DNA of 64,000 nucleotides, taken from positions 11,149 to 75,148 of IMG/VR virus record IMGVR_UViG_3300044266_000349, one strand, 5' to 3'. How positions within the stretch are numbered: position 1 is the stretch's first letter; every line of letters begins with the position of its first letter. The notes under the pieces are model-generated. The model was not told where the DNA came from. It made no database searches and saw nothing but the letters and a program-made list of their open reading frames with translations. A program made the position numbers and the translations under genes. The DNA comes from a virus (lineage: Duplodnaviria; Caudoviricetes). Below are positions 1 through 64,000 of this stretch, one piece after another.

Positions 1-53
1 GTGTTACAATGACTATGTTGGATTTTATTATATGTTTTTGAAAGGAGTCTTAA

Positions 54-431
54 ATGGCTAATACTGTTCGTAAAGGTAAAGTGAATCGTCACGAGAAGAT
101 TACTCAAGTTCTACTCTCTGGTAAACCCGTTTCACCTGGTGAAATTCTTGCAGTGTTCAAGGGCACTGACCAAGAAGCCGTGTTGTATCGCTTGAGTACC
201 AACATCTATAACATCCGTAAAGATGGTGGTGTTGTTAAGGTGATTAAGAATGGTCGTAAGGTTGAAGCATATCAACTGTTGAATGCTGATGAGTTTGATG
301 CTAATGGCCGTTATGTTGGTAAGAATTCGGTGACTACCACCGCCTCTGCCGTTGCGCCTGTGAAGCCTGTTGCACCAGTTCAACCTGTTCAACCAGTTAA
401 GCAGACTGCCACTCAAACTGTGTCCGCTTAA
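54..431 (+). CDS. hypothetical early protein, possible winged-helix DNA-binding domain with Pro/Val-rich tail
   Basis: SD AAAGGAG upstream; basic N-terminal ~85 aa, then [14 protein letters not shown]; fold is inferred. Confidence 0.65.
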   Translation: MANTVRKGKVNRHEKITQVLLSGKPVSPGEILAVFKGTDQEAVLYRLSTNIYNIRKDGGVVKVIKNGRKVEAYQLLNADEFDANGRYVGKNSVTTTASAVAPVKPVAPVQPVQPVKQTATQTVSA

Positions 432-443
432 AAGGAGAAACGC

Positions 444-725
444 ATGGCCACCATTATCAAATCGGAATGGCATCAAGTTGAAACCCGTCAAATTTTGGAG
501 TTGGATGTAGATATTCTATCTCAAATTTATCCTGACAATTCAACAGAAGAGATTGAAGAGCTCTTGTCTAGAATTGAAAACGGTGAAATTGATATTGAGA
601 TTGTGTTACAAGAAGCCGACTTTGAAGGTGTAGACCTTGATTGGGAACCAACTGATTATGAAGATTGGTGGTCATTACGTAAAGGTGGATATGAAGTCAC
701 TTATGAAGTTGAAGGAGTAGAATGA
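444..725 (+). CDS. very acidic hypothetical protein
   Basis: SD AAGGAG; E/D-rich 93 aa; ATGA overlap with next gene. Confidence 0.65.
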   Translation: MATIIKSEWHQVETRQILELDVDILSQIYPDNSTEEIEELLSRIENGEIDIEIVLQEADFEGVDLDWEPTDYEDWWSLRKGGYEVTYEVEGVE

Positions 726-1165
726 TGGCACAATGGAAAGTAGAACCTGTATTCAAGAAATCGGTTATTGAACGCAACTTCATCAGCAATGATGATACTA
801 CCATTGTGGTAGAAACTGGTTGGCGTTGGGGTGAGTTTCTTGTAACCACTGAAGATGACAATCCTCCTAAACTTGAGGCTGGTGTGGATATCTTCAACTG
901 TGAATATGAAACAGAGTTGATTGAAACATGGGATGGTTGTTGGGAAGATGTTGATCTTGACGCCTGTGATGATGAAACCCGTGAATGGCTAGAAGAATTC
1001 TTTGAAGAGAATAATTGGCTTGACCTTGAAGAGCATGGTTGGTATGGCAGTGAAACTACCATGACCATTGACTGTGACCTCAAGATGACCAAGTTGAATG
1101 AGGATGGCACTGATAGTGATGTGGTCGTATACAGTGGAGAAAATCCTAATAGTGGAAGTGATTGA
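722..1165 (+). CDS. very acidic hypothetical phage protein
   Basis: SD GAAGGAG; coupled to previous ORF; D/E/W-rich. Confidence 0.65.
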   Translation: MMAQWKVEPVFKKSVIERNFISNDDTTIVVETGWRWGEFLVTTEDDNPPKLEAGVDIFNCEYETELIETWDGCWEDVDLDACDDETREWLEEFFEENNWLDLEEHGWYGSETTMTIDCDLKMTKLNEDGTDSDVVVYSGENPNSGSD

Positions 1166-1182
1166 TAAAAGAAAGATAATCA

Positions 1183-1998
1183 ATGAAAGTCGCAGTATGC
1201 TCAGACCTGCATTTGGAATTTGGACCGATTTCTCTGGAAAATACCGAGAATGCGGATGTCCTCATTTTGTCAGGAGATATTCTTGTTGAAGCATCTTTAC
1301 GATTCATTGATGATCCAATGCCTACGCAAATGGCAATTTCTAATAAGTATCATACCTTCATGCAAGAATGTTCTGAGCGATTCCCTCATGTTATTTACAT
1401 CGCCGGGAACCATGAACATTACCATGGTGATTTTGGCCACACTATTCGAAATCTTCGTGACAAGTTTGCTTATCTGGATAATGTTCACATTCTAGATAAG
1501 ACTACTTTCAAACTGAATGAATATGTGTTTGTTGGTGGTACTTTGTGGACCGATATGAACAACGAGGATCCAATTACTCTTCATGCTATGAAAAGTATGA
1601 TGAATGATTTTCGTTTGGTGATGAACAACAAACATAATCAGCCAGTTAAGTTCTTACCAGAAGATGCAGTAGAAGACCACAGAATGATGATGGATTTTAT
1701 TCGTGTTTGTATTGAATGCCTGCCCACACACAAGTTTGTGGTGGTTGGTCACCATGCGCCGAGTAGGCTTTCTACTCATCCACGATATAAAGATGAACAA
1801 GTCATGAATGGTGGTTATTCTTCTGAATTGTCTGAGTTTATTCTTGACCATCCACAAATTAAACTGTGGACTCATGGGCATACTCATGAGCCATTTGATT
1901 ACATGATTGGTGATACTCGGATTGTGTGTAACCCACGTGGTTATATCAACTATGAAGGGTGTGCTGATAATTTTAAGCTGCAATTCATCGAGGTGTGA
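1183..1998 (+). CDS. calcineurin-like metallophosphoesterase
   Basis: Motifs DLH, GD, GNHE, HH and HGHTH in canonical order. Confidence 0.92.
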   Translation: MKVAVCSDLHLEFGPISLENTENADVLILSGDILVEASLRFIDDPMPTQMAISNKYHTFMQECSERFPHVIYIAGNHEHYHGDFGHTIRNLRDKFAYLDNVHILDKTTFKLNEYVFVGGTLWTDMNNEDPITLHAMKSMMNDFRLVMNNKHNQPVKFLPEDAVEDHRMMMDFIRVCIECLPTHKFVVVGHHAPSRLSTHPRYKDEQVMNGGYSSELSEFILDHPQIKLWTHGHTHEPFDYMIGDTRIVCNPRGYINYEGCADNFKLQFIEV

Positions 1999-1999
1999 T

Positions 2000-2431
2000 A
2001 TGAGTGATACTGATTTTCAAATCAAAAAAGAAGAAATGAAACGTGCATATGATGAAAAAATGGCAAGAAATTGGATTCGCATTACAGATTTAATGCTTAA
2101 AGAAATGTTGGATGAAGAAGGTTATCCAACTGAAGCAGCACTTGAAATCATTGAGTTGTGGCCATTTGAACGTACATTAGGTTGGTTTGATTTTATAAAA
2201 GATTTGTGGGCCTATACCGATTGGGGTTGGCGTGAAAACGAAGAACCTCATGAATATCGTAAAAATACAATGGTACGCCGGTTTAAAATTTCAACTGCTG
2301 GTTGGTCTGGTAATGAATTATTGATTCGCCATATGGAGAAGAATGTTGCAGTATGGCATACTACCTGGGTGCAATCACGCCGTGGTGGGCACTATATTTT
2401 TGAATGTGTAATTGGAGATGAAAATGTCTAA
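2000..2431 (+). CDS. hypothetical protein
   Basis: ATG at 2000 right after previous stop, SD GAGG; same frame as track ORF 1907..2431. Confidence 0.65.
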   Translation: MSDTDFQIKKEEMKRAYDEKMARNWIRITDLMLKEMLDEEGYPTEAALEIIELWPFERTLGWFDFIKDLWAYTDWGWRENEEPHEYRKNTMVRRFKISTAGWSGNELLIRHMEKNVAVWHTTWVQSRRGGHYIFECVIGDENV

Positions 2432-2711
2432 AATGTACTTGGTTGAAACCGTTTCTATTTTTCGTCATCGTTATGTCGTAGAGGCCAAAGAAAAACAGCA
2501 TGCTCTTGATGAGGTCGTTTGTTCTATTGGTGGTGTGGTAGATGATTGGCAAGAGTTTTCGCAACAACATGTAGATGAATGCATTACTTCTTCACGTGAG
2601 ATTGATCGTGAAGAATATCTACGTTTGTTTGCTGAAGACAATGCTTATCTTTCTTCGTGGGAAGAAGAGATGAAATTTAAGTTTGTTAACAAGATTGTTT
2701 ATGAGGGCTGA
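2424..2711 (+). CDS. hypothetical phage protein
   Basis: SD GGAG at 2414-2417, ATG 2424; overlaps previous stop. Confidence 0.65.
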   Translation: MSKMYLVETVSIFRHRYVVEAKEKQHALDEVVCSIGGVVDDWQEFSQQHVDECITSSREIDREEYLRLFAEDNAYLSSWEEEMKFKFVNKIVYEG

Positions 2712-2713
2712 AG

Positions 2714-3385
2714 ATGAAAGTCTATATTAGTTCTTACCGTTATCATTGGCTTTCTCCATATACTATCTTGGAGAAGGTCTTGTTTTGGAAAGATTGGGAA
2801 AAAATTGAGTATGAAGAGCCATGGGTAGAGAAATGGGCTAACCGTATTCTGCCATTCTCCACTGCATTGCAAAAGGCTTTGGATTTCATCCACCCAAAGG
2901 TTAATTATGTGAAGATTGATTATTGGGACACCTGGTCAATGGATCGTACTTTGTCTTATATCATTCTGCCTATGCTGAAACAGCTGAAAGCAACAAAGCA
3001 TGGTGCACCACTTGTGGATGATATTGATGTGCCTGATGAATTGAAATCAACCAATGCGCCACCTAAAGAAAATGAGTATGATGTGGATGCGTATCACTTT
3101 GATCGTTGGGACTATGTACTCAATGAAATGATTTTTGCTTTTGAAAACAAAGTGGACGATTCATGGGAAGAAAAATATCATACCGGTAAAATTGATTACA
3201 AGTTTGTTAAAAGTGAAAAAACATTCTTTAATCCGGTGACAAAACAAGATGAAAGTGTGTATGAATCGGTCAAAGGGCCAAATGACACTTATCATTATGA
3301 TTCCGATGGTGCAAAGAAAGAGCATGATCGTATGGCAAATGGTTTCCGACTATTCGGAAAATATTATGAAGGTTTGTGGGACTAA
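2714..3385 (+). CDS. conserved hypothetical phage protein
   Basis: 223 aa in operon; DTWSMDxTL...LKQLK...HGAP pattern familiar from T4-like phages. Confidence 0.7.
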   Translation: MKVYISSYRYHWLSPYTILEKVLFWKDWEKIEYEEPWVEKWANRILPFSTALQKALDFIHPKVNYVKIDYWDTWSMDRTLSYIILPMLKQLKATKHGAPLVDDIDVPDELKSTNAPPKENEYDVDAYHFDRWDYVLNEMIFAFENKVDDSWEEKYHTGKIDYKFVKSEKTFFNPVTKQDESVYESVKGPNDTYHYDSDGAKKEHDRMANGFRLFGKYYEGLWD

Positions 3386-3394
3386 AAGGAGAAA

Positions 3395-3736
3395 ATGATG
3401 TATCAACCAAATGAAGAAGTTATTTTGCGGCGTGCTCAACCTCAAATTAGAGTGGAAGCAGAACCGCCAGAGGTAAGAAATGATAATACTCTTGGATTGT
3501 ATTTGTCGAAACTCAATCAGCAAATTGAATCCCTTGAAGTTTATTTGTCTAAACTTGAAGATAAGTTGTCATTTGTTTGTGTGCAGGATTTGGCGATGAA
3601 GTCTGTGGACAAAACTTTTTTTTCAAATCCTACTCGGCCACAATCACCTGCTTTGGAGTTAATTGAAAATATGCAATATAAGATGGATTCGTTGCAAAGC
3701 CAAGTGGTGATTATGATTGATAAAGTTCAGGTATGA
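3395..3736 (+). CDS. hypothetical coiled-coil protein
   Basis: SD AAAGGAG; heptad-like Leu spacing. Confidence 0.6.
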   Translation: MMYQPNEEVILRRAQPQIRVEAEPPEVRNDNTLGLYLSKLNQQIESLEVYLSKLEDKLSFVCVQDLAMKSVDKTFFSNPTRPQSPALELIENMQYKMDSLQSQVVIMIDKVQV

Positions 3737-3966
3737 TTTCAATCGTACACCATATCTCCGCTAAACGTAGGTTGACAGAGGCACAAAAGACCATTATAAT
3801 GTTGGGTGGCGAAAATGAAGCACCTAACCAAATATTGGCCCAGCGTGATATGATTATGCGAGAGGTTAAATATTATGAAGAACGTGCAAGCGTCATGGTC
3901 ATATTTTTGATTGCGCTTGTAGTTCTAGGCAGCGTTTGTTATGGCATGTATTCACGTTTAACTTAG
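3733..3966 (+). CDS. small membrane protein
   Basis: ATGA overlap; C-terminal hydrophobic segment VMVIFLIALVVLGSVCYGM. Confidence 0.6.
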   Translation: MISIVHHISAKRRLTEAQKTIIMLGGENEAPNQILAQRDMIMREVKYYEERASVMVIFLIALVVLGSVCYGMYSRLT

Positions 3967-3976
3967 GAGTATTCTG

Positions 3977-4240
3977 ATGAACAAACTATTTTTGTGGTTC
4001 GGTAAAAATACAGTCAACTTTTTAATGGGTGTTGCAATCGTATTCAGCCTTGTAGCAGGCTGGTTCGTTGCGGATAAGTATAAAGATCATATGCCAAAGT
4101 TCCCTTTAGAGGTTGCTGAATTCAAAGGTGGGATTCAGAATCACTTAGTGTGGTCCATGAAAGGTGAGTGTTATTTTGTACGTGCAGTGACGGAACAAAC
4201 TGTGTTACTGGTACGTGTGGAAGACTGCGATAAAAAATAA
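3977..4240 (+). CDS. small membrane-anchored protein
   Basis: SD TAGGAG; N-terminal hydrophobic helix. Confidence 0.6.
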   Translation: MNKLFLWFGKNTVNFLMGVAIVFSLVAGWFVADKYKDHMPKFPLEVAEFKGGIQNHLVWSMKGECYFVRAVTEQTVLLVRVEDCDKK

Positions 4241-4254
4241 AGAAAGGAAATATT

Positions 4255-4557
4255 ATGTCTTTGTTCGTTGAAGTGAATTCTGCTGAGAAGAATTGCCCTG
4301 TGATTGTTAATCTGGATGCAGTTGTTGAAATTGCACCATTGGTTACTGGTGGCTGTGTTATCTTCTTTGCAGACTCAGCCGGTATGAATTCACGTACTGG
4401 CATGAAAGTATCTAATGAATATAGTGAGTTTAAGCAATTCGTTATGCAGACCGTTTCTGCTGATGACATTGCAAAACGATTCCCTAAAGTTCAGAGCGAA
4501 ACACCAAAAGAAGAAAAGCCTGTAAAGATGGAGAAGTTCAAGATTCCTAAACTATGA
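4255..4557 (+). CDS. hypothetical protein
   Basis: SD AAAGGA; in operon. Confidence 0.6.
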   Translation: MSLFVEVNSAEKNCPVIVNLDAVVEIAPLVTGGCVIFFADSAGMNSRTGMKVSNEYSEFKQFVMQTVSADDIAKRFPKVQSETPKEEKPVKMEKFKIPKL

Positions 4558-4841
4558 ACGATATCTTAGGAGATATATTCTCATGGATTAAAGATGATTG
4601 GGTATCAAACCGTCTACGTTTTGTTGTTGAGCTTCTTGCTTGGGCATTTTCTATTGGATGCTCTATTACCATGGCGCTCACGGTACCCAATCCTCCACTC
4701 CTTGCTTTATATCCTGTGTGGATCAGCGGTTGTGCTATGTATGCTTGGGCTGCTTGGAGTCGTAAATCTTTTGGCATGTTGGCTAACTATATTCTGCTCA
4801 CCACCATTGATAGTGTTGGCTTGATAAGGATGATTGTATGA
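4554..4841 (+). CDS. small multi-pass membrane protein
   Basis: ATGA overlap; about three hydrophobic segments. Confidence 0.65.
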   Translation: MNDILGDIFSWIKDDWVSNRLRFVVELLAWAFSIGCSITMALTVPNPPLLALYPVWISGCAMYAWAAWSRKSFGMLANYILLTTIDSVGLIRMIV

Positions 4842-5170
4842 GTTTTCATTTTGGCTCTTTGAAATCTGTTTATAATATCTTTAATGTGGATCAGCCTGTC
4901 TTTTCTACGCATATGACAAACGTAACGGCACCTATCGGTGCAGTTGGTAGTTCTAATCCATCTGGCGCAATTAAATCCGATCCGAAAGTAAAGGTGAATA
5001 TGGCTGTGCCTTTGTCTTATGAGTTTAGAGTGGCTGAACACGTAGATGGCAAAGGCAATATTGTCAAAGTTGGATTACAATTAAAAGTGACAGAACATGA
5101 TCCATGCACAGGGTATGCCGTATGCCTTTATGATTGGCAAGATGTTGAACGAGTGAGGATTCCAGTATGA
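4838..5170 (+). CDS. hypothetical protein
   Basis: ATGA overlaps at both ends. Confidence 0.55.
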   Translation: MSFHFGSLKSVYNIFNVDQPVFSTHMTNVTAPIGAVGSSNPSGAIKSDPKVKVNMAVPLSYEFRVAEHVDGKGNIVKVGLQLKVTEHDPCTGYAVCLYDWQDVERVRIPV

Positions 5171-5628
5171 ACCGCAATCAAGCTATTGATATTCTTGGCC
5201 GCACCGGCGAAAAAATTATTGCCAACCTGTTGGCACGGGAAGGCCTTATTGTCCAGGAATCCATCAACCACTTCGATTCGGAGAAAGATTTCCTGGTCGA
5301 TGGAAAAAAGGTTGAGGTGAAGACGGAACAACCCTACGTACTTAAAAATGCATTTACCTTCCGGGAAAACCAACTGAGGAAATGTAGGAATGTGGATGTG
5401 TTGTATTTTGTCTCCATTCCACCATTATTTGATAGAAATTACCGTTGGGGTGGCTGGATTTTTCGTGCCAATCCACAAGAATTCAAGTATAATCCATATA
5501 CTACGAAAAGTGGTCTACGAATGATTGCTGTGCCTATTGACCAAGAATCCATGGTGCCAATTTGTCGTATGAATGATTCTGAAATTAATGAACTAATGAA
5601 ATATGCCGAATCAGCTTATGCACGATAA
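5167..5628 (+). CDS. putative PD-(D/E)xK nuclease-fold protein
   Basis: GxxGE helix followed by D-F...V-E-V-K motif. Confidence 0.55.
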   Translation: MNRNQAIDILGRTGEKIIANLLAREGLIVQESINHFDSEKDFLVDGKKVEVKTEQPYVLKNAFTFRENQLRKCRNVDVLYFVSIPPLFDRNYRWGGWIFRANPQEFKYNPYTTKSGLRMIAVPIDQESMVPICRMNDSEINELMKYAESAYAR

Positions 5629-5636
5629 GGAATACT

Positions 5637-6212
5637 GTGAATATCTTCTATCTTGATCCTGATCCAAAAGTTTGTGCTCAGATGCACAATAACAAGCACG
5701 TTGTTAAGATGATTATTGAGTATGCACAACTCATGTCTACTGCACACCGTGTAATTGACGGCACAGAATATACCGACCTAACTGCAAATGGTCGGCGCAT
5801 CAAACGTTGGCGCCTCGATGATGAACGTGAACAATCTCTCATGAAGGCTTCACATATCAATCACCCATCGGCTATCTGGTGTCGTGAGAATCTGGCCAAC
5901 TATCGTTGGCTGTTCCGTATGTGGTCAGATTTACTTGATGAGTATACGTATCGTTATGGTAAAGTTCATGCGTGTGCAAGACTCAAAGATGTTTTGCGTT
6001 TCCCACCAAACAAAATCAAAGTTGATGAATTCTTTGCACCAACACCCGCAATGCCATCTGAATTGAAAGTGATGGCTGAGGATCCTCTGCCTGGTCGCAA
6101 ATATGATTCATTGAAATCATATCACAATTATTACAATGTTGCTAAACGTGGTTTTGCTTCCTGGAACGGCAAAATCAATTCACGTCCTACTCCAAGCTGG
6201 TATTCTGTGTGA
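5637..6212 (+). CDS. denV: pyrimidine-dimer DNA glycosylase (endonuclease V family-like)
   Basis: MNIFYLD...KHVVKMxxEyAQ N-terminus, NHPSAIW, C-terminal SYxxYY...W; GTG start with SD AAGGA. Confidence 0.75.
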   Translation: MNIFYLDPDPKVCAQMHNNKHVVKMIIEYAQLMSTAHRVIDGTEYTDLTANGRRIKRWRLDDEREQSLMKASHINHPSAIWCRENLANYRWLFRMWSDLLDEYTYRYGKVHACARLKDVLRFPPNKIKVDEFFAPTPAMPSELKVMAEDPLPGRKYDSLKSYHNYYNVAKRGFASWNGKINSRPTPSWYSV

Positions 6213-6424
6213 AGTATTATTCAATATCATTTCCTGGTGAGTATGGCCAGGATGTAGTTGAAACTTGGTCTGAAGACCAGATCATAGAATCATATTACAA
6301 ATATTGGTCAGGTAAGATGATTCAAAATGTACCTAACTGTGATTTGTGTAGAGAAAGATGTATTGATGATTGGTGTGTCGTACATTGGGCAATTGAAGTT
6401 CCTAAACCTGGTTATATGGAGTGA
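6209..6424 (+). CDS. hypothetical protein
   Basis: GTGA overlap; 71 aa. Confidence 0.55.
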   Translation: MKYYSISFPGEYGQDVVETWSEDQIIESYYKYWSGKMIQNVPNCDLCRERCIDDWCVVHWAIEVPKPGYME

Positions 6425-6651
6425 TTATGAGTTTGGATGGAAAAGAAAAAGTGCTTTTTGTTTTTGGTGCCATTTTTCTTTCTGTGGCATTTAGTTTTCT
6501 ATTGAGTCTGCCTGTAATGTGGTTGTGGGATATTGTGATGCCTGCACTATTTAAATTGCCAGAAATTACATGGTTTCAATCTTGGTGTCTGAGTCTGCTT
6601 TGCAATTTACTCTTCAAGTCAGAACTTTCATTTAAGAACAAAGAAGAATAA
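6421..6651 (+). CDS. small membrane protein
   Basis: Two hydrophobic segments; overlaps previous stop. Confidence 0.55.
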   Translation: MIMSLDGKEKVLFVFGAIFLSVAFSFLLSLPVMWLWDIVMPALFKLPEITWFQSWCLSLLCNLLFKSELSFKNKEE

Positions 6652-6688
6652 TTTAACTATATATGGTTGTAATTAACTTGGAGGAAAA

Positions 6689-6970
6689 GTGCCGACATAT
6701 ACTTTCTTGAATAAAGATACAGGTGAAGTAGAAGAACATTCTATGTCTTATACAAAGTTGGATGAGTTCAAAGAATTGAATCCCAACCTTGAGAGACATT
6801 TTTCTGTTGATACTTTGCCTAGTTTTGGTGACTCCATGCGTATGTCCGTACCAGGATATGGCCAGGGTGTTGCCGCTTTTGAACATGGTGTAATTGATAG
6901 AATTAAACAGTCCGTGCCAGGAAATAATCTACACAAGACGCACAAAACAAAAGCGCCGAGGGAATGGTAA
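6689..6970 (+). CDS. conserved T4-like small protein (MPTY-type, FmdB-like N-terminus)
   Basis: SD GGAGG plus GTG; MPTYTFLNKDTGE start typical of a family upstream of the exonuclease in T4-like phages. Confidence 0.7.
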   Translation: MPTYTFLNKDTGEVEEHSMSYTKLDEFKELNPNLERHFSVDTLPSFGDSMRMSVPGYGQGVAAFEHGVIDRIKQSVPGNNLHKTHKTKAPREW

Positions 6971-7078
6971 TGGCACAAATTCCAGCATTATTTTTGCCAC
7001 CAAGGGGGAAGAATGGTAAGAAAACCTCCATGAAAAAGAACACTTCTAATGTATCAATTGGTAACAATGGAGGTGTTC

Positions 7079-7240
7079 ATGAGCGAAAAGAAAAGAAAAA
7101 CAAAAGCACAGCGTATCTATTCCTTCCTTTCAAGCAAGAAAAGGGTACAGCAGGACCTGATAGAACAATATAAATATGAGAGGGAACAGGAGTTATTAAG
7201 TTTATTCCTGTCACACTATAGAGACACCACAAAATATTAG
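7079..7240 (+). CDS. small basic hypothetical protein
   Basis: SD GGAGG at 7069-7073, ATG 7079; stop 2 nt before exonuclease start. Confidence 0.55.
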   Translation: MSEKKRKTKAQRIYSFLSSKKRVQQDLIEQYKYEREQELLSLFLSHYRDTTKY

Positions 7241-7242
7241 TT

Positions 7243-7905
7243 ATGTTTAATTATGTACCAGTAAAAGAATTGCCGTCACTGTCGTCTGTCACTCAGCCAG
7301 ATGGCAAAAGATATTACACATTACCCAACGGTAAAAATGTTCCTTCTGTGACCACCGTTATTGGTGCCATGAAGAAACAATCCATATTGGAATGGCGTAA
7401 ACGTGTAGGCGAAGAAGAAGCAAATAGAATCTCTCGCACTGCGGCCAGTCGTGGTACAAACACACACAAACTCATTGAAAACTACCTGAACAATGAGCCT
7501 CTCGGCGACAACATAATGCCAGATGCCAAGACGATGTTTTTAAGTTTAAAGCCACTTCTAAACAACATCAATAACATACACTACCAAGAGGCCGCATTGT
7601 GGTCGGAAACGATTGAATTGGCTGGTCGTGTAGATTGTATTGCTGAGTATAATGGTGTATTGTCGGTTATTGATTTTAAAACCTCCAAGAAAATTAAAAC
7701 AAAAGAAGATATACCAGATTACTTTGCACAATGCACTGCATATGCGTTGATGTATGAGGAATTGGTAGGTGTTCCAATTAATCAGTTCGTTGTGCTGATG
7801 GGTGTAACTGATTGTCCTCCTTTGGTTTTTATTGAAAAAACAGAGGATCACATAAATACCTTAATTGAACACATCAATTTCTATAAAAAAACGCTTGACA
7901 AATAA
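7243..7905 (+). CDS. PD-(D/E)xK exonuclease (RecB/Cas4-like fold, T4-like phage type)
   Basis: PSVTTV, RGTxxH, AGRVDC, IDFKTS and QxxAYxxM motifs. Confidence 0.85.
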   Translation: MFNYVPVKELPSLSSVTQPDGKRYYTLPNGKNVPSVTTVIGAMKKQSILEWRKRVGEEEANRISRTAASRGTNTHKLIENYLNNEPLGDNIMPDAKTMFLSLKPLLNNINNIHYQEAALWSETIELAGRVDCIAEYNGVLSVIDFKTSKKIKTKEDIPDYFAQCTAYALMYEELVGVPINQFVVLMGVTDCPPLVFIEKTEDHINTLIEHINFYKKTLDK

Positions 7906-7923
7906 ATAATAGACCAGTATAAT
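7895..7923 (+). promoter_or_regulatory. consensus sigma70 promoter for tmRNA, with late-type AATAAATA in the spacer
   Basis: TTGACA 7895-7900, 17 nt, TATAAT 7918-7923; AATAAATA 7901-7908. Confidence 0.85.
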
Positions 7924-7929
7924 CTGGTA

Positions 7930-8243
7930 CTATGGTTGTATGAAGCAACGTGGAGACAAGCAAGACGGCGGGGCAGTACCGCCCAGGTCCACCATAAGAG
8001 TTTAGGTCTGCGCCGTGCGGTAATGAAGATGACTAAGGGATCACGGACATCCATTTAATCTAAGCCTAAATTCTTATGATGGGCCTGAAATAGTTTCGAT
8101 TGCGTGGGTATATGAAGTGGACAACTCGGTAGGCGATGACCGTAAATCAAGCAAAACGATAAATGCAAACGATGAAAAGTTCGCATTAGCAGCCTAATTA
8201 CTGCTTAGGGTTCGGTGGGTTCCTCGTAACAGAATACCCACCA
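7930..8243 (+). ncRNA. ssrA: circularly permuted (two-piece) tmRNA; tag (A)ANDEKFALAA
   Basis: T-arm GGCGG/CCGCC 7967-7983 and 3' acceptor CAGGTCC-A-CCA 7984-7994 lie upstream of the 5' acceptor GGGCCTG 8081-8087 (7 bp with G3.U70); tag frame GCA..TAA 8165-8197; hairpins 8189-8206 and 8214-8242. Outer ends approximate. Confidence 0.93.
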
Positions 8244-8268
8244 CATGTTTAACAACAAGGAGTTTATT

Positions 8269-8802
8269 TTGAAGAAAACAATTATTGCTCTCACAATGGG
8301 TACTTTGATGGGCGCCGTATCTGCTGCTACAGTCAGTCTAGATGTGGATCATGTCAAAGATGACAAGACTCATGCCAAGAGCACTGCACAATATTTGCGT
8401 GTGAATGGCACAGTTGACGGCCTAGACCTTGGTCTTCAGGCTCGGACAGCCACCTTCGCTAAAGGTGGAATGGTGAATAGTCTTGAATTGACCGCTGGCT
8501 CTAAGATGGGTCCTGTTGCCGTATTTGGTGGTGTAGGATTTGACAATGGTTTGAATGGTGTTAAGCCATTTGAGTATGGGCTTCTTGGTGCATCTATGGG
8601 TGCCAAGTTCGGTGTTCTGAATACGTTTGCCGGTGTTAAGACCCGTGTAAATTTCAACTCTACAAATCCTAAGCAAACTGTAATGTTTGCAGGTGCCACT
8701 ATGCCTGTTACCAAGGGTCTTTCTCTTGATGCTGGCGTTAGCAAGAGTTTCCAGACAATCAAAGAGACCGCTGTTGGTCTAGGCGTAAGCGCCAAGTTTT
8801 AA
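8269..8802 (+). CDS. outer-membrane beta-barrel protein (porin-like) with signal peptide
   Basis: SD AAGGAG plus TTG 8269; signal peptide KKTIIALTMGTLMGAVSA; alternating amphipathic strands; terminal Phe (GLGVSAKF). Confidence 0.75.
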   Translation: MKKTIIALTMGTLMGAVSAATVSLDVDHVKDDKTHAKSTAQYLRVNGTVDGLDLGLQARTATFAKGGMVNSLELTAGSKMGPVAVFGGVGFDNGLNGVKPFEYGLLGASMGAKFGVLNTFAGVKTRVNFNSTNPKQTVMFAGATMPVTKGLSLDAGVSKSFQTIKETAVGLGVSAKF

Positions 8803-8819
8803 TCTAATAGGAGTTTAAT

Positions 8820-9032
8820 ATGAAATCAGTTATCGCACTTGTATTGGCTGCTTTTGCTGCCTCTTCTTTTGCTGCCGATGCTGCTAAGCCAGCTGCTGCC
8901 GCTTCTGCTGCAGCTCCTGCTTCTGCCGCTTCTGCTGCTAAGAAGGAAGAAAAGAAAGCCGAGAAGAAGGCTGCTCACGAAGCTAAGAAAGCCGAAAAGA
9001 AGGCTGAAGCTGCTTCTGAAGCCAAGAAGTAA
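8820..9032 (+). CDS. small exported Ala/Lys-rich protein
   Basis: SD TAGGAG; signal peptide MKSVIALVLAAFAASSFA; then AAxPAAAS and KKAEKKA repeats; strong GCT/AAG codon bias. Confidence 0.75.
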   Translation: MKSVIALVLAAFAASSFAADAAKPAAAASAAAPASAASAAKKEEKKAEKKAAHEAKKAEKKAEAASEAKK

Positions 9033-9045
9033 TCTTCTCACAGTT

Positions 9046-9070
9046 TTGCCGGGTCTGTAAAACCCGGCCA
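9046..9070 (+). other. GC-rich hairpin without U-tract (processing/stabilising stem or weak terminator)
   Basis: TTGCCGGGT-ctgtaaa-ACCCGGCAA perfect 9-bp inverted repeat. Confidence 0.5.
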
Positions 9071-9087
9071 ACCAAACACAAAGAACT

Positions 9088-9603
9088 ATGATTAAGAAAA
9101 CACTACAAGCATTTGCCTTGTTTGCTGTCTTATTCTTTTCATATTTTGCTACGGTTTCGGTGACAGAGAAATTGTACCACAAGCATGTGGAATATCAAAT
9201 ACGAAAAGATTACACCAGACAAGTAGAATGCCTCGCCAAAAACATATATTATGAATCGGCAACTGAGCCGTATGAAGGCAAACTGGCGGTCGCACAAGTG
9301 ACCATTAATCGTACTAACAATCCGAATTTTCCGTCAGATTTTTGTTCGGTCGTTTATGAAAGAAACGAAAAAACCTGTCAATTTTCATGGACTTGTATGC
9401 AGTCATATGTAAAACATCCAGATGAATACACTTGGGAAGAATGTATGAACATTGCAAAGATGGCCATGTTAAAACCAGCGTTGCATCGTGAATTGGCTTT
9501 CTCTAAAGCAATTTATTACCATGCAACTTACATATCACCTGGCTGGAAAAACGTAAGAATGGTTAAGAAAATCGGTTCTCACGTTTTCTATACTCCGGCA
9601 TAA
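9088..9603 (+). CDS. SleB-type cell wall hydrolase (Hydrolase_2) with N-terminal membrane anchor
   Basis: CLAKNIYYES, AVAQVTINR, CQFSW, YYHA, IGSHVFY motifs. Confidence 0.9.
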   Translation: MIKKTLQAFALFAVLFFSYFATVSVTEKLYHKHVEYQIRKDYTRQVECLAKNIYYESATEPYEGKLAVAQVTINRTNNPNFPSDFCSVVYERNEKTCQFSWTCMQSYVKHPDEYTWEECMNIAKMAMLKPALHRELAFSKAIYYHATYISPGWKNVRMVKKIGSHVFYTPA

Positions 9604-9611
9604 AAGATGGC

Positions 9612-9646
9612 GCAAGTCCGAAAGGGCTTGCCTCTTTTCTTTTTTC
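9612..9646 (+). terminator. rho-independent terminator
   Basis: GCAAGTCC-GAAA-GGGCTTGC stem (one G.U) followed by CTCTTTTCTTTTTT. Confidence 0.8.
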
Positions 9647-9656
9647 ACTATACAAT
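9628..9656 (+). promoter_or_regulatory. sigma70-type promoter for gp33-gp59, overlapping the terminator
   Basis: TTGCCT 9628-9633, 17 nt, TACAAT 9651-9656. Confidence 0.55.
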
Positions 9657-9683
9657 CCCATCACACTAACTCTCTGTTATATT

Positions 9684-9905
9684 ATGCCAACCAGAAATGA
9701 AATTAATGATTTTAGTTTGATGATTGATAACCTTGCTGAAGATTTAATCTGTACAAGAATGGATGCAATCATTCATCACTGTGAAAAAACAGGAATGGAA
9801 TTAGAAGTAGCCTCTACACTCATATCTGCTGCACTTAAAGCCAAGATTCGTGAAGAAGCCGAAGAACTTAATCTACTACGTTCCACATCTAAATTACCAC
9901 TTTGA
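9684..9905 (+). CDS. gp33: late transcription coactivator
   Basis: DAIIHHCE...LISxxLKxKIxxEAxxLNLL...KLPL pattern; directly upstream of gp59. Confidence 0.8.
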   Translation: MPTRNEINDFSLMIDNLAEDLICTRMDAIIHHCEKTGMELEVASTLISAALKAKIREEAEELNLLRSTSKLPL

Positions 9906-10516
9906 TTACTGATAACTCAGGGTTTGCGGCCTATAATTTGTATCAGGCCATCAAACTCCATTTCACCTCCAGTTACGATTATTTCAAGTACAATGGCAAG
10001 ACCAATGTATCTCAAGACTCGTTTATGCGTAACAAGTCTAAATATTCCTTTTATAAATTGTCTAGGAAATATTCCTATGACGAACTAAAAGATTATTACC
10101 TGTCAAATTTCGTATCACATGATGTGAATTGGGTCGGTGAAATTACCGGTGCAGAAGGTGAAGAGACGTACAAAAAGTGGCAGAAAAGAATCCAGGGCTT
10201 GACATATCTCTTCGAACAAGATACAATGCGTGTCATGGATTCGGTGAATTCTCCTAATGAACTACTGGCAGTTAAAGATGGGCAATATCCAAAACTGTTG
10301 GTATTGTCACAACAAGGAGACATTGCAATTGAAACCTTGGTCATCATGAATGATTTGATGAATTTCTTCCCGATGTGGGATAAAAAAATATCTGATAACA
10401 TCATATGGCCATCGTACAAAAACAAGTGCATAAAGTATTCGCCATTTTTAAATTACGATAGACAAAAGTTCAAAACTATTTTACGAGAAAGTATAGAAAA
10501 TCATGCCGAAGTTTAG
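9902..10516 (+). CDS. gp59: helicase loader
   Basis: AYNLYQAIKLHFT.YDYFKYNGK N-terminus; lies between gp33 and gp32. Confidence 0.85.
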   Translation: MITDNSGFAAYNLYQAIKLHFTSSYDYFKYNGKTNVSQDSFMRNKSKYSFYKLSRKYSYDELKDYYLSNFVSHDVNWVGEITGAEGEETYKKWQKRIQGLTYLFEQDTMRVMDSVNSPNELLAVKDGQYPKLLVLSQQGDIAIETLVIMNDLMNFFPMWDKKISDNIIWPSYKNKCIKYSPFLNYDRQKFKTILRESIENHAEV

Positions 10517-10994
10517 CATATGCAAAATCTATCTTGATATGGATGGTGTCATTTCCGACTTCAGTAAAAGGTATGAAGAACTTTATGGTGAAACACCAGA
10601 ACGCCATGATAGTTCCAAAAAATTCAACAAGAACTTTTCGGATTTTATTGAAGGTGGGCATTTTGCAACATTGGATCCTATGCCAGGTATGATGTTGTTG
10701 GTTGATTTCCTACGCAAGGCACCAGTGCCAACAGAGATTTTATCTTCAACCGCAAGAGAAGATAGACACCATGAAATCGCCAGACAAAAAATGGTGTGGT
10801 TGCAGACCCATGGTATTACATTCAAACCTAACTTTGTTCCTGGTAAAAAATTAAAGAAGAACTATGCTTCTATGGATTCTCTGATTATTGATGATACCGA
10901 AAGTGTGATTGGTGATTGGATGAAAGAAGGTGGTCATACCATTTGGCATCAGAATGTCCCATCAACACTGGCAATCTTGAAGACAATGTTTTGA
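10503..10994 (+). CDS. HAD-family phosphatase, 5'(3')-deoxyribonucleotidase-like
   Basis: IYLDMDGV motif I, ILSS motif II, LIIDD motif IV. Confidence 0.8.
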   Translation: MPKFSICKIYLDMDGVISDFSKRYEELYGETPERHDSSKKFNKNFSDFIEGGHFATLDPMPGMMLLVDFLRKAPVPTEILSSTAREDRHHEIARQKMVWLQTHGITFKPNFVPGKKLKKNYASMDSLIIDDTESVIGDWMKEGGHTIWHQNVPSTLAILKTMF

Positions 10995-11019
10995 CTTCAC
11001 CTAAATAAATGTATATAAT
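10991..11019 (+). promoter_or_regulatory. sigma70 promoter for gp32
   Basis: TTGACT 10991-10996, 17 nt, TATAAT 11014-11019. Confidence 0.8.
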
Positions 11020-11035
11020 GTACAAGGTGGATAAT

Positions 11036-11068
11036 CCGTTAACAAACCGTTTATATTCCGTTTATACG
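11036..11068 (+). repeat. three tandem 11-nt CCGTT(A/T) repeats in the gp32 leader
   Basis: CCGTTAACAAA / CCGTTTATATT / CCGTTTATACG, ending just before the SD. Confidence 0.7.
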
Positions 11069-11079
11069 AAAGGATAATT

Positions 11080-11958
11080 ATGAGCTCATTTGCAAACCTC
11101 AAGCGCCAATCTGGCAATCTTGACAAACTCACGAAAGCTATTGAAGCACTCAATGCTTCATCAGAGGGATCTGATAGCCGTGACAACTACTGGAAACCTG
11201 AAGTTGACAAGTCCGGCAACGGCATGGCAACTCTTCGTTTTCTTCCTGCATCTCCCGGTGATGGTGATGATGCTCTGCCATGGGTGAAAGTATTCTCTCA
11301 TGGATTCCAAGGTCCTGGTGGCTGGTTGATTGACAACTGTCTGACAACCAAGAATCAACAATGCCCTGTGTGTGAGCACAATAACAAGTTGTGGAACTCT
11401 GGTATTGAAGCCAACAAGGAAATTGTGCGTAAACAAAAACGTAAGTTGAATTATATCGCTAACGTTTACATTGTGTCTGATCCTAAGCATCCTGAAAATG
11501 AGGGTAAGGTCTTCCTGTACAAGTTTGGTAAGAAAATCTTTGACAAACTGAATGAAGCCATGAACCCACAATTTGAAGATGAAACACCTATCAATCCGTT
11601 TGATATGTGGAAGGGTGCTAACTTCAAGCTGAAGATTCGTAAGGTTGAAGGATATCAGAACTACGATAAGTCTGAGTTTGAATCTCCTGCACCATTGTCA
11701 CAAGATGATGATGAACTGGAAAGAATCTGGAAGATGGAACACACTCTGAAGGATCTTGTTGATGACAAGCAATTCAAACCTTATGATGAACTTAAATCTC
11801 GTCTGGAGAAAGTTCTTGGATTGAATGGTGATGTACCTGCAGCACGTACTACTGTTGAACAGATGCGATCTGCACCTAAGGTATCACGCCCTGAGCCAGA
11901 ACTAGAATCTGATATGGACGATGATATGGCCTATTTTAGTAAGTTGGCCGAAGACTGA
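11080..11958 (+). CDS. gp32: single-stranded DNA-binding protein
   Basis: WKPEVDKSGNGMAxxRFLP, NCLTT...CPVCE zinc site, FGKKIFDK, GANFKLKI, acidic tail. Confidence 0.97.
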   Translation: MSSFANLKRQSGNLDKLTKAIEALNASSEGSDSRDNYWKPEVDKSGNGMATLRFLPASPGDGDDALPWVKVFSHGFQGPGGWLIDNCLTTKNQQCPVCEHNNKLWNSGIEANKEIVRKQKRKLNYIANVYIVSDPKHPENEGKVFLYKFGKKIFDKLNEAMNPQFEDETPINPFDMWKGANFKLKIRKVEGYQNYDKSEFESPAPLSQDDDELERIWKMEHTLKDLVDDKQFKPYDELKSRLEKVLGLNGDVPAARTTVEQMRSAPKVSRPEPELESDMDDDMAYFSKLAED

Positions 11959-11976
11959 ACCGTGTGAAGGCAGTGC

Positions 11977-12005
11977 AACCCCGCTTCGGCGGGGTTTTTT
12001 ATTTT
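11977..12005 (+). terminator. rho-independent terminator with cUUCGg loop
   Basis: AACCCCGC-TTCG-GCGGGGTT then TTTTATTTT. Confidence 0.92.
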
Positions 12006-13677
12006 ATACTACTCTTGTGCTATAAACAAGCATTCTTCTGAATGTGGGCTCAGTATTTCTTACCGAGATTTTATCCAATTTGAATAAATCTGGTTGTGAT
12101 ATTTTCTTTATTATCTTTGTTGGTTCTTGTTTGTTGACAACTGTTTTTTCTAAAGGATTTACCGGATTCAAGAACTGTCGAATATTTAAATCTTGATTTT
12201 CTTTTGACATTGAAGTGACAGCCTGGCTAACCTTTGTGGAATCCATAGCTTGTATTCTTGGTTCTTCATTCTTAACTAAATTTTCTACTTTTAGTGTTTG
12301 TTTCAAATTACCTTCTTTGTCATATTTGTCACCGTATTGACTATCCCATTGTTTTTGTGCCTGCGACAGTTTATTTTTTTCCATCTGATATTGTACAGCA
12401 CCAACTTTACCAACTTGTGGCAAAGATGATTCGTCCGGTCTAGCACCTACTTTTTCAGGTAAAGCGACTCCAGATTCAATCTGTTGTGGAGTTAACTTTT
12501 GTGCTGATGGAGTCGTTGCAGAATTTTGACGCAACCATTCTTCTTGTTTTTGTTTTTCTTTAGCCACCAAGTCTTTACGCATACCGCTAGGATCATAATA
12601 TTCTGCAAATTTTTTATCCCAATTAATTGCACGAGCACCTGCACCTTCCGGTCTCGTAGGTACTTCTGTGGCCATATTCTGCATCACTTTAATTGATACT
12701 GGCTGAGTTACGGGACCTCTTTCTTTTAATTCTTTTAGTGAACTTTCCAACTTAGAACGCCCACCTAGCTTTTTCATTTCAGCTTCATCATTACGATCCA
12801 GTATGGCCTGTATTTTTTCTGGTGATCCCAAATCATCAATTATTTTACGTAAGTTTTCTTCACCACCATAATGCTTAATGTCATCTGGTAAACCAGATTT
12901 TAAAACTTCTGCGGCTTCTTGTGCAGATAAAGCCCTTGTATTTGGTGTTGCTTTATTCAACCTATTTAAAAATTCACTTATTGCCATGCCAGCCAATATT
13001 GCAGCACCAAAAGCCAAAAATGCAGGATGCATGAACAGTCTGGCTAACCACGGTCCTATTTTGGAAAGTGCCCGCACCCATTCGAATGCTTGCATAATGT
13101 TTTCTATGAGTCCCATTATTTTTCCAAATGGATCATTTTCTTCAGCTTCTTTTTTACTTGTGACACCAACACCAGAAGATTTTAAAATTGCTTTTATGAG
13201 TTCGTCATGCCTCTTTTGTTTTTCATTCTGTTCTTCTTCTTTGAAATTCTGTAATTTTTCAAATCGCAACATATCTTTTTCATGTGTTTTTTTCATGAAA
13301 TTAAATATGCGTTGTAACATTGCCGTATTTTGAGCTTGTGCCTGACCTTTAACAGCAGTCGCACTATTAACTTTACCGACATTACCGCCGGCTATATTTT
13401 TTAACAGTCGAGCATTTTGTGCAAAATATGTTATGTCTTTCTGACTTCTACCTAAAGCTTTACCTAAAAGTGCTGGACCCAAACTTGAACCGCCAGTCAA
13501 AGCTTTAGCCATGTTTAGTGGATCAAATTTTTCTTTAATGCCTGTAACATGCGCTTTGAACTTTTCAGAAATGCCGGCTTTAAATGATTCTTTAATAGAT
13601 TTGCCGGAAGTAATTTCTGTTGCTATTACATCAGAGAGCTTTCTAGCTCTTATATTTGCGGCTTTACGGTATTCCAT
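12004..13677 (-). CDS. putative baseplate hub / tape-measure protein (gp29-like)
   Basis: ATG 13677 follows previous stop; helical low-complexity protein with central hydrophobic segment; downstream of gp26/gp51. Confidence 0.6.
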   Translation of the reverse strand: MEYRKAANIRARKLSDVIATEITSGKSIKESFKAGISEKFKAHVTGIKEKFDPLNMAKALTGGSSLGPALLGKALGRSQKDITYFAQNARLLKNIAGGNVGKVNSATAVKGQAQAQNTAMLQRIFNFMKKTHEKDMLRFEKLQNFKEEEQNEKQKRHDELIKAILKSSGVGVTSKKEAEENDPFGKIMGLIENIMQAFEWVRALSKIGPWLARLFMHPAFLAFGAAILAGMAISEFLNRLNKATPNTRALSAQEAAEVLKSGLPDDIKHYGGEENLRKIIDDLGSPEKIQAILDRNDEAEMKKLGGRSKLESSLKELKERGPVTQPVSIKVMQNMATEVPTRPEGAGARAINWDKKFAEYYDPSGMRKDLVAKEKQKQEEWLRQNSATTPSAQKLTPQQIESGVALPEKVGARPDESSLPQVGKVGAVQYQMEKNKLSQAQKQWDSQYGDKYDKEGNLKQTLKVENLVKNEEPRIQAMDSTKVSQAVTSMSKENQDLNIRQFLNPVNPLEKTVVNKQEPTKIIKKISQPDLFKLDKISVRNTEPTFRRMLVYSTRVV

Positions 13678-13678
13678 T

Positions 13679-15004
13679 TTAAGACATTCCTTGTGACTTT
13701 TCAATTATCGCAGGAGGAACGTATCTTACTTTTTCCGATCCTCTGCGCGCTGCAGGTGGTACAATAGCTGTTTGTGTGGGTGCTTGTGGCGTATTTCCTT
13801 CCAACTTTGCAGTTGTTTGTATACTTTGTTTAAGGTCCTTATTTTCTTTTGCTGCAGCAGATATTTTATCCGATATATTACCTGGAGGAGCAGGTACAGC
13901 TTCAGGAACCGCATCTACTCCTTTTCCTGCAAATTTACCCGAACCTTCATCGACACCTGTTTGGCCAGTAAATTGTAAGTGAAAATGGCCGCCCGTAGCA
14001 TGTGCGGAGGGTCTGGCATATTCATCAATTACATAACCACCAGTTTGTTGTGCAAGTTTTTGTGCAAATTGTTGCCTTAAATCATCATTCGTGGCAATCT
14101 CTTTGGGTAATACAAAATCTACCGCAAGACCTTTTGTGTGTAATGAATTTGGAGCTTTTTCTGTGTGGAATTGGTCGTTGAATCCTGTGAACACAACACC
14201 CGGAACACTGTCTTTCACAACACCTGCTGCTTTTATAACAGTAGGTGAAATAAATGCTCTTTCTCTTTGTGTTGCACCAACTTTAATATTAAATCCCATA
14301 CGAGATAGATCATCTTCAGAATACGAATTGTCGGATGATGGTATCGTTGAAGTCAGCGCAGCTCCGCCTAATATTCCAGCTGTGATACCAATCTTTGAAG
14401 TGAATTTTGATGATGAAAAAGTGGGAATTCCAGATGAAATTTTTGGTGTGGTTCTGGGGCTTGTTATTTTTTTACCAGAAATAAAAGTTTTTTTCGTTGA
14501 TATTGGTCTGGTATATGGTTTTTTCTTAGTTTTAGGTTTAGATTCTGCTGATTTTTTTGGTCTGCTGGTTTTAATTTGTGTTGTTTTCTTCGGCGCCGCA
14601 GCCATACTGTTCACCGATTTATTATTTTCTCGTTTCTTTTTTTCCGGTAAAGATTTGGTAGTTTTCGAATCTTGTGGTTCTGCAATAGATTGCTCTATTT
14701 TATTTTGTTCTTTTTGTGCTCTGTCTGTCGTATCTTGATTGGCCGAAATTTTTTCTCCAAAGGCATCCAGTAATTCTTTATGTCTCTTATTTTCCAATAT
14801 ACCATCAAGTTGGTTTCTCTTTTCTTCTATCTCAAACTGTAATTGTTTAACTTCTTCCGCATCGAGCAAGAATTTATAAATTTTATCCAAAATTGTAGTT
14901 TGAGGAGAAACACTTTCCACATTTTCTGGAAGCGAATTAAAATTGAGCAACGAAGACACAATCGTCTTCATTGCATCTGATACGACAGGCTTTGCTGTTT
15001 CCAT
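13679..15004 (-). CDS. putative hub/tape-measure-associated protein with M15-type zinc peptidase domain
   Basis: SLHTKGLAVD (H-x6-D) and GGHFH (HxH) motifs; Lys-rich linker; follows gp51. Confidence 0.65.
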   Translation of the reverse strand: METAKPVVSDAMKTIVSSLLNFNSLPENVESVSPQTTILDKIYKFLLDAEEVKQLQFEIEEKRNQLDGILENKRHKELLDAFGEKISANQDTTDRAQKEQNKIEQSIAEPQDSKTTKSLPEKKKRENNKSVNSMAAAPKKTTQIKTSRPKKSAESKPKTKKKPYTRPISTKKTFISGKKITSPRTTPKISSGIPTFSSSKFTSKIGITAGILGGAALTSTIPSSDNSYSEDDLSRMGFNIKVGATQRERAFISPTVIKAAGVVKDSVPGVVFTGFNDQFHTEKAPNSLHTKGLAVDFVLPKEIATNDDLRQQFAQKLAQQTGGYVIDEYARPSAHATGGHFHLQFTGQTGVDEGSGKFAGKGVDAVPEAVPAPPGNISDKISAAAKENKDLKQSIQTTAKLEGNTPQAPTQTAIVPPAARRGSEKVRYVPPAIIEKSQGMS

Positions 15005-15196
15005 TTATTTTTTTCTCTGCATCTCTTTTAATTTTTGATTTTCTTCCTCAATATACTGTATTAATAAATTCACATAAATGTCTCTCTCCCACGGCAACAT
15101 ATTTTCGAGTTCGGTCAAGCTATATTTGTGGTGTTGCATTAAGGAGAAGTTCGTTGTATAATAGTTTCTCAAATCATCATGACGAAGTATTAACCG
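15005..15196 (-). CDS. gp51: baseplate hub assembly protein gp51-like reading frame (not in ORF track; probably reached by -1 frameshift from gp26)
   Basis: Frame reads RLILRHDDLRNYYTTNFSLMQHHKYSLTELENMLPWERDIYVNLLIQYIEEENQKIKEMQRKK*; first ATG at 15139 has no SD. Confidence 0.8.
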   Translation of the reverse strand, partial: RLILRHDDLRNYYTTNFSLMQHHKYSLTELENMLPWERDIYVNLLIQYIEEENQKLKEMQRKK

Positions 15197-15915
15197 AAAA
15201 AACTTTCGAGCCCTTCCACATCAATATTGTGGTCGAATCCACATTTACCACACTTCATACGAATAGTTTGTTTTAATCTTGGTAAATTTGTAAAGAATTT
15301 TTCTACCTGATTGAATTGGTCTTGTCTCATAGACTCTATAAAATCTTGCAATTCTTTTGTTGTCTGTTCTTTTGCATAATAATATTGCTCGCCATCATAA
15401 ACCCATTCAATACTCTGTGCAATCAAAGCAAATGTAAGATCGTTTGCATTATCATATTTTGAAAAATTCTTAATGAAACCAAATTCAGGATACTTAAATT
15501 TTATGGTCAATTTATCGTCCAGTTTAATTTCAGGTCCAACTTCTTCATTCATTTCAATTTTCATGTCAAGAAGATTTAATTTGTGTTCCATCAATCCACC
15601 ACATTCTTTATTGTCTACAATGTTGGTGCATTTATATTTTGAATCGACAACCTCACCAACTGACCGTGCTCTGAGATTGATAAAATAATATTCAATGTCA
15701 ACGATTGGCAAAACATCAATATTTACATTGTCAGTTAATGTACAGTTGTTCAGAATATCCTTGACTGCTCTCTGTACATCTTCCCCTTCATTTGATTCCA
15801 TCGCCATCAAAAGATTCTTTTGTTCTTTGACAAGAAATGGTCTAAATTTAATTTTTTTCTTGGAAACAGGAAGTTTCAATTCATAGGTTGGTGTATCAAT
15901 TTTCGGCAAAGCCAT
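15190..15915 (-). CDS. gp26: baseplate hub assembly protein
   Basis: MALPKIDTPTYELKLP...KFRPFLVKEQK N-terminus; C-terminal CxxC then EGLESFF. Confidence 0.9.
   Translation of the reverse strand: MALPKIDTPTYELKLPVSKKKIKFRPFLVKEQKNLLMAMESNEGEDVQRAVKDILNNCTLTDNVNIDVLPIVDIEYYFINLRARSVGEVVDSKYKCTNIVDNKECGGLMEHKLNLLDMKIEMNEEVGPEIKLDDKLTIKFKYPEFGFIKNFSKYDNANDLTFALIAQSIEWVYDGEQYYYAKEQTTKELQDFIESMRQDQFNQVEKFFTNLPRLKQTIRMKCGKCGFDHNIDVEGLESFFG
15196..15202 (-). promoter_or_regulatory. candidate -1 slippery heptamer U UUU UUC
   Basis: gp26 ends GAA AGT TTT TTC GGT TAA; -1 slip enters the open gp51 frame. Confidence 0.7.
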
Positions 15916-15937
15916 AATAACTCCTTCATTTCATGTA

Positions 15938-16519
15938 TTAAATACCAGTTAGTGTTCGTTGTAATGAAGCTGGTGAAGTAAAATCCTTTTGTGAACTCGA
16001 ACGCCAGTAGGTATAGGCAAAAGTAACTAAAAGTTTGTGAAACCCATCACTTGACCAATCCAAATCTAATTGATTAATAGAAATAGGATAAGCTTCAAAC
16101 AACTGCACGGAATATGTTAGATCATCCAATGTGTTGTATTGGTTTATAGTTAAGATAGTGTCATAATCTTTTCTGTATGAAAAATCGTTTGTTTGCGTTG
16201 GGTTTATTATCTCTAACCAACTATCAAATATCTTTTTCTCACTCATCGCACTTTCAACAATCAATGTTAAATCAATATCGTTGTAAGTGGTCAAATATGG
16301 AAGTTTTTGTATAGGTCCATATGTTTTTTGTTCTGTTGTGGCCAGTGTTCTACCGGGAAGTTGAGCATTTTCACATCTAAAAGCTAATTGACGAGCAGCA
16401 AAAGTATCAACTGAAGTGGAAGACACCACTTTAGGTGGAACAGGTATCAAAACATTAAAACGATTTTGTCTGGCCAAATCACCCTTAAAACTATTTTTGA
16501 AGTCGGTTAAACTAGGCAT
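15938..16519 (-). CDS. gp54: baseplate tail-tube initiator (tube fold)
   Basis: LARQNRF, CENAQLPG, EAYPISI..LDLDW, VTFAYxYW. Confidence 0.75.
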   Translation of the reverse strand: MPSLTDFKNSFKGDLARQNRFNVLIPVPPKVVSSTSVDTFAARQLAFRCENAQLPGRTLATTEQKTYGPIQKLPYLTTYNDIDLTLIVESAMSEKKIFDSWLEIINPTQTNDFSYRKDYDTILTINQYNTLDDLTYSVQLFEAYPISINQLDLDWSSDGFHKLLVTFAYTYWRSSSQKDFTSPASLQRTLTGI

Positions 16520-17131
16520 TTAAGATTTCCTTATTTCGTTCATTGAATCCTGCCACACTTCCATGGGTTTGGCTTTTCTGAATTGTTGTACCGGTAAATA
16601 TGTTGCAATATCCCACTCATTTGGTTGTACTGCCAGGATCCTGGACTTTACATGATTCGTTAAGTAACGCTTCAGACACGGTCTAAACTCTCTGAATCGT
16701 CTGGATGCAGCCAGGATGTCATAGGTAATACGTATTCTTTTGAGTTCATCTTCTTCATTATAGACTGCACCATATGATAACATTTTCTTCATAAGTGCCA
16801 CACGAAACTTAATTGGTAGGTAATGTAGGTTTAATCCTAGGAATCCATCAGGATACCTCTCCAACATCAATACCAATGGAAAAGTATCATAATATGGAAG
16901 TCCATTTTTCATTTTAGGATTGTAATGGAAAAAATACAATCCACCCAACATAAAACGATTTACATATCGCGGTTTTTCGGTACGAATTTGTGATGGAAAC
17001 TGTTTTATTTGGATTCCACGAAGCATTGCAATCTTGGCCGTCAACCATTGCATAGACTCGCGGCTAAACGTCTGCAACTCGGCCGCAGACTTTTCTTCTC
17101 CGAGTATTGATAATTGTGATTTTGTTGCCAT
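16520..17131 (-). CDS. gp2: DNA end protector protein
   Basis: YxPKxKxxLPYYDxFPL and FLGLNLHYLP motifs. Confidence 0.92.
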   Translation of the reverse strand: MATKSQLSILGEEKSAAELQTFSRESMQWLTAKIAMLRGIQIKQFPSQIRTEKPRYVNRFMLGGLYFFHYNPKMKNGLPYYDTFPLVLMLERYPDGFLGLNLHYLPIKFRVALMKKMLSYGAVYNEEDELKRIRITYDILAASRRFREFRPCLKRYLTNHVKSRILAVQPNEWDIATYLPVQQFRKAKPMEVWQDSMNEIRKS

Positions 17132-17135
17132 GATA

Positions 17136-17143
17136 TATTTATT
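17136..17143 (-). promoter_or_regulatory. T4-type late promoter AATAAATA (gp2)
   Basis: ATAAATA core 5 nt before gp2 ATG; similar to T4 TATAAATA. Confidence 0.6.
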
Positions 17144-17576
17144 TCAATCCTAGATGGTCTTCGGTGATAACTTTAAACTCCCAACCACGGTCCAGACAGT
17201 ATTCTTGTGCAGCTTTCCATTTGGCCTGATTGATACCCCATGTGGCAACTTCTTGAATGTACTGTTTTGTTGCTCTTTTTCTTGGTTCTGGTGGTTGAGA
17301 TTGTTTTTTGGGTTTAACTTCCAGCATCATTGTTCGTATTTTGCCTTCACGATTACGAACTTTGACCAAGAAATCTGGAAAGTAACGGTGCCATTTGCCG
17401 TCCACTGGCGATTTGTATGGAACAGTCAACTCTTCTGATGCCCACGACAAAATATCTGGATTTTTGTCTAACCATGACATAACCCTACACTCCCAACTGG
17501 AGCGATAGATGATATTTTTATGATCCCCAATGTATTTTTGGGGATTTGAAGGTCTAAATGTTCCAGAATACGCCAT
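17139..17576 (-). CDS. gp4: head completion nuclease
   Basis: AYSGxFxPxNPxKY, YRSSWE, RYFPDF, LEVKP. Confidence 0.93.
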   Translation of the reverse strand: MAYSGTFRPSNPQKYIGDHKNIIYRSSWECRVMSWLDKNPDILSWASEELTVPYKSPVDGKWHRYFPDFLVKVRNREGKIRTMMLEVKPKKQSQPPEPRKRATKQYIQEVATWGINQAKWKAAQEYCLDRGWEFKVITEDHLGLK

Positions 17577-17581
17577 AAATA
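17574..17581 (+). promoter_or_regulatory. late promoter CATAAATA for the baseplate operon
   Basis: Overlaps the start codon of the divergent gp4 gene. Confidence 0.6.
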
Positions 17582-17608
17582 CTATATATGTTTTTCCAGG
17601 AAAAGTTC

Positions 17609-18526
17609 ATGGCTAGCATCTCCAATCTAACGACCGTACCAAAAATTACCAGTGGTCGTGGACCACTTAAAGATTTATATGTCACCGAAGGTGTGACCGT
17701 GAATCGTTATCCTGAGGACCTTGAAACCGATTATAAAAGTCACTTTGTTCAATTCAACGCTTATAAAATACAACCTTTGTTGGATGTGGCAAAAAGTATA
17801 GTTTCCGATTCATCTTATGCAACAACTGTGGCCAAAGATGTTGCCGATATTGTCACAAAAGCTGGAGACACAATAAAAGAAGTAACGACAGCAGCGTCAA
17901 AAAGAAATTCTATACAAGATATAAGTTTTCGCCAAGGTAAAAAAGTTAGTTCGATCATCAATCTGTTTATTCCAGACACTTTAAATTTTCAATATAATGC
18001 GTCCTATGGTGAACTCACACTTAAAGAAGCTGCCGAAAGCTTGCCGTTAAAGGTGGGAACGGCAGCTCAAGCCGCCACATCACTCATAAACAATAGAGCA
18101 TCTAAATTGATGTTGGCTGCCAACGGTTTAACTTTTAATCCCGGCCAACAATTATTGTTTGAAGGTATTGATTTTAGAACATATCAAATGTCATTTACAT
18201 TTACTCCAGCATCATCGAAAGAAAGTGATCAGGTAAGAGATATTATTAAAAAATTCAGAATGAATGCTGCTCCGACACTCAACCAGAAAACTTATGGTAT
18301 GTTTTTTGTTCCGCCTTCAGTTTTTGAAATTAAGTTTTTTTCGAATGGCCAAGAAAACATGGAAATACCAAGATTAAAACCATGTGTTATTAAAGATATT
18401 GATGTAAACTATGCGCCAAACGGATGGGCAGCACACACTGGTGGCGCTCCAGTACAAACTGTATTGACTATGACTTTCCAAGAAACATCACTGATAGACA
18501 GTGTGGATGTAGAACAAGGTTATTAA
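17609..18526 (+). CDS. gp48: baseplate tail-tube cap
   Basis: FEGIDFRTYQMSFTFTP, PxVFEIKF, CVIKDIDVNY, LTMTFQE; ATG 17609 preferred (SD AGGA), 17588 also possible. Confidence 0.85.
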   Translation: MASISNLTTVPKITSGRGPLKDLYVTEGVTVNRYPEDLETDYKSHFVQFNAYKIQPLLDVAKSIVSDSSYATTVAKDVADIVTKAGDTIKEVTTAASKRNSIQDISFRQGKKVSSIINLFIPDTLNFQYNASYGELTLKEAAESLPLKVGTAAQAATSLINNRASKLMLAANGLTFNPGQQLLFEGIDFRTYQMSFTFTPASSKESDQVRDIIKKFRMNAAPTLNQKTYGMFFVPPSVFEIKFFSNGQENMEIPRLKPCVIKDIDVNYAPNGWAAHTGGAPVQTVLTMTFQETSLIDSVDVEQGY

Positions 18527-18527
18527 A

Positions 18528-19127
18528 ATGCAATATTTTAGTACATTACCAAAAATTGTTCAGTATGAAAACTTCACATCTAAGTTACTGACAAATATTA
18601 CTGCTCGAGCAAGTGTTGTACCTTCACTTTTAAATGATCCTGTTGTTTTTTACAAATATGATATACAGGACGAAGATACACCAGAATCTGTTGCACAAAA
18701 ATATTATGGTGATTCATATGCATATTGGGTAATATTATACACTAATGAAATTATGGATCCTTTATGGGATTGGCCACTTTCAAATAAAAATTTCAATAAC
18801 TATATTGAAAACAAATATCCATCCGAAGAATTTAACGTGTATGCAACAATACACCATTATGAAAAAATAGTTACTCAATTGGATGTTATAACAAATACTA
18901 CAACAGTCAACAAAGTGATTATAGATCAAACCACATACGATTCGTTAGTTGAAACAACCAATACATATACATTACCAACTGGAAATGTAATTGTAACAAT
19001 AACAAAAAATGCTGTTTCTTATTATGATTATGAATGGCAAGCCAACGAAGATAAGAGAACAATTAATTTATTGAATCGCATATATCTTGGCCAAATTGAA
19101 GAAGAATTTAAGAATTTAATGAGTTAA
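18528..19127 (+). CDS. gp53: baseplate wedge subunit (LysM-like)
   Basis: MQYFSTLP, DTPESVAQKYYGD, YWVILYTN, DWPLS, HHYE. Confidence 0.9.
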   Translation: MQYFSTLPKIVQYENFTSKLLTNITARASVVPSLLNDPVVFYKYDIQDEDTPESVAQKYYGDSYAYWVILYTNEIMDPLWDWPLSNKNFNNYIENKYPSEEFNVYATIHHYEKIVTQLDVITNTTTVNKVIIDQTTYDSLVETTNTYTLPTGNVIVTITKNAVSYYDYEWQANEDKRTINLLNRIYLGQIEEEFKNLMS

Positions 19128-19128
19128 A

Positions 19129-20577
19129 ATGGAAAATACCGAATTAACGTTTGGGCCAGAAAATGGCGGCAATGGTGCATATTATCAACAAGACTTTGAC
19201 TTAGAAGCAATTGATATTATTACTGGATCTGGCACCATCCATGTTCGTAATTTGGTACTTGAACTTTCTTTTTTTGAAGACATATACAGTTTCGTTGTTT
19301 CGGGCCATATTGTCTTAACTGATGCATTAGGACTTATGGAAAAGTTGAAAATAGACGGAAACGAATATGTAAATGTTGTTTATGGTAAAACAAAAAAACA
19401 AGCCAATGAGTTCAAGAATGATAGAAAATATAGAATCTATAAGATAAGTGACAAAACACCAATTGGAAATCATACAGCCGAATTTTTAACAATTTATTTT
19501 TGTTCTGAAGAACTTATGTTATCGGAACAAATTAAGATTAGCAAATCTTATTGCAATGAAAGTGCAAAGCCCGTTGCCACATCTAAAGATACAAACGAAG
19601 GTATAATCAACCAAATTTTAAATGATTTTCTAAAAGTTCGTTCGGATAGAATTGAAAAGATAGAACCGACATATGGTGTTTATGACTTCATCATACCACG
19701 ATTAAAACCATTTGAAGCCATAAGTTGGTTGTCTTTATACGCAAGACCAAATGATTCTCAAATTGGATCCGACATGTTATTTTTTGAAACTAAAGACGGA
19801 TTCAATTTCAGGTCACTACAATCAATGTATGGTGATCCAGTTTATGCCTCATACAAATGGCAACCAAAAAATGCAAACGATAATTTTGAGCAGGGAGCTT
19901 TTGCGGATGGATTGGTTACCATTTTAGATTTACAATTTATTAAAACATCCGATGCATTGAACGAAACATCATCTGGCACATATGCAAACAAGTTGATTTC
20001 TATTGATACACTAACAAAATCTTATAAGGTTGTAGACTACAGTTATGATCAAAATTATTTGAAAAACAGTGGTAAAAATAAACCCCAAACATTAAATAAA
20101 AATCCAGTCATTGGTGAAGCACAAGATAAATTAGGTTTAAAACCAACAACAGCTTACGAGAGTGCGGTAAAGGTTGTTGTTGGAAATTCAAATCAAACAT
20201 CATATGATTATGTGAAAGAGAAACCTGGAAGTGTGGCTAAAGATATTTTTATCGAAACTTGGGTTCCATATAGAACATCACAGATTGCTTTAGCTAATCA
20301 CACAATACTTAAATTGTTAATTCCTGGTGATAGTGATATGACCGCAGGAAAAATTATCAATTTGAACATATTTTCGTTGTCGGTCGATTCAAACAACAAC
20401 AGAAAATTGGACGAATATTTTTCTGGAAAATATATTGTATCAGCCGTACGCCACATTATCCAATCTGATGGAAAATTTCAAACTGTAATGGAGATAGCCA
20501 AAGAAAGTTCTGTATTGCAGTTGGATTCTCCAAATTCGTCTGATTATGAATATCAAAGAACTCTTGATGGAATTTAA
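19129..20577 (+). CDS. putative baseplate hub protein (gp27-like)
   Basis: Between gp53 and gp5; LSFFEDI, FFETKDGFNFRSL, GKYIVSAVRH typical of this slot. Confidence 0.7.
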   Translation: MENTELTFGPENGGNGAYYQQDFDLEAIDIITGSGTIHVRNLVLELSFFEDIYSFVVSGHIVLTDALGLMEKLKIDGNEYVNVVYGKTKKQANEFKNDRKYRIYKISDKTPIGNHTAEFLTIYFCSEELMLSEQIKISKSYCNESAKPVATSKDTNEGIINQILNDFLKVRSDRIEKIEPTYGVYDFIIPRLKPFEAISWLSLYARPNDSQIGSDMLFFETKDGFNFRSLQSMYGDPVYASYKWQPKNANDNFEQGAFADGLVTILDLQFIKTSDALNETSSGTYANKLISIDTLTKSYKVVDYSYDQNYLKNSGKNKPQTLNKNPVIGEAQDKLGLKPTTAYESAVKVVVGNSNQTSYDYVKEKPGSVAKDIFIETWVPYRTSQIALANHTILKLLIPGDSDMTAGKIINLNIFSLSVDSNNNRKLDEYFSGKYIVSAVRHIIQSDGKFQTVMEIAKESSVLQLDSPNSSDYEYQRTLDGI

Positions 20578-20579
20578 AA

Positions 20580-21746
20580 ATGTTTCAAAATTTTATAGGT
20601 AAAGATGGGTTTTATTGGTGGATTGGTGTTGTTGAACTACAAGATGATCCACTAAAAATAGGCCGCCATAAAGTTAGAATATTTGGTTGGCACACTGAAG
20701 ATTTGAATGTCATACCCACATCCGACTTGCCGTGGGCAAAGGTATTGTTGCCACCAAATAGCACAAATTCATATGCATCCATAAGACCAGGCGATTATGT
20801 TTTTGGATTCTTTGAAGATGGTGTGGCAGCACAATCACCGGTTATTATGGGTGTTTATTCCAGTATAGAACCAAAAAATGTCATAGAATCCAGAGGGTTT
20901 TCTTCACAGAGACCGGAAGAAAACATACCACAGATGCCGGAGAATCAAATTGATAGAGAACCCGGCCAACCAACAACACCAAGATTATATCGTGGCGTCG
21001 TGGAAAAAACACCAGTATCTGCTACAAATGAAGATTTAACACACGTTTGTGGTTTTAAATTCAATTTAAATTTTGATGTTGATTTGGGATTAGGTGAATT
21101 AACGGCAGTCAAAGAATTGGCGACGGCTTTGCAACGAGGCATACAAGACGGTAAAAAAGGTGTTGCTGATGCAGTTCGTCAAGCAGCAGCCAAAATTATC
21201 AAAGCATTAAAAGCTGCAAGAAAAGCCATCATTTCACTATTGGGTACGTCTGATGTGACAGGAGTTGCATCATTTTCTTTTTCCAAATTAAAAGATTTGA
21301 CGAGACAATTAAATGGTATGTTATCTGAAGCCGCTGAAATGACTTATGATATTGGTAGGGCCATAGGTGTTGTGCAAGGCATTAAAGAATTGGCTGCTTG
21401 GATAACTTCACTACCACAAAAAATACAAGAAATGGTAAAACAGTGTTTGGCCAATTTTACAAATTCTGTGAAAAAAGTTGTGTCGGATATTAATGCTTTA
21501 CCCAGCCAAGTTGAAAATTCAGTGAAATCACAATTTGCAAATTTCACAAACGATGTAAACAAGTCAATAAATACAATTAAATCTGAATTGACCACCTCAC
21601 AATCTTCCGAAAGTACCACAATGATGAGGATTCTGCAAGGTGACTCCAGCGATTCAACTTTAGATGCACTCAAAACATCTTTGCAACCACCGAGTGCAAA
21701 AGATATTCTTAAATCTTTGACAAAAACTTCTTTACAAAGACCTTAA
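20580..21746 (+). CDS. gp5: gp5 N-terminal OB-fold module plus helical extension, no recognisable lysozyme
   Basis: WWIGVVE..DDPLKIGRxKVRIFGWH...LPWA, VFGFFxDG..AQxPVIMG. Confidence 0.85.
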   Translation: MFQNFIGKDGFYWWIGVVELQDDPLKIGRHKVRIFGWHTEDLNVIPTSDLPWAKVLLPPNSTNSYASIRPGDYVFGFFEDGVAAQSPVIMGVYSSIEPKNVIESRGFSSQRPEENIPQMPENQIDREPGQPTTPRLYRGVVEKTPVSATNEDLTHVCGFKFNLNFDVDLGLGELTAVKELATALQRGIQDGKKGVADAVRQAAAKIIKALKAARKAIISLLGTSDVTGVASFSFSKLKDLTRQLNGMLSEAAEMTYDIGRAIGVVQGIKELAAWITSLPQKIQEMVKQCLANFTNSVKKVVSDINALPSQVENSVKSQFANFTNDVNKSINTIKSELTTSQSSESTTMMRILQGDSSDSTLDALKTSLQPPSAKDILKSLTKTSLQRP

Positions 21747-21748
21747 TT

Positions 21749-22600
21749 ATGGCAACAGAACCAAGAGCATTTGATGGATTTACAGAGCCAGAATCGGCTG
21801 CAAACACCGATTATCAACCTGTATATCCATACAACAATGTTACTCAAACACCAAGTGGGCATCTATTTGAAATGGATGATACTCCTACACGTGAAAGGGT
21901 TCGCCTCCAGCACAGATCAAAAACATTCATTGAAATGCACCCAAATGGTGACCAGGTACATAAAATATATGGAAACGGATATACCATCACATTAGGCGAC
22001 CATAATATTGCGATTGGTGTGGACAATGGTGAAAATGCAAATAAATGTAATATTACAATTTATGGTGATGTAAATTTGAACGTCAAAGGCGACTTCTATC
22101 AAGAAGTTGATGGAAATTATAGTTTACACGTTAAAGGTCGTTACACACAAACTGTGGATAAAACTTCGTCCATCGTATCGGCAGGGGACATGAGAATTAC
22201 CGCTGGTGCCAGTGCAACAGGAGCTCTTAGAATTACCACCGGTGACCATGTGTACGTTGATGGAGATTTGAGTGTTGATGGTGAAATGATTGCCACAAAA
22301 ATAACTTCCACAACCCGTGTCGATGCCGGCGTAGGAATTGGTGCAGGCCTAGCAGGTGTTGTATCATTGGGTGGAATATCTGTTGGAGGAGCAATTCCTG
22401 CAATTCCAGGCACAATTACAGCTACAGTTTCAGTGTTAGCACCAGTGGTTATGGGTACCAATATGGTATATGGCAGTATTTTGATGGACCCAACGGGCGG
22501 TGCACCACTGATGCGATCAATATATGATTCACATGCCCATATTTCATCATCACCGGGTTCACCAACATCTCTGCCTCTTGCTTTGATGCCTTTACCGTAA
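21749..22600 (+). CDS. gp5: gp5 C-terminal beta-helix spike module with terminal HxH
   Basis: YPYNNVTQTPSGHLFEMDDTP..ER, Val/Gly-rich repeats, YDSHAH near C-terminus. Confidence 0.8.
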   Translation: MATEPRAFDGFTEPESAANTDYQPVYPYNNVTQTPSGHLFEMDDTPTRERVRLQHRSKTFIEMHPNGDQVHKIYGNGYTITLGDHNIAIGVDNGENANKCNITIYGDVNLNVKGDFYQEVDGNYSLHVKGRYTQTVDKTSSIVSAGDMRITAGASATGALRITTGDHVYVDGDLSVDGEMIATKITSTTRVDAGVGIGAGLAGVVSLGGISVGGAIPAIPGTITATVSVLAPVVMGTNMVYGSILMDPTGGAPLMRSIYDSHAHISSSPGSPTSLPLALMPLP

Positions 22601-22610
22601 TGGAGATAAA

Positions 22611-23435
22611 ATGACTACAGTATATGAAAGATTAGGGCTTACGATTGATGCTTCTTTTTTTGGTGCAGCTGCCAATCTATCGTCTGGAGCTGCCAACTCT
22701 TTGGCCTTTATTGCTGATAATACCCCACCATTGCCGGATTGGCAAATTAGTGCGTTATCAAATGGTGCAACAACGCCTATCGTAAGAACTGATTATTTTC
22801 AAAATCCGCTATCATCCAACCTTTCAAGTATATACACAAGCGCACACACCATCTATATTACAGCCACAACGGCAGCCGATACTGATGTAGCTCTATCTGC
22901 AAACAATTTAATGATTAAAGTCGACCAGTTCACAAAACACACAGATAATATTGCTGGTGTCAGTGTGGTTATGGACGCAAATACACCATCATATGACACT
23001 GCATCTGCTTTGGGTCAACAAGTAATGATGATTTTGGCCAAGACTGATGGAAATACTTCAGTAACAAATACTACACCGATTCTTGGTAGTTTCAGTAGTT
23101 TATTCATACCCAAAGATATTCAAACAAATACGATACAGATGGTAGCTTATGCTGGTGAATATGCAAACAGTTTAATAAGTGACGGCATGGGTGGTTATTA
23201 TAGTGGTTTAGGACCAGAAGAAAATGCAAATATCATAAGTTATATGAATAGTACATCGGCACTTATGAATTTACGTTGGTCATCGGATGTGACATATTAT
23301 AATAATGCAAAAAAAGTGGTACAGGACTATTCTTTTCTGCAACAATTCAATAATATGGGAGGCACAAATACTTATTTGGTTACAAATATCGTAGGAACAC
23401 CAACTCTGGCCAACAATATTACCGCAAATTCCTAA
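22611..23435 (+). CDS. hypothetical virion/baseplate protein
   Basis: SD GGAG; Asn/Thr-rich; between gp5 and gp25. Confidence 0.65.
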   Translation: MTTVYERLGLTIDASFFGAAANLSSGAANSLAFIADNTPPLPDWQISALSNGATTPIVRTDYFQNPLSSNLSSIYTSAHTIYITATTAADTDVALSANNLMIKVDQFTKHTDNIAGVSVVMDANTPSYDTASALGQQVMMILAKTDGNTSVTNTTPILGSFSSLFIPKDIQTNTIQMVAYAGEYANSLISDGMGGYYSGLGPEENANIISYMNSTSALMNLRWSSDVTYYNNAKKVVQDYSFLQQFNNMGGTNTYLVTNIVGTPTLANNITANS

Positions 23436-23513
23436 AATTTCGATTTTTTCTTTTCCGGCCCGTGATTTTTTCCGACGCTATCTCAGATTCCGAAAAAGCG
23501 TTTTACTCCTAGA

Positions 23514-23521
23514 CATAAATA
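23514..23521 (+). promoter_or_regulatory. late promoter CATAAATA (gp25)
   Basis: ATAAATA core 4 nt before ATG. Confidence 0.65.
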
Positions 23522-23525
23522 AAAC

Positions 23526-23918
23526 ATGGCAACCTTACAAAAAGTATATTCAGATATAGATTTTACTTTCACCAAGAAACCGGTGACGGCTGATATCGCT
23601 CTGAGCTATGATTCGCAAGCTGTTATTAGATCAATACGCAATTTAATATTAACGAAATATTATGAAAGGCCCTTTAATCCTAATTTAGGAAGTAATATTT
23701 CTTCTTTATTGTTTGAACCACTGACACTTTCAACATCTTCTGCGATTGAAAATGAAATTAAAGCTACGATAGATAATTTTGAATCAAGAGCACTCATTCA
23801 AAGTGTGACAGCGGTGGCCGACGAAAGTAATAACGGTTATAATGTGACAATTACATTTTATATACAAAATGAAACACAGCCCACAACAATAACATTTCTT
23901 TTAGAGAGAAACAGATAA
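23526..23918 (+). CDS. gp25: baseplate wedge subunit
   Basis: YSDIDFxF, SIRNLILTxxYERPFNPxLGS, FEP. Confidence 0.93.
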   Translation: MATLQKVYSDIDFTFTKKPVTADIALSYDSQAVIRSIRNLILTKYYERPFNPNLGSNISSLLFEPLTLSTSSAIENEIKATIDNFESRALIQSVTAVADESNNGYNVTITFYIQNETQPTTITFLLERNR

Positions 23919-23919
23919 A

Positions 23920-26001
23920 ATGGCCGGTGCAAATTCAAATATCCAAATGACCGATTTGGATTTTAACACGATCAAAAATAATCTCAAAACATATCTACAA
24001 TCACAAGATGTTTTGAAAGATTATAATTTTGAAGGTTCCGCACTTGCAACTTTGTTGGATGTTTTGGCATACAACACGCAATATAATGCATACTATTTAA
24101 ATATGGTTGCAAATGAAATGTTTTTGGATACCGCAGTGCAAAGAAATTCAGTGGTTTCACAGGCAAAAGTTTTAAATTATGTACCGCAATCTGTGAGAGC
24201 TCCAACTGCCACAATCAATTTGACTGTACACCAAGTCACCGACGCATCATTAACGCTGCCAGCTGGAACACCATTTCTTTCCGAGTCGATAGATGGCGTC
24301 AATTATAATTTTGTAACGTCAGATTCTACAACAGTCGGTGTATCCAACAATACGGCTGAATTTACTGATATTGAATTGAAACAGGGTATTTTAGGAACAA
24401 CCTACTACGCAGTCAATTTTGATACAAATCCAAAATGTCTATTTCAATTACCACAAAGTAATATAGATACTTCCACACTGAAAATTTTGGTACAAGAGTC
24501 TTCTTCTAACGGATCTGTTACAACTTTCACACAATCATCAAATTATTTAACTTTAAATGGTGATTCAACCGTATATTTTTTGCAAGAAGGGTTGAATGGA
24601 TTATATGAAGTTTATTTTGGTGATGGAATATTAGGTAAAAAATTAAAAAATGGTAATATTGTTATCGCTTCATATGTCACAACACAAGGACAATTATCTG
24701 CTGGAGCTAACAATTTCGTATTGATGGGTTCAATATCGGGTTATGCGAACACAACTATTTTTCCTGTGACTTCTGCTACGCAAGGTTCCGACAAGGAAAG
24801 TATAAGTTCTATTAAATTCCAAGCACCAAAATCATATTCTGCACAAGGTCGTGCCGTAACCAAAGAAGATTATATCACAGCTATACAACAAAACAAACAA
24901 GGCTATCCTGTTGATGCCGTCAGTGTATGGGGTGGAGAACAAAACGATCCGCCAGTTTACGGGCAAGTTTTTGTGGCTATTAAACCTTCTGGCGGTTATG
25001 TATTGACAGACACACAGAAACAAAGACTGATAGATGATGTTATTAATCCAATTTCTGTTGTCACAGTACGACCAACAATCGTTGATCCTGATTACACCTA
25101 TCTTAAACTCACAACAAATGTTCTGTATGATACCAAAAAAACAACCAGAACATCACAACAAATACAATCAGTTATTAAGTCGGCCATTAGTAATTTTGCC
25201 GCAAGTACACTGAATAGTTTCAATTCGACATTTTCATCAGCAGATTTAAATGCAAGTGTTCGTGTTGCAGACCCATCAATCGTTGCAAACGAAACAAATG
25301 TACAAATACAGAAAAAAATATTACCTAATTTTGGAAGTTCAACAACATACAAGTTATATTTTGGTACTGAATTGAAGAAAGGTATGTTCCAGAGTGGTAT
25401 TAGCAGTTATCCTGCATTACAGTTTAGAAGCCCATTGAATGCGGCAGTTACAATCGACGGGGTTTACATTGAAGAATTGCCAGTATCAACTGGAGGTATT
25501 GAATCTATACTTGTAACAAATCCAGGATTCGGTTATCAAACAACACCAACAGTTAAAATAGTTGGTGACGGAACAGGTGCCACAGCAGTAGCAGTATTGA
25601 ATACGAATGGCAGTATTAAACAAATCAATGTGACTGCAAAAGGTTCAGGTTATACTAGCGCAATCATCAGTATCACTCCAGCCGACAACGATACCACAGG
25701 AAGTTTGGGTGCCGCTGTTGCAAGTCTTGAGGGCCAATATGGTACATTGAGATTGTACTACAACGACACAAATAATGTAAAGACTGTTTTCAATAGTAAT
25801 ATCGGAACAATTGATTATGTCAATGGCGTAATAACACTTAATGATTTTAATCCAATTGGTGTTTCTGACCCATTAGGTCAACTGTCAATCACTGCTAATC
25901 CAGCAACGACAATTATTTCTTCATCATACAATCGTATCATTACAGTAGACGAATTTGATCCTACTGCAATCACAGTTAATGCTACTGCTAAATCGTCATG
26001 A
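23920..26001 (+). CDS. gp6: baseplate wedge subunit
   Basis: DLDFxxIK, DYNFEGS, LAYNTxYNAxYLNM, YFGDG, QGRAVTxEDY. Confidence 0.95.
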   Translation: MAGANSNIQMTDLDFNTIKNNLKTYLQSQDVLKDYNFEGSALATLLDVLAYNTQYNAYYLNMVANEMFLDTAVQRNSVVSQAKVLNYVPQSVRAPTATINLTVHQVTDASLTLPAGTPFLSESIDGVNYNFVTSDSTTVGVSNNTAEFTDIELKQGILGTTYYAVNFDTNPKCLFQLPQSNIDTSTLKILVQESSSNGSVTTFTQSSNYLTLNGDSTVYFLQEGLNGLYEVYFGDGILGKKLKNGNIVIASYVTTQGQLSAGANNFVLMGSISGYANTTIFPVTSATQGSDKESISSIKFQAPKSYSAQGRAVTKEDYITAIQQNKQGYPVDAVSVWGGEQNDPPVYGQVFVAIKPSGGYVLTDTQKQRLIDDVINPISVVTVRPTIVDPDYTYLKLTTNVLYDTKKTTRTSQQIQSVIKSAISNFAASTLNSFNSTFSSADLNASVRVADPSIVANETNVQIQKKILPNFGSSTTYKLYFGTELKKGMFQSGISSYPALQFRSPLNAAVTIDGVYIEELPVSTGGIESILVTNPGFGYQTTPTVKIVGDGTGATAVAVLNTNGSIKQINVTAKGSGYTSAIISITPADNDTTGSLGAAVASLEGQYGTLRLYYNDTNNVKTVFNSNIGTIDYVNGVITLNDFNPIGVSDPLGQLSITANPATTIISSSYNRIITVDEFDPTAITVNATAKSS

Positions 26002-28844
26002 TAAACAGTAATCAAAAAACATCAATACTCGTACCAACACAGTTGCCCGAATTTATTCGGGACAATCCGGACTATTCCAATTTTGTTTTATTCATCAAGG
26101 CTTACTACGAATGGATGGAACAGAACGGGCAAGTAACCGAACGTTCTAAAAATTTATTAAATTATAAAGACGTTGATAAAACAACAAGTGAGTTCATTGA
26201 TTATTTTACAAACGATTTCTTACCATATTTTCCAAAAGATGTATTGGTAGATGAAGCCAAGGCGGTAAAATTTGCAAGAGAATTGTATCAGTCAAAGGGT
26301 ACACCAGGTTCATATGAATTCCTGTTCCGTGTATTGTATGACTCATCATTCGATATATTTTATACAAGAGATGCCGTACTCAGAGCCTCCGATGGTGTCT
26401 GGTATGTTGCCAAAAGTTTGAAATTAAATTCAAGCGATTTAAATTTTCTAAAGACTAAGAATCTGAGAATCTTAGGTGAGACAACAAAGTCTATTGCTAC
26501 AATAGAAAATACGGTTGTTGCAAAAAATAAAATAGAAGTTTTTATTTCTAACATCGAACGTTTGTTTCAATCTGGAGAATTTGTACGTGTAGTTGACAAT
26601 AAGAATCAAGACGTTCTTTTTAATGGATCACCTCTTCGCGCAAAAATTGTAGGTCAAATAAGTCAAATACTTATCAATCCCAAGAACAGAGGATTGGCCT
26701 ATAAAATTGGCGACCCGGTTATAGTTTATGATGGCTTATCATCAAACACCGGCATAGGTGCAACAGCTCAAGTCAGTGAAGTTACCACAGGATCAGTTAA
26801 AAAAGTTACCGTCTTAACTGGTGGCCAAGGTTTTTCTGCATCAAATGTTTACCCATCTAATACACAATTAGAATTTACGGTCTTCGACGAAGACGCACAG
26901 AAACCTATAGCTATTGTTGGTTCTCTTGACCCGAATGGTGCGAACTCTAGAACCATAAACTTCATAGCGTCAGATACAATTGCATTGAAAAAAGATATAC
27001 CAATCGGTAACAATCATTATTATTTTGCTGCCAATCTAACTGCAAACATTTCATGCTCTTTGGCCAATGCGCTTTCGTTTTTAACACTTACAACTTATCC
27101 ATTATCTTCTATTGTAGTTACAAATGGTGGTGGCGGTATCACTACCAAACCATCATTAGAAGCTAGATCGCTGTACGGTACCGATACACAACAGGGTTCT
27201 AATCTGAAGAACCTTGGCATATTAGGTAAAATTAAAGTTGTCAATGGTGGTTTGGGATATCAAAACAATGATCCGATAGTGTTTACAGGCGGTTCAGGAT
27301 ATGGTGCATCAGCCAGAGTTAGTTCTGTCAATGCGGCCGGTGGAATTATTAATGTATCATTTTATGCAACGACCAGCAAGTATCCTATTGGTGGTATGGG
27401 TTATAAACCAGAATGGATGCCATCTGTAACTGTAAATTCAGCAAATGCGAATGCCACGGGCGCCATATTAACCACAACAGGAATTCTTGGCGACGGCGCA
27501 ACATTCGACATGGTTCTTGACAGAGCAGGTTCAATTACAAAAATTAATGTGATTGATGGCGGTGAAGATTACATTGCAACACCAAATGTTTCTATAAGAG
27601 TACAGGATATCTTAGTAACAAACGTATCCATATCACTGTTACCACAAAAAGGTGAGTTTGTTTATCAAGGTAACAACGCAAACAACACCATCTACCAGTC
27701 GTATGCAGATTCTATGGAATTATTGGTGCCTGATGTGAATCCAAGCAAATCACTATACAAGATGCGAGTATATAATTATAACGCAGCACCAAATCCAAAT
27801 TACACAATCAAAATACAAAATAAGAATATCAATTTTGTGATGGCAAATACAGATTGGAAGCCATCGGGTTATACAAAATCGGTATATGATAAGACTGGTG
27901 TCAGAACATATGGTGACGGAACAGCAAAGGCAAATGCATCGTTCTTAAATGGTCTTGTACTAAGCCAAGGCCAATATTTGAATTCTCAGGGTAGATTGTC
28001 TTCTTTCTCCAAATTGGAAAGTGAAGATTATAACAACTACACCTATGAGATCACCGTACAAAAAGAAATTTCAAAATACAGAGATGTATTATTGAACTTG
28101 TTGCATCCAACTGGCATGAAATTAATTGGCCGTTACGGCAACGTTGTGGACCAAGAGTTCAATCTCCATGCAGAAAGTGCTCTGAAAACAGGACGAAATC
28201 TATATTCGTATACCGGAACAGCAGCATCTGCAATACAAATTTATGCAGATTGGACACACAAGAGTAATAATATACTCAATTTTGTGAACTTGAGTGGCGC
28301 AAACCTGGCAAATATTATTTTTGCAAACAGTACACTTTCATTGAACACTCTAACTGGTCCAGACATTCAAACAGAAATACAGTCGATTGATGCCGCAAAC
28401 AACCAAGTAAAAATAACCAGTAACGTATGGTTAACGTTTATGAATGTTGCATATGTCAGTGCAAATGCTGGTTCGAATGTCATAAATATTAAAACTGTTA
28501 CCAACTCATATGATTTAGTAAACAATGGAAATTATAGTAATACAATGTATCCTATGATGGATATTGTATTCTCAGGTGACAATATCAAGATAGGTAACAC
28601 AGTCAAACAAGTAGATTATGTCGATATTGCACACAATAAAATTTATGTTGCAAATACTTTTGCTGCAAATATAACAAACTCATTAATGTCGGTGAACAGA
28701 ATATTGACTGCTGGCGGACAGTTGCCGCGACAAGATGAAATTATCATTTATGGACCGGTGGGTACACAATACACACCTCAATTGACGACAGAGGCAGGAG
28801 ACTTAATCACAACTGAAGACGGAAGAATTCTAATATTGGGGTAA
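25998..28844 (+). CDS. gp7: baseplate wedge initiator-like protein
   Basis: QLPEFIR, FIKAYYEWME, YxSKGTxxSY.FLFR, HPTGM; follows gp6 with ATGA overlap. Confidence 0.75.
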   Translation: MINSNQKTSILVPTQLPEFIRDNPDYSNFVLFIKAYYEWMEQNGQVTERSKNLLNYKDVDKTTSEFIDYFTNDFLPYFPKDVLVDEAKAVKFARELYQSKGTPGSYEFLFRVLYDSSFDIFYTRDAVLRASDGVWYVAKSLKLNSSDLNFLKTKNLRILGETTKSIATIENTVVAKNKIEVFISNIERLFQSGEFVRVVDNKNQDVLFNGSPLRAKIVGQISQILINPKNRGLAYKIGDPVIVYDGLSSNTGIGATAQVSEVTTGSVKKVTVLTGGQGFSASNVYPSNTQLEFTVFDEDAQKPIAIVGSLDPNGANSRTINFIASDTIALKKDIPIGNNHYYFAANLTANISCSLANALSFLTLTTYPLSSIVVTNGGGGITTKPSLEARSLYGTDTQQGSNLKNLGILGKIKVVNGGLGYQNNDPIVFTGGSGYGASARVSSVNAAGGIINVSFYATTSKYPIGGMGYKPEWMPSVTVNSANANATGAILTTTGILGDGATFDMVLDRAGSITKINVIDGGEDYIATPNVSIRVQDILVTNVSISLLPQKGEFVYQGNNANNTIYQSYADSMELLVPDVNPSKSLYKMRVYNYNAAPNPNYTIKIQNKNINFVMANTDWKPSGYTKSVYDKTGVRTYGDGTAKANASFLNGLVLSQGQYLNSQGRLSSFSKLESEDYNNYTYEITVQKEISKYRDVLLNLLHPTGMKLIGRYGNVVDQEFNLHAESALKTGRNLYSYTGTAASAIQIYADWTHKSNNILNFVNLSGANLANIIFANSTLSLNTLTGPDIQTEIQSIDAANNQVKITSNVWLTFMNVAYVSANAGSNVINIKTVTNSYDLVNNGNYSNTMYPMMDIVFSGDNIKIGNTVKQVDYVDIAHNKIYVANTFAANITNSLMSVNRILTAGGQLPRQDEIIIYGPVGTQYTPQLTTEAGDLITTEDGRILILG

Positions 28845-28847
28845 AAA

Positions 28848-30062
28848 ATGTCCACAGTAAAAATTACAGAATTACCAGCAATCACTCACCTTAACGCGAA
28901 CACATCAAACACATTGTTTGTTGGTGTGGATATTCCTTCAGGTGCCACTGGTAAAATTAGTGCCACAGTGCTTGCACACGGTTTATATTCTAATAATGCA
29001 TTGAATGTTGGTAACAATGATATACTATTCCCTGGTGTTATTGGTCAGTTTGCCAGCAATAATGAAAATTATCTACAAATCAACCTGCAAAACCTAAAAG
29101 GAAATGGGTCATCAGATTTTGTTGCAACAGCTGATATCGGAACAGACACCATTTATTTCACTGATTTAGGTATACAAGGTTCAACAGATACAACTGGAAC
29201 ATTGAAGCCACTTGACGGTTATTTGATTGTACAAGGAAATACGGCTGCCACACCAGGCGGTAATTTGATTGTAGGTGCAGCAACACCAAGTAAAGATATC
29301 TTGTTTGTACAAGGTGGTTATGACGCAAATAACATTGTTGCTAAATTTTCTTACAGTTCTGGATTACAATTACTACAAAAACCGTTGACATTTGCTGACG
29401 GCACCACACAAAATACATCAGTTGCAGCCACAGCAGTCGCTGCAAATACACCAAGTTCTGTTGCAAATACAGGATTATTAGTTGCTACCGCTGCTTTCGT
29501 AGAAGCTAACGCAGCATTTTTACGGGCAAATACACCAAGTTCTGTTGCAAACTCTGCGGCTCTGTATGCAAATGGATCTTTTACACAAGCTAATGCTGCA
29601 TTTAGTAAAGCAAATAACGCACTTGCAAATACCACAGGAACATTTGCTGGTTCATTAACTGTCACTGGTACAATTTCAACTGGAAATGTTACTATCAATA
29701 ATGGTGTGGTGGTAAATGATGCTGGATTATTCCAATATACGACAGCAAACAATTCAACTGTTACACAAGCAACAAGTAAATCTACAGCAGTTACATGTAA
29801 CGGAAGAACTGGCCAAATTACAACGAACAATGCATCGTTAGCAAAAGGCGCTACAGTTTCTTTTACAGTAAATAATGCTCAAATTGTGAGTGCAAAAGAT
29901 GTTGTGATTGTCAACATATCTTCTGGCGCCACATCTTCTTCTTATACAATTTGTGTTGATGCCGTTGCAATAGGATCTTTTAGTATTTCTATTACAAACA
30001 ACGGAGCAGGACCTTTAGCGGAAGCATTAGTAATTAATTATGCAATCATCCGTGTACAATAA
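28848..30062 (+). CDS. virion structural / short fibre-like protein
   Basis: KITELP N-terminus, ANAAF repeats; between gp7 and gp8. Confidence 0.65.
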   Translation: MSTVKITELPAITHLNANTSNTLFVGVDIPSGATGKISATVLAHGLYSNNALNVGNNDILFPGVIGQFASNNENYLQINLQNLKGNGSSDFVATADIGTDTIYFTDLGIQGSTDTTGTLKPLDGYLIVQGNTAATPGGNLIVGAATPSKDILFVQGGYDANNIVAKFSYSSGLQLLQKPLTFADGTTQNTSVAATAVAANTPSSVANTGLLVATAAFVEANAAFLRANTPSSVANSAALYANGSFTQANAAFSKANNALANTTGTFAGSLTVTGTISTGNVTINNGVVVNDAGLFQYTTANNSTVTQATSKSTAVTCNGRTGQITTNNASLAKGATVSFTVNNAQIVSAKDVVIVNISSGATSSSYTICVDAVAIGSFSISITNNGAGPLAEALVINYAIIRVQ

Positions 30063-30068
30063 TAAATA
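30061..30068 (+). promoter_or_regulatory. late promoter AATAAATA (gp8)
   Basis: 7 nt upstream of ATG. Confidence 0.6.
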
Positions 30069-30075
30069 AAACATT

Positions 30076-31482
30076 ATGGCAAAAAAATCACTACTCACGT
30101 ACAATGCAAAAGTAAGTTCTGTTGAGCAGGCTTACTTTTTTCCTTCTGCCGTATTACCATATGCAACGAGTATCAACTTAGGAACGGTATATTGTTTCTT
30201 GGCCAGCACATTGCCGTGGGCTGACGATAATGATCCGCCAGTACCAACGCAAGATCAAAAATATATCAAACAGGTATTCAAAAATATTTTTGCGACTAAG
30301 AGAATAACTTCTGGTGACATATCTCCTGTTGTTGAAAGAATAAATTGGACAACAGGTACTGTATATGATTACTATCAAGACGATGTTGATATGTTGAATC
30401 GTGACGAAAATGGTTTACTGTACAAAAAATTCTATGTAAAAAATCGTTACGACCAAGTATTCAAGTGCCTCTGGAATAATAATGGTGGTACTGTATCGGA
30501 TGAACCATACTTTGAACCAGGAACATATAGCACCAATAATATTTACACAGGCAGTGATGGGTATAAATGGAAATACATGTACACCATCGATACTGGTTTA
30601 AAGGTAAAGTTTATGGATGCCGAATGGATTCCAATTCCTATTGGTGCAAACACTCCAAATCCAGAAACAACTTCTGCTGGTGCAGGCAGTATTGATGTAG
30701 TAAACGTATTGAATGGTGGTTCAGGATATGATGCCGCAAATTCAGTTATAAAGGTGACAATTCTTGGTGACGGATCTAACGCCGAAGCCACACTAAGTTC
30801 TTCTCAAATTGTAAATGGAGTAATTACTGATATCAGTATCACCAATCCTGGTAAAAATTACACCTACGCAAACGTGGTGATTACAGGGACGGCTGCCAAC
30901 GGATCTTCTATGGGCGCAGGCGCAGTAGCAATTTCACCAACATCACCAGTAGGTGGGCATGCATTTGATCCTGTTTCAGAATTAGGTTGTGCTCATGTGA
31001 TGTTCAGTGTAGAATTTATCAGGGACGAAGGTGGAAAAATCCCAACCGATAATAACTATTATCAAATAGGTTTGATTATAAACCCAACAACTAAAGATCA
31101 ACCTTCTATACCGGCCAACAGTTCTGTGTACAGAACTACTACAAACATGGTGGTTGCACCAGGTTTTGGTACATACTCTGATGATGAATTTGTGTTCCAA
31201 ACACCTACACCTGGCGGATCAATTGATGCTGCAACATTTAAAGCCACAGTATTGAGTTTTGATACAGCAACCAATACGGTAAAGTTAATAAATATGGTCG
31301 GCACTCCAGTTTTAAATGCTCCTCTATACGGAAATTCTTCAGGAACAACAAGAACGTTACTGTCTGTAGATGCACCAACATATTCATTGTTATCTGGTTA
31401 TATGACTTACATAGAAAACAGAAGTGGTGTACAAAGAAGCCCAGACGGTATAGAACAATATAAATTTGTACTAGGTTACTAA
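30076..31482 (+). CDS. gp8: baseplate wedge subunit
   Basis: VVERINWTTGTVYDYY, VFKCLWN, DGYxWKYMYTI, YIENR. Confidence 0.88.
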   Translation: MAKKSLLTYNAKVSSVEQAYFFPSAVLPYATSINLGTVYCFLASTLPWADDNDPPVPTQDQKYIKQVFKNIFATKRITSGDISPVVERINWTTGTVYDYYQDDVDMLNRDENGLLYKKFYVKNRYDQVFKCLWNNNGGTVSDEPYFEPGTYSTNNIYTGSDGYKWKYMYTIDTGLKVKFMDAEWIPIPIGANTPNPETTSAGAGSIDVVNVLNGGSGYDAANSVIKVTILGDGSNAEATLSSSQIVNGVITDISITNPGKNYTYANVVITGTAANGSSMGAGAVAISPTSPVGGHAFDPVSELGCAHVMFSVEFIRDEGGKIPTDNNYYQIGLIINPTTKDQPSIPANSSVYRTTTNMVVAPGFGTYSDDEFVFQTPTPGGSIDAATFKATVLSFDTATNTVKLINMVGTPVLNAPLYGNSSGTTRTLLSVDAPTYSLLSGYMTYIENRSGVQRSPDGIEQYKFVLGY

Positions 31483-31491
31483 GGGAAAAAA

Positions 31492-34400
31492 ATGCTGAAT
31501 TTTAATGTCAAGCCATATTACGATGATTTCGATGAAACAAAAAACTATCATCGTGTCCTTTTTAAACCAGGTTTTGCCGTTCAAGCACGTGAGTTGACTC
31601 AGGCACAAACAATATTACAAAATCAAGTCACTAAATTTGCCGACCATATCTTTGCACAAAATTCTCCCGTTTCTGGTGGCCAACTTACAGTCAATACAAA
31701 TTGTTATTATGTAAAATTGCAAGACACTTACAATGGTGTTTCTGTTGATATTCAACAATTCAAAGGTCTATTAGTTAAAAATAATAATGGTTCTGTTCTT
31801 GCTCGCGTTATTGCAATAGCTGATGCAACAGGCGGTGATCCTCCTACACTGGTACTTTCTTATCTAAGTGGACCAAAATTTGCCGATAATGATATCGTCT
31901 ACGATGTTAATTCCAATTTGGCGGCTCGCGCATTACTTACCGGATCCACTGGTGTAAGTTCGACAGCCCACATCACACAAGGTGTATTCTATGTGTTGGG
32001 CAACTTTGTATCAAATATTGAAGATACGGTTATTCTTTCCAAATATAGTTCTGTACCATCCGTTCGTGTTGGTCTGAACATCAATGAAACAATCCACGAT
32101 TATGTGGATGACTCTTCACTACTAGATCCTGCGGTTGGTGCATCCAATTATCAAGCACCAGGTGCAGACCGTTACATGATTCAACTGACGTTGGAAACCA
32201 GACCTATTGCGTTTGGTGACGATCAGACATTCATCGAACTTCTTCGTATAGAAAATGGCCAAATTGTACGTAAGGTAGACAGTTCGGTATATTCAGTCAT
32301 CGATGACTACTTTGCAAAAAGAACTTACGATACCAACGGTGATTATGTTGTCAACGATTTTAGTTTGGTAACAAAAACAAACGACGATCCAACAAAATAC
32401 ACCATGAACATTGGCAAAGGTATAGCCTATGTTCACGGATACCGCATTGAAAACCAGAGCACATTGGGATTAGCATCTAACCGCGCAAGAGATACTGCTG
32501 CACAAAATAATAATCCTGTTTATGTGGACTACGGAAGTTATTTGTATGTCAACAATCTTCGTGGTGCAAATGGTTCCGTTTTTGATGTTTCAACCACACA
32601 AGCCATCGATCTACATTGTGTATCAGTAGCAAACATTAATTCTACAAATACTGCCACATATAATGCGACAGTAGTATCGAGTGGTTACGTTCGCGGTTTA
32701 ACTTTCGATAACTACACATCACAATCGGATGCAAATAGTTATACATATAAAGCTTTCGTTAATGACCTTCAAAATGCAGTTGCAACAGCAAACGCAATCG
32801 CTGGCGGTACCAACACAATCACATTGCCTGGAACTTATTCAACCACAAGCAATGCATATCTTGGTGTAACGATCTCGATTACTGCTGGCCCATCAGCCGG
32901 AGATTTCAGAACGATTGCATCATATAACGGAGCAACCAGAGTTGCCACAGTTAATAGCCCTTGGACAACAACACCAAACACTGCATCCGTATTTGCATTG
33001 AATTTTGCTTTGAGTGATGCAGAATCGATGGTCACCTCCAACACTGCACACTATATCCTTTCGAGTGCTGCACTGTCAACCACACAAGGTCGTAGCAACG
33101 GTACATCATCAGGTGATGCGATTTTACAAAATCCTAATGTGCCAGAAATGTTGTTCCATGTAGGCATGCCATACGTATCATACTTGGCAGACAGTTCATA
33201 CACCGCCACACAAATGTTCCGTGGCATTACGTTCACATCATCTGGTAGCAATTTGGTTGCACAATTACCATTTGGTGGTGATTACACTAATGTCATGCGA
33301 CATTTAGGTACCGGTGGTACTACGTTGTCGGCAGATACAGTTACACAAAACTTCTTAGTGGTAGTAACAAATAAAGGATCCAGCAATTATAATGTTGGTG
33401 ATCTGTTGCCCTGGACAATTAATAGCAGAACAGTTACATTAAATTCGGACGGATCTATTGCCACGTTGACAGGCACATCAGCCGATCTTGGTGGAACATT
33501 TACAGCAACAGTTATTGTTAAGGCCTTTGTATCAAATGCAGACAACACTGGTCATATTCTGAAGAGAAAAAATCTAATCACTGCAAACACACAGAAAGTT
33601 ATCTCTTCATCAAATACTGCCGTGAACAATGGAACATACACATACATTGATGACACAGCTCTCACATCTTCAGGTCAAGTCTACATTCAAAATGCAGGCC
33701 TTGTTTCTCCAGGAAGCAAGCAGAGTTTATATGTGTCTGATGTTAAAAAGATCATTAAGATTATTGATACTAAAAATGCAAACAACACACCTAACGTAGC
33801 CATGTTGACTGATTCCAGTTACGATGTGACACGTAATTTTATATTTGACAATGGTCAAAGAGATAGTTTCTACGATCACGCCTCAGTTAAATTAAAAGTA
33901 GGTGCACCAAAAATACAAGGTAACATGCTTGTATTGATGGATTATTATCAGCACACAGGCGGCGATGGTTATTTCAGTGTCATGTCTTATTTGAATTCTT
34001 CTCTACCAGAAGATTATCGTGAAATTGGAACATACACCGCAAAGAGTGGTGCAACGTACCAACTCAGAGATTCTCTAGATTTCAGACCATCTAGACAAAA
34101 CGGCGTTTACTCTTTTGCTTTCCGTTATTCAAATTCGGGTGACACACAGCGTTATGGTACAATATTACCATTAGAAGACTCAACGTTTATCACTGATTAC
34201 CAATACTATTTGGCTCGTAAAGACAAATTGGTATTAAGTAAAGACAGAAGCTTCCAAATTGTGGAAGGTTCTTCTTCTATCAATCCTATTTTTCCACCAG
34301 AGCCAGACAATTCTCTACTGATTGCAAATATCATACATGATCCATATACAGGTTATTTGCCGTCAGAAGCTCCTGCTGGTGTCAAGCCAAATATTTCAAT

Positions 34401-36156
34401 TGAGCCAATCAAACACAAACGATACACAATGCAGGACATTGCAGCTATCGATCAAAGAATTGGTAATTTGGAATACTATACATCGTTAAATCTATTGGAA
34501 CAACAGACACAGGCCTTACAAATCACCGATGCGTATGGTTTGAATCGTTTCAAGAATGGTATTGTTGTTGATAACTTCTCAGGTTTCGTTGCGGCAGATT
34601 CTGCAAGTGATGATTTCTTGGCTTCAATTAATCGCAGAGAAAGAAAAATGGGACCAATGCAATTGGTTAAAAATTTCCCACTGAAATCTTTGGATGTCAC
34701 AACAACTTGGGGTGGGCAATTCTCACCAACAGCACTAGCATCATTAACTTATTCCGTTGAGAATGATGGCGTTAATAAAATTTTCTGTTTGCCATACACA
34801 ACAGCAAATGTTGCATCACAAAAGGTTGCAAGCCGCAGTTTCAATTTGAATCCGTTTAGTGTGGTAAATCGTAAAGGTGATTTGAGTGTAACTCCGAATA
34901 TTGGAAAACCAAGCGTAAATATATTACCTGTTGTGCAACCAAACAATCCTGCTGTTGGCCCGTCAACATCTGGTCAAGATTGCACGGACGAAACATACTG
35001 GCAACCAGGTTCTGGATGGGGTGCCGGCGGTGAACTGTATTTTGGTGAATGGGTGACGCATACAGTTTGTTTACCAAAAAATCCTGTGACAACAGGAGAT
35101 TGGAAAACTTCCACAACTGGTACACAAACAACTACATCAACCACAACCACAAATACACCAACGTATAATTGGAAAGTAACTGGCCAAAATCAATCTAATG
35201 GAACAGATAATAATGATGGCACATTTACATCATTTAATAATTATATCAAAGATAATTTGGTTAGCAGTTATTTAAATGGTCAACAATTTGGAATCACTGG
35301 TGATAATTTACTAATTAATGCACCAGTTTCTGGAACATTAAGTGATGATCCATTCGCATTCAAAACTGCGAATCCAATTGATGTAACTGTGACACCGATT
35401 TTAGACAATCCTATGGTTGGTCAAACAATTTTTAATGGAAGTAATAATCCAATTGGTCAAATATTAGCCACATCTCCAAATGTTGATGGAACTACCACAT
35501 TACATATTGACATTCACCCTTCAAATTATGGTCTAAATGATGGTGATACGATTTATGCTGGTGGTTTTAATTTGAATTCAACATCAACGCATCCTGATAC
35601 ACAGTTTTGGACAGGAAAAATTGCTGGTGTTAAAGACTTTACAACAACAGTGAACAGTCAACCAACTCCAACATCAGTTACATTGAATAGTCCAAATGTT
35701 GCTGATGCGGTACAAAATTTAATTGGTACAGCTACACCACCGACATTGACTTTCTGGAATCCACAAACTGGTGATTCAACAACAGCAACTGTGACAAATT
35801 ACAATTCTGGTACACAAGTGGCAACTTTGGACACTAGTGTTACTGTGACTTCAGGTACATTGTGTTCATTCTCTCCCGTCACAAGCAATTTAGGAATAGT
35901 TGCAGGTGTTGCAGTTATTCAACCAGATACCTATACTGCTGGCCCTCTAGTTATCAAAGATACTTCAAGTGGCACCAAAGCATTGGCTACAGTGTTCTCT
36001 GGCAGCTTTATAAACTCTTCATTACAAACAGATACATCAGCGGCACCAGGTGGAAAAACATCCGCATTTGCATCGGTTGCTAGTGGACCAACAGATGTTG
36101 GAACATTTAATGTGGACACTGGATTTACTTTTGGAAATCTGGACACTATCGCTTAA
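31492..36156 (+). CDS. large virion structural protein (DUF4815-type), N-terminal part
   Basis: NVxPYYDDF...VLFKPGxAVQARELTQ, NYQAPGADR, YFAKRTYDTNGDY, EYYTSLNLLE, RFKNGIxVDNF. Confidence 0.8.
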   Translation: MLNFNVKPYYDDFDETKNYHRVLFKPGFAVQARELTQAQTILQNQVTKFADHIFAQNSPVSGGQLTVNTNCYYVKLQDTYNGVSVDIQQFKGLLVKNNNGSVLARVIAIADATGGDPPTLVLSYLSGPKFADNDIVYDVNSNLAARALLTGSTGVSSTAHITQGVFYVLGNFVSNIEDTVILSKYSSVPSVRVGLNINETIHDYVDDSSLLDPAVGASNYQAPGADRYMIQLTLETRPIAFGDDQTFIELLRIENGQIVRKVDSSVYSVIDDYFAKRTYDTNGDYVVNDFSLVTKTNDDPTKYTMNIGKGIAYVHGYRIENQSTLGLASNRARDTAAQNNNPVYVDYGSYLYVNNLRGANGSVFDVSTTQAIDLHCVSVANINSTNTATYNATVVSSGYVRGLTFDNYTSQSDANSYTYKAFVNDLQNAVATANAIAGGTNTITLPGTYSTTSNAYLGVTISITAGPSAGDFRTIASYNGATRVATVNSPWTTTPNTASVFALNFALSDAESMVTSNTAHYILSSAALSTTQGRSNGTSSGDAILQNPNVPEMLFHVGMPYVSYLADSSYTATQMFRGITFTSSGSNLVAQLPFGGDYTNVMRHLGTGGTTLSADTVTQNFLVVVTNKGSSNYNVGDLLPWTINSRTVTLNSDGSIATLTGTSADLGGTFTATVIVKAFVSNADNTGHILKRKNLITANTQKVISSSNTAVNNGTYTYIDDTALTSSGQVYIQNAGLVSPGSKQSLYVSDVKKIIKIIDTKNANNTPNVAMLTDSSYDVTRNFIFDNGQRDSFYDHASVKLKVGAPKIQGNMLVLMDYYQHTGGDGYFSVMSYLNSSLPEDYREIGTYTAKSGATYQLRDSLDFRPSRQNGVYSFAFRYSNSGDTQRYGTILPLEDSTFITDYQYYLARKDKLVLSKDRSFQIVEGSSSINPIFPPEPDNSLLIANIIHDPYTGYLPSEAPAGVKPNISIEPIKHKRYTMQDIAAIDQRIGNLEYYTSLNLLEQQTQALQITDAYGLNRFKNGIVVDNFSGFVAADSASDDFLASINRRERKMGPMQLVKNFPLKSLDVTTTWGGQFSPTALASLTYSVENDGVNKIFCLPYTTANVASQKVASRSFNLNPFSVVNRKGDLSVTPNIGKPSVNILPVVQPNNPAVGPSTSGQDCTDETYWQPGSGWGAGGELYFGEWVTHTVCLPKNPVTTGDWKTSTTGTQTTTSTTTTNTPTYNWKVTGQNQSNGTDNNDGTFTSFNNYIKDNLVSSYLNGQQFGITGDNLLINAPVSGTLSDDPFAFKTANPIDVTVTPILDNPMVGQTIFNGSNNPIGQILATSPNVDGTTTLHIDIHPSNYGLNDGDTIYAGGFNLNSTSTHPDTQFWTGKIAGVKDFTTTVNSQPTPTSVTLNSPNVADAVQNLIGTATPPTLTFWNPQTGDSTTATVTNYNSGTQVATLDTSVTVTSGTLCSFSPVTSNLGIVAGVAVIQPDTYTAGPLVIKDTSSGTKALATVFSGSFINSSLQTDTSAAPGGKTSAFASVASGPTDVGTFNVDTGFTFGNLDTIA

Positions 36157-36182
36157 ATAAGAAATAAAACTTGGAGTAAATA

Positions 36183-37868
36183 ATGGCCGATCCATTAGCA
36201 CAAACGTTTATGATTGACAAAAAGAATTACCCTAATGGGTGTTTCTTGAAGTCGGTAAAAGTATTTTTCAAAACAAAATCCACAGATAACGATGGTGCCG
36301 TTAAATTAAGTATTGTCAATACATTAAACGGATATCCTTCTGGTCAAACATTGGATTATTCCACTGTTACAGTTTATCCTGCCGATATAAAAGTTTCAGA
36401 AACTCCACACTATCTCGATGAAACTACATCTACCACATTTACATTCTCAGCTCCGGTCTATGTCCAAGCTGGAGTCTTATACGCATTTATATTGCAAACA
36501 AATACAAATAAATGTGAAGCTTGGGGTGTAACATTAGGTGATGATGCTCTCAAATCAACCACAAAAAATCTACCAACAGACCCAACACCTAGTGCGAACA
36601 CAATCGTTTCAAGCGCACCATATATTGGCTCGTTGTTCCTATCACAGAATGCTTTGACATGGACCGCTGACCAGAATTCTTGTTTGATGTTTATATTGGA
36701 ACGTTGTGTGTTCAACACTTCGGCCACACCAAATATTCAGTTTGTTGTTCCCAAAAAATTACCAGAAATAACATTGGTTGCGGATGCGATTGATCATTTT
36801 GCAAATGCAAATACATTGACAAGTGCAACACTACCAATTTCAAACAATAAAATAGTGGTGGATGCTTTTAACGTCACCACATCTGATTTTATACCAACAG
36901 GTGGTTCAATCAATTATACTTATAGTTCAACATTAGTTGATGGAACACAAACCGCAGCCACAAATATTACGCCGGGAAAATATGGAACGGCAATGAATCA
37001 AGATATTTTATTGGCAGATGGTAAAGGATCGCGTATTTTAGATCCAAATACGCACGTTTCATTCTCGTTGTATGCACAAATGTCTACAGCAGATGATGCA
37101 ATCAGCCCTATGGTATCCGACTCTGCACTTTCAACATATGCAATTCGTAATATCATCAATGATTGTGAAATGTCAAATGGAGTTATTACATTAGTTTCTG
37201 GTGGAACCGGATACAATGCAAATACAACATCTGTAACAATCTCTGCGCCTACAGGAACTGGTGGCGTACAGGCCACAGCTAAGGCTAATGTAGTTGGCGG
37301 CGTCGTACAAAGTGTATATGTCACATATGCCGGTTCAGGTTATGTCGAGACCCCAACAATTACGATTACCGATTCAAGTTCGCCTCCTGGATCAGGTGCT
37401 TCTGTCACAGTATTAGGTGAAACATCTAGCCATGGTGGTACTGCTGTGGCCAAGTATGTAACCAAAAAGATATCATTAGATGTTGCAAACGAATCTGGTG
37501 ACTTGAATGTTTACTTGACCGCATACAGACCAGTTGGCACAAATATTCATGTGTACTACAAGATTCAAAACAATAACGACACACAAGTATTTGAAGACGG
37601 CAACTGGCAACTCATGACAATGGTACGCAACACATCCACATTGTTCTCGGCCAATAGATCCGACCTATATGAATATGTGTTTGCACCAGGAACAGGTGGT
37701 GTGGATCAAGGTTATGTCACATACACTAGCACAACAGGTAAAAAATACACTAGTTTCAACCAGTTTGCAATTAAAATTGTCATGAGAACAAATGACAACA
37801 CTCTAGTACCATTCATTAAAGACTTCAGAACTATCGCATTACCAACTAACGTCAACACTTCCGTATAA
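36183..37868 (+). CDS. large virion structural protein (DUF4815-type), C-terminal part as separate gene
   Basis: Starts DPLAQTF..., ends FAIKIVM...PFIKDFRxIAL; own SD GGAG. Confidence 0.75.
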   Translation: MADPLAQTFMIDKKNYPNGCFLKSVKVFFKTKSTDNDGAVKLSIVNTLNGYPSGQTLDYSTVTVYPADIKVSETPHYLDETTSTTFTFSAPVYVQAGVLYAFILQTNTNKCEAWGVTLGDDALKSTTKNLPTDPTPSANTIVSSAPYIGSLFLSQNALTWTADQNSCLMFILERCVFNTSATPNIQFVVPKKLPEITLVADAIDHFANANTLTSATLPISNNKIVVDAFNVTTSDFIPTGGSINYTYSSTLVDGTQTAATNITPGKYGTAMNQDILLADGKGSRILDPNTHVSFSLYAQMSTADDAISPMVSDSALSTYAIRNIINDCEMSNGVITLVSGGTGYNANTTSVTISAPTGTGGVQATAKANVVGGVVQSVYVTYAGSGYVETPTITITDSSSPPGSGASVTVLGETSSHGGTAVAKYVTKKISLDVANESGDLNVYLTAYRPVGTNIHVYYKIQNNNDTQVFEDGNWQLMTMVRNTSTLFSANRSDLYEYVFAPGTGGVDQGYVTYTSTTGKKYTSFNQFAIKIVMRTNDNTLVPFIKDFRTIALPTNVNTSV

Positions 37869-37870
37869 TC

Positions 37871-38101
37871 ATGGCTATCGTACAGATTCCAGGAACAAAT
37901 TTATATAGAGACACTAACTCCATGGCTCTTATTAATAAGGATAAAACTGGTCAAGAAGATTATAAAATGAAGAGAAGATTGTTGGAGACTCAGGCACAAG
38001 AAATAAATAAAGTAAAATCGGAAATAAATGACATCAAACAAGACTTATCCGAAATAAAGTCTTTGATGTTAAGACTACTTGACAAGGGTTCAAATGGCTA
38101 A
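37871..38101 (+). CDS. small coiled-coil protein typical after the DUF4815 gene
   Basis: LYRDxNSxAxINxD, C-terminal heptads. Confidence 0.7.
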   Translation: MAIVQIPGTNLYRDTNSMALINKDKTGQEDYKMKRRLLETQAQEINKVKSEINDIKQDLSEIKSLMLRLLDKGSNG

Positions 38102-41100
38102 TACAGTACCAATTCTTAGTTACGCCAACACGTTTAGTGATTGGTTCGTTACAACCAATGCGTTGTCACAAGAGAATAATATCCTTGGTAAAGGCGATTA
38201 CACCAAGGATTCTGGTACTTTGTACCTAAGTGAGACAACACAAAACGCATTACAAGCCAATGGTAATATTGTCGTACAAAAACAACTTCTTGTTCAAGGC
38301 CTAGGATCTTCTGCAACCATTCAAAATAACCTGACCGTTGGTGGTCAAGTATATTTTACAAATAATACATTAAGTCTTGTTGCTTCCGGTCAAGCTAACG
38401 TTTCTGGTCCAATTTATGCCCTGTCACCAAATACAGGTTTAATTGTTGCAAACAACGCAACAATTTCTGGCAATCTTGTAACTGTTGGTTCTGGTGTATT
38501 TTCAAGTAATGTTTCTGTTGGCACATGGATGAATGTTGGTGCAAACTCCGTATTTACGGGACCTATGGTTGCGTCACAATCAGTAACTACACCAAATCTA
38601 ATCGCATCAGCAATCAGTTCCACTGGCACTGCAACAGTCGATAAAGTTCAAGCCAATACAAGTATAACTTCTGGAACAATCAACGCAAATACAGTTCTTA
38701 ATGCAGCAAATGTGGTCGCTGGAACCATAAGTTCTGGTGGTACCGCAACAGTCAATCGTTTAGAAGCTAATTCTAGTTTGCAAACAGCAGTTCTGGTTTC
38801 AAATACGAGTGTACAAACATCCATATTTGTTGCAAACAATAGTGTTACCACAAATACCGTTACTGCGAACACATTAATTAGTGCACCAAACGTAATTGCT
38901 GGTGCCATTAGTTCTTCTGGTACAGCCACGGTTAATAATCTACAAGCTAATACCTCGGTATCGACCGGCACAATTACAGCCAATACACTCATCAGTTCTC
39001 CAAATGTTATTGCTACTGCAATTAGTGGCTCTAGTGTGGATTATAGTTTAATTACAGCCAACACTAGAGTTTCTACAGCCAATTTAATTGCTGGTGCCAT
39101 CAGTTCTTCTGGTACAGCCACGGTTAATAATTTACAATCTAATACCTCGGTATTGACTGCCACAATTACCGCAAACACTTTAATTACTTCTCCAAATGTT
39201 ATTGCTACTACAATTAGTGGCTCTAGTGTAGATTATAGTTTAATTACAGCCAACACATTAGTCACCACAACCAATTTAATTGCTGGTGCCATCAGTTCTT
39301 CTGGTACAGCCACGGTTAATAGAGTGCAAGCAAATTCAAGTATTCAAACCGCAGTTTTGGTTTCTAATACAAGTATACAAACAGCTGCACTAATTGCAAA
39401 CAATAGCGTTTTGGCCAATACACTAACAGCCAATACACTAATCAGTGCGCCAAATATTACTACAACAGTAATCAGTTCTAGTGGTGCGGCCACATTCAAC
39501 AGTGTGCAGTCGAACACATCCGTACTCACAGGCACACTTCAATCTAATACATCCGTATTGACGGGTGTTTTAACTGCCAATACATCCGTACTCACAGGTA
39601 CATTACAGTCAAATACTTCTGTATTGACTGGTACTGTAACCGCCAACACATTAGTCACCACAGCCAACTTAATTGCTGGTGCCATTAGTTCTTCTGGTAC
39701 AGTTACAGTTAATAATCTACAAGCTAATACATCCATATCATCACCTAATATTCTTGGCACATCAGCCAGTTGGTCTGGATCATTATTTGCAAATACGATT
39801 CAAGCCAATAGTACCATTAATGTAATTAGTTCTGTACAAAAAGATAATGCGGTAACAGTTAATATTACCACAGCTAATACATCTAATGCTACTGGTCAAG
39901 TTTCTAGAGCAATATTGAATGTGTCAGGTCCATTAACAAATAGTAATGTATCATATGCTACAGTAACTATTCTAGCCAATCAAGCTTCATTAATTGTTTC
40001 GAATGGTACCAATACATTAACATTAACGCCAACATTAGCTTCATCAGATAAGTTACAAGCTAACACCAGTGTATTAACTGGTACGTTGACCGCAAATACA
40101 CTAGTCACCGCACCAAATCTGGTGGCTACTGCCATCAGTTCTAGTGGTACAGCCACAGTCGATAAGTTACAAGCTAACACTAGTGTATTAACGGGCACGA
40201 TTCAATCCAACACCAGCATATTAACTGGTACAATAACTGCCAATACTCTGATCACTTCGCCCAATTTCACCGGCACATCAGCTAGTTGGTCTGGATCATT
40301 ATTTGCAAACACTGTACAATCAAACAGTACCATTAACGTAATTAGTTCTACACAAAAAGATAATGCCGTAACAATTAATATCACTTCATCGAACGTTGCC
40401 TATCCGGGGTTAACTGGTGGAGTATCGAATACTGGTTTGGTTTCCAGATCAGTTCTAAACATAACAGGCCCATTAACTAATGCTAACGTATCATATTCTA
40501 CAGTAACAGTGCAAGCTAATATAGCTTCTGTTATCGTGTCGAACGGTACCAACACATTAACATTAACACCAACAAATGTACTCACTGATACAGTTCAATC
40601 GAATACCAGTGTATTAACTGGTACAATAACTGCTAATACGAGTGTATTAACTGGAACAATTCAGTCAAATACCAGTGTATTAACTGGTACAATAACTGCT
40701 AATACATTAGTAACGACACCCAATTTAATTGCTGGTGTTATTAGTTCTAGTGGTACAGCTACAGTTGATAAGTTACAAGCTAACACCAGTGTATTAACTG
40801 GTACAATAACTGCAAATACATTTAATGCGAATAGTACAATCAATGTTATTGGTTCGACACAAGCCTATAATACTGTAACAATTAATATCACAACCGCAAA
40901 CACTCAATTCCCTAGCCCTGTTGGCGGTGGTAATACAGGTTTAGTTTCCAGAGCATTCTTAAATCTAATTGGACCATTAACTGGCGGCAATACTTCTATT
41001 GCAACATTTACGGTACAGGCAAATCAGGCATCAATCGTTGTTTCAAATACAACAAGCACATTAACATTAACACCAACAGCAATGACTGGAAGTGCTGTTG

Positions 41101-41759
41101 ATGCAACACTGAAATCCCTGGTTACATCGGGTTCAGTACAAGTTGGTGGCAATTTCATTCTTACTGGTACTACAATTTATGCAACCAACACATTCACACT
41201 GAATGCTGGTGCGGCAGCCAATTCGAATAACTTCTTTAGTGTTGATCGCACAAATTCACCCGGCGCATCTAATGCATCTATCCGTTGGAATGAAACAGAT
41301 AAATATTGGGACATTAAAGATGTGACTTTGGGTGGTTCAAATTCATATTATAGAATTATTACCGACCAAAGTGGTACACCAGGAACTGCTGTTACATTAA
41401 AAGGTTATATTCAGGCGAATGGTTTTGTTTCAACACAAAATACAGTTACGACAGTTGGTGGTGCAAATACAAATGTTTATTTGAATTTGGCTCTGTATGA
41501 TAATTTTACAATTTCACCAACATCAAATATGACTTTTATTTTGCAAAACGTAGGTTCAAAAATTGGTAGTTCTGGAGTTATCACAATTAAACAAGACGCT
41601 AGTGGTGGTAGATTCTTTACGAAGGCCACCGAAATGAAGACCCCTTTGGGTGGTGCAACTATCACACAAATTACTACAGGTAATAGCTTGTCGATGTTAT
41701 CTTATTTTGTATACGATACTAATACCGTTCTAATAAATTATATTGGTAACTTTGCATGA
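38094..41759 (+). CDS. tail-fibre-like protein with extensive (A/S)NT-S-V beta repeats
   Basis: ATG 38094; late motif AATAAATA at 38002; repetitive Thr/Asn/Ser/Val shaft. Confidence 0.75.
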   Translation: MANTVPILSYANTFSDWFVTTNALSQENNILGKGDYTKDSGTLYLSETTQNALQANGNIVVQKQLLVQGLGSSATIQNNLTVGGQVYFTNNTLSLVASGQANVSGPIYALSPNTGLIVANNATISGNLVTVGSGVFSSNVSVGTWMNVGANSVFTGPMVASQSVTTPNLIASAISSTGTATVDKVQANTSITSGTINANTVLNAANVVAGTISSGGTATVNRLEANSSLQTAVLVSNTSVQTSIFVANNSVTTNTVTANTLISAPNVIAGAISSSGTATVNNLQANTSVSTGTITANTLISSPNVIATAISGSSVDYSLITANTRVSTANLIAGAISSSGTATVNNLQSNTSVLTATITANTLITSPNVIATTISGSSVDYSLITANTLVTTTNLIAGAISSSGTATVNRVQANSSIQTAVLVSNTSIQTAALIANNSVLANTLTANTLISAPNITTTVISSSGAATFNSVQSNTSVLTGTLQSNTSVLTGVLTANTSVLTGTLQSNTSVLTGTVTANTLVTTANLIAGAISSSGTVTVNNLQANTSISSPNILGTSASWSGSLFANTIQANSTINVISSVQKDNAVTVNITTANTSNATGQVSRAILNVSGPLTNSNVSYATVTILANQASLIVSNGTNTLTLTPTLASSDKLQANTSVLTGTLTANTLVTAPNLVATAISSSGTATVDKLQANTSVLTGTIQSNTSILTGTITANTLITSPNFTGTSASWSGSLFANTVQSNSTINVISSTQKDNAVTINITSSNVAYPGLTGGVSNTGLVSRSVLNITGPLTNANVSYSTVTVQANIASVIVSNGTNTLTLTPTNVLTDTVQSNTSVLTGTITANTSVLTGTIQSNTSVLTGTITANTLVTTPNLIAGVISSSGTATVDKLQANTSVLTGTITANTFNANSTINVIGSTQAYNTVTINITTANTQFPSPVGGGNTGLVSRAFLNLIGPLTGGNTSIATFTVQANQASIVVSNTTSTLTLTPTAMTGSAVDATLKSLVTSGSVQVGGNFILTGTTIYATNTFTLNAGAAANSNNFFSVDRTNSPGASNASIRWNETDKYWDIKDVTLGGSNSYYRIITDQSGTPGTAVTLKGYIQANGFVSTQNTVTTVGGANTNVYLNLALYDNFTISPTSNMTFILQNVGSKIGSSGVITIKQDASGGRFFTKATEMKTPLGGATITQITTGNSLSMLSYFVYDTNTVLINYIGNFA
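38898..39330 (+). repeat. tandem ~192-bp (64-codon) repeats inside fibre gene
   Basis: GCTGGTGCCAT... unit starts at 38898, 39090 and 39282. Confidence 0.8.
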
Positions 41760-44365
41760 TCAACGCTGGGTTTTTTGGTGTCTTTGATTGGAGTACAGAT
41801 GTAACCACATCGCGGACAACCACTACTGTATGGAATACAAGTAGAAGTACCACAACCACTTGGAACACTAGTCAATCCACAACCACAACCTGGTCAACTA
41901 GCCAATCTACCAGTCAAAGTACAACTCCATCTGGAAGCACTAGTCAGTCCACAACTCAATCTACAAATACTACTTGGAACACTAGTCAATCCACAACCAC
42001 GACCTGGTCAACTAGTCAATCTACTAGCCAAAGCACTACTACAACCTGGTCAACTAGCCAATCTACTAGTCAAAGTACAACAACTAGTTGGAATACAAGC
42101 CAAAGCACTACTACAACGTGGAGTACAAGTCTGTCCACTAGTATGAGTACATTAACAACTTGGACCACAAGTCAATCAACAACAAAATCTACAATTACAT
42201 CGTGGAATACTAGTAGAAGTACAAGTCAAAGTACAATTACTTCCTGGGTCACCAGCCAAAGCACCACCACAACTTGGACCACTAGCCAATCTACTAGTCA
42301 AAGCACAACCACAACCTGGTCAACTAGTCAATCCACCAGCCAAAGTACAACAACTAGTTGGAATACAAGCCAAAGCACCACCACAACTTGGACCACTAGC
42401 CAATCTACTAGTCAAAGCACAACCACAACCTGGTCAACTAGTCAATCCACCAGCCAAAGTACAACAACTAGTTGGAATACAAGCCAAAGCACTACTACAA
42501 CCTGGTCAACTAGTCAATCCACCAGCCAAAGTACAACAACTAGTTGGAATACAAGCCAAAGTACAAACCAGAACACCACAACTTCATGGAATACTAGTAG
42601 ATCAACGACAGTTTCAACATCAAGTAGTTGGAGTACAACTCAAAGTACGACTACAAATTGGAATACAAGCCAATCTACTAACCAAAGTACCACAACTAGT
42701 TGGAATACCAGCCGTTCTACATCAACAACAGCGACAACAAGTAGAAGTACCAGCCAAAGTACCACCACAACTTGGACCACAAGTTGGAATACAACAAGAA
42801 GTACCACAACTAGTTGGAATACCAGCCGTTCTACATCAACAACAGCGACAACAAGTAGAAGTACCAGCCAAAGTACCACCACAACTTGGACCACAAGTTG
42901 GAATACAACTCGTGCAACGACTACTAGTTGGAACACAAGTCAATCCACAACTACAAGTTGGAATACTAGTGTATCGACCAATAGAAGTACAACCACAAAC
43001 TGGACGACCAGTTGGAATACTAGCACACTTATTGTATTAATTACAGAAAGAATAACACAATTTGGTATTGATGTATATTTAACTTCTTACGAAACTTCAT
43101 ATAGTTCGGTTTTTTCAACTAATGTGTCTACTAGTCAGTCCACATCTACAACCTGGACTACCACCTGGTCTACAAGCCAAAGCACTACTACAACTTGGGC
43201 TACCAGTCAGTCCACAACCACAACCTGGTCTACAAGCCAATCCACCACACAAAGCACCACTACAACTTGGACAACTTCTTGGTCGACCTCATCAACCTGG
43301 ACTACCACCTGGTCTACAAGCCAAAGCACCACTACAACCTGGTCTACAAGCCAATCCACCAGTCAATCTACAACCACAACTTGGACAACTTCTTGGTCGA
43401 CCTCATCAACCTGGACTACCACCTGGTCTACAAGCCAAAGCACCACTACTACTTGGACCACCAGTTGGAATACAACAAGAAGTACAGTTACAACTTGGAA
43501 CACTTCAACAACAGCCAATACAACTTGGACTACAACCTGGTCCACCAGCCAAAGCACCACTACTACTTGGACGACCACTTGGTCCACCAGCCAAAGCACC
43601 ACTACAACCTGGACCACAAGTTGGAACACCAGCCAAAGTACCACTACAACCTGGTCCACCAGCCAAAGTACAACCACAACCTGGACCACCAGTTGGGATA
43701 CAACAAAAAGTACAGTTACAACCTGGACTACCAGTTGGAACACAAGTCAAAGCACCACCACAACTTGGACCACTAGCCAAAGCACCATTACAACCTGGAC
43801 CACCAGTTGGAATACAAGTAAAAGCACAACAACTCTTTGGATAACAGGTTGGTCTACAAGTCAAAGTACAACCACAACTTGGACTACCAATCAGTCTACC
43901 GTAACTTCGTGGTCAACAACTTGGGCTACAACACAAGTTACTACAACCACCTGGACCACAAGTTGGAGTACAAATTCTTCAACAACAACTGTATGGATAA
44001 CAACTTGGTCCACCAGCCAAAGTACCACTACAACCTGGTCCACCAGCCAAAGTACCACCACAACTTGGACCACTAGTTGGAATACAACTCAGAGTACCAC
44101 TACAACTTGGACGACTAGCTGGAATACAAGTCAGAGCACAACAACAGTATGGAGTACCAGTCGCTCTACAACTACCACATGGACAACCACATGGACAACT
44201 AGTTTTTCAACATTAACCACATGGACAACTAATTGGTCAACAAGTGCATCAACAACAACAACGTGGTCAACCAGCATTACTACAACTACAACTTGGAATA
44301 CAAGTACAATTACAATCACTTCTTGGACAACACAAAGGATTACAAACTACTACCAAGGATATTAA
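41756..44365 (+). CDS. 869-aa Thr/Ser/Trp repeat protein (mucin-like or beta-solenoid)
   Basis: Open 2.6 kb; ATGA-coupled to fibre gene; units such as STTTTWSTSQ and STTTTWTTSWNTSQ. Confidence 0.8.
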   Translation: MINAGFFGVFDWSTDVTTSRTTTTVWNTSRSTTTTWNTSQSTTTTWSTSQSTSQSTTPSGSTSQSTTQSTNTTWNTSQSTTTTWSTSQSTSQSTTTTWSTSQSTSQSTTTSWNTSQSTTTTWSTSLSTSMSTLTTWTTSQSTTKSTITSWNTSRSTSQSTITSWVTSQSTTTTWTTSQSTSQSTTTTWSTSQSTSQSTTTSWNTSQSTTTTWTTSQSTSQSTTTTWSTSQSTSQSTTTSWNTSQSTTTTWSTSQSTSQSTTTSWNTSQSTNQNTTTSWNTSRSTTVSTSSSWSTTQSTTTNWNTSQSTNQSTTTSWNTSRSTSTTATTSRSTSQSTTTTWTTSWNTTRSTTTSWNTSRSTSTTATTSRSTSQSTTTTWTTSWNTTRATTTSWNTSQSTTTSWNTSVSTNRSTTTNWTTSWNTSTLIVLITERITQFGIDVYLTSYETSYSSVFSTNVSTSQSTSTTWTTTWSTSQSTTTTWATSQSTTTTWSTSQSTTQSTTTTWTTSWSTSSTWTTTWSTSQSTTTTWSTSQSTSQSTTTTWTTSWSTSSTWTTTWSTSQSTTTTWTTSWNTTRSTVTTWNTSTTANTTWTTTWSTSQSTTTTWTTTWSTSQSTTTTWTTSWNTSQSTTTTWSTSQSTTTTWTTSWDTTKSTVTTWTTSWNTSQSTTTTWTTSQSTITTWTTSWNTSKSTTTLWITGWSTSQSTTTTWTTNQSTVTSWSTTWATTQVTTTTWTTSWSTNSSTTTVWITTWSTSQSTTTTWSTSQSTTTTWTTSWNTTQSTTTTWTTSWNTSQSTTTVWSTSRSTTTTWTTTWTTSFSTLTTWTTNWSTSASTTTTWSTSITTTTTWNTSTITITSWTTQRITNYYQGY
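42687..42909 (+). repeat. near-exact 114-bp tandem duplication
   Basis: GTACCACAACTAGTTGGAATACCAGCCGTTCTAC... at 42687 and 42801. Confidence 0.8.
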
Positions 44366-44384
44366 AATATACCATTTTTTTATC

Positions 44385-44413
44385 TTGACATATTGAATAA
44401 AAAATGTTATTTT
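44385..44413 (+). promoter_or_regulatory. sigma70-type promoter inside the late region
   Basis: TTGACA 44385-44390, 17 nt, TG-n-TATTTT extended -10. Confidence 0.5.
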
Positions 44414-44445
44414 ATGGATAATTTTTTGACAAAGGATCATATGAT

Positions 44446-45318
44446 ATGGATATGTTTAATAAAAAATCAATGAATGAACGTATTGGTAATATTGAAAAGA
44501 GTTCTTCATTAAACCACCTCAAGGAAGTAGAAAAATATTTCCTTTCATCGGTAAAAAAATATAAAATTGAAGCAGCTTATGATGTGATTGCAAATGAATT
44601 GCCGTATTTTAAAACTTTTAATTATACGGAATGGGCCCACTCTTTTATTATGCACCCACTGCAACAAGAACTTCGTGTTAGACAAATGGTAGATGCATAT
44701 AATGACGATGCAACCCAAAAAGTGGATTACATATCTTATTTTAAAGATAGGATTATGAATGGCCAATCCAACAAATATACACACATTATTAAAGATGAAA
44801 AAAATAAACCAAGAGAACATTTGGTTGTTTTAGTTGGTTCCAATAAACTTAAAGAAAGAATTTGCCTGAATAAGTTGAGATGGATCCGAGATCAATATGA
44901 GGATGATGTATGGTTTAAACCACATCCTTTGACAACACATGCATTGGTAGGAGAACTAAAGGATCTTTTGGGTGAAAATAGAATACTGCACCGTGATGCC
45001 GACATGTATGAGTTTATGTTGGAATCCAAAATTGTACACAACTCACACTTATCCGAATCTTTGGTGTATGCAATTGCTTTAGATAAAGAAGTTGATCCAA
45101 TTGATGTGTATCAGAAGGCTGAACAAGGTTCGTTTTATCATATCAATAAATTTTTATTCACGGAACAAAATCCAAAGGAATGGGTAAATAGAACACTCAA
45201 TAGCCCAAAATGCGGAATCATTAATCCAGAGGTGGATACCGAGTGGAAAAAGAAAATTGATGATTATCTTGAATACATAAATACCGTTAGAAACAGTTAC
45301 AAAAACAGATACGTTTAA
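44446..45318 (+). CDS. putative glycosyltransferase, KpsS/KpsC (capsule beta-Kdo transferase)-like C-terminal motifs
   Basis: VWFKPHP, then NSHLSESLVYAIALDKEV...FY, resembling the KxHP...NSTxGxEAL..GKxV...FY signature. Confidence 0.55.
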   Translation: MDMFNKKSMNERIGNIEKSSSLNHLKEVEKYFLSSVKKYKIEAAYDVIANELPYFKTFNYTEWAHSFIMHPLQQELRVRQMVDAYNDDATQKVDYISYFKDRIMNGQSNKYTHIIKDEKNKPREHLVVLVGSNKLKERICLNKLRWIRDQYEDDVWFKPHPLTTHALVGELKDLLGENRILHRDADMYEFMLESKIVHNSHLSESLVYAIALDKEVDPIDVYQKAEQGSFYHINKFLFTEQNPKEWVNRTLNSPKCGIINPEVDTEWKKKIDDYLEYINTVRNSYKNRYV

Positions 45319-45399
45319 TCTTTGTTACTACTCCATTGATTCTATTATAATGCCGGTGTGATTTTACAATTATAAAAGTAAGTAACTAAAAACCTTCAA

Positions 45400-45407
45400 A
45401 ATAAATA
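45400..45407 (+). promoter_or_regulatory. late promoter AATAAATA in loop of AACCTTC/GAAGGTT inverted repeat
   Basis: IR arms 45391-45397 and 45410-45416. Confidence 0.55.
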
Positions 45408-45436
45408 AAGAAGGTTCAATTTTTAGGAAACTTATT

Positions 45437-45778
45437 ATGCCGGCAGGATATGTAGACCAATATATAGAACAAGGTACCACTTTCACCAGTGAGCTATCTT
45501 TAAATGATGTGAACGGTAATCCGTATAATCTTAACGGATATACCGTTCGTAGCCAAGCTCGCCGTTCATATTATTCCAGTAATGCATCCATCACGTTTAC
45601 TTCTACCGTATTGGATGCAAATAATGGTATTATAAGGCTGTCGGCTAACTCAGGTATAACTTCAAATGTTAAAGCTGGCAAGCTTGTCTATGATGTTGTT
45701 TTAATTGAAACATCAACCAATAATGTCACCCGCATTCTGGAGGGTCAAATCTTCGTTTCTCCTACTGTGACCAGATAA
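45437..45778 (+). CDS. small Ig-like virion protein common in T4-like fibre clusters
   Basis: IEQGxTF, YDVxL, RILEGQxxVSPxVT. Confidence 0.7.
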   Translation: MPAGYVDQYIEQGTTFTSELSLNDVNGNPYNLNGYTVRSQARRSYYSSNASITFTSTVLDANNGIIRLSANSGITSNVKAGKLVYDVVLIETSTNNVTRILEGQIFVSPTVTR

Positions 45779-45790
45779 TAAAGGCAAGAA

Positions 45791-46819
45791 ATGCCAACAA
45801 AGATTACAGTCAATTATCCACAACCAATTACCGTAAAGGTTGATCCTGGTAATAAAGATACGGTTGTTCGCAGTAGTTCGGTTTTTGTAGGTTCAGCCAA
45901 CAATTTTTTACCAAATACTGGCGGCACGATTTCCGGAAATTTAGTTGTACAAAACAATTTAATAACATACGGGAATACACAGTTACAGGGTAATGTAATT
46001 GTACATAATGTTTTTCCAGCTGAAGATAAAGTCTATAATCTCGGTAGCCCAACTCTAAGATTTAAAACATTATATCTTACCGGAAATACTATTGACCTGG
46101 ATGGTGGAACAATTTCGGCCTCAGGAGACACAATCACAATTAGTTCACCAACAGGTGGAACATTTTTCGTTCAAGCTCCAGCCAACACAATTATTGATGG
46201 CGCAGCAGGCGAAAGAGCAGAAACGACCGCAAATTCGGCATATGAACAAGCCAACGTAGCTACTTTATATTCTGTAACATCTTATTATTATTCCGATCAA
46301 GCCGTACAAACAGCACAAATTGCATACGATTCAGCCAATACAGCTTTTACTACTGCGGTGTCTGCATCAGATTTGGCCAACGTTGCATCAGAAACAGCCA
46401 ATATTGCGTATAATGCGGTCATTGAAATAATAGCCAACTCTAACACGATTGTACGTACTGCCGGGGCAGATTTAACCGGAACACTTAGATTTGCAACAGA
46501 TCCAACGGCAAGTTTGACATTGGGTCCAGTCGAATCTACATATGGATTGGATGTTTTTTCAAATTACAATGGTTATTCCCAATTAAATTACGGGAACGTA
46601 CACTATACTTATGTTAATTCTTCCGGAGTTACACTTCAAACTCCAAATAATAATATTACATTGAATGATCCTGATGGAATAGTGGGAATTTCCTCACAAA
46701 ATTTGTTTTCAATAGTGGTAAATGGCATAGAAGCCATATCCGTATACGCAAACAATGATATTTTCTTAAACGGCACAATTTATGGAGCACCCACCGCACT
46801 GGACGGAGGCGACTTTTAA
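45791..46819 (+). CDS. tail-fibre-like protein
   Basis: Fibre motif LGSPTLRFKTLYL, coiled TANxAY repeats, C-terminal LDGGxF. Confidence 0.65.
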   Translation: MPTKITVNYPQPITVKVDPGNKDTVVRSSSVFVGSANNFLPNTGGTISGNLVVQNNLITYGNTQLQGNVIVHNVFPAEDKVYNLGSPTLRFKTLYLTGNTIDLDGGTISASGDTITISSPTGGTFFVQAPANTIIDGAAGERAETTANSAYEQANVATLYSVTSYYYSDQAVQTAQIAYDSANTAFTTAVSASDLANVASETANIAYNAVIEIIANSNTIVRTAGADLTGTLRFATDPTASLTLGPVESTYGLDVFSNYNGYSQLNYGNVHYTYVNSSGVTLQTPNNNITLNDPDGIVGISSQNLFSIVVNGIEAISVYANNDIFLNGTIYGAPTALDGGDF

Positions 46820-46856
46820 TAAATACAGATATAACCTTTCTTGAGGAATAATTAAA

Positions 46857-48500
46857 ATGGCAAATACAAGTATTCGCATTAAACGTTCGCTTACAACAGG
46901 CGTACCAGCATCAGGTTTATCGGGTGAATTATCATACTCGTACCTATCCAATACACTGTTTATTGGTACTCCAGACGGTAACGGTGTCGTTAACGTTGGT
47001 GGCCAGTATTACACATCACAAATCGACAATGCAACTGATTCCGCAGTAGCTTTAACACTTGTCCGCAGAGACGCAACAGGTAATGCATCGTTCAATTACA
47101 TCACCGCAAACATTATCGGTATGATTGACGGTGTGGCAGCAAAGGCCACAAGATTAGAAACCGCTAGGGACTTTAGTATTTCTGGTGGTGATATTACTGC
47201 ATCAGCAGTCTCTTTTGATGGTACAGGAAACGTAACATTAAATGCTTCTCTAGATGCGGTTTCAGGTTTATCCGCTGGTACATACGGTAACACCAGTTCT
47301 ATTCCAGTTGTTGGTGTTTCTGCGAACGGTCGTGTGACCAGCATTTCAACGGTTAGTATATCAACAGACCTAAGCATTTCTGGTGATTCTGGCACAGACA
47401 CAGTTCATCTAGCAACAGACACATTGAACTTTGCTGGCGGTGCCGGCATCACTTCTGCTGTCACCGATAATGTTGTAACATTTGATGTTGATAATACTGT
47501 TGTTCGCGCAAACACAGCATCATTAAATCAAACAATTGATGGCAATATTTCTATCAGTGGTAACCTAACAGTTCTTGGCACACAAACAACTGTCAACACA
47601 CAGACACTGAATATCGCTGACCCATTATTGTATTTGGCATCAAACAACTATTCTTCCGACATAGTTGATATTGGTTTTGTTGGCAATTATTATGATGGTA
47701 CACAAAGACACACTGGTTTCATTCGCCACGCTGGCACACAAGAATTCTTCATCTTCGACCACTACGAACCAGAACCAGACAGCAACGTTATTGATATTGC
47801 AAACTCTAGTTTCAGAACTGCAAACGTTAACGCTGGTTATTTCAAGGGTAACGTCATCGGTTCAACCGCAAGATTCGACAGTGTAATATTAGATACTGTC
47901 TTGGGTGTTGCTTCAGGCGGTACCGGTCAATCCACATTCTCTGCTGGTCAGGTATTGATTGGTGACGGAACAAGTGGTCTGAAACAACTGGCCAACGTAT
48001 CGTCGGTCAACACCACACTTGCAAACAACGAAACAGTTACAAATCTAACAACCGATGTATATGGTCGTGTAACAGGTTTCACGAAACAATCAATCGGTAG
48101 TCTGACAGTTTCTCAGGGCGGTACAGGTCAAACAACATTTACTGGCGGCGCAATACTTGTTGGAAACGGAACTGGTGGGCTGCAAACTTTAGCTAACACA
48201 ACATATACAGCTACTGGTTCTGGTGCACAAAACAATACCATCACATCAGTAACAGTAGACGCTTATGGTAGACTGACTGCTGCTACATTCCAACAAATTT
48301 CTGGTCTCACAGTTGGTCAAGGCGGTACAGGTGTATCTTCATTCACCACAAACGGTATCACATATGGTAACGGTTCTGGTGCGATGCAAGTTACTGCTGC
48401 AGCAGGAACATCCGATCAAACATTCTCTAACCAGATTCTCACTGTCACCAATGCAGGTGTTCCAGTATGGTCAACCACACTGGATGGAGGTCAATTCTAA
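46857..48500 (+). CDS. tail fibre protein
   Basis: IRIKRS..GELxY N-terminus, LxVxQGGTG repeats, VDxYGRxT, LDGGQF end; late motif at 46818. Confidence 0.75.
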   Translation: MANTSIRIKRSLTTGVPASGLSGELSYSYLSNTLFIGTPDGNGVVNVGGQYYTSQIDNATDSAVALTLVRRDATGNASFNYITANIIGMIDGVAAKATRLETARDFSISGGDITASAVSFDGTGNVTLNASLDAVSGLSAGTYGNTSSIPVVGVSANGRVTSISTVSISTDLSISGDSGTDTVHLATDTLNFAGGAGITSAVTDNVVTFDVDNTVVRANTASLNQTIDGNISISGNLTVLGTQTTVNTQTLNIADPLLYLASNNYSSDIVDIGFVGNYYDGTQRHTGFIRHAGTQEFFIFDHYEPEPDSNVIDIANSSFRTANVNAGYFKGNVIGSTARFDSVILDTVLGVASGGTGQSTFSAGQVLIGDGTSGLKQLANVSSVNTTLANNETVTNLTTDVYGRVTGFTKQSIGSLTVSQGGTGQTTFTGGAILVGNGTGGLQTLANTTYTATGSGAQNNTITSVTVDAYGRLTAATFQQISGLTVGQGGTGVSSFTTNGITYGNGSGAMQVTAAAGTSDQTFSNQILTVTNAGVPVWSTTLDGGQF

Positions 48501-48540
48501 CGCAACTATATAATAAATGAATTCATAATAGGAGTTTGAA

Positions 48541-49167
48541 ATGGGAAATGAAAAATATTTAAATTATTACATTGAGACATTAACGGCTACGATGACAGAT
48601 TGTGTAGTCCGAAATGTCTCAATGCAAGCGAATGCGAAAGTTACCGATGATGTTGTTAAAGAGCAAGGAAAAACAATTGAAGAATTGAGTGCTGCTCTTG
48701 GTGAAATGAAGGATGGAAACAAAACTTTAATTGATCAGTTGCAGTTGGAAAATAAACATCTACGTGACGAGGTAAATGAATTAAAAGCCATTCGTAATCA
48801 ATATGAAAATGTGAAAAGTGAAGCTGCTCACGTTGAAACTTTCCGAAACGAATTGGTAAAAGAAAGAGAACTGCATCAAAAGGATGTTTCCGAATTGCAA
48901 GGTAAGATCAATTCGATTACAAATGATTTTAATAACAAGATTAATGTATTGAATAATGACTTCAATAATAAATTAAACAAAGTTAATTTGGATCATAAAG
49001 ATAAAGTTCAGCAGTTGAATTCAGAACATGAAAAGAAAATTATTGAATTGAACAATCGGATCGCCTACTTGGAATTAACTCCTGCCAAGAGAAAAAAGTT
49101 TGATATGGAAAACGCGAAAGTGAATTCGTCGGATGAAGAAACAGCAAAGGACGGCGGAGTTTTCTAA
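48541..49167 (+). CDS. long coiled-coil protein
   Basis: SD TAGGAG; heptads through most of its length. Confidence 0.7.
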   Translation: MGNEKYLNYYIETLTATMTDCVVRNVSMQANAKVTDDVVKEQGKTIEELSAALGEMKDGNKTLIDQLQLENKHLRDEVNELKAIRNQYENVKSEAAHVETFRNELVKERELHQKDVSELQGKINSITNDFNNKINVLNNDFNNKLNKVNLDHKDKVQQLNSEHEKKIIELNNRIAYLELTPAKRKKFDMENAKVNSSDEETAKDGGVF

Positions 49168-49171
49168 TTAA

Positions 49172-50458
49172 ATGGTTACAAATACGGCAATTCAAATAAA
49201 AAAATCAGGGCAATCGGGCAACACACCGGCCAATTTAAGTCACGGTGAGCTTGCCCTGAATTATGCCGACGGTAGAATTTTCTACAAAGATTGGTTGGAT
49301 GATATCAAGTATATTACCAACCAAGAATCTTTTAGCACAGTCAATGCCAATTCTTCTCTATTAATTGCCACATCTTCAACAGATGTATTGTCATTGGCTG
49401 GTGCATCTGGTGTCACTATCACCGGAAACAGTTCAAGTAAAACTATCACAATTGGATTAGACCAAAGTATTTTCTCTTCTGGTGTTTATGCCAATGCGGC
49501 TTTCATACAGGCCAATGCAGCCTATGATTTAGCTAACACAATTGCTGCAGGTTCAACGGACGTATACGCAAGATCAAAAGCTAACGGTGCGTCTAACACC
49601 GCAAATGCAGCATTCACTAGAGCCAACAACTCTGTATTAAAATCTGGCGACACCATGACCGGTGATTTGCTTATCAATACAGCTAACGTTGAAGCTAATT
49701 ATTTAATTGTTGAAACAACTCTGTATTCTGGTCTTGCTACCAGAAGTTCGACACCTCTACCAAATCTTATCGCACAATTTACTGGCAATACAGATTCATA
49801 TGTGCAAGTAAATGCACAAAATATTGATCAGCATGGCTCTGCTGATTATGTTATAACGGGTGACGTAGGTACAGATACTTCCTTCTATGCAGATTTTGGT
49901 TTAAATGGCTCTCAACAGACAACCGGAAATATTAAACCACTAGATGGTTATTTGTATATTCAAGGCAGTGAGATAGGCCAACTAGGTGGCAATCTTATTA
50001 TTGGTACCACATCGACAACACCAGGTATAGAAACAAGAATTGTTGTAGGTGGTTATGAAGATGCAAATGTGGTAATGACATTTAGTAAGGGTACAACAAC
50101 ATCAAATAATCATTTGATAGTTAACGGCCGCCTTTCTGTCAACACCAGTTTAATCACTTCGACTACATATACAACAGCGAATACAAATCAAGTTGTTATC
50201 GACACATTTGATTCGTCTGTTTATAGAAGCGCAAAGTATGATATACAAATGACTTCTGGATCCGACTATCATGTATTGGAACTTAGAGCTTTACATGACG
50301 GTTCGAATCCATACATGACACAATATGGTGAAATATTTACCAGCACAAGATTGGGTTCATTCGACGCTGACATGGGTGGTGGCAAATTCAATTTAAAGAT
50401 TACACCATCAAATGCATCCACAACTATAAAATTAATGAGAACAGTTATCACAACATAA
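49172..50458 (+). CDS. tail-fibre-like protein
   Basis: IQIKKS..GELALNYADG N-terminus; YRSAKYxIQ C-terminal domain. Confidence 0.7.
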   Translation: MVTNTAIQIKKSGQSGNTPANLSHGELALNYADGRIFYKDWLDDIKYITNQESFSTVNANSSLLIATSSTDVLSLAGASGVTITGNSSSKTITIGLDQSIFSSGVYANAAFIQANAAYDLANTIAAGSTDVYARSKANGASNTANAAFTRANNSVLKSGDTMTGDLLINTANVEANYLIVETTLYSGLATRSSTPLPNLIAQFTGNTDSYVQVNAQNIDQHGSADYVITGDVGTDTSFYADFGLNGSQQTTGNIKPLDGYLYIQGSEIGQLGGNLIIGTTSTTPGIETRIVVGGYEDANVVMTFSKGTTTSNNHLIVNGRLSVNTSLITSTTYTTANTNQVVIDTFDSSVYRSAKYDIQMTSGSDYHVLELRALHDGSNPYMTQYGEIFTSTRLGSFDADMGGGKFNLKITPSNASTTIKLMRTVITT

Positions 50459-50473
50459 AGAAAGTGATTTATT

Positions 50474-51049
50474 ATGAAAGGTGAATGGTGTTTTTTCGAG
50501 AGAGGTTTTTCGGCCTCAGAGTGTGATAAAATCTTAGAAGACGGTTTAAAATTACCAGCTAAAGATGCCGAACTTGGCGTTGCTGGTATGTCTGAACACT
50601 CCGATACCAGTTATCGTCGCAGTAAAATAAGATTTATACAATCAAACGATTCTAACTTTGAATGGTTGTTTGATAAAATCTGGAAAATGGGAATAGTGGC
50701 CAACAGAGAGTGGTTCAATTTCCATGTTACCAATTTATCGTTCATTCAGTTGGCAGAATATGATGAGTCGTATCAAGGTGAATATAAACAACATCATGAT
50801 GTGTTCTACATGAACAACGATAGCTACCACAGAAAACTAACTTGTGTAATACAGTTGTCGGATCCAACCAAGTATGAAGGTGGTGATTTCGAAATGTATA
50901 ATCTCACCCAGTATCCAGACAAACAAAAGATTCGTGAACGTGGTACTGCAATTTTTATTCCTTCATTTACTGTACATGCAGCCTTGCCGGTGACCAAAGG
51001 AACACGTTATAGTATTGCAGTTTGGTTTGAAGGGAATAAATGGCAATGA
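50474..51049 (+). CDS. 2OG-Fe(II) oxygenase, prolyl-4-hydroxylase-like
   Basis: HxD (HHD), RKLT, YEGGDF, distal H (VHA), RYS. Confidence 0.88.
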   Translation: MKGEWCFFERGFSASECDKILEDGLKLPAKDAELGVAGMSEHSDTSYRRSKIRFIQSNDSNFEWLFDKIWKMGIVANREWFNFHVTNLSFIQLAEYDESYQGEYKQHHDVFYMNNDSYHRKLTCVIQLSDPTKYEGGDFEMYNLTQYPDKQKIRERGTAIFIPSFTVHAALPVTKGTRYSIAVWFEGNKWQ

Positions 51050-52725
51050 GATACCATATTTTAGGCCTGCCTCACACCGTAACATCTAAAGAATATAATG
51101 CTTGTGCATATACACAAAAGGTAGTTAAGTTTGGTAAGATGATGACCAATTTGGGTCATGAAGTCATTCACTATGGGCATGAAGATTCAGACTTACAATG
51201 CACTGAGCACGTTACTGTCACGACAAATAAAGATTTAGAAATTGCATACGGATCATATGATTGGCGCAAAAACTTTTTTAAGTTTGACACCAACGACCAT
51301 GCGTACCAGACGTTCTATAAAAATGCCATTCGTGAGGTAGGTAAACGCAAACAAAAGAATGATTTTATTCTTCCATTTTGGGGTGCAGGTGTTCGACCAG
51401 TGTGTGATGCACATCCAGATATAATCACGGTAGAACCAGGTATTGGTTATGCTGGTGGGCATTGGGCTCGATTTAAAATCTTTGAGTCGTATGCCATCTA
51501 TCATGCATATTATGGATTGAAGTCTGTTGGTAATTGTATACAAGACTGGTATGATGTTGTGATACCAAACTATTTTGATCCAGATGATTTCACATTTAAC
51601 GAAAAGAAAGAAGATTATTTTCTTTTCTTAGGTCGTGTATATGATGGCAAAGGCGTCAATATTGCTGTGCAAGCTACTGAAGCCATTGGTGCAAAACTTA
51701 TTATTGCTGGCCAAAACTCATTGAAACAAATGGGTTATGCAGAGACACCATCACATGTCACCGAAATTGGTTATGCAGATGTTGAAACTCGCAAGAAACT
51801 TATGGCAAATGCCAAAGGTGCATTCGTGGCATCATTGTATACCGAACCTTTTGGTGGCGTACAAATGGAAATGTTATTCTCTGGTACTCCTACCATTACC
51901 ACAGATTGGGGAAGTTTTACTGAGAACAATATCCATGGTGTAACAGGTTATCGTTGTCGTACATTCGAACAGTTCACTTGGGCCGCACGGAACATCGACA
52001 GGATTGATCCTAGAAATTGCAGACAGTGGGCAGAGAACTTCACACTCGATAAAGTAGGAAAAATGTATGAGGAATATTTCCAATCTGTATTGAATGTGTA
52101 TGGTGGCAATGGTTGGTATGAAAAGAATGATGCTCGTGGTGATTTAAACTGGTTGCACAAACAATATCCGGAATATCCGGAACGTTTCAATCATGATGTA
52201 ATGGATGCAGAAGAAAGGCCAATGGCGGATAGATTGGCAACTTGGATTAAAAAAGAAATAAATCCAAAAACAGTATTAGATATTGGTTGTGGCCCAGGAA
52301 CATATGTACGTTCACTCAGAAATTTAGGTATTGATGCAACAGGTATTGATATTGATGAACGTGTGATTGGTCAAGAACATCTTGTGTTTAAAAGTTTGTT
52401 TGATATCAAAGAAGAAAAAGCTGATGTAACAATTTGTTTAGAAGTGGCAGAACATATCGACACTCTTTTTGAAAAACAAGTTGTTGAAAAAGTTGCATCA
52501 ACAGTTGGTCATACTTTGATATGGACAGCTGCAGCAATTGGTCAAGGTGGCATAGGTCATATCAATTGTAAAGACAAAGAAGAGTGGTCTAAACTGATTG
52601 AATCGACTGGTTTAGTACGCAACCACGAAAAAGAAAAAAAATTAATTCAATATATTCGTCAAGGATACCACATGGGATGGTTTCCACAAAATTTGTTATA
52701 TTTCGAAAGAATAAATAAGACATAA
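51046..52725 (+). CDS. GT4 glycosyltransferase fused to class I SAM methyltransferase
   Basis: FLGRxxxxKG and EPFGGVQME (ExxxxxxxE); C-terminal VLDIGCGPG and CLEVAEH. Confidence 0.88.
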   Translation: MRYHILGLPHTVTSKEYNACAYTQKVVKFGKMMTNLGHEVIHYGHEDSDLQCTEHVTVTTNKDLEIAYGSYDWRKNFFKFDTNDHAYQTFYKNAIREVGKRKQKNDFILPFWGAGVRPVCDAHPDIITVEPGIGYAGGHWARFKIFESYAIYHAYYGLKSVGNCIQDWYDVVIPNYFDPDDFTFNEKKEDYFLFLGRVYDGKGVNIAVQATEAIGAKLIIAGQNSLKQMGYAETPSHVTEIGYADVETRKKLMANAKGAFVASLYTEPFGGVQMEMLFSGTPTITTDWGSFTENNIHGVTGYRCRTFEQFTWAARNIDRIDPRNCRQWAENFTLDKVGKMYEEYFQSVLNVYGGNGWYEKNDARGDLNWLHKQYPEYPERFNHDVMDAEERPMADRLATWIKKEINPKTVLDIGCGPGTYVRSLRNLGIDATGIDIDERVIGQEHLVFKSLFDIKEEKADVTICLEVAEHIDTLFEKQVVEKVASTVGHTLIWTAAAIGQGGIGHINCKDKEEWSKLIESTGLVRNHEKEKKLIQYIRQGYHMGWFPQNLLYFERINKT

Positions 52726-52751
52726 CAATCATAATAACAAGGGGAAAGTGA

Positions 52752-55115
<2,364 letters not shown>

Positions 55116-55116
55116 A

Positions 55117-55473
55117 ATGGCAGCACCAAATATTGTAAACGTTAGCAGTATCATAGCGCGAACATCTGCAAATTCTTTGTTTACAAATACATCTAACATA
55201 ATTACAAATAGTGCAGGTAGTAACACTGTCGCTAAAGTGAATCATATAATGGTATCAAATTATAATTCATCAACCGTTACATGTAATGTTAGCATAAACA
55301 AAAGCGGTATGAACTATTTAATTGCTGGTTCAATTTCTGTTCCCGCAACTTCTACTTTGGTCGTTGTAGGAAAAGACACCGCAATATATCTTGAAGAAGG
55401 TGATGTTATTCAAGCCAACACCAGTTCAAATTCGAGTTCACACATAATTAGTTCTTACGAAATAATCTCATGA
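55117..55473 (+). CDS. conserved small virion protein
   Basis: MAAPNIVNV start 1 nt after collagen stop; IYLEEGD motif. Confidence 0.7.
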   Translation: MAAPNIVNVSSIIARTSANSLFTNTSNIITNSAGSNTVAKVNHIMVSNYNSSTVTCNVSINKSGMNYLIAGSISVPATSTLVVVGKDTAIYLEEGDVIQANTSSNSSSHIISSYEIIS

Positions 55474-56390
55474 GATATAGAAGCAATCGTGGCCTAATTG
55501 GTAATCAAAATTCAGTTTCTCCAACTGATGCTGGAGGAATTAATTCATTGGTGGACCAACAATTATATAGCTCTTCTGCGAATTGGCCAAAGATACCAAC
55601 AACAATCGTGATTGATTATCTTATAGTTGCCGGTGGAGGCGGCACAGATGGTTGGACTTGTGGTGGTGGCGGAGCCGGAGGTTTACTACAATCAAACAAT
55701 ATTACAATTTCCACTAGTTCCACATATACAGTTACCGTAGGATCAGGTGGTTCACCTGGTTTCAGCGGATCAAATTCCGTTTTCAATTCAACTACAACGA
55801 TTGGTGGTGGCCGTGGTGGCACCGGTAACGATTATCCATTTAGACCACCTACCGGTGGTTCTGGTGGTGGAGGCAGTTATGGTGGCGGATCATATTCTGG
55901 ATTACCAGGTGGATACGGAACACCGGGACAAGGTAATGATGGAGGAAGTGGATCAAATATTAGTAGTGCATGGGACTCCGGCGGCGGCGGTGGTGCTGGT
56001 GCCGCAGGCGGAAACGGAAATTCATCCCGAGTTTCAGGTAACGGAGGCGTAGGTTTACAATCTTCGATTACCGGTACACCAACATATTATGCTGGCGGAG
56101 GCGGCGGAGGTGCTTATAGTGGTGCTGGAGGTGCTGGCACAGGAGGATTAGGAGGTGGAGGCAACGGGGTGATAGGCACAGGAACCGGCGGATCAGGCAC
56201 AGTAAATACGGGTGGCGGTGGTGGAGGCCGCGGTGACGGCGGTGTTGGTGGTGCTGGCGGATCAGGTGTTGTTATAATTCGTTATGCCAACACACGTGCA
56301 AACGCCGCAACAACTGGTTCACCAACATGGTCTGATGTTGGTGGTTATAAGATATATAAATTTACCTCGTCGGGTTCAATCACATTCTAA
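55470..56390 (+). CDS. glycine-rich domain virion protein
   Basis: YLIVAGGG...GGGGAGG...YAGGGGG...GGSGVVIIRY. Confidence 0.8.
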   Translation: MRYRSNRGLIGNQNSVSPTDAGGINSLVDQQLYSSSANWPKIPTTIVIDYLIVAGGGGTDGWTCGGGGAGGLLQSNNITISTSSTYTVTVGSGGSPGFSGSNSVFNSTTTIGGGRGGTGNDYPFRPPTGGSGGGGSYGGGSYSGLPGGYGTPGQGNDGGSGSNISSAWDSGGGGGAGAAGGNGNSSRVSGNGGVGLQSSITGTPTYYAGGGGGGAYSGAGGAGTGGLGGGGNGVIGTGTGGSGTVNTGGGGGGRGDGGVGGAGGSGVVIIRYANTRANAATTGSPTWSDVGGYKIYKFTSSGSITF

Positions 56391-57514
56391 TTAAAAATTT
56401 TGGAAAAATAAATGACAACCAAAATAGATGCAAATAATATTACATTAACATCATTTACATCCGCAAACTTGAATGTTTCGGCTGTATATGCAAACAATTA
56501 TTATTACGCAAACGGAACTCCATTTAGTGGCGGTGGAGGAAGTTCTACACCAAGTGGAGTGAGTGATCAATTAAATACAAGCACAGGATACTTTAGTGTG
56601 CCTATAGGAAATACTGCACAAAGACCGGCCGGTTCAGCCAATGGTGCATTGAGATATAATACGACCACATATGGGTTGGAAACTTATTTGAACGGAAGTT
56701 GGATTACAATATCTTCAAATGCACCATTTACAAATACCCCTAATGTAGAATATCTTGTGGTCGCCGGCGGCGCCGGTGGTGGTTATAATTATGCTGGCGG
56801 CGGTGGTGCTGGAGGTCTATTAACTTCCACATCGAGTGTAGTATCAGGCGTAACTTATACTATAACAGTAGGTGCTGGAGGAACAGGAGCCACCTCGGGT
56901 AGCGGATCACCACCTAGTGGTAATGGAGCAAATGGTTCCAACTCAATAATTAGTGGATCCGGATTCACAACAATAACATCCATAGGCGGAGGTTATGGTG
57001 CGGGATTCTCCGTAAACGGCGCATCAGGAGGATCTGGCGGCGGCGGTGGTGGAAATAATGGAGGTTCATTTCCCGGTGGAGCAGGAACATCAAGTCAAGG
57101 ATACGCAGGCGGTTCAGCTGCTAATAATGGACCTGCTGGTGGTGGAGGTGGTGCAGGAGGAGCAGGTCAAAACGGAGCATCATCTGGTGGAAATGGAGGC
57201 ATAGGAGTTTATTCTTCAATTTCTGGTGCCAACACAGGATATGCCGGTGGAGGCGGCGGAGGCGGAATGACTGGAGGATCAACATCATCTGGTGGTGGCG
57301 CTGGCGGCAACAATTTCGGAAATGGAACTGCGGGATCCACAAATACTGGAGGAGGCGGTGGCGGAGGCGGCGGCAACAATGGCCAAGGCGCATCGGGTGG
57401 ATCTGGTGTTGTTATAGTTCGTTATGCCAATACATATGCAAATGCAACTAGCACAACTGGTTCACCAACATGGTCTGATGTTGGTGGTTATAAGATATAT
57501 AAATTTACCTCGTC
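56310..57514 (+). repeat. 62-bp exact direct repeat at the 3' ends of both glycine-rich genes (56310-56371, 57453-57514)
   Basis: ACAACTGGTTCACCAACATGG...TTTACCTCGTC identical in both. Confidence 0.85.
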
Positions 57515-57533
57515 AGGTTCAATTACATTCTAA
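56412..57533 (+). CDS. glycine-rich domain virion protein (paralogue)
   Basis: PxGxTAQRP...GALRYN N-terminal motif plus the same Gly-rich domain. Confidence 0.8.
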   Translation: MTTKIDANNITLTSFTSANLNVSAVYANNYYYANGTPFSGGGGSSTPSGVSDQLNTSTGYFSVPIGNTAQRPAGSANGALRYNTTTYGLETYLNGSWITISSNAPFTNTPNVEYLVVAGGAGGGYNYAGGGGAGGLLTSTSSVVSGVTYTITVGAGGTGATSGSGSPPSGNGANGSNSIISGSGFTTITSIGGGYGAGFSVNGASGGSGGGGGGNNGGSFPGGAGTSSQGYAGGSAANNGPAGGGGGAGGAGQNGASSGGNGGIGVYSSISGANTGYAGGGGGGGMTGGSTSSGGGAGGNNFGNGTAGSTNTGGGGGGGGGNNGQGASGGSGVVIVRYANTYANATSTTGSPTWSDVGGYKIYKFTSSGSITF

Positions 57534-57552
57534 ACAAATAGGAGAAAAAATA

Positions 57553-57933
57553 ATGGCACACTTTGCAGAATTAGGTGAAAACAATGTTGTATTGCAAGTG
57601 ATTGTAGTCAGTGATAATGATGCTCCATCTGAAGAAGCAGGAGCAAATTTCTGCCGCAATCTTTTAGGTGGTACATGGAAACAAACCAGTTACAACACTG
57701 CTGGCGGTCAACATAAACTTGGCGGTACACCATTTAGAAAAAATTATGCAGGCATTGGATTCACATATGATAGCACCAAAGATGCTTTCATTCCTCCAAA
57801 GCCATACGCATCATGGATTCTAAATGAAGATACATGTTTGTGGGAATCACCAGTACCTTATCCTACCGATGACAAACCATATACATGGGATGAAGAGACT
57901 GTCAATTGGAAAGAAGTTGTAATACCTGAATAA
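57553..57933 (+). CDS. conserved small protein accompanying glycine-rich fibre genes
   Basis: SD AGGAG; MAHFA...WKQTSYN...RKNYAGIG...DAFI.PKPY.SW. Confidence 0.75.
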   Translation: MAHFAELGENNVVLQVIVVSDNDAPSEEAGANFCRNLLGGTWKQTSYNTAGGQHKLGGTPFRKNYAGIGFTYDSTKDAFIPPKPYASWILNEDTCLWESPVPYPTDDKPYTWDEETVNWKEVVIPE

Positions 57934-57962
57934 ATAAAAAATATACACTAGAGTAATATTGC

Positions 57963-60900
57963 ATGACAACAAAAGTAAACACCTCGCAGATTGCTGATGG
58001 AGCAATCACAGCAGCAAAAATTAGTTCAAGTGTTCAGCTAGGTGGACCAACAATTACAGCAATTGGATATCCTGGAGACGACACGGCTGCTGATACTGCT
58101 GGAGGCCAAACAATAACACTTACCGGAACTGGATTTAAAACTGGTGCGAGTGTTATTATTAATGGCACAACGGCTAGCGTTGTTACTTTTGTTAACAGTA
58201 CATCCGTAACTTTCACCGCACCAGCACAAAGTGCAGGTAGTTATGTACTTTATTTGGTCAACACGGATGGTGGTACGGCAATTGCAGTGCCTGGTATACA
58301 ATACAGTGGTACACCAACATGGTCTACTGCGGCTGGTAGTTTAGCTACTTATACTGAAACTGTTGCCATATCAAATACTGTTACTGCAACTGGTGATACA
58401 CCAATTACATATAGTCTATACAGTGGATCATTACCTACTGGAGCATCATTAAACACAGCTTCAGGATTAATTAGTGGATCTAGCCCACTTGCAAACAATG
58501 CTACCACATATAATTTTACAATTAGAGCAACAGACTTACAAAAACAAGATACAGACAGAGCATTCAGTATCACTATTAATCCTGATGTGGTGACTTGGTC
58601 GAGCCCAGCGAACGGTGTCACATATTCAGTTGCTACAAATTCTCCAATTAGCAACGTTTCTTTAAGTGCAACGGCAGCGAGTGGGCAAACAATTACATAC
58701 ACCGCAAATTCTTTACCCACAGGGCTGACACTCAGTGGAAATACAGTAAGTGGTACACCTACTGTGGCAGGAAGCACAAACACATTGGTAACTGCAACGG
58801 CCAACAACACAAGTAAAACAGCAGTACAAATTATAAACTGGACGGTGAGTGTTGCCGCAGATACTTATTTTCCATATGTTACAACATTATTGAGTGCAAG
58901 CACACCAACTGGAAATACTTTTGTTAGTGATGCGAGTACAAATAGTTTTGCAATTACAACAAACGGGCCCCCAAGACCAAATAACTTTAATCCATATACA
59001 TCCGGTTATTATAGTTGTTATTTTGATGGCACAGGTGATTATTTAACATCTGCATCCAATGCTAGTTTAGGGTTTGGAACAGGCGATTTCACTATTGAAA
59101 TGTGGATTTATGCGAACAGTTTTCCTGGTACATACAACGCACTATTTGATATGACACAGTACACAACTGGTATTTTGTGTAGATACCAAAGTGGAACAGA
59201 CAGTTTATATATTGCAGGCACCGCTTACAATTGGAACCCCACTACAAATTTTCCATTGAATCAATGGAATCATCTAGCATTAACAAGAGCTTCTGGTGCT
59301 GTAAAACTTTTTGTTAATGGAACATCTGTATTAAGTGTTAGCAACTCTGCCGATTTAGGTTCATCAAACAACATGAGAATTGGTGACTCGCAACATGCTA
59401 CCGGATATACATGGCCTGGTTATGTTTCTAATTTTAGAGCAATTAAAGGATCAGCACTCTACACCAGCAATTTTACTCCTCCTACTAGCCCACTAACAGC
59501 TGTCGCCAATACTGGCTTATTGATGTGTCAGAGCAATAGATTAATAGACAGCAGTAGTAATAATCTGGCCATCACCAAAAATGGTGATACTACAATTTCC
59601 GGATTTATTCCATTTACACCAAATACCAGTTATTCATCGTATGGTAGTGGATATTTTAGTGGCACATCAGATTATTTATCACTCACAAGCACATCCAACT
59701 TCACCAGCACCCAAAACTGGTCTGTTGAAGCGTGGGTTTATCCAACAGCACTCACATCAAGCAATTATAATCAAGTGTTCTGTGGAACAGGTTTTAGTTT
59801 TGGTAATTACAGTGGCACACTCTATATAACAAATAATAGTGCAGGAATATTATCGGGTGGCACATTTGTATTGAACGCTTGGCAGCATATAGCAGTAGTT
59901 AATACTGCCAGCACTTCAATGAAATTATATTTAAATGGTGTACTTACAGCCACAGGAAGTGCTTCATCGTTTACTATGGGTACCACAGCCATTGGTGCAA
60001 ATTATAATGGATCACAACTATGGAATGGTTACATCGCCGACTTAAGAGTGGTAAATAATTCGGCTTCACCTACATATTCCGCAGCCTTTACACCACCCGC
60101 ATCACCACTCACCGCAATTGCCAATACAAGTTTATTGACACTGCAAAACAATCAACCAATCAATAACAATATTTTTATTGATAACAGCACCAATAACTTC
60201 ATAATCACCAGAGCTGGCGATGCAACTCCAGGCACATTTAGCCCATATGCTGGAAGTTATAGTAATTCTTTTAATGGTAGCAGTGACTATTTAAGTTTAT
60301 CTAGTGCAATCATGGCATTAGGTAGCAATAACTTTACTTTTGAATGTTGGGTGTATTTTAACGTATTACCAACTAGTGATGCTTGGCCAGGTTCATGGAG
60401 CAGCACCGGTGTTTTAATGGGTGTTGGTTCACCCAGCCTTGGTGATGGATTCAACTTCATCGTAGGTTCCACACAAATGTTTGTACATAGTAATGACACA
60501 AAATATGGAACAGCAACACACGGCATGACAACAAACACTTGGTATCATGTTGCGTATGTCAGAAGTGGAAATACAATATATTTCTATGTTAACGGTGTAC
60601 AAAAAGGATCTGTTGCTTTCAGTGGCGCAATAGGTACAGGTTCCACCACATACATTGGTTGTGAGACCGGTCAAGGTGCATACATCAATGGTTATATTAG
60701 CAACATAAGACTTGTCAACGGGACTGCTGTATATACAACAGGATTTACGGCACCAACGGCACCACTTTCACAAGTCGCAGGCACCGTACTATTAACATGT
60801 CAAAACAGCCGATTCGTTGATGTGAATGCATATACTCCGATTACAGTAAGCGGATCACCAACAGTACAAAAATTTAATCCATTTTCATTATATACTCAAA

Positions 60901-62747
60901 CAACACCAGCAAATACTACTGGTTACAGTGTAAATTTTGACAATTCAAGTTATCTATCAATTTCTGCCAACTCAGCATTTGCAACAGGAACAAGTGACTA
61001 CACAATTGAATGTTGGGTTTATCATATTGCTCGTCCAAGCGCAGGTGGTTTAGATGCTATCTATGATCCAAGAACCGCAGATGATACGTCAGCTCCTGGT
61101 TATCAAATAGGAAGTTCAGGAAATTTAATATGGGCATATTCAGGTGGTGTACAATATACATCAGCTAACACTGTTCCTCTAGCTACATGGACACACGTGG
61201 CTTGGGTGAGACAATCAAATACACTTTACACATATATTAATGGTGTAAAAGATAGCAACTCAGCATCAATGTCCGGTAACTGGACTGGCAACCAACCTAA
61301 AATTGGAGGAACAAACAACGGCACTGCTGGTGCATATCAATTTTATGGATTGATTTCCAATTTTAGAATGACGAAATCAGCTGTGTACACAGCCACATTT
61401 ACGCCAACTACAAGCCCACTGACCACTACAAGTCAAGGCGTGTCATCAACAAACGTGGCCATATTGGCTTGTCAGAATTCAAGTGTTATTGATAATAGCC
61501 CAAACGTTTGGACAATAACTTCTGGTGCTGGATCACCTGCACCAAACATGAACAATCCATTTGGTTATACGAGTTCATCTTCAAATACATATACACCAAG
61601 TACGTTAGGTGGCAGTATGTATTTTGATGGTACAGGCGATTATTTAAATGCCACCGGTTCAAATTTAGTTGTAGGCACCGGAATGTTTACCCTTGAAACG
61701 TGGGTTTATCCTACCGCAGACAACACCTATGATGGATTTGTAAGTAGTGTTTATTTGAGTTCCTATGTGGGTATAAGTATGTCTTTAGACAAAGCCTGGA
61801 TAGGCACATCACTTTCCTTGCCTGCTTCTTTTTCGTGGAGATCATACATTACACTTAATGCATGGAATCATCTTGCTATGACGAGAGATAGTGGTGGTTT
61901 AGTGAGATGGTTTGTAAATGGAGTTCTTCTTAGCACCTCTACTCAAAACGTTTCAAATATAAATTCTCCTTCAATAGTTGTAGGAAGAAGATATATTGAT
62001 GATGTATATTATGCAACAGGTTACATATCAGATCCTAGATTAATAATAGGATCTGCTTTATATACTTCGTCATTTGTACCACCTAGTGCGCCATTAACCG
62101 CAATTAAAAATAGTAATTTTTTATTGAATGGTACTACCGCAGGAGTTTATGATAGTAGCACACGGGCTGATTTTCAAACGGTTGGAACAGCACAAATTAA
62201 TACTGCCGTTAAAAAATATGGAAATTCAAGTGTATATTTCGATGGTAGTTCATCATATCTAAAAGCCTATCAGGGATCAAATTTTCAATTAGGAACCGGA
62301 GATTTTACGATTGAATGTTGGAGTTATTTGACTTCAAGAGCACAGTCATATCCTGCTATTTTTAGTAATTACAATAGTTTTACTGGTGGATCACTAGCAT
62401 TATTTGCTGGACACGGAAGTTCCACAACTACACAATATCAAGTTGCGATCAACGGTAGTTTTCCAGCCATTAATGCGGGCACAATCGTTTACAATACTTG
62501 GGTGCATTTAGCAGTTGTTCGTTCTGGTTCTACAGTCACACTATACGTCAATGGATCCAGTGTGGGTACAGCTACCAGTTCAGCCTCACTTAATGGTGTT
62601 GGATCAGTATTTTATGTTGGTACAACGGGAGATTCAATTTCGACTGGTTGTATACAAGGTTACCTATCTGATTTCAGAATCACCAAAGGATACGCAAGAT
62701 ACACAGGTAATTTCACGCCATCAACTACACCATTTATAACCAAATAA
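57963..62747 (+). CDS. large adhesin-like virion protein: IPT/TIG and Ig-like domains plus about six LamG/ConA-like domains
   Basis: Repeated YFDGTGDYL...FTIExW...WxHxAxxR...GYISNxR...FTPPTxPLT; late motif at 57929. Confidence 0.85.
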   Translation: MTTKVNTSQIADGAITAAKISSSVQLGGPTITAIGYPGDDTAADTAGGQTITLTGTGFKTGASVIINGTTASVVTFVNSTSVTFTAPAQSAGSYVLYLVNTDGGTAIAVPGIQYSGTPTWSTAAGSLATYTETVAISNTVTATGDTPITYSLYSGSLPTGASLNTASGLISGSSPLANNATTYNFTIRATDLQKQDTDRAFSITINPDVVTWSSPANGVTYSVATNSPISNVSLSATAASGQTITYTANSLPTGLTLSGNTVSGTPTVAGSTNTLVTATANNTSKTAVQIINWTVSVAADTYFPYVTTLLSASTPTGNTFVSDASTNSFAITTNGPPRPNNFNPYTSGYYSCYFDGTGDYLTSASNASLGFGTGDFTIEMWIYANSFPGTYNALFDMTQYTTGILCRYQSGTDSLYIAGTAYNWNPTTNFPLNQWNHLALTRASGAVKLFVNGTSVLSVSNSADLGSSNNMRIGDSQHATGYTWPGYVSNFRAIKGSALYTSNFTPPTSPLTAVANTGLLMCQSNRLIDSSSNNLAITKNGDTTISGFIPFTPNTSYSSYGSGYFSGTSDYLSLTSTSNFTSTQNWSVEAWVYPTALTSSNYNQVFCGTGFSFGNYSGTLYITNNSAGILSGGTFVLNAWQHIAVVNTASTSMKLYLNGVLTATGSASSFTMGTTAIGANYNGSQLWNGYIADLRVVNNSASPTYSAAFTPPASPLTAIANTSLLTLQNNQPINNNIFIDNSTNNFIITRAGDATPGTFSPYAGSYSNSFNGSSDYLSLSSAIMALGSNNFTFECWVYFNVLPTSDAWPGSWSSTGVLMGVGSPSLGDGFNFIVGSTQMFVHSNDTKYGTATHGMTTNTWYHVAYVRSGNTIYFYVNGVQKGSVAFSGAIGTGSTTYIGCETGQGAYINGYISNIRLVNGTAVYTTGFTAPTAPLSQVAGTVLLTCQNSRFVDVNAYTPITVSGSPTVQKFNPFSLYTQTTPANTTGYSVNFDNSSYLSISANSAFATGTSDYTIECWVYHIARPSAGGLDAIYDPRTADDTSAPGYQIGSSGNLIWAYSGGVQYTSANTVPLATWTHVAWVRQSNTLYTYINGVKDSNSASMSGNWTGNQPKIGGTNNGTAGAYQFYGLISNFRMTKSAVYTATFTPTTSPLTTTSQGVSSTNVAILACQNSSVIDNSPNVWTITSGAGSPAPNMNNPFGYTSSSSNTYTPSTLGGSMYFDGTGDYLNATGSNLVVGTGMFTLETWVYPTADNTYDGFVSSVYLSSYVGISMSLDKAWIGTSLSLPASFSWRSYITLNAWNHLAMTRDSGGLVRWFVNGVLLSTSTQNVSNINSPSIVVGRRYIDDVYYATGYISDPRLIIGSALYTSSFVPPSAPLTAIKNSNFLLNGTTAGVYDSSTRADFQTVGTAQINTAVKKYGNSSVYFDGSSSYLKAYQGSNFQLGTGDFTIECWSYLTSRAQSYPAIFSNYNSFTGGSLALFAGHGSSTTTQYQVAINGSFPAINAGTIVYNTWVHLAVVRSGSTVTLYVNGSSVGTATSSASLNGVGSVFYVGTTGDSISTGCIQGYLSDFRITKGYARYTGNFTPSTTPFITK

Positions 62748-62773
62748 ATAATGGATTCATTTAAAGAGTTGCT

Positions 62774-64000
<1,227 letters not shown>

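What the first reader, a model, noticed from the sequence alone, without database searches (positions are those of the whole stretch)
15005..15230. Candidate programmed -1 frameshift fusing gp26 to gp51: a lambda G/GT-like chaperone pair in a T4-like phage
gp26 ends E-S-F-F-G* on AGT TTT TTC GGT TAA, which contains the canonical X XXY YYZ heptamer U UUU UUC. A -1 slip continues into RLILRHDDLRNYYTTNFSLMQHHKYSL..., the gp51-like frame. That frame is open for 19 codons before its first ATG, which has no SD (preceded by TTCTCCTTA). Predicted products are 241 aa and 303 aa. The pair lies directly upstream of the tape-measure-like genes, where tail-assembly-chaperone frameshifts are established in lambda and many other long-tailed phages. 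I do not know of this being described for T4-like phages; the short gp51 is normally annotated as a separate gene.
Basis: partly seen in the sequence, partly recalled or inferred. Interest (0 to 1): 0.82.

Follow-up and report, generated by a model that had tools for sequence, protein, structure and literature searches.

The report
Frameshift in T4-like baseplate-hub chaperone gene
One tail-assembly gene of this uncultured marine T4-like phage very probably makes a 241-residue and a 303-residue protein, because some ribosomes slip back one base on a strictly conserved TTTTTTC. Phage T4 makes the same pair from two separate genes (26 and 51), so this would fill the one reported gap ("except T4") in the tail-chaperone frameshift of long-tailed phages.

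Summary
gp26 (window 15190-15915, minus strand, PF12322) ends AGT TTT TTC GGT TAA. The -1 frame is open from the heptamer T_TTT_TTC (15196-15202) to 15005 and encodes the short "gp51".

Evidence that this is a programmed -1 frameshift:
- All 165 evaluable related loci carry the heptamer. In 121 unique gp26 sequences its three third positions show 0, 0 and 2 T/C changes on the tree, against 5-25 at 18 control sites. The residue before FF varies (D/S/N) but always ends in T.
- The 19 codons between the heptamer and the first ATG are conserved as protein, never hold a stop, and hold almost no start codons. That ATG is missing in 9% of sequences.
- T4-type gp51 is a gp26-family domain plus this same C-terminal segment in one frame.
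- Two-gene phages (5/5) have non-slippery gp26 ends. Heptamer phages have a single PF12322 gene.
- The first 90 residues of gp26 match only the three solved tail assembly chaperones.

No conserved stimulatory RNA structure was found, and no product has been shown. No paper or GenBank record I examined reports the slip. Other agents of this scan reached the same reading on at least 173 other genomes. Confidence is about 0.8.

The parts
15190..15915 (-). gp26, the short form (241 aa): baseplate-hub assembly chaperone. It has an N-terminal tail-assembly-chaperone-like domain (residues 1-90) and a Cys-containing middle and C-terminal domain. The zero-frame stop TAA is at 15192-15190.
   Evidence: PF12322 at E 1.1e-60 and phrog_150 at 6e-64. 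The AF2 model has pLDDT 85.7. Its top three structural matches are the three solved tail assembly chaperones.
15196..15202 (-). Slippery heptamer T_TTT_TTC (X_XXY_YYZ), made of the last base of codon 238 plus Phe239 and Phe240 of gp26.
   Evidence: Read directly. It is invariant in register in all 165 evaluable relatives. On the tree there are 0, 0 and 2 T/C changes, against 5-25 at 18 control sites. U_UU.U_UU.Y is among the efficient -1 motifs in E. coli (PMC4066793).
15005..15196 (-). The -1 frame extension, 63 codons plus the stop at 15007-15005. This is the 'gp51' C-terminal domain, RLILRHDDLRNYYTTNFSLMQHHKYSL...; base 15196 is read twice. The long form (303 aa) is codons 1-240 of gp26 plus this segment.
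   Evidence: It matches phrog_634 from its second residue (3.9e-29) and the tail of phrog_150. It aligns to T4-type gp51 residues 201-244 (E 3e-6).
15140..15193 (-). The last 18 of the 19 start-less codons between the heptamer and the first ATG (the first, CGG, spans 15196-15194, giving 19 in all). They do not overlap the gp26 reading frame beyond its last codon and its stop.
   Evidence: In 107 unique sequences there are no stops in the -1 frame, while 107/107 have stops in the zero frame. Codon-position entropy is 0.68/0.43/1.11 bits. Conserved residues: R 95%, H 96%, L 99%, N 92%, Y 93%, T 93%, N 99%, F 100%. Start codons are nearly absent.
15137..15139 (-). First in-frame ATG of the -1 frame (the M of LMQHH). 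It is the rival independent start, has no Shine-Dalgarno sequence, and lies inside the conserved domain.
   Evidence: Seen. It is ATG in 97 of 107 unique sequences and ATA, ATT or GTA in the rest. The aligned T4 gp51 residue is Val.
15170..15172 (-). TTG that the ORF listing takes as the start of a 55-aa ORF. It is a Leu codon of the conserved DxL motif.
   Evidence: Listed. The column is TTA 53, CTG 26, TTG 16 and CTA 8, which is synonymous Leu variation and not a conserved start.
13679..15004 (-). Next gene (441 aa). Its ATG directly follows the gp51 stop. It carries an M15-peptidase-like domain at about residues 226-361.
   Evidence: tblastn to endolysin-like domains of jumbo phages, E 7e-8. 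Atlas structural leads to Peptidase_M15. No Pfam or PHROG hit.
12004..13704 (-). Second downstream gene (566 aa), a candidate gp29-type tape measure. This is a lead only.
   Evidence: Atlas feature score 0.90 to a cluster that is 100% PF25671 T4_Tape_measure. No match in the phage collection, Pfam or PHROGs.
15938..16519 (-). Upstream gene (193 aa) of the tail-tube family, in the gp54/gp19-like position.
   Evidence: PF23849 at 2e-6 and phrog_45 at 2.5e-37. The same position is annotated gp54 in nt-1 and AsFcp_4.

Best explanation
gp26 and 'gp51' of this phage are one recoded gene. Most ribosomes translate gp26 to its stop and make the 241-aa short form. A minority slip back one base while the two Phe-tRNAs sit on U_UUU_UUC. 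Those ribosomes continue in the -1 frame and make a 303-aa long form, which is gp26 residues 1-240 plus the 63-aa gp51 domain.

The two forms would act as a lambda G/GT-type pair of assembly chaperones for the baseplate hub and tail tube, with the long form needed only in small amounts. T4-type phages obtain the same two forms from two paralogous genes, 26 and 51.

What is shown:
- The sequence anatomy.
- Nucleotide-level selection on the heptamer.
- Protein-level selection on the start-less -1 codons.
- The matching architecture of T4 gp51.
- The complementary distribution of heptamer phages and two-gene phages.
- The tail-assembly-chaperone fold of the gp26 N-terminal domain.

What is inferred:
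- That the slip happens on ribosomes.
- Its efficiency.
- The partners of each domain.
For: 1. Anatomy. The heptamer is in X_XXY_YYZ register one codon before the gp26 stop, and the -1 frame is open from it.

2. Heptamer conservation.
- All 156 loci with a recognisable gp51 motif, plus the 9 evaluable loci that my motif search missed, carry T_TTT_TTY in register.
- In 121 unique gp26 sequences the codons are NNT 121/121, TTT 121/121, and TTC 115 / TTT 6.
- The residue before FF is D 60, S 40 or N 21.
- All six other conserved Phe columns are polymorphic, with TTT at 60-91%.
- On a tree of length 22.5, the heptamer's third positions need 0, 0 and 2 T/C changes. The 18 control NNY columns need 5-25.

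3. Coding upstream of any start.
- The 19 -1-frame codons before the first common ATG are conserved as protein with synonymous variation.
- None of the 107 unique sequences has a stop there.
- Codon-position entropy is 0.68/0.43/1.11 bits.
- There is almost no ATG, GTG or TTG in these codons.
- The ATG itself is absent in 10 of 107.

4. The PHROG gp51 profile matches from residue 2 of the -1 segment, and the gp26 profile phrog_150 extends into it.

5. T4-type gp51 (RB27, 249 aa) is PF12322 at residues 1-201 (E 4e-55) followed by a segment that aligns to the -1 peptide from its first residue (E 3e-6). The junction VF-K-LLVNPDE corresponds to FF-R-LILRHDD.

6. Complementary distribution.
- PF12322 occurs twice in RB27 and DP45.
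- It occurs once in P-SSM2, nt-1, AsFcp_4, Melnitz, Cr30, RSP15 and EniLVp02.
- Five of five two-gene Straboviridae have non-slippery gp26 ends.

7. The Aeh1-like AsFcp_4 has the heptamer and an unannotated, start-less 65-aa gp51-like -1 ORF. Aeh1 is the one phage in which gp51 was reported missing (PMC3037559).

8. In two independent models, the top three of 48,161 PDB chains are the three solved tail assembly chaperones 2ob9, 3klu and 3fgx. Z is 6.8-7.5 over about 85 residues, and the next match has Z 4.3-4.9 (their identity checked in PMC9603447).

9. U_UU.U_UU.Y is among the efficient -1 motifs in E. coli and is used by IS elements (PMC4066793).
Against: - No conserved downstream hairpin or pseudoknot was found. 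The alifold energy is about 0 in both clades, and the mean z-scores are +0.26 and -1.45. No conserved upstream Shine-Dalgarno-like element was found either, so efficiency may be low.
- No protein, ribosome-profiling or reporter data exist for any member.
- 91% of sequences do have the internal ATG. Cyanophages and vibriophages have an ATG at or just after the gp26 stop, so some independent or coupled initiation cannot be excluded there.
- The FF dipeptide is itself conserved, so part of the T-run is forced by the protein.
- Ackermannviridae relatives have the -1 ORF without the full heptamer.
- The structural Z-scores (about 7) lie in the range the tool calls middling.
Confidence: 0.8

Rival explanations
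1. gp51 is an independent small gene. It is translated from the ATG at 15139 (44 aa), from the TTG at 15172 (55 aa), or by termination-reinitiation after the gp26 stop. On this reading the T-run merely encodes a conserved Phe-Phe.
For: All 12 annotated GenBank records I examined either list gp51 as a separate CDS or leave it unannotated, and none shows a joined feature. The ATG is present in 97 of 107 unique sequences. Cyanophages, Cr30, RSP15, nt-1 and EniLVp02 have an ATG overlapping or just after the gp26 stop.
Against: - The window has no Shine-Dalgarno sequence before either candidate start.
- The ATG lies inside the conserved domain, is replaced by Ile or Val codons in 10 of 107 sequences, and aligns to Val in T4 gp51.
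- The 19 upstream codons are under protein-level selection with no start available.
- The third-position T of the codon before FF, and the TTT and TTC choices, are fixed against codon usage.
- In two-gene phages the same FF is encoded non-slippery.
- In T4 the domain only exists fused to a gp26-like domain.
Confidence: 0.1
2. The long form is made by transcriptional slippage. RNA polymerase adds one U in the U6 run, giving an mRNA in which gp26 and gp51 are in frame. The protein would be the same as with ribosomal slippage.
For: The site is a homopolymer. A few relatives have T7 or T8 (L158, L159, L163). Rare in-frame fused ORFs exist in metagenome assemblies (P0004, P0010), and these could reflect length heterogeneity of the run.
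Against: - Six U is shorter than the runs of about 8-9 known to give useful transcriptional slippage (my own knowledge; PMC4066793 discusses U7 and A7).
- The run is held at exactly six T followed by C in 95% of sequences, and in codon register, which fits tRNA re-pairing.
- All 80 relatives fetched with the fused P0004 as query, at 51-94% identity, have T6 and the frameshift. The fused ORFs therefore look like homopolymer indel errors.
Confidence: 0.06
3. There is no functional long form. The -1 ORF is a decaying remnant, or the conservation reflects an RNA or DNA element.
For: No experimental product is known. The C-terminal extension is modelled with only moderate confidence (pLDDT 56-75).
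Against: - The variation has codon periodicity, and no stop occurs in 107 unique sequences spanning very divergent clades.
- The domain is retained in T4-type gp51, which is essential (PMC3004832).
- No conserved RNA structure was found.
Confidence: 0.02

Closest known systems
Phage T4 gp26 (208 aa) and gp51 (249 aa), baseplate hub assembly chaperones (Leiman et al. 2010, PMC3004832, Table 2)
   Same: Same protein family: PF12322 in the window gp26, in T4-type gp26 and in the N-terminal 200 residues of T4-type gp51. The window's -1 peptide aligns to the gp51 C-terminal 45-50 residues. The short/long pair has the same architecture. gp51 is essential, absent from the virion, and described as catalytic, which fits a low-abundance long form.
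   Different: T4-type phages encode the two forms as two diverged paralogous genes on opposite strands. Gene 26 is followed by gene 25, and its Phe-Phe codons are not slippery. Here a single gene would give both forms, so their N-terminal 240 residues are identical.
Lambda gpG/gpGT and the conserved -1 frameshift of tail assembly chaperone genes in long-tailed phages (Levin 1993; Xu, Hendrix and Duda 2004; reviewed in Atkins et al. 2016, PMC5009743)
   Same: A -1 slip on an X_XXY_YYZ heptamer close to the 3' end of a chaperone gene, giving a short form and a C-terminally extended form. No strong stimulatory structure is present. The gene lies in the tail module, upstream of a candidate tape measure. 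The gp26 N-terminal domain matches the three solved tail assembly chaperones (HK97 gp13, YqbN, Rbstp2171).
   Different: There is no detectable sequence similarity to gpG or gpT. gp26 is about twice as long and has an extra Cys-rich domain. The heptamer is U_UUU_UUC, not G_GGA_AAG. One gene (441 aa) lies between it and the candidate tape measure. In T4 the function is assigned to hub assembly rather than tube polymerisation. Binding partners are untested. The review states that the G-T frameshift is conserved 'except T4'.
Cyanophage and vibriophage short 'gp51' (T4-GC 12; Sullivan et al. 2010, PMC3037559)
   Same: It is the same ORF. That paper noted these gp51 copies lack the first ~200 residues yet keep the C-terminal similarity, and that gp51 is missing in Aeh1.
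   Different: The paper treats it as a truncated independent gene and mentions no frameshift. The frameshift reading supplies the 'missing' 200 residues from gp26 and recovers the Aeh1-type copy.

Membership tests
Programmed -1 ribosomal frameshift site | X_XXY_YYZ heptamer in the zero-frame register that allows both tRNAs to re-pair | tested here: met
   AG[T TTT TTC] at 15202-15196. U_UU.U_UU.Y is listed among the efficient motifs in E. coli (PMC4066793).
Programmed -1 ribosomal frameshift site | The -1 frame is open from the slip site and encodes a conserved polypeptide that lacks its own start | tested here: met
   No stops in 107 unique sequences. The 19 start-less codons are conserved and show codon periodicity.
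Programmed -1 ribosomal frameshift site | The slip site is conserved at synonymous positions across relatives | tested here: met
   0, 0 and 2 changes against 5-25 at 18 control columns in 121 unique sequences. All 165 evaluable loci carry the heptamer.
Programmed -1 ribosomal frameshift site | Stimulatory element: a downstream hairpin or pseudoknot, or an upstream Shine-Dalgarno-like sequence | tested here: not met
   No consensus structure in either clade, and z-scores near 0. The upstream GARGG is specific to one clade. Lambda G/GT also works without such an element (my own knowledge), so this feature is common but not obligatory.
Programmed -1 ribosomal frameshift site | The trans-frame protein is detected | not testable with these tools
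   This needs mass spectrometry, a reporter assay or ribosome profiling.
Tail assembly chaperone G/GT pair | Tail-assembly-chaperone fold (the spiral fold of Pell et al. 2013) | tested here: met
   Residues 1-90 of two independent models match 2ob9, 3klu and 3fgx as the top three of 48,161 chains. Z is 6.8-7.5 over about 85 aligned residues, and the next match has Z 4.3-4.9. Z is middling in absolute terms, so this is good but not conclusive.
Tail assembly chaperone G/GT pair | The gene lies immediately upstream of the tape measure gene | tested here: inconclusive
   A 441-aa gene with an M15-peptidase-like domain comes next. The 566-aa gene after it has only a feature-based lead (0.90) to PF25671 T4_Tape_measure.
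Tail assembly chaperone G/GT pair | The short and long forms bind the tape measure, and the extension binds the tube protein | not testable with these tools
   No binding data could be produced with these tools; pull-down or two-hybrid assays are needed.
Tail assembly chaperone G/GT pair | The products are needed for assembly but absent from the virion | not tested
   This is known for T4 gp51 (PMC3004832). It is not known for this phage.
T4 gp26/gp51 family (Pfam PF12322 T4_baseplate) | Significant match to the family profile over its full length | tested here: met
   The window gp26 scores 1.1e-60 over profile positions 2-218 of 219.
T4 gp26/gp51 family (Pfam PF12322 T4_baseplate) | The gp51-specific C-terminal segment follows the PF12322 domain | tested here: met
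   This holds only through the -1 frame. It aligns to RB27 gp51 residues 201-244 (E 3e-6) and matches phrog_634 at 3.9e-29.

The most novel reading that the evidence does not exclude
gp26 and gp51 are the long-missing tail assembly chaperone pair of the T4 superfamily. The ancestral state would be one gene with a G/GT-type -1 frameshift, still used by cyanophages, pelagic T4-likes, KVP40-like and Aeh1-like phages, Cr30 and RSP15. The Tevenvirinae and Acinetobacter lineage would have replaced recoding by gene duplication. T4 gp26 still ends FF-[EKR]-[LY]-[LI], a possible vestige of the junction. [quoted passage not shown] Its C-terminal 45 residues would recruit a tube or hub subunit onto the gp29 tape measure.
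Probability: 0.55. Interest if true: 0.8.

Novelty: new member of a known kind. Interest (0 to 1): 0.72.

Why it matters
- **It closes a stated exception.** The tail-chaperone frameshift is described as conserved in long-tailed phages 'except T4' (Atkins et al. 2016). This finding suggests the T4 superfamily has it too, and that T4 proper is the derived case, replacing recoding by two genes.
[quoted passage not shown] The role would be the long, low-abundance form of a chaperone pair. This also explains why the marine 'gp51' is only 20% as long.
- **It corrects annotation.** Hundreds of cyanophage, pelagiphage and vibriophage genomes list a 44-60-aa 'baseplate hub assembly catalyst' with an arbitrary start, or miss it altogether, as in Aeh1-type phages.
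- **It offers a natural comparison.** Setting a protein ratio by frameshift can be compared with setting it by two promoters or ribosome-binding sites for the same function.

Tried and rejected
- **Downstream stimulatory RNA.** RNAalifold and MFE z-scores on 110 nt after the heptamer in two clades found nothing conserved. Only P-HM1 shows a GC hairpin 6 nt after the site.
- **Natural in-frame fusions as evidence.** Metagenome proteins P0004 (301 aa) and P0010 (300 aa) read ...DFF-RIALSHDSL... in one frame. However, all 80 relatives fetched with P0004 as query, at 51-94% identity, have T6 and separate frames. I treat the fusions as probable homopolymer indel errors and do not count them.
- **Complex prediction.** Complex prediction of the 65-aa C-terminal extension against the upstream tail-tube-family protein gave no verdict (score 0.00). 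This says nothing either way.
- **Foldseek against PDB** gave no match at E <= 0.001. Only the exhaustive VIA-align search found the chaperone fold.
- **Sequence search of gp26 against PDB** gave nothing.
- **Literature.** Eight searches on gp26, gp51, frameshift, baseplate hub, cyanophage and tail assembly chaperone found no paper describing this slip.
- **Pfam and PHROGs on the 441-aa and 566-aa downstream proteins** gave no hits.
Full report
**Observation**

The genes lie on the minus strand. gp26 is window 15190-15915 (241 aa). It matches Pfam PF12322 'T4_baseplate' at E 1.1e-60 and phrog_150 'baseplate hub' at 6e-64. It ends GAA AGT TTT TTC GGT TAA.

The heptamer T_TTT_TTC occupies 15202-15196 in X_XXY_YYZ register. 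The -1 frame is open from there to the TAA at 15007-15005. It reads FF-RLILRHDDLRNYYTTNFSL-MQHHKYSLTELENMLPWERDIYVNLL...

The first ATG (15139) comes 19 codons after the slip site and has no Shine-Dalgarno sequence. The predicted products are 241 and 303 aa.

TTTTTTC itself is common in this AT-rich window, with 41 copies against 25 expected. The case therefore rests on comparison with relatives.

**What the -1 ORF is**

The 63-aa -1 segment matches phrog_634 'baseplate hub assembly catalyst' (gp51) from its second residue, at E 3.9e-29. It also matches positions 234-276 of the gp26 profile phrog_150.

The window is part of a 75-kb IMG/VR contig, estimated 44% complete, with a single gp26-family gene. 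Its neighbours form a T4-like hub and baseplate module: gp4, gp2, a tail-tube-family protein, gp26/51, and on the other strand gp48, gp53, gp5 parts and gp6.

**Conservation of the slip site**

Two scans of IMG/VR returned 160 loci. The first used gp26 as query and gave hits at 59-70% identity. The second used P0004, a fused gp26-gp51 ORF of 301 aa found in metagenome assemblies (see the negative results below), and gave hits at 51-94% identity. I added the isolates P-SSM2, S-PM2, P-HM1, Melnitz, Cr30, RSP15, nt-1, EniLVp02 and AsFcp_4.

Every evaluable locus has T_TTT_TTY in register, with the gp51 frame at -1 and open from the heptamer. That is 156 loci found by motif plus 9 of the 10 loci that my motif expression missed; the tenth is truncated.

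In 121 unique gp26 sequences the three heptamer codons are as follows:
- NNT in 121/121. The amino acid here varies (D 60, S 40, N 21) while its third base stays T.
- TTT in 121/121.
- TTC in 115 and TTT in 6.

The six other conserved Phe columns of the same alignment are all polymorphic, with TTT at 60-91%.

On a FastTree phylogeny of total length 22.5 substitutions per site, the minimum number of T/C changes at the heptamer's third positions is 0, 0 and 2. At 18 control two-fold pyrimidine columns it is 5-25. This is nucleotide-level selection and cannot be explained by the Phe-Phe dipeptide alone.

**Coding without a start**

In 107 unique -1 segments, the 19 codons between the heptamer and the first common ATG are conserved as protein: R 95%, H 96%, D 81%, L 99%, N 92%, Y 93%, Y 89%, T 93%, N 99%, F 100%, S 82%, L 96%. 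The variation among them is synonymous.

Further points:
- Codon-position entropy is 0.68/0.43/1.11 bits. The part after the ATG gives 0.57/0.21/1.17.
- No sequence has a stop in the -1 frame, while 107/107 have one in the zero frame and 104/107 in the +1 frame.
- ATG, GTG and TTG are nearly absent from these columns, apart from TTG as one of several Leu codons.
- The 'first ATG' is ATA, ATT or GTA in 10 of 107 sequences.

These residues do not overlap gp26, so they can only be under selection if they are translated. The only conserved way into the frame is the heptamer.

**The T4 comparison**

In T4-type phages, gene 51 is not downstream of gene 26. In RB27 it lies on the opposite strand, and gene 26 is followed by gene 25.

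RB27 gp51 (249 aa) is a full PF12322 domain at residues 1-201 (E 4.3e-55). It is followed by a segment that aligns to the window's -1 peptide from its first residue (201-244 against 1-45, E 3e-6). The junction ...DVF-K-LLVNPDEIFTFY... corresponds to ...SFF-R-LILRHDDLRNYY.... T4 gp51 therefore has exactly the architecture predicted for the frameshift product.

Six-frame searches of complete genomes with PF12322 found:
- Two copies in RB27 and Acinetobacter phage DP45.
- One copy in P-SSM2, nt-1, AsFcp_4, Melnitz, Cr30, RSP15, EniLVp02 and SenALZ1.

In five two-gene Straboviridae from five genera, the gp26 3' end encodes the same FF or F-x residues non-slippery: G TTC TTT, A TTT GTT, A TTC TTT, T TTC CTT and A TTC TTC.

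Sullivan et al. (2010) had noted that cyanophage and marine vibriophage gp51 lack the first ~200 residues, and that gp51 is missing in Aeh1. They did not mention a frameshift. The Aeh1-like AsFcp_4 has GAT TTT TTC GAT TGA followed by an unannotated, start-less 65-aa gp51-like -1 ORF.

**Fold**

I made two AlphaFold2 models: the fused homologue P0004 (pLDDT 84) and the window's own gp26 (pLDDT 85.7). Each was compared with 48,161 PDB representatives.

In both searches the top three chains were 2ob9 (HK97 gp13 tail assembly chaperone), 3klu (YqbN) and 3fgx (Rbstp2171). Z was 6.8-7.5 with rmsd 3.2-3.8 Å over 84-86 residues, covering gp26 residues 1-90. The next unrelated match had Z 4.3-4.9.

These three are the solved tail assembly chaperones of Pell et al. 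2013, as stated in PMC9603447. The absolute Z is middling, but the exclusive and replicated recovery of this one family supports the G/GT analogy.

The rest of gp26 (residues 90-235) gives only weak zinc-ribbon and DnaJ-like matches. The C-terminal extension is helical, with pLDDT 56-75.

**Mechanism**

The most likely mechanism is dual-tRNA -1 slippage of tRNA-Phe on U_UUU_UUC, one codon before the gp26 stop. U_UU.U_UU.Y is among the efficient heptamers in E. coli, works above 0.1% without stimulators, and is used by IS elements (PMC4066793).

No conserved stimulatory RNA structure was found, so a low, lambda-like efficiency is expected. That fits the 'catalytic' requirement for gp51 in T4 and its absence from virions (PMC3004832). 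It also fits the 30:1 G:GT ratio in lambda (PMC5009743).

By analogy, the shared chaperone domain would hold the tape measure or hub, and the extension would recruit a tube or hub subunit. This last step is inference only.

**Rivals**

- **Independent or coupled initiation of gp51 (about 0.10).** It remains possible as an additional route in clades with an ATG at the gp26 stop. It cannot account for the start-less conserved codons or for the fixed synonymous sites.
- **Transcriptional slippage on U6 (about 0.06).** It would give the same protein. The run is short and is held at exactly six T plus C.
- **A non-functional remnant (about 0.02).** This is excluded by the coding signature.

**Context claim**

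The downstream 441-aa protein has an M15-peptidase-like domain. The 566-aa protein has only a weak feature-based lead to PF25671 T4_Tape_measure. 'Upstream of the tape measure' is therefore plausible but not established.

**Novelty**

None of the 12 annotated GenBank records I inspected joins the two ORFs. Eight full-text searches found no report of the slip. The recoding review by Atkins et al. (2016) states that the G-T frameshift is conserved in long-tailed phages 'except T4'.

Within this scan, the same reading was reached by other agents on at least 173 other genomes. I came to it independently before looking. From those notes I took only the lead to the 'except T4' statement, which I then verified in the paper.

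**Negative and unavailable results**

- Fused metagenome ORFs (P0004 and P0010) are probably homopolymer indel errors.
- The one complex prediction gave no verdict.
- Foldseek and sequence searches of PDB were blank.

Noticed in passing
L174 (Salmonella phage SenALZ1) 1900-2100; L172 (Klebsiella Taipeivirus); L090 (LIMEstone1): Ackermannviridae gp26 ends GAG ATT TTC ATT TAA, which has no full heptamer and only the U_UUC tetramer. A gp51-like ORF follows in the -1 frame (..DFHLIFEIDLLSYFVMCDELK..). LIMEstone1 has an ATG at the stop (TAATG), but SenALZ1 and the Taipeivirus have ATT there and no annotated start. Each genome has a single PF12322 gene. Tetramer slippage or ATT initiation could explain this.
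   Followed up: partly
L171 (Aeromonas phage AsFcp_4, Aeh1-like) about 1895-2100: There is an unannotated 65-aa gp51-like ORF in the -1 frame after GAT TTT TTC GAT TGA, with no start codon before an internal Met. gp51 was reported as missing in Aeh1 (PMC3037559).
   Followed up: partly
L085, L176, L177, L178 (T4-type gp26 3' ends): T4-type gp26 proteins end FF-[E/K/R]-[L/Y]-[L/I]-stop. These three residues resemble the first residues of the gp51 C-terminal segment (K-L-L or R-L-I). They may be a vestige of a truncated long form.
   Followed up: no
window 13679-15004 (-): This 441-aa protein directly follows gp51. Residues of about 226-361 resemble M15-type peptidoglycan peptidase or endolysin domains of jumbo phages. 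The N-terminal half is Lys- and Thr-rich low-complexity sequence. It may be a hub-associated wall hydrolase, in agreement with another first-stage note.
   Followed up: partly
window 15190-15630 (-), gp26 residues 95-235: The second domain of gp26 carries four conserved Cys, at about C96, about C105, and C222-x2-C225. It gives weak structural matches to zinc ribbons (NrdR, ZitP, ZPR1) and to DnaJ/Hsp40 client-binding domains (Z about 3). T4-type gp51 also scores weakly on zinc-ribbon Pfam models.
   Followed up: no
L003 (P-HM1) 2196-2222: P-HM1 has a GC-rich hairpin (CCCTC TTTCAC GAGGG) starting 6 nt after the heptamer. This is the classic spacing for a frameshift stimulator. It is not conserved in the other clades.
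   Followed up: no
window, whole: TTTTTTC is over-represented: 41 copies against 25.0 +/- 4.2 in dinucleotide-preserving shuffles. None of the other copies was checked for register or for overlapping frames.
   Followed up: no
P0004, P0010, P0012, P0006 (metagenome proteins): These are single-member clusters in which gp26 and gp51 are in one frame, with a junction such as ..DFF-RIALSH.. or ..GFF-RIALSH.. . They are probably T-run length errors or rare T7 variants. Their DNA could not be fetched.
   Followed up: partly

What the first reader, a model, noticed from the sequence alone, without database searches (positions are those of the whole stretch)
41756..44365. 869-aa Thr/Ser/Trp periodic protein coupled to a tail fibre
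Almost the whole protein is T/S with Trp at regular intervals (10- and 14-residue units). Two repeat halves flank a short unique segment (LIVLITERITQFGIDVYL...). There is no signal peptide, and ATGA coupling to a fibre gene points to a virion location. Two possibilities: a mucin-like scaffold for dense O-glycosylation (a glycosyltransferase-like gene follows), or a Trp-cored beta-solenoid with flat Thr ladders as in ice-binding proteins. I recognise no phage family with this composition.
Basis: partly seen in the sequence, partly recalled or inferred. Interest (0 to 1): 0.8.

Follow-up and report, generated by a model that had tools for sequence, protein, structure and literature searches.

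The report
Self-pairing fold-back phage fibre protein
This phage gene encodes a threonine/serine/tryptophan repeat protein whose two halves match each other in reverse order, so the chain most likely folds back on itself into a very long thin fibre attached to a tail fibre. I found no solved structure or paper describing this design.

Summary
In detail: ORF 41756-44365 (+) encodes 869 aa with T 44%, S 25% and W 9.8%, and its ATG overlaps the stop of the upstream fibre gene.

The protein is neither mucin-like nor best read as a solenoid. It alternates strictly between two residue phases. Its single non-repeat segment lies at the exact midpoint. When residue i is set opposite residue 877-i, 72 of 77 Gln/Arg/Lys face a Trp and no Trp faces a Trp. 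Counting all aromatics against Q/R/K/H gives 74 pairs, against 30±5 after shuffling the repeat units (z 9.4) and 40 for the best parallel mapping.

In 50 complete relatives (171-1269 aa) the two arm lengths correlate with r = 0.99. The chain therefore almost certainly folds back and pairs with itself.

The gene belongs to a conserved three-gene cassette:
- a trimeric fibre ending in a ~120-aa adaptor domain;
- the hairpin protein;
- a 290-aa KxHP protein, present in 51 of 52 loci.

The cassette also occurs in cultured Caulobacter phages BL198 and Cr30.

AlphaFold2 gave no usable model, so the beta-ribbon, the virion location and any glycosylation are inferred.

This scan has already flagged mirror-coded fold-back fibres on other DNA. 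I found no paper, Pfam family or PDB entry for them. PHROGs matched one distant short form only, to an unnamed family.

The parts
38094..41759 (+). Upstream tail-fibre gene. The ORF is listed from TTG 38079, but the start is probably ATG 38094, by comparison with orthologs that begin MANTVPIL.
   Evidence: An N-terminal homolog in L017 ends in Peptidase_S74, the chaperone domain of trimeric fibres and spikes. The L020 counterpart is collagen-like (E 4e-92).
41397..41756 (+). Conserved ~120-aa C-terminal 'adaptor' domain of the upstream fibre, ending ...NYIGNFA. Proposed docking site for the hairpin protein.
   Evidence: Alignments A2 and A3 have 23-30 invariant columns. There are 93 relatives in IMG/VR; in 77 of the 80 loci kept the next gene is a Thr-rich aromatic-repeat ORF. 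The L017 fibre has a different C-terminus and no such gene follows it.
41756..44365 (+). The 869-aa Thr/Ser/Trp repeat protein (the finding).
41756..41791 (+). N-terminal aromatic motif, residues 1-12 (MINAGFFGVFDW). Family consensus: GF[FLI]xG[KI]KE[WF][ST]T. In the best register residues 1-7 have no partner.
41777..43069 (+). N-arm, residues 8-438. Super-repeat 14+14+10 = 38 aa.
43016..43156 (+). The only non-repeat segment, residues 421-467. It holds the proposed turn (F436-G-I|D-V-Y441, nt 43061-43078) at the chain midpoint.
   Evidence: Family motif: Y[IV][DE]xxY[FV]xxxY.
43070..44362 (+). C-arm, residues 439-869. Super-repeat 4+10+4+10+10 = 38 aa. Pairs in reverse order with the N-arm (i + j = 877).
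44327..44362 (+). C-terminal motif, residues 858-869 (...QRITNYYQGY). Family consensus RTT[SN]FY[AS] at the end. It lies opposite the N-terminal motif in the fold-back register.
44446..45318 (+). 290-aa conserved partner gene with an invariant KxHP motif. Function unknown: either a modifying enzyme (CMP-sugar-transferase-like at best) or an assembly factor.

Best explanation
The ORF encodes a structural fibre protein whose chain runs out, turns at its exact midpoint (around F436-G-I-D-V-Y441) and runs back. Residue i lies beside residue 877-i, giving a long, thin, two-stranded antiparallel beta ribbon.

One face carries Thr plus the rungs of a pairing code: a Trp in one arm opposite a Gln, Arg or Lys in the other. 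The other face is almost pure Ser/Asn/Thr. Both chain ends, each a conserved aromatic motif, lie together at the base. They probably dock on the conserved ~120-aa C-terminal adaptor domain of the trimeric tail fibre encoded just upstream, with which the gene is translationally coupled. The protein would then be a distal extension of that fibre, possibly three hairpins per fibre.

Phages change its length by adding or losing matched repeats in both arms; arms range from 45 to 628 residues in relatives. If fully extended, the arm here would reach about 0.14 micrometre.

The always-linked 290-aa KxHP protein either modifies the hydroxyl-rich surface or helps assembly.

Shown: composition, alternation, selection on the protein, the midpoint rule, the mirror complementarity, and the three-gene linkage. 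Inferred: beta structure, self-pairing, virion location, docking, oligomeric state, and any modification.
For: 1. Two-residue alternation. Ser is 6 in the Trp phase and 208 out of it; Gln 57/0, Asn 1/37, Arg 13/1, Lys 3/0. The same holds in orthologs: in L020 Phe is 110/0; in the L005 fragment Val is 112/0 and Ser 0/454; in L007 Glu is 7/52.

2. Midpoint rule. In 50 complete non-identical relatives (171-1269 aa), N-arm versus C-arm length gives r 0.990 and slope 0.99. In the 16 long forms (arms 221-628) the median difference is 3.5 residues. Here the arms are 423 and 425.

3. Mirror code in this protein. At i+j = 877, all 85 Trp are paired: 56 with Q, 13 with R, 3 with K and 0 with W. 72 of 77 Q/R/K face a Trp. 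Counting all aromatics against Q/R/K/H gives 74 pairs. Shuffling the C-arm repeat units gives 30.4±4.6 (maximum 46 in 300 shuffles; z 9.4). A reversed C-arm gives 39, and the best parallel mapping gives 40.

4. The same code in relatives. In 17 of 18 long orthologs 74-97% of Q/R/K/H face an aromatic residue (L020 was scored as Trp opposite Phe: 91 pairs, 82% of Phe). In those 17 the count is about twice the best parallel mapping (1.8-3 times). The exception is L007/L024, at 22 vs 18. The centre always lies 2.5-5.5 residues past the geometric midpoint in those 17.

5. Independent features also mirror. Density of hydrophobic substitutions correlates at r +0.55 in the mirror register versus +0.29 in parallel.

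6. No inverted DNA repeat lies in the ORF, so the mirror is not a DNA artefact.

7. Fibre context. The gene sits in the baseplate/fibre module of a T4-like phage related to pelagimyophages. The upstream gene family ends either in Peptidase_S74 or in the adaptor domain, and in L020 the adaptor follows a collagen triple helix. The hairpin-type ORF starts with a 4-nt or 1-nt overlap in 55 of 77 loci and never more than 44 nt downstream. In cultured Caulobacter phage BL198 the first cassette gene is the T7-type tail fibre.

8. A 290-aa homolog (33-78% identity) is present in 51 of 52 loci, usually 10-190 nt after the hairpin gene.
Against: No structure supports the model. AlphaFold2 gave pLDDT 29 for the whole protein and 38 for the 285-aa ortholog with a 17-row alignment. 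A low pLDDT would also fit disorder.

The register is derived from one pairing rule that I chose after seeing aromatic coincidences and an earlier scan note. Registers one super-repeat away still score 63 of 74.

Ortholog L007 obeys the code only weakly (22 pairs, 39% of Q/R/K/H). Its arms are 318 and 378 in the midpoint scan; one search skipped it because it lacks the C-terminal motif.

In more distant modular relatives with two Thr-rich arms, mirror and parallel mappings could not be separated, or parallel scored higher.

Virion location, docking on the adaptor and the trimeric state rest on gene order and on the partner's collagen and S74 domains. There is no proteomic evidence. Similarity of the BL198 and Cr30 fibre ends to the adaptor domain is weak (hhalign E 0.01 and 0.003, probability 4-10%).
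Confidence: 0.68

Rival explanations
1. Mucin-like, largely disordered virion scaffold for dense O-glycosylation by phage-encoded glycosyltransferases.
For: 69% Ser+Thr. Very low AlphaFold2 confidence. An enzyme-like protein with an invariant KxHP motif is linked in 51 of 52 loci, with weak hints of Kdo- or sialyl-transferase likeness (Atlas cluster carrying PF05159 at 0.93; PF07388 in 2 of 16 members at E 0.019). Bona fide glycosyltransferase domains lie nearby: GT1 at 51040-52725, and GT29-, GT8- and Anp1-like genes in related loci.
Against: 1 Pro and 85 Trp. Strict two-phase alternation. Arms of equal length across 50 relatives. Residue-level mirror complementarity. None of these has a reason to exist in a disordered glycan carrier. 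Orthologs with only 40% Ser+Thr keep the design. Glycosyltransferases beside fibres are generic in pelagimyophage host-recognition clusters (PMC7029224). Glycosylation of a folded ribbon is not excluded; only the disordered-scaffold reading is disfavoured.
Confidence: 0.07
2. Single-chain beta-solenoid with stacked Trp and flat Thr ladders, as in ice-binding or antifreeze proteins. The two halves might form two solenoids side by side.
For: Regular 10- and 14-residue units and a 38-residue super-repeat in both halves. TxT-type alternation. The low-confidence AF2 model shows 7-10-residue strands separated by ~4-residue turns at residues 500-760. Less biased 14-residue Trp repeats occur in proteins with lectin-type domains: P0013 carries Laminin_G_3 above its cut-off, and P0015 carries CBM_4_9 below its cut-off.
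Against: A solenoid needs a constant coil length, but the units mix 4, 10 and 14 residues, and the super-period is 38 here, 50/74/98 in L020 and about 34 in L007. It does not predict exact equality of the arms or one gap-free reverse-order register over about 430 pairs. AlphaFold2 usually models solenoids with confidence (my own knowledge) and did not here. No evidence bears on ice or polysaccharide binding.
Confidence: 0.12
3. Non-virion tail-fibre assembly chaperone, or a scaffold released after assembly. Fibre chaperone genes commonly sit just downstream of fibre genes.
For: Position directly after, and translationally coupled to, a fibre gene. T4 gp38 and lambda Tfa occupy the equivalent position (PMC9659904).
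Against: Length varies from 171 to 1269 aa among the complete relatives that carry the family's C-terminal motif, through repeat gain and loss. This is typical of fibre shafts and not of chaperones. Short forms carry a 65-93-aa central domain at the tip position, like a receptor-binding head. The same repeat type is fused to baseplate-wedge, Gly_rich_2 and lectin-like domains in other phage proteins.
Confidence: 0.06
4. Not a real gene: an open frame created by A/C-rich repetitive DNA.
For: Other frames of the repeat are also open for 120-240 codons. The DNA is strongly skewed.
Against: Synonymous variation among identical peptide units. 5 synonymous and 0 non-synonymous differences between two samples. 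Conserved N-terminal, central and C-terminal motifs and conserved start overlap across 65 distinct relatives.
Confidence: 0.01

Closest known systems
Needle domain of the phage T4 long-tail-fibre tip, gp37. [quoted passage not shown]
   Same: A distal fibre element in which each chain goes out to a tip and comes back, so the N- and C-side segments run antiparallel and have equal length. The tip sits mid-chain. The partner fibre is trimeric. A dedicated gene follows the fibre gene.
   Different: No sequence similarity (PDB search empty). No His at all, so no HxH iron sites. The arms are 431 residues here; by my recollection of the gp37 structure its needle arms are far shorter. It is a separate polypeptide rather than the end of the fibre protein. 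It is held in register by a Trp-versus-Gln/Arg/Lys code on a Thr/Ser background. The oligomeric state is unknown.
Mirror-coded fold-back (or two-gene) Thr-rich phage fibres flagged earlier by this scan on other genomes. These are AI notes, not publications.
   Same: Thr-rich arms that match in reverse order under an aromatic-versus-basic rule, matched insertions in both arms, and a T4-like fibre context.
   Different: Here the partner of Trp is mainly Gln. This report adds the conserved three-gene cassette (adaptor-domain fibre, hairpin, KxHP protein), the family-wide arm statistics, and carriers among cultured Caulobacter phages.
Tryptophan-zipper beta-hairpins: designed 12-16-residue peptides stabilised by cross-strand Trp-Trp pairs (recalled from memory: Cochran et al. 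2001).
   Same: A two-stranded antiparallel hairpin with regularly placed Trp on one face.
   Different: At the best register no Trp faces a Trp (0 of 85). The rungs are Trp-Gln, Trp-Arg and Trp-Lys. The length is about 30 times greater.
Beta-solenoid antifreeze and ice-binding proteins with TxT ladders (recalled from memory).
   Same: Thr-rich even-period repeats and probably flat hydroxyl-rich beta surfaces.
   Different: No constant coil length. The equal-arm and mirror-register constraints are unexplained by a solenoid. No Cys or other known core features. No functional evidence.
Mucin PTS domains.
   Same: About 70% Ser+Thr. Nearby sugar-handling genes.
   Different: 1 Pro, 10% Trp, strict alternation and mirror complementarity.

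Membership tests
T4 gp37-type fold-back needle | The chain runs out and back, so the N- and C-side segments are antiparallel and of equal length | tested here: met
   By sequence logic only: arms of 423 and 425 residues, r 0.99 in 50 relatives, and mirror code z 9.4. There is no structure.
T4 gp37-type fold-back needle | HxH motifs that bind iron along the axis | tested here: not met
   The protein has no His.
T4 gp37-type fold-back needle | Sequence similarity to gp37 or other solved fibre tips | tested here: not met
   phmmer against PDB gave no hit at E<=10. Pfam and PHROGs gave none.
T4 gp37-type fold-back needle | Homotrimer | not testable with these tools
   The partner fibre is trimeric by its collagen and S74 domains. 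The protein's own state is unknown.
Mucin-like PTS scaffold | Ser/Thr-rich | tested here: met
   69% S+T.
Mucin-like PTS scaffold | Pro-rich, aromatic-poor, and no fixed residue register (disordered) | tested here: not met
   1 Pro, 85 Trp, and Ser 6 versus 208 between the two phases.
Mucin-like PTS scaffold | Dense O-glycosylation | not testable with these tools
   Needs glycoproteomics.
Beta-solenoid ice-binding/antifreeze type | Tandem coils of constant length | tested here: not met
   Units of 4, 10 and 14 residues are mixed. The super-period is 38 here, 50/74/98 in L020 and about 34 in L007.
Beta-solenoid ice-binding/antifreeze type | TxT-type ladders on a flat face | tested here: inconclusive
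   Thr alternation is present in the sequence. The geometry is unknown.
Trp zipper | Cross-strand Trp-Trp pairs | tested here: not met
   0 Trp-Trp pairs at the best register. An alternative register with 28 Trp-Trp pairs breaks the Q/R/K pairing.
Mirror-coded fold-back fibre (class seen in this scan) | One gap-free reverse-order register with a complementarity rule, beating parallel and shuffled controls | tested here: met
   74 pairs, against 40 parallel, 39 with the C-arm reversed, and 30±5 shuffled.
Mirror-coded fold-back fibre (class seen in this scan) | Relatives gain or lose residues in both arms together | tested here: met
   Example pairs: L088 and L085 have arms 224/221 and 267/265; L030 and L046 have 311/305 and 374/367. 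Overall r is 0.99.
Capsule_synth (KpsS/KpsC) beta-Kdo transferases, for the 290-aa neighbour | Match to PF05159 or to solved KpsC or WbbB | tested here: not met
   No Pfam hit at E<=10. PF05159 finds nothing in the record. A 16-sequence profile finds no PDB relative. The only hint is an Atlas lead at 0.93 with 168 shared features.
Capsule_synth (KpsS/KpsC) beta-Kdo transferases, for the 290-aa neighbour | Conserved HP motif (recalled from memory as shared by Kdo- and sialyl-transferases) | tested here: inconclusive
   K158, H160 and P161 are invariant in 16 members down to 34% identity. PF07388 polysialyltransferase matches 2 of 16 members at E 0.019. A two-residue motif does not establish membership.

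The most novel reading that the evidence does not exclude
The protein is a single-chain, two-stranded beta ribbon roughly 0.1-0.15 micrometre long. A residue pairing code holds it in register: Trp opposite Gln/Arg/Lys, Thr opposite Thr, and Ser opposite Ser on the other face. It would be a protein counterpart of a nucleic-acid hairpin. Phages would tune its length by adding matched repeats to both arms, and the always-linked KxHP enzyme would decorate its Ser-lined face with a sugar.
Probability: 0.3. Interest if true: 0.9.

Novelty: new variant of a known kind. Interest (0 to 1): 0.8.

Why it matters
If the fold-back ribbon is real, it is a new way to build a phage fibre. A simple, readable pairing rule would set the register over hundreds of residues, and length would be set by repeat number: arms of 45 to 628 residues occur in relatives.

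The design is widespread. There are 93 adaptor-domain relatives in IMG/VR and 65 distinct hairpin proteins among the 80 loci kept. It lies in the host-recognition region of relatives of phages that infect abundant aquatic bacteria (SAR11 and OM43).

It comes as a portable three-gene cassette, which gives a testable unit for host-range biology. Cultured carriers exist (Caulobacter phages BL198 and Cr30), so the model can be tested directly.

It also marks a blind spot of current structure predictors. The constant pairing with a conserved KxHP protein points to an unknown fibre maturation or modification step.

Tried and rejected
- Structure prediction. AlphaFold2 on the whole protein without an alignment gave pLDDT 29. 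On the 285-aa ortholog with a 17-row alignment it gave pLDDT 38. Neither model was usable, so no fold search was run.
- Complex prediction with three copies of the 285-aa ortholog returned 'no answer' (score 0.00). It counts neither for nor against oligomerisation.
- Searches that found nothing:
  - megablast and tblastn of the region and protein against cultured phages;
  - tblastn of the adaptor domain;
  - The search for related loci with the protein itself;
  - a word search with residues 1-45;
  - PDB sequence searches with the protein and with two less biased relatives.
- Aromatic-on-aromatic coincidence could not separate mirror from parallel in the window itself (29-30 vs 31 hits). The order of its super-repeats (52, 38, 38, 52, 38) is palindromic. 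The complementary rule, aromatic versus Q/R/K/H, resolved this.
- The Trp-Trp zipper register was considered and dropped.
- The mirror test on distant modular relatives with two Thr-rich arms was ambiguous or favoured parallel.
- KpsS/KpsC membership of the 290-aa protein was not supported by HMMs.
- The sigma-70-like site at 44385-44413 is one of 22 promoter-like sites where 24±5 are expected by chance. The T4 late motif TATAAATA occurs once in the window, and there is no ATAAATA within 80 nt upstream of the ORF start.
- The metagenome scan added only one new locus.

Full report
**Observation**

The window is part of a 75-kb IMG/VR virus record. It carries the baseplate and fibre genes of a T4-like myovirus (PHROG hits). 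The closest cultured relatives are Pelagibacter phages HTVC008M and Mosig and Methylophilales phage Melnitz (gp6 about 41% identical).

ORF 41756-44365 (+) is open for 869 codons. It has T 44%, S 25%, W 9.8%, Q 6.8% and N 4.5%, with one Pro and no His or Cys. The 85 Trp are spaced 10, 4 or 14 residues apart. The only odd spacing (47) spans the single non-repeat segment, residues 421-467. The ATG overlaps the upstream stop codon.

The frame is under selection for its protein:
- Identical peptide units are always encoded by different DNA, including AGY/TCN serine switches.
- Third codon positions vary about twice as much as positions 1 and 2.
- Two environmental copies of the 285-aa ortholog differ by five synonymous and no non-synonymous codons.
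- A 225-nt perfect internal duplication shows that repeat turnover is ongoing.

The protein alternates strictly between two residue phases. Counting back from each Trp, the Trp phase holds all Q (57/0), nearly all R and K (16/1) and most T. The other phase holds nearly all S (208/6) and N (37/1).

Orthologs keep the two phases with other residues. In L020 Phe is 110/0. In the L005 fragment Val is 112/0 and Ser 0/454. In L007 Glu is 7/52. This is the signature of extended beta strands with two different faces, not of a disordered mucin.

**Relatives and gene context**

Pfam, PHROGs and PDB sequence searches give nothing for the protein. An exhaustive HMMER search of 1.84 billion representatives gives only 54 hits. 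About 25 of them share the Thr/Ser-plus-aromatic 10/4/14 pattern. In these the repeat is fused to baseplate-wedge, Gly_rich_2, beta-propeller or lectin-like domains of phage proteins.

Searching with the neighbouring genes was more productive. The downstream 290-aa gene led to syntenic orthologs of 285 aa (L003), 712 aa (L007) and at least 1229 aa (L005).

All of them follow a gene whose last ~120 residues are conserved (ending ...NYIGNFA). In L020 that domain follows a collagen triple helix. A fibre homolog in L017 ends instead in a Peptidase_S74 chaperone domain and has no hairpin gene after it. So the partner is a trimeric tail fibre, and the conserved end behaves as an adaptor for the next gene's product.

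A scan with an alignment of seven adaptor domains found 93 relatives in IMG/VR, of which 80 loci were kept. In 77 of these the next ORF is a Thr-rich aromatic-repeat protein of 171-1424 aa. Its N-terminal motif (GF..G.KE[WF][ST]T) and C-terminal motif (RTT[SN]FY) are conserved. It starts with a 4-nt overlap (17 loci), a 1-nt overlap (38 loci) or within 44 nt. Of 65 distinct proteins, 10 are Trp-type like this one and 55 are Phe/Tyr-type.

A homolog of the 290-aa protein (33-78% identity) is present in 51 of 52 loci with a complete hairpin gene and at least 3 kb of downstream sequence. It usually lies 10-190 nt after the hairpin stop.

The same three-gene order occurs in two cultured Caulobacter phages:
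- BL198: T7-type tail fibre gp045, then a 217-aa Thr-rich aromatic protein, then gp047.
- Cr30: genes of 316, 116 and 322 aa.

Similarity of their fibre ends to the adaptor domain is only weak.

**Fold-back evidence**

In four complete orthologs of 285, 712, 869 and 1269 aa, the one non-repeat segment lies at the midpoint. The arms are 139/130, 318/378, 424/429 and 631/622.

Across 50 complete non-identical relatives, N-arm and C-arm lengths correlate with r 0.990 and slope 0.99. In the 16 long forms the median difference is 3.5 residues over arms of 221-628. Close relatives differ by equal amounts in both arms: 224/221 versus 267/265, and 311/305 versus 374/367. Short forms have a 65-93-aa Gly/Trp/Tyr-rich domain in place of the ~20-aa turn.

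Aromatic positions of the N-arm recur at mirrored positions of the C-arm (L020 92 of 109, L007 24 of 50). This is far above controls with permuted spacings and above parallel mapping. In the window itself that test could not separate mirror from parallel, because the order of its super-repeats is palindromic.

It is decisive.
- With residue i opposite residue 877-i, all 85 Trp are paired: 56 with Q, 13 with R, 3 with K and none with W. 72 of 77 Q/R/K face a Trp. The remaining pairs are mainly T-T (143), S-T (72), S-S (49) and N-S (26).
- Aromatic-versus-Q/R/K/H pairs number 74. The best parallel mapping gives 40, a reversed C-arm gives 39, and shuffled C-arm repeat units give 30.4±4.6 (maximum 46; z 9.4).
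- In 17 of 18 long orthologs the rule places 74-97% of Q/R/K/H opposite an aromatic residue (L020 was scored as Trp opposite Phe: 91 pairs). In those 17 the count is about twice the best parallel mapping, and the centre lies 2.5-5.5 residues past the geometric midpoint. L007 obeys it only weakly (22 pairs versus 18).
- Hydrophobic substitutions also cluster at mirrored positions (r 0.55 versus 0.29).
- The ORF has no inverted DNA repeat. An inverted repeat could not in any case encode a mirrored peptide. The mirror must therefore come from selection on contacts between i and 877-i, which is the index relation of an antiparallel two-stranded pairing.

In this register the turn is G437-I438|D439-V440, flanked by F436 and Y441. 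Residues 1-7 overhang, and the aromatic N- and C-terminal motifs face each other.

**Most likely mechanism (inferred)**

The chain folds back into a two-stranded beta ribbon. One face carries Thr and the Trp-Gln/Arg/Lys rungs. The other is a Ser/Asn/Thr surface. The paired termini form a base that docks on the trimeric adaptor domain of the upstream fibre. The mid-chain turn, or the tip domain of short forms, is the distal end.

If extended, 431 pairs would span about 0.14 micrometre. Whether one or three hairpins sit on each fibre is unknown.

The closest described structure is the gp37 needle of T4: a six-stranded antiparallel needle of three out-and-back chains with a head at the end (PMC9659904), with His-bound iron along the axis (PMC6957217). 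This protein has no His, shows no sequence similarity to gp37, is a separate polypeptide, and by my recollection of the gp37 structure has far longer arms.

**The 290-aa partner**

It has at least 195 close metagenomic homologs with no Pfam domain. An alignment of 16 members down to 34% identity keeps 22 invariant residues, including K158, H160, P161, D46, E204 and D220. That pattern looks more like an enzyme than a chaperone.

The HMM evidence for a glycosyltransferase is weak:
- No PF05159 match.
- No PDB relative with the family profile.
- PF07388 polysialyltransferase in 2 of 16 members at E 0.019.
- An Atlas lead to a Capsule_synth-bearing cluster.

Glycosyltransferases beside tail fibres are a general feature of the pelagimyophage host-recognition cluster (PMC7029224), and this window has such genes too. 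I therefore rate modification of the Ser/Thr surface as possible (about 0.3) and not shown.

**Limits**

No usable structure prediction was obtained. Virion location is inferred from context only. The exact register could be off by a super-repeat: 63 versus 74 pairs.

The scan has flagged mirror-coded fold-back or two-gene Thr-rich fibres on other genomes. I reached the midpoint and mirror results before reading those notes. They prompted only the aromatic-versus-basic test. Literature searches found no description of such a protein.

Noticed in passing
window 50474-55115: A 2OG-Fe(II) oxygenase (PF13640, E 6e-17) overlaps a fusion of a GT1-family glycosyltransferase and a methyltransferase. 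A 786-aa collagen-repeat protein follows directly. This fits a fibre-modification cassette, as another first-stage note proposed.
   Followed up: partly
window 55470-56390 and 56412-57533: Two adjacent proteins carry the Gly_rich_2 domain (PF21722, E about 2e-18). The same domain sits between two Thr/Ser/Trp arms in database protein P0002.
   Followed up: no
window 42685-42909: A 225-nt stretch forms two 100% identical copies of a 114-nt unit inside the ORF, so one repeat duplication is very recent.
   Followed up: no
L017:6255-10208: A fibre with the same N-terminus as the window's upstream fibre ends in a Peptidase_S74 chaperone domain and lacks the hairpin/290-aa cassette. Fibre tips are therefore swapped as modules.
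   Followed up: partly
L054, L041, L089 and about 30 other loci (short forms, 171-363 aa): Short family members have arms of 45-186 residues (most 45-110) and a 31-93-aa (mostly 65-93) Gly/Trp/Tyr-rich central domain where long forms have a ~20-aa turn. This domain is a candidate receptor-binding tip. Only one member hits a PHROG (phrog_30374, unknown function).
   Followed up: partly
proteins P0013, P0014, P0015, P0020, P0022, P0026: Less biased 14-residue Trp repeats (of the type ISKSxTLKWN, or HVTTTWxSSY) occur in proteins with Laminin_G_3 (P0013, above cut-off), CBM_4_9 (P0015, below cut-off) or tail-collar-like (P0014) domains. They show that the Trp phase is the hydrophobic one and that a Lys or Gln sits six residues before each Trp.
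   Followed up: partly
proteins P0004, P0005: Baseplate-wedge proteins (phrog_17744, the family of window ORF 25998-28844) carry C-terminal Thr-rich Phe/Tyr repeats of the same alternating kind.
   Followed up: no
L103 (Vibrio phage KVP40, 132125-132886): The central part of the 290-aa family (residues 93-266) matches a KVP40 hypothetical protein that lies among non-structural genes next to queuosine-pathway genes. The domain is therefore not confined to fibre cassettes.
   Followed up: no
window 1-64000: ARAGORN finds no tRNA and no tmRNA in the window. Another first-stage note proposes a permuted tmRNA at 7930-8243. I did not examine that region further.
   Followed up: no
window 38079-38101: The upstream fibre ORF is listed from TTG 38079. 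Orthologs begin at the equivalent of ATG 38094, which overlaps the end of the 76-aa ORF 37871-38101.
   Followed up: partly
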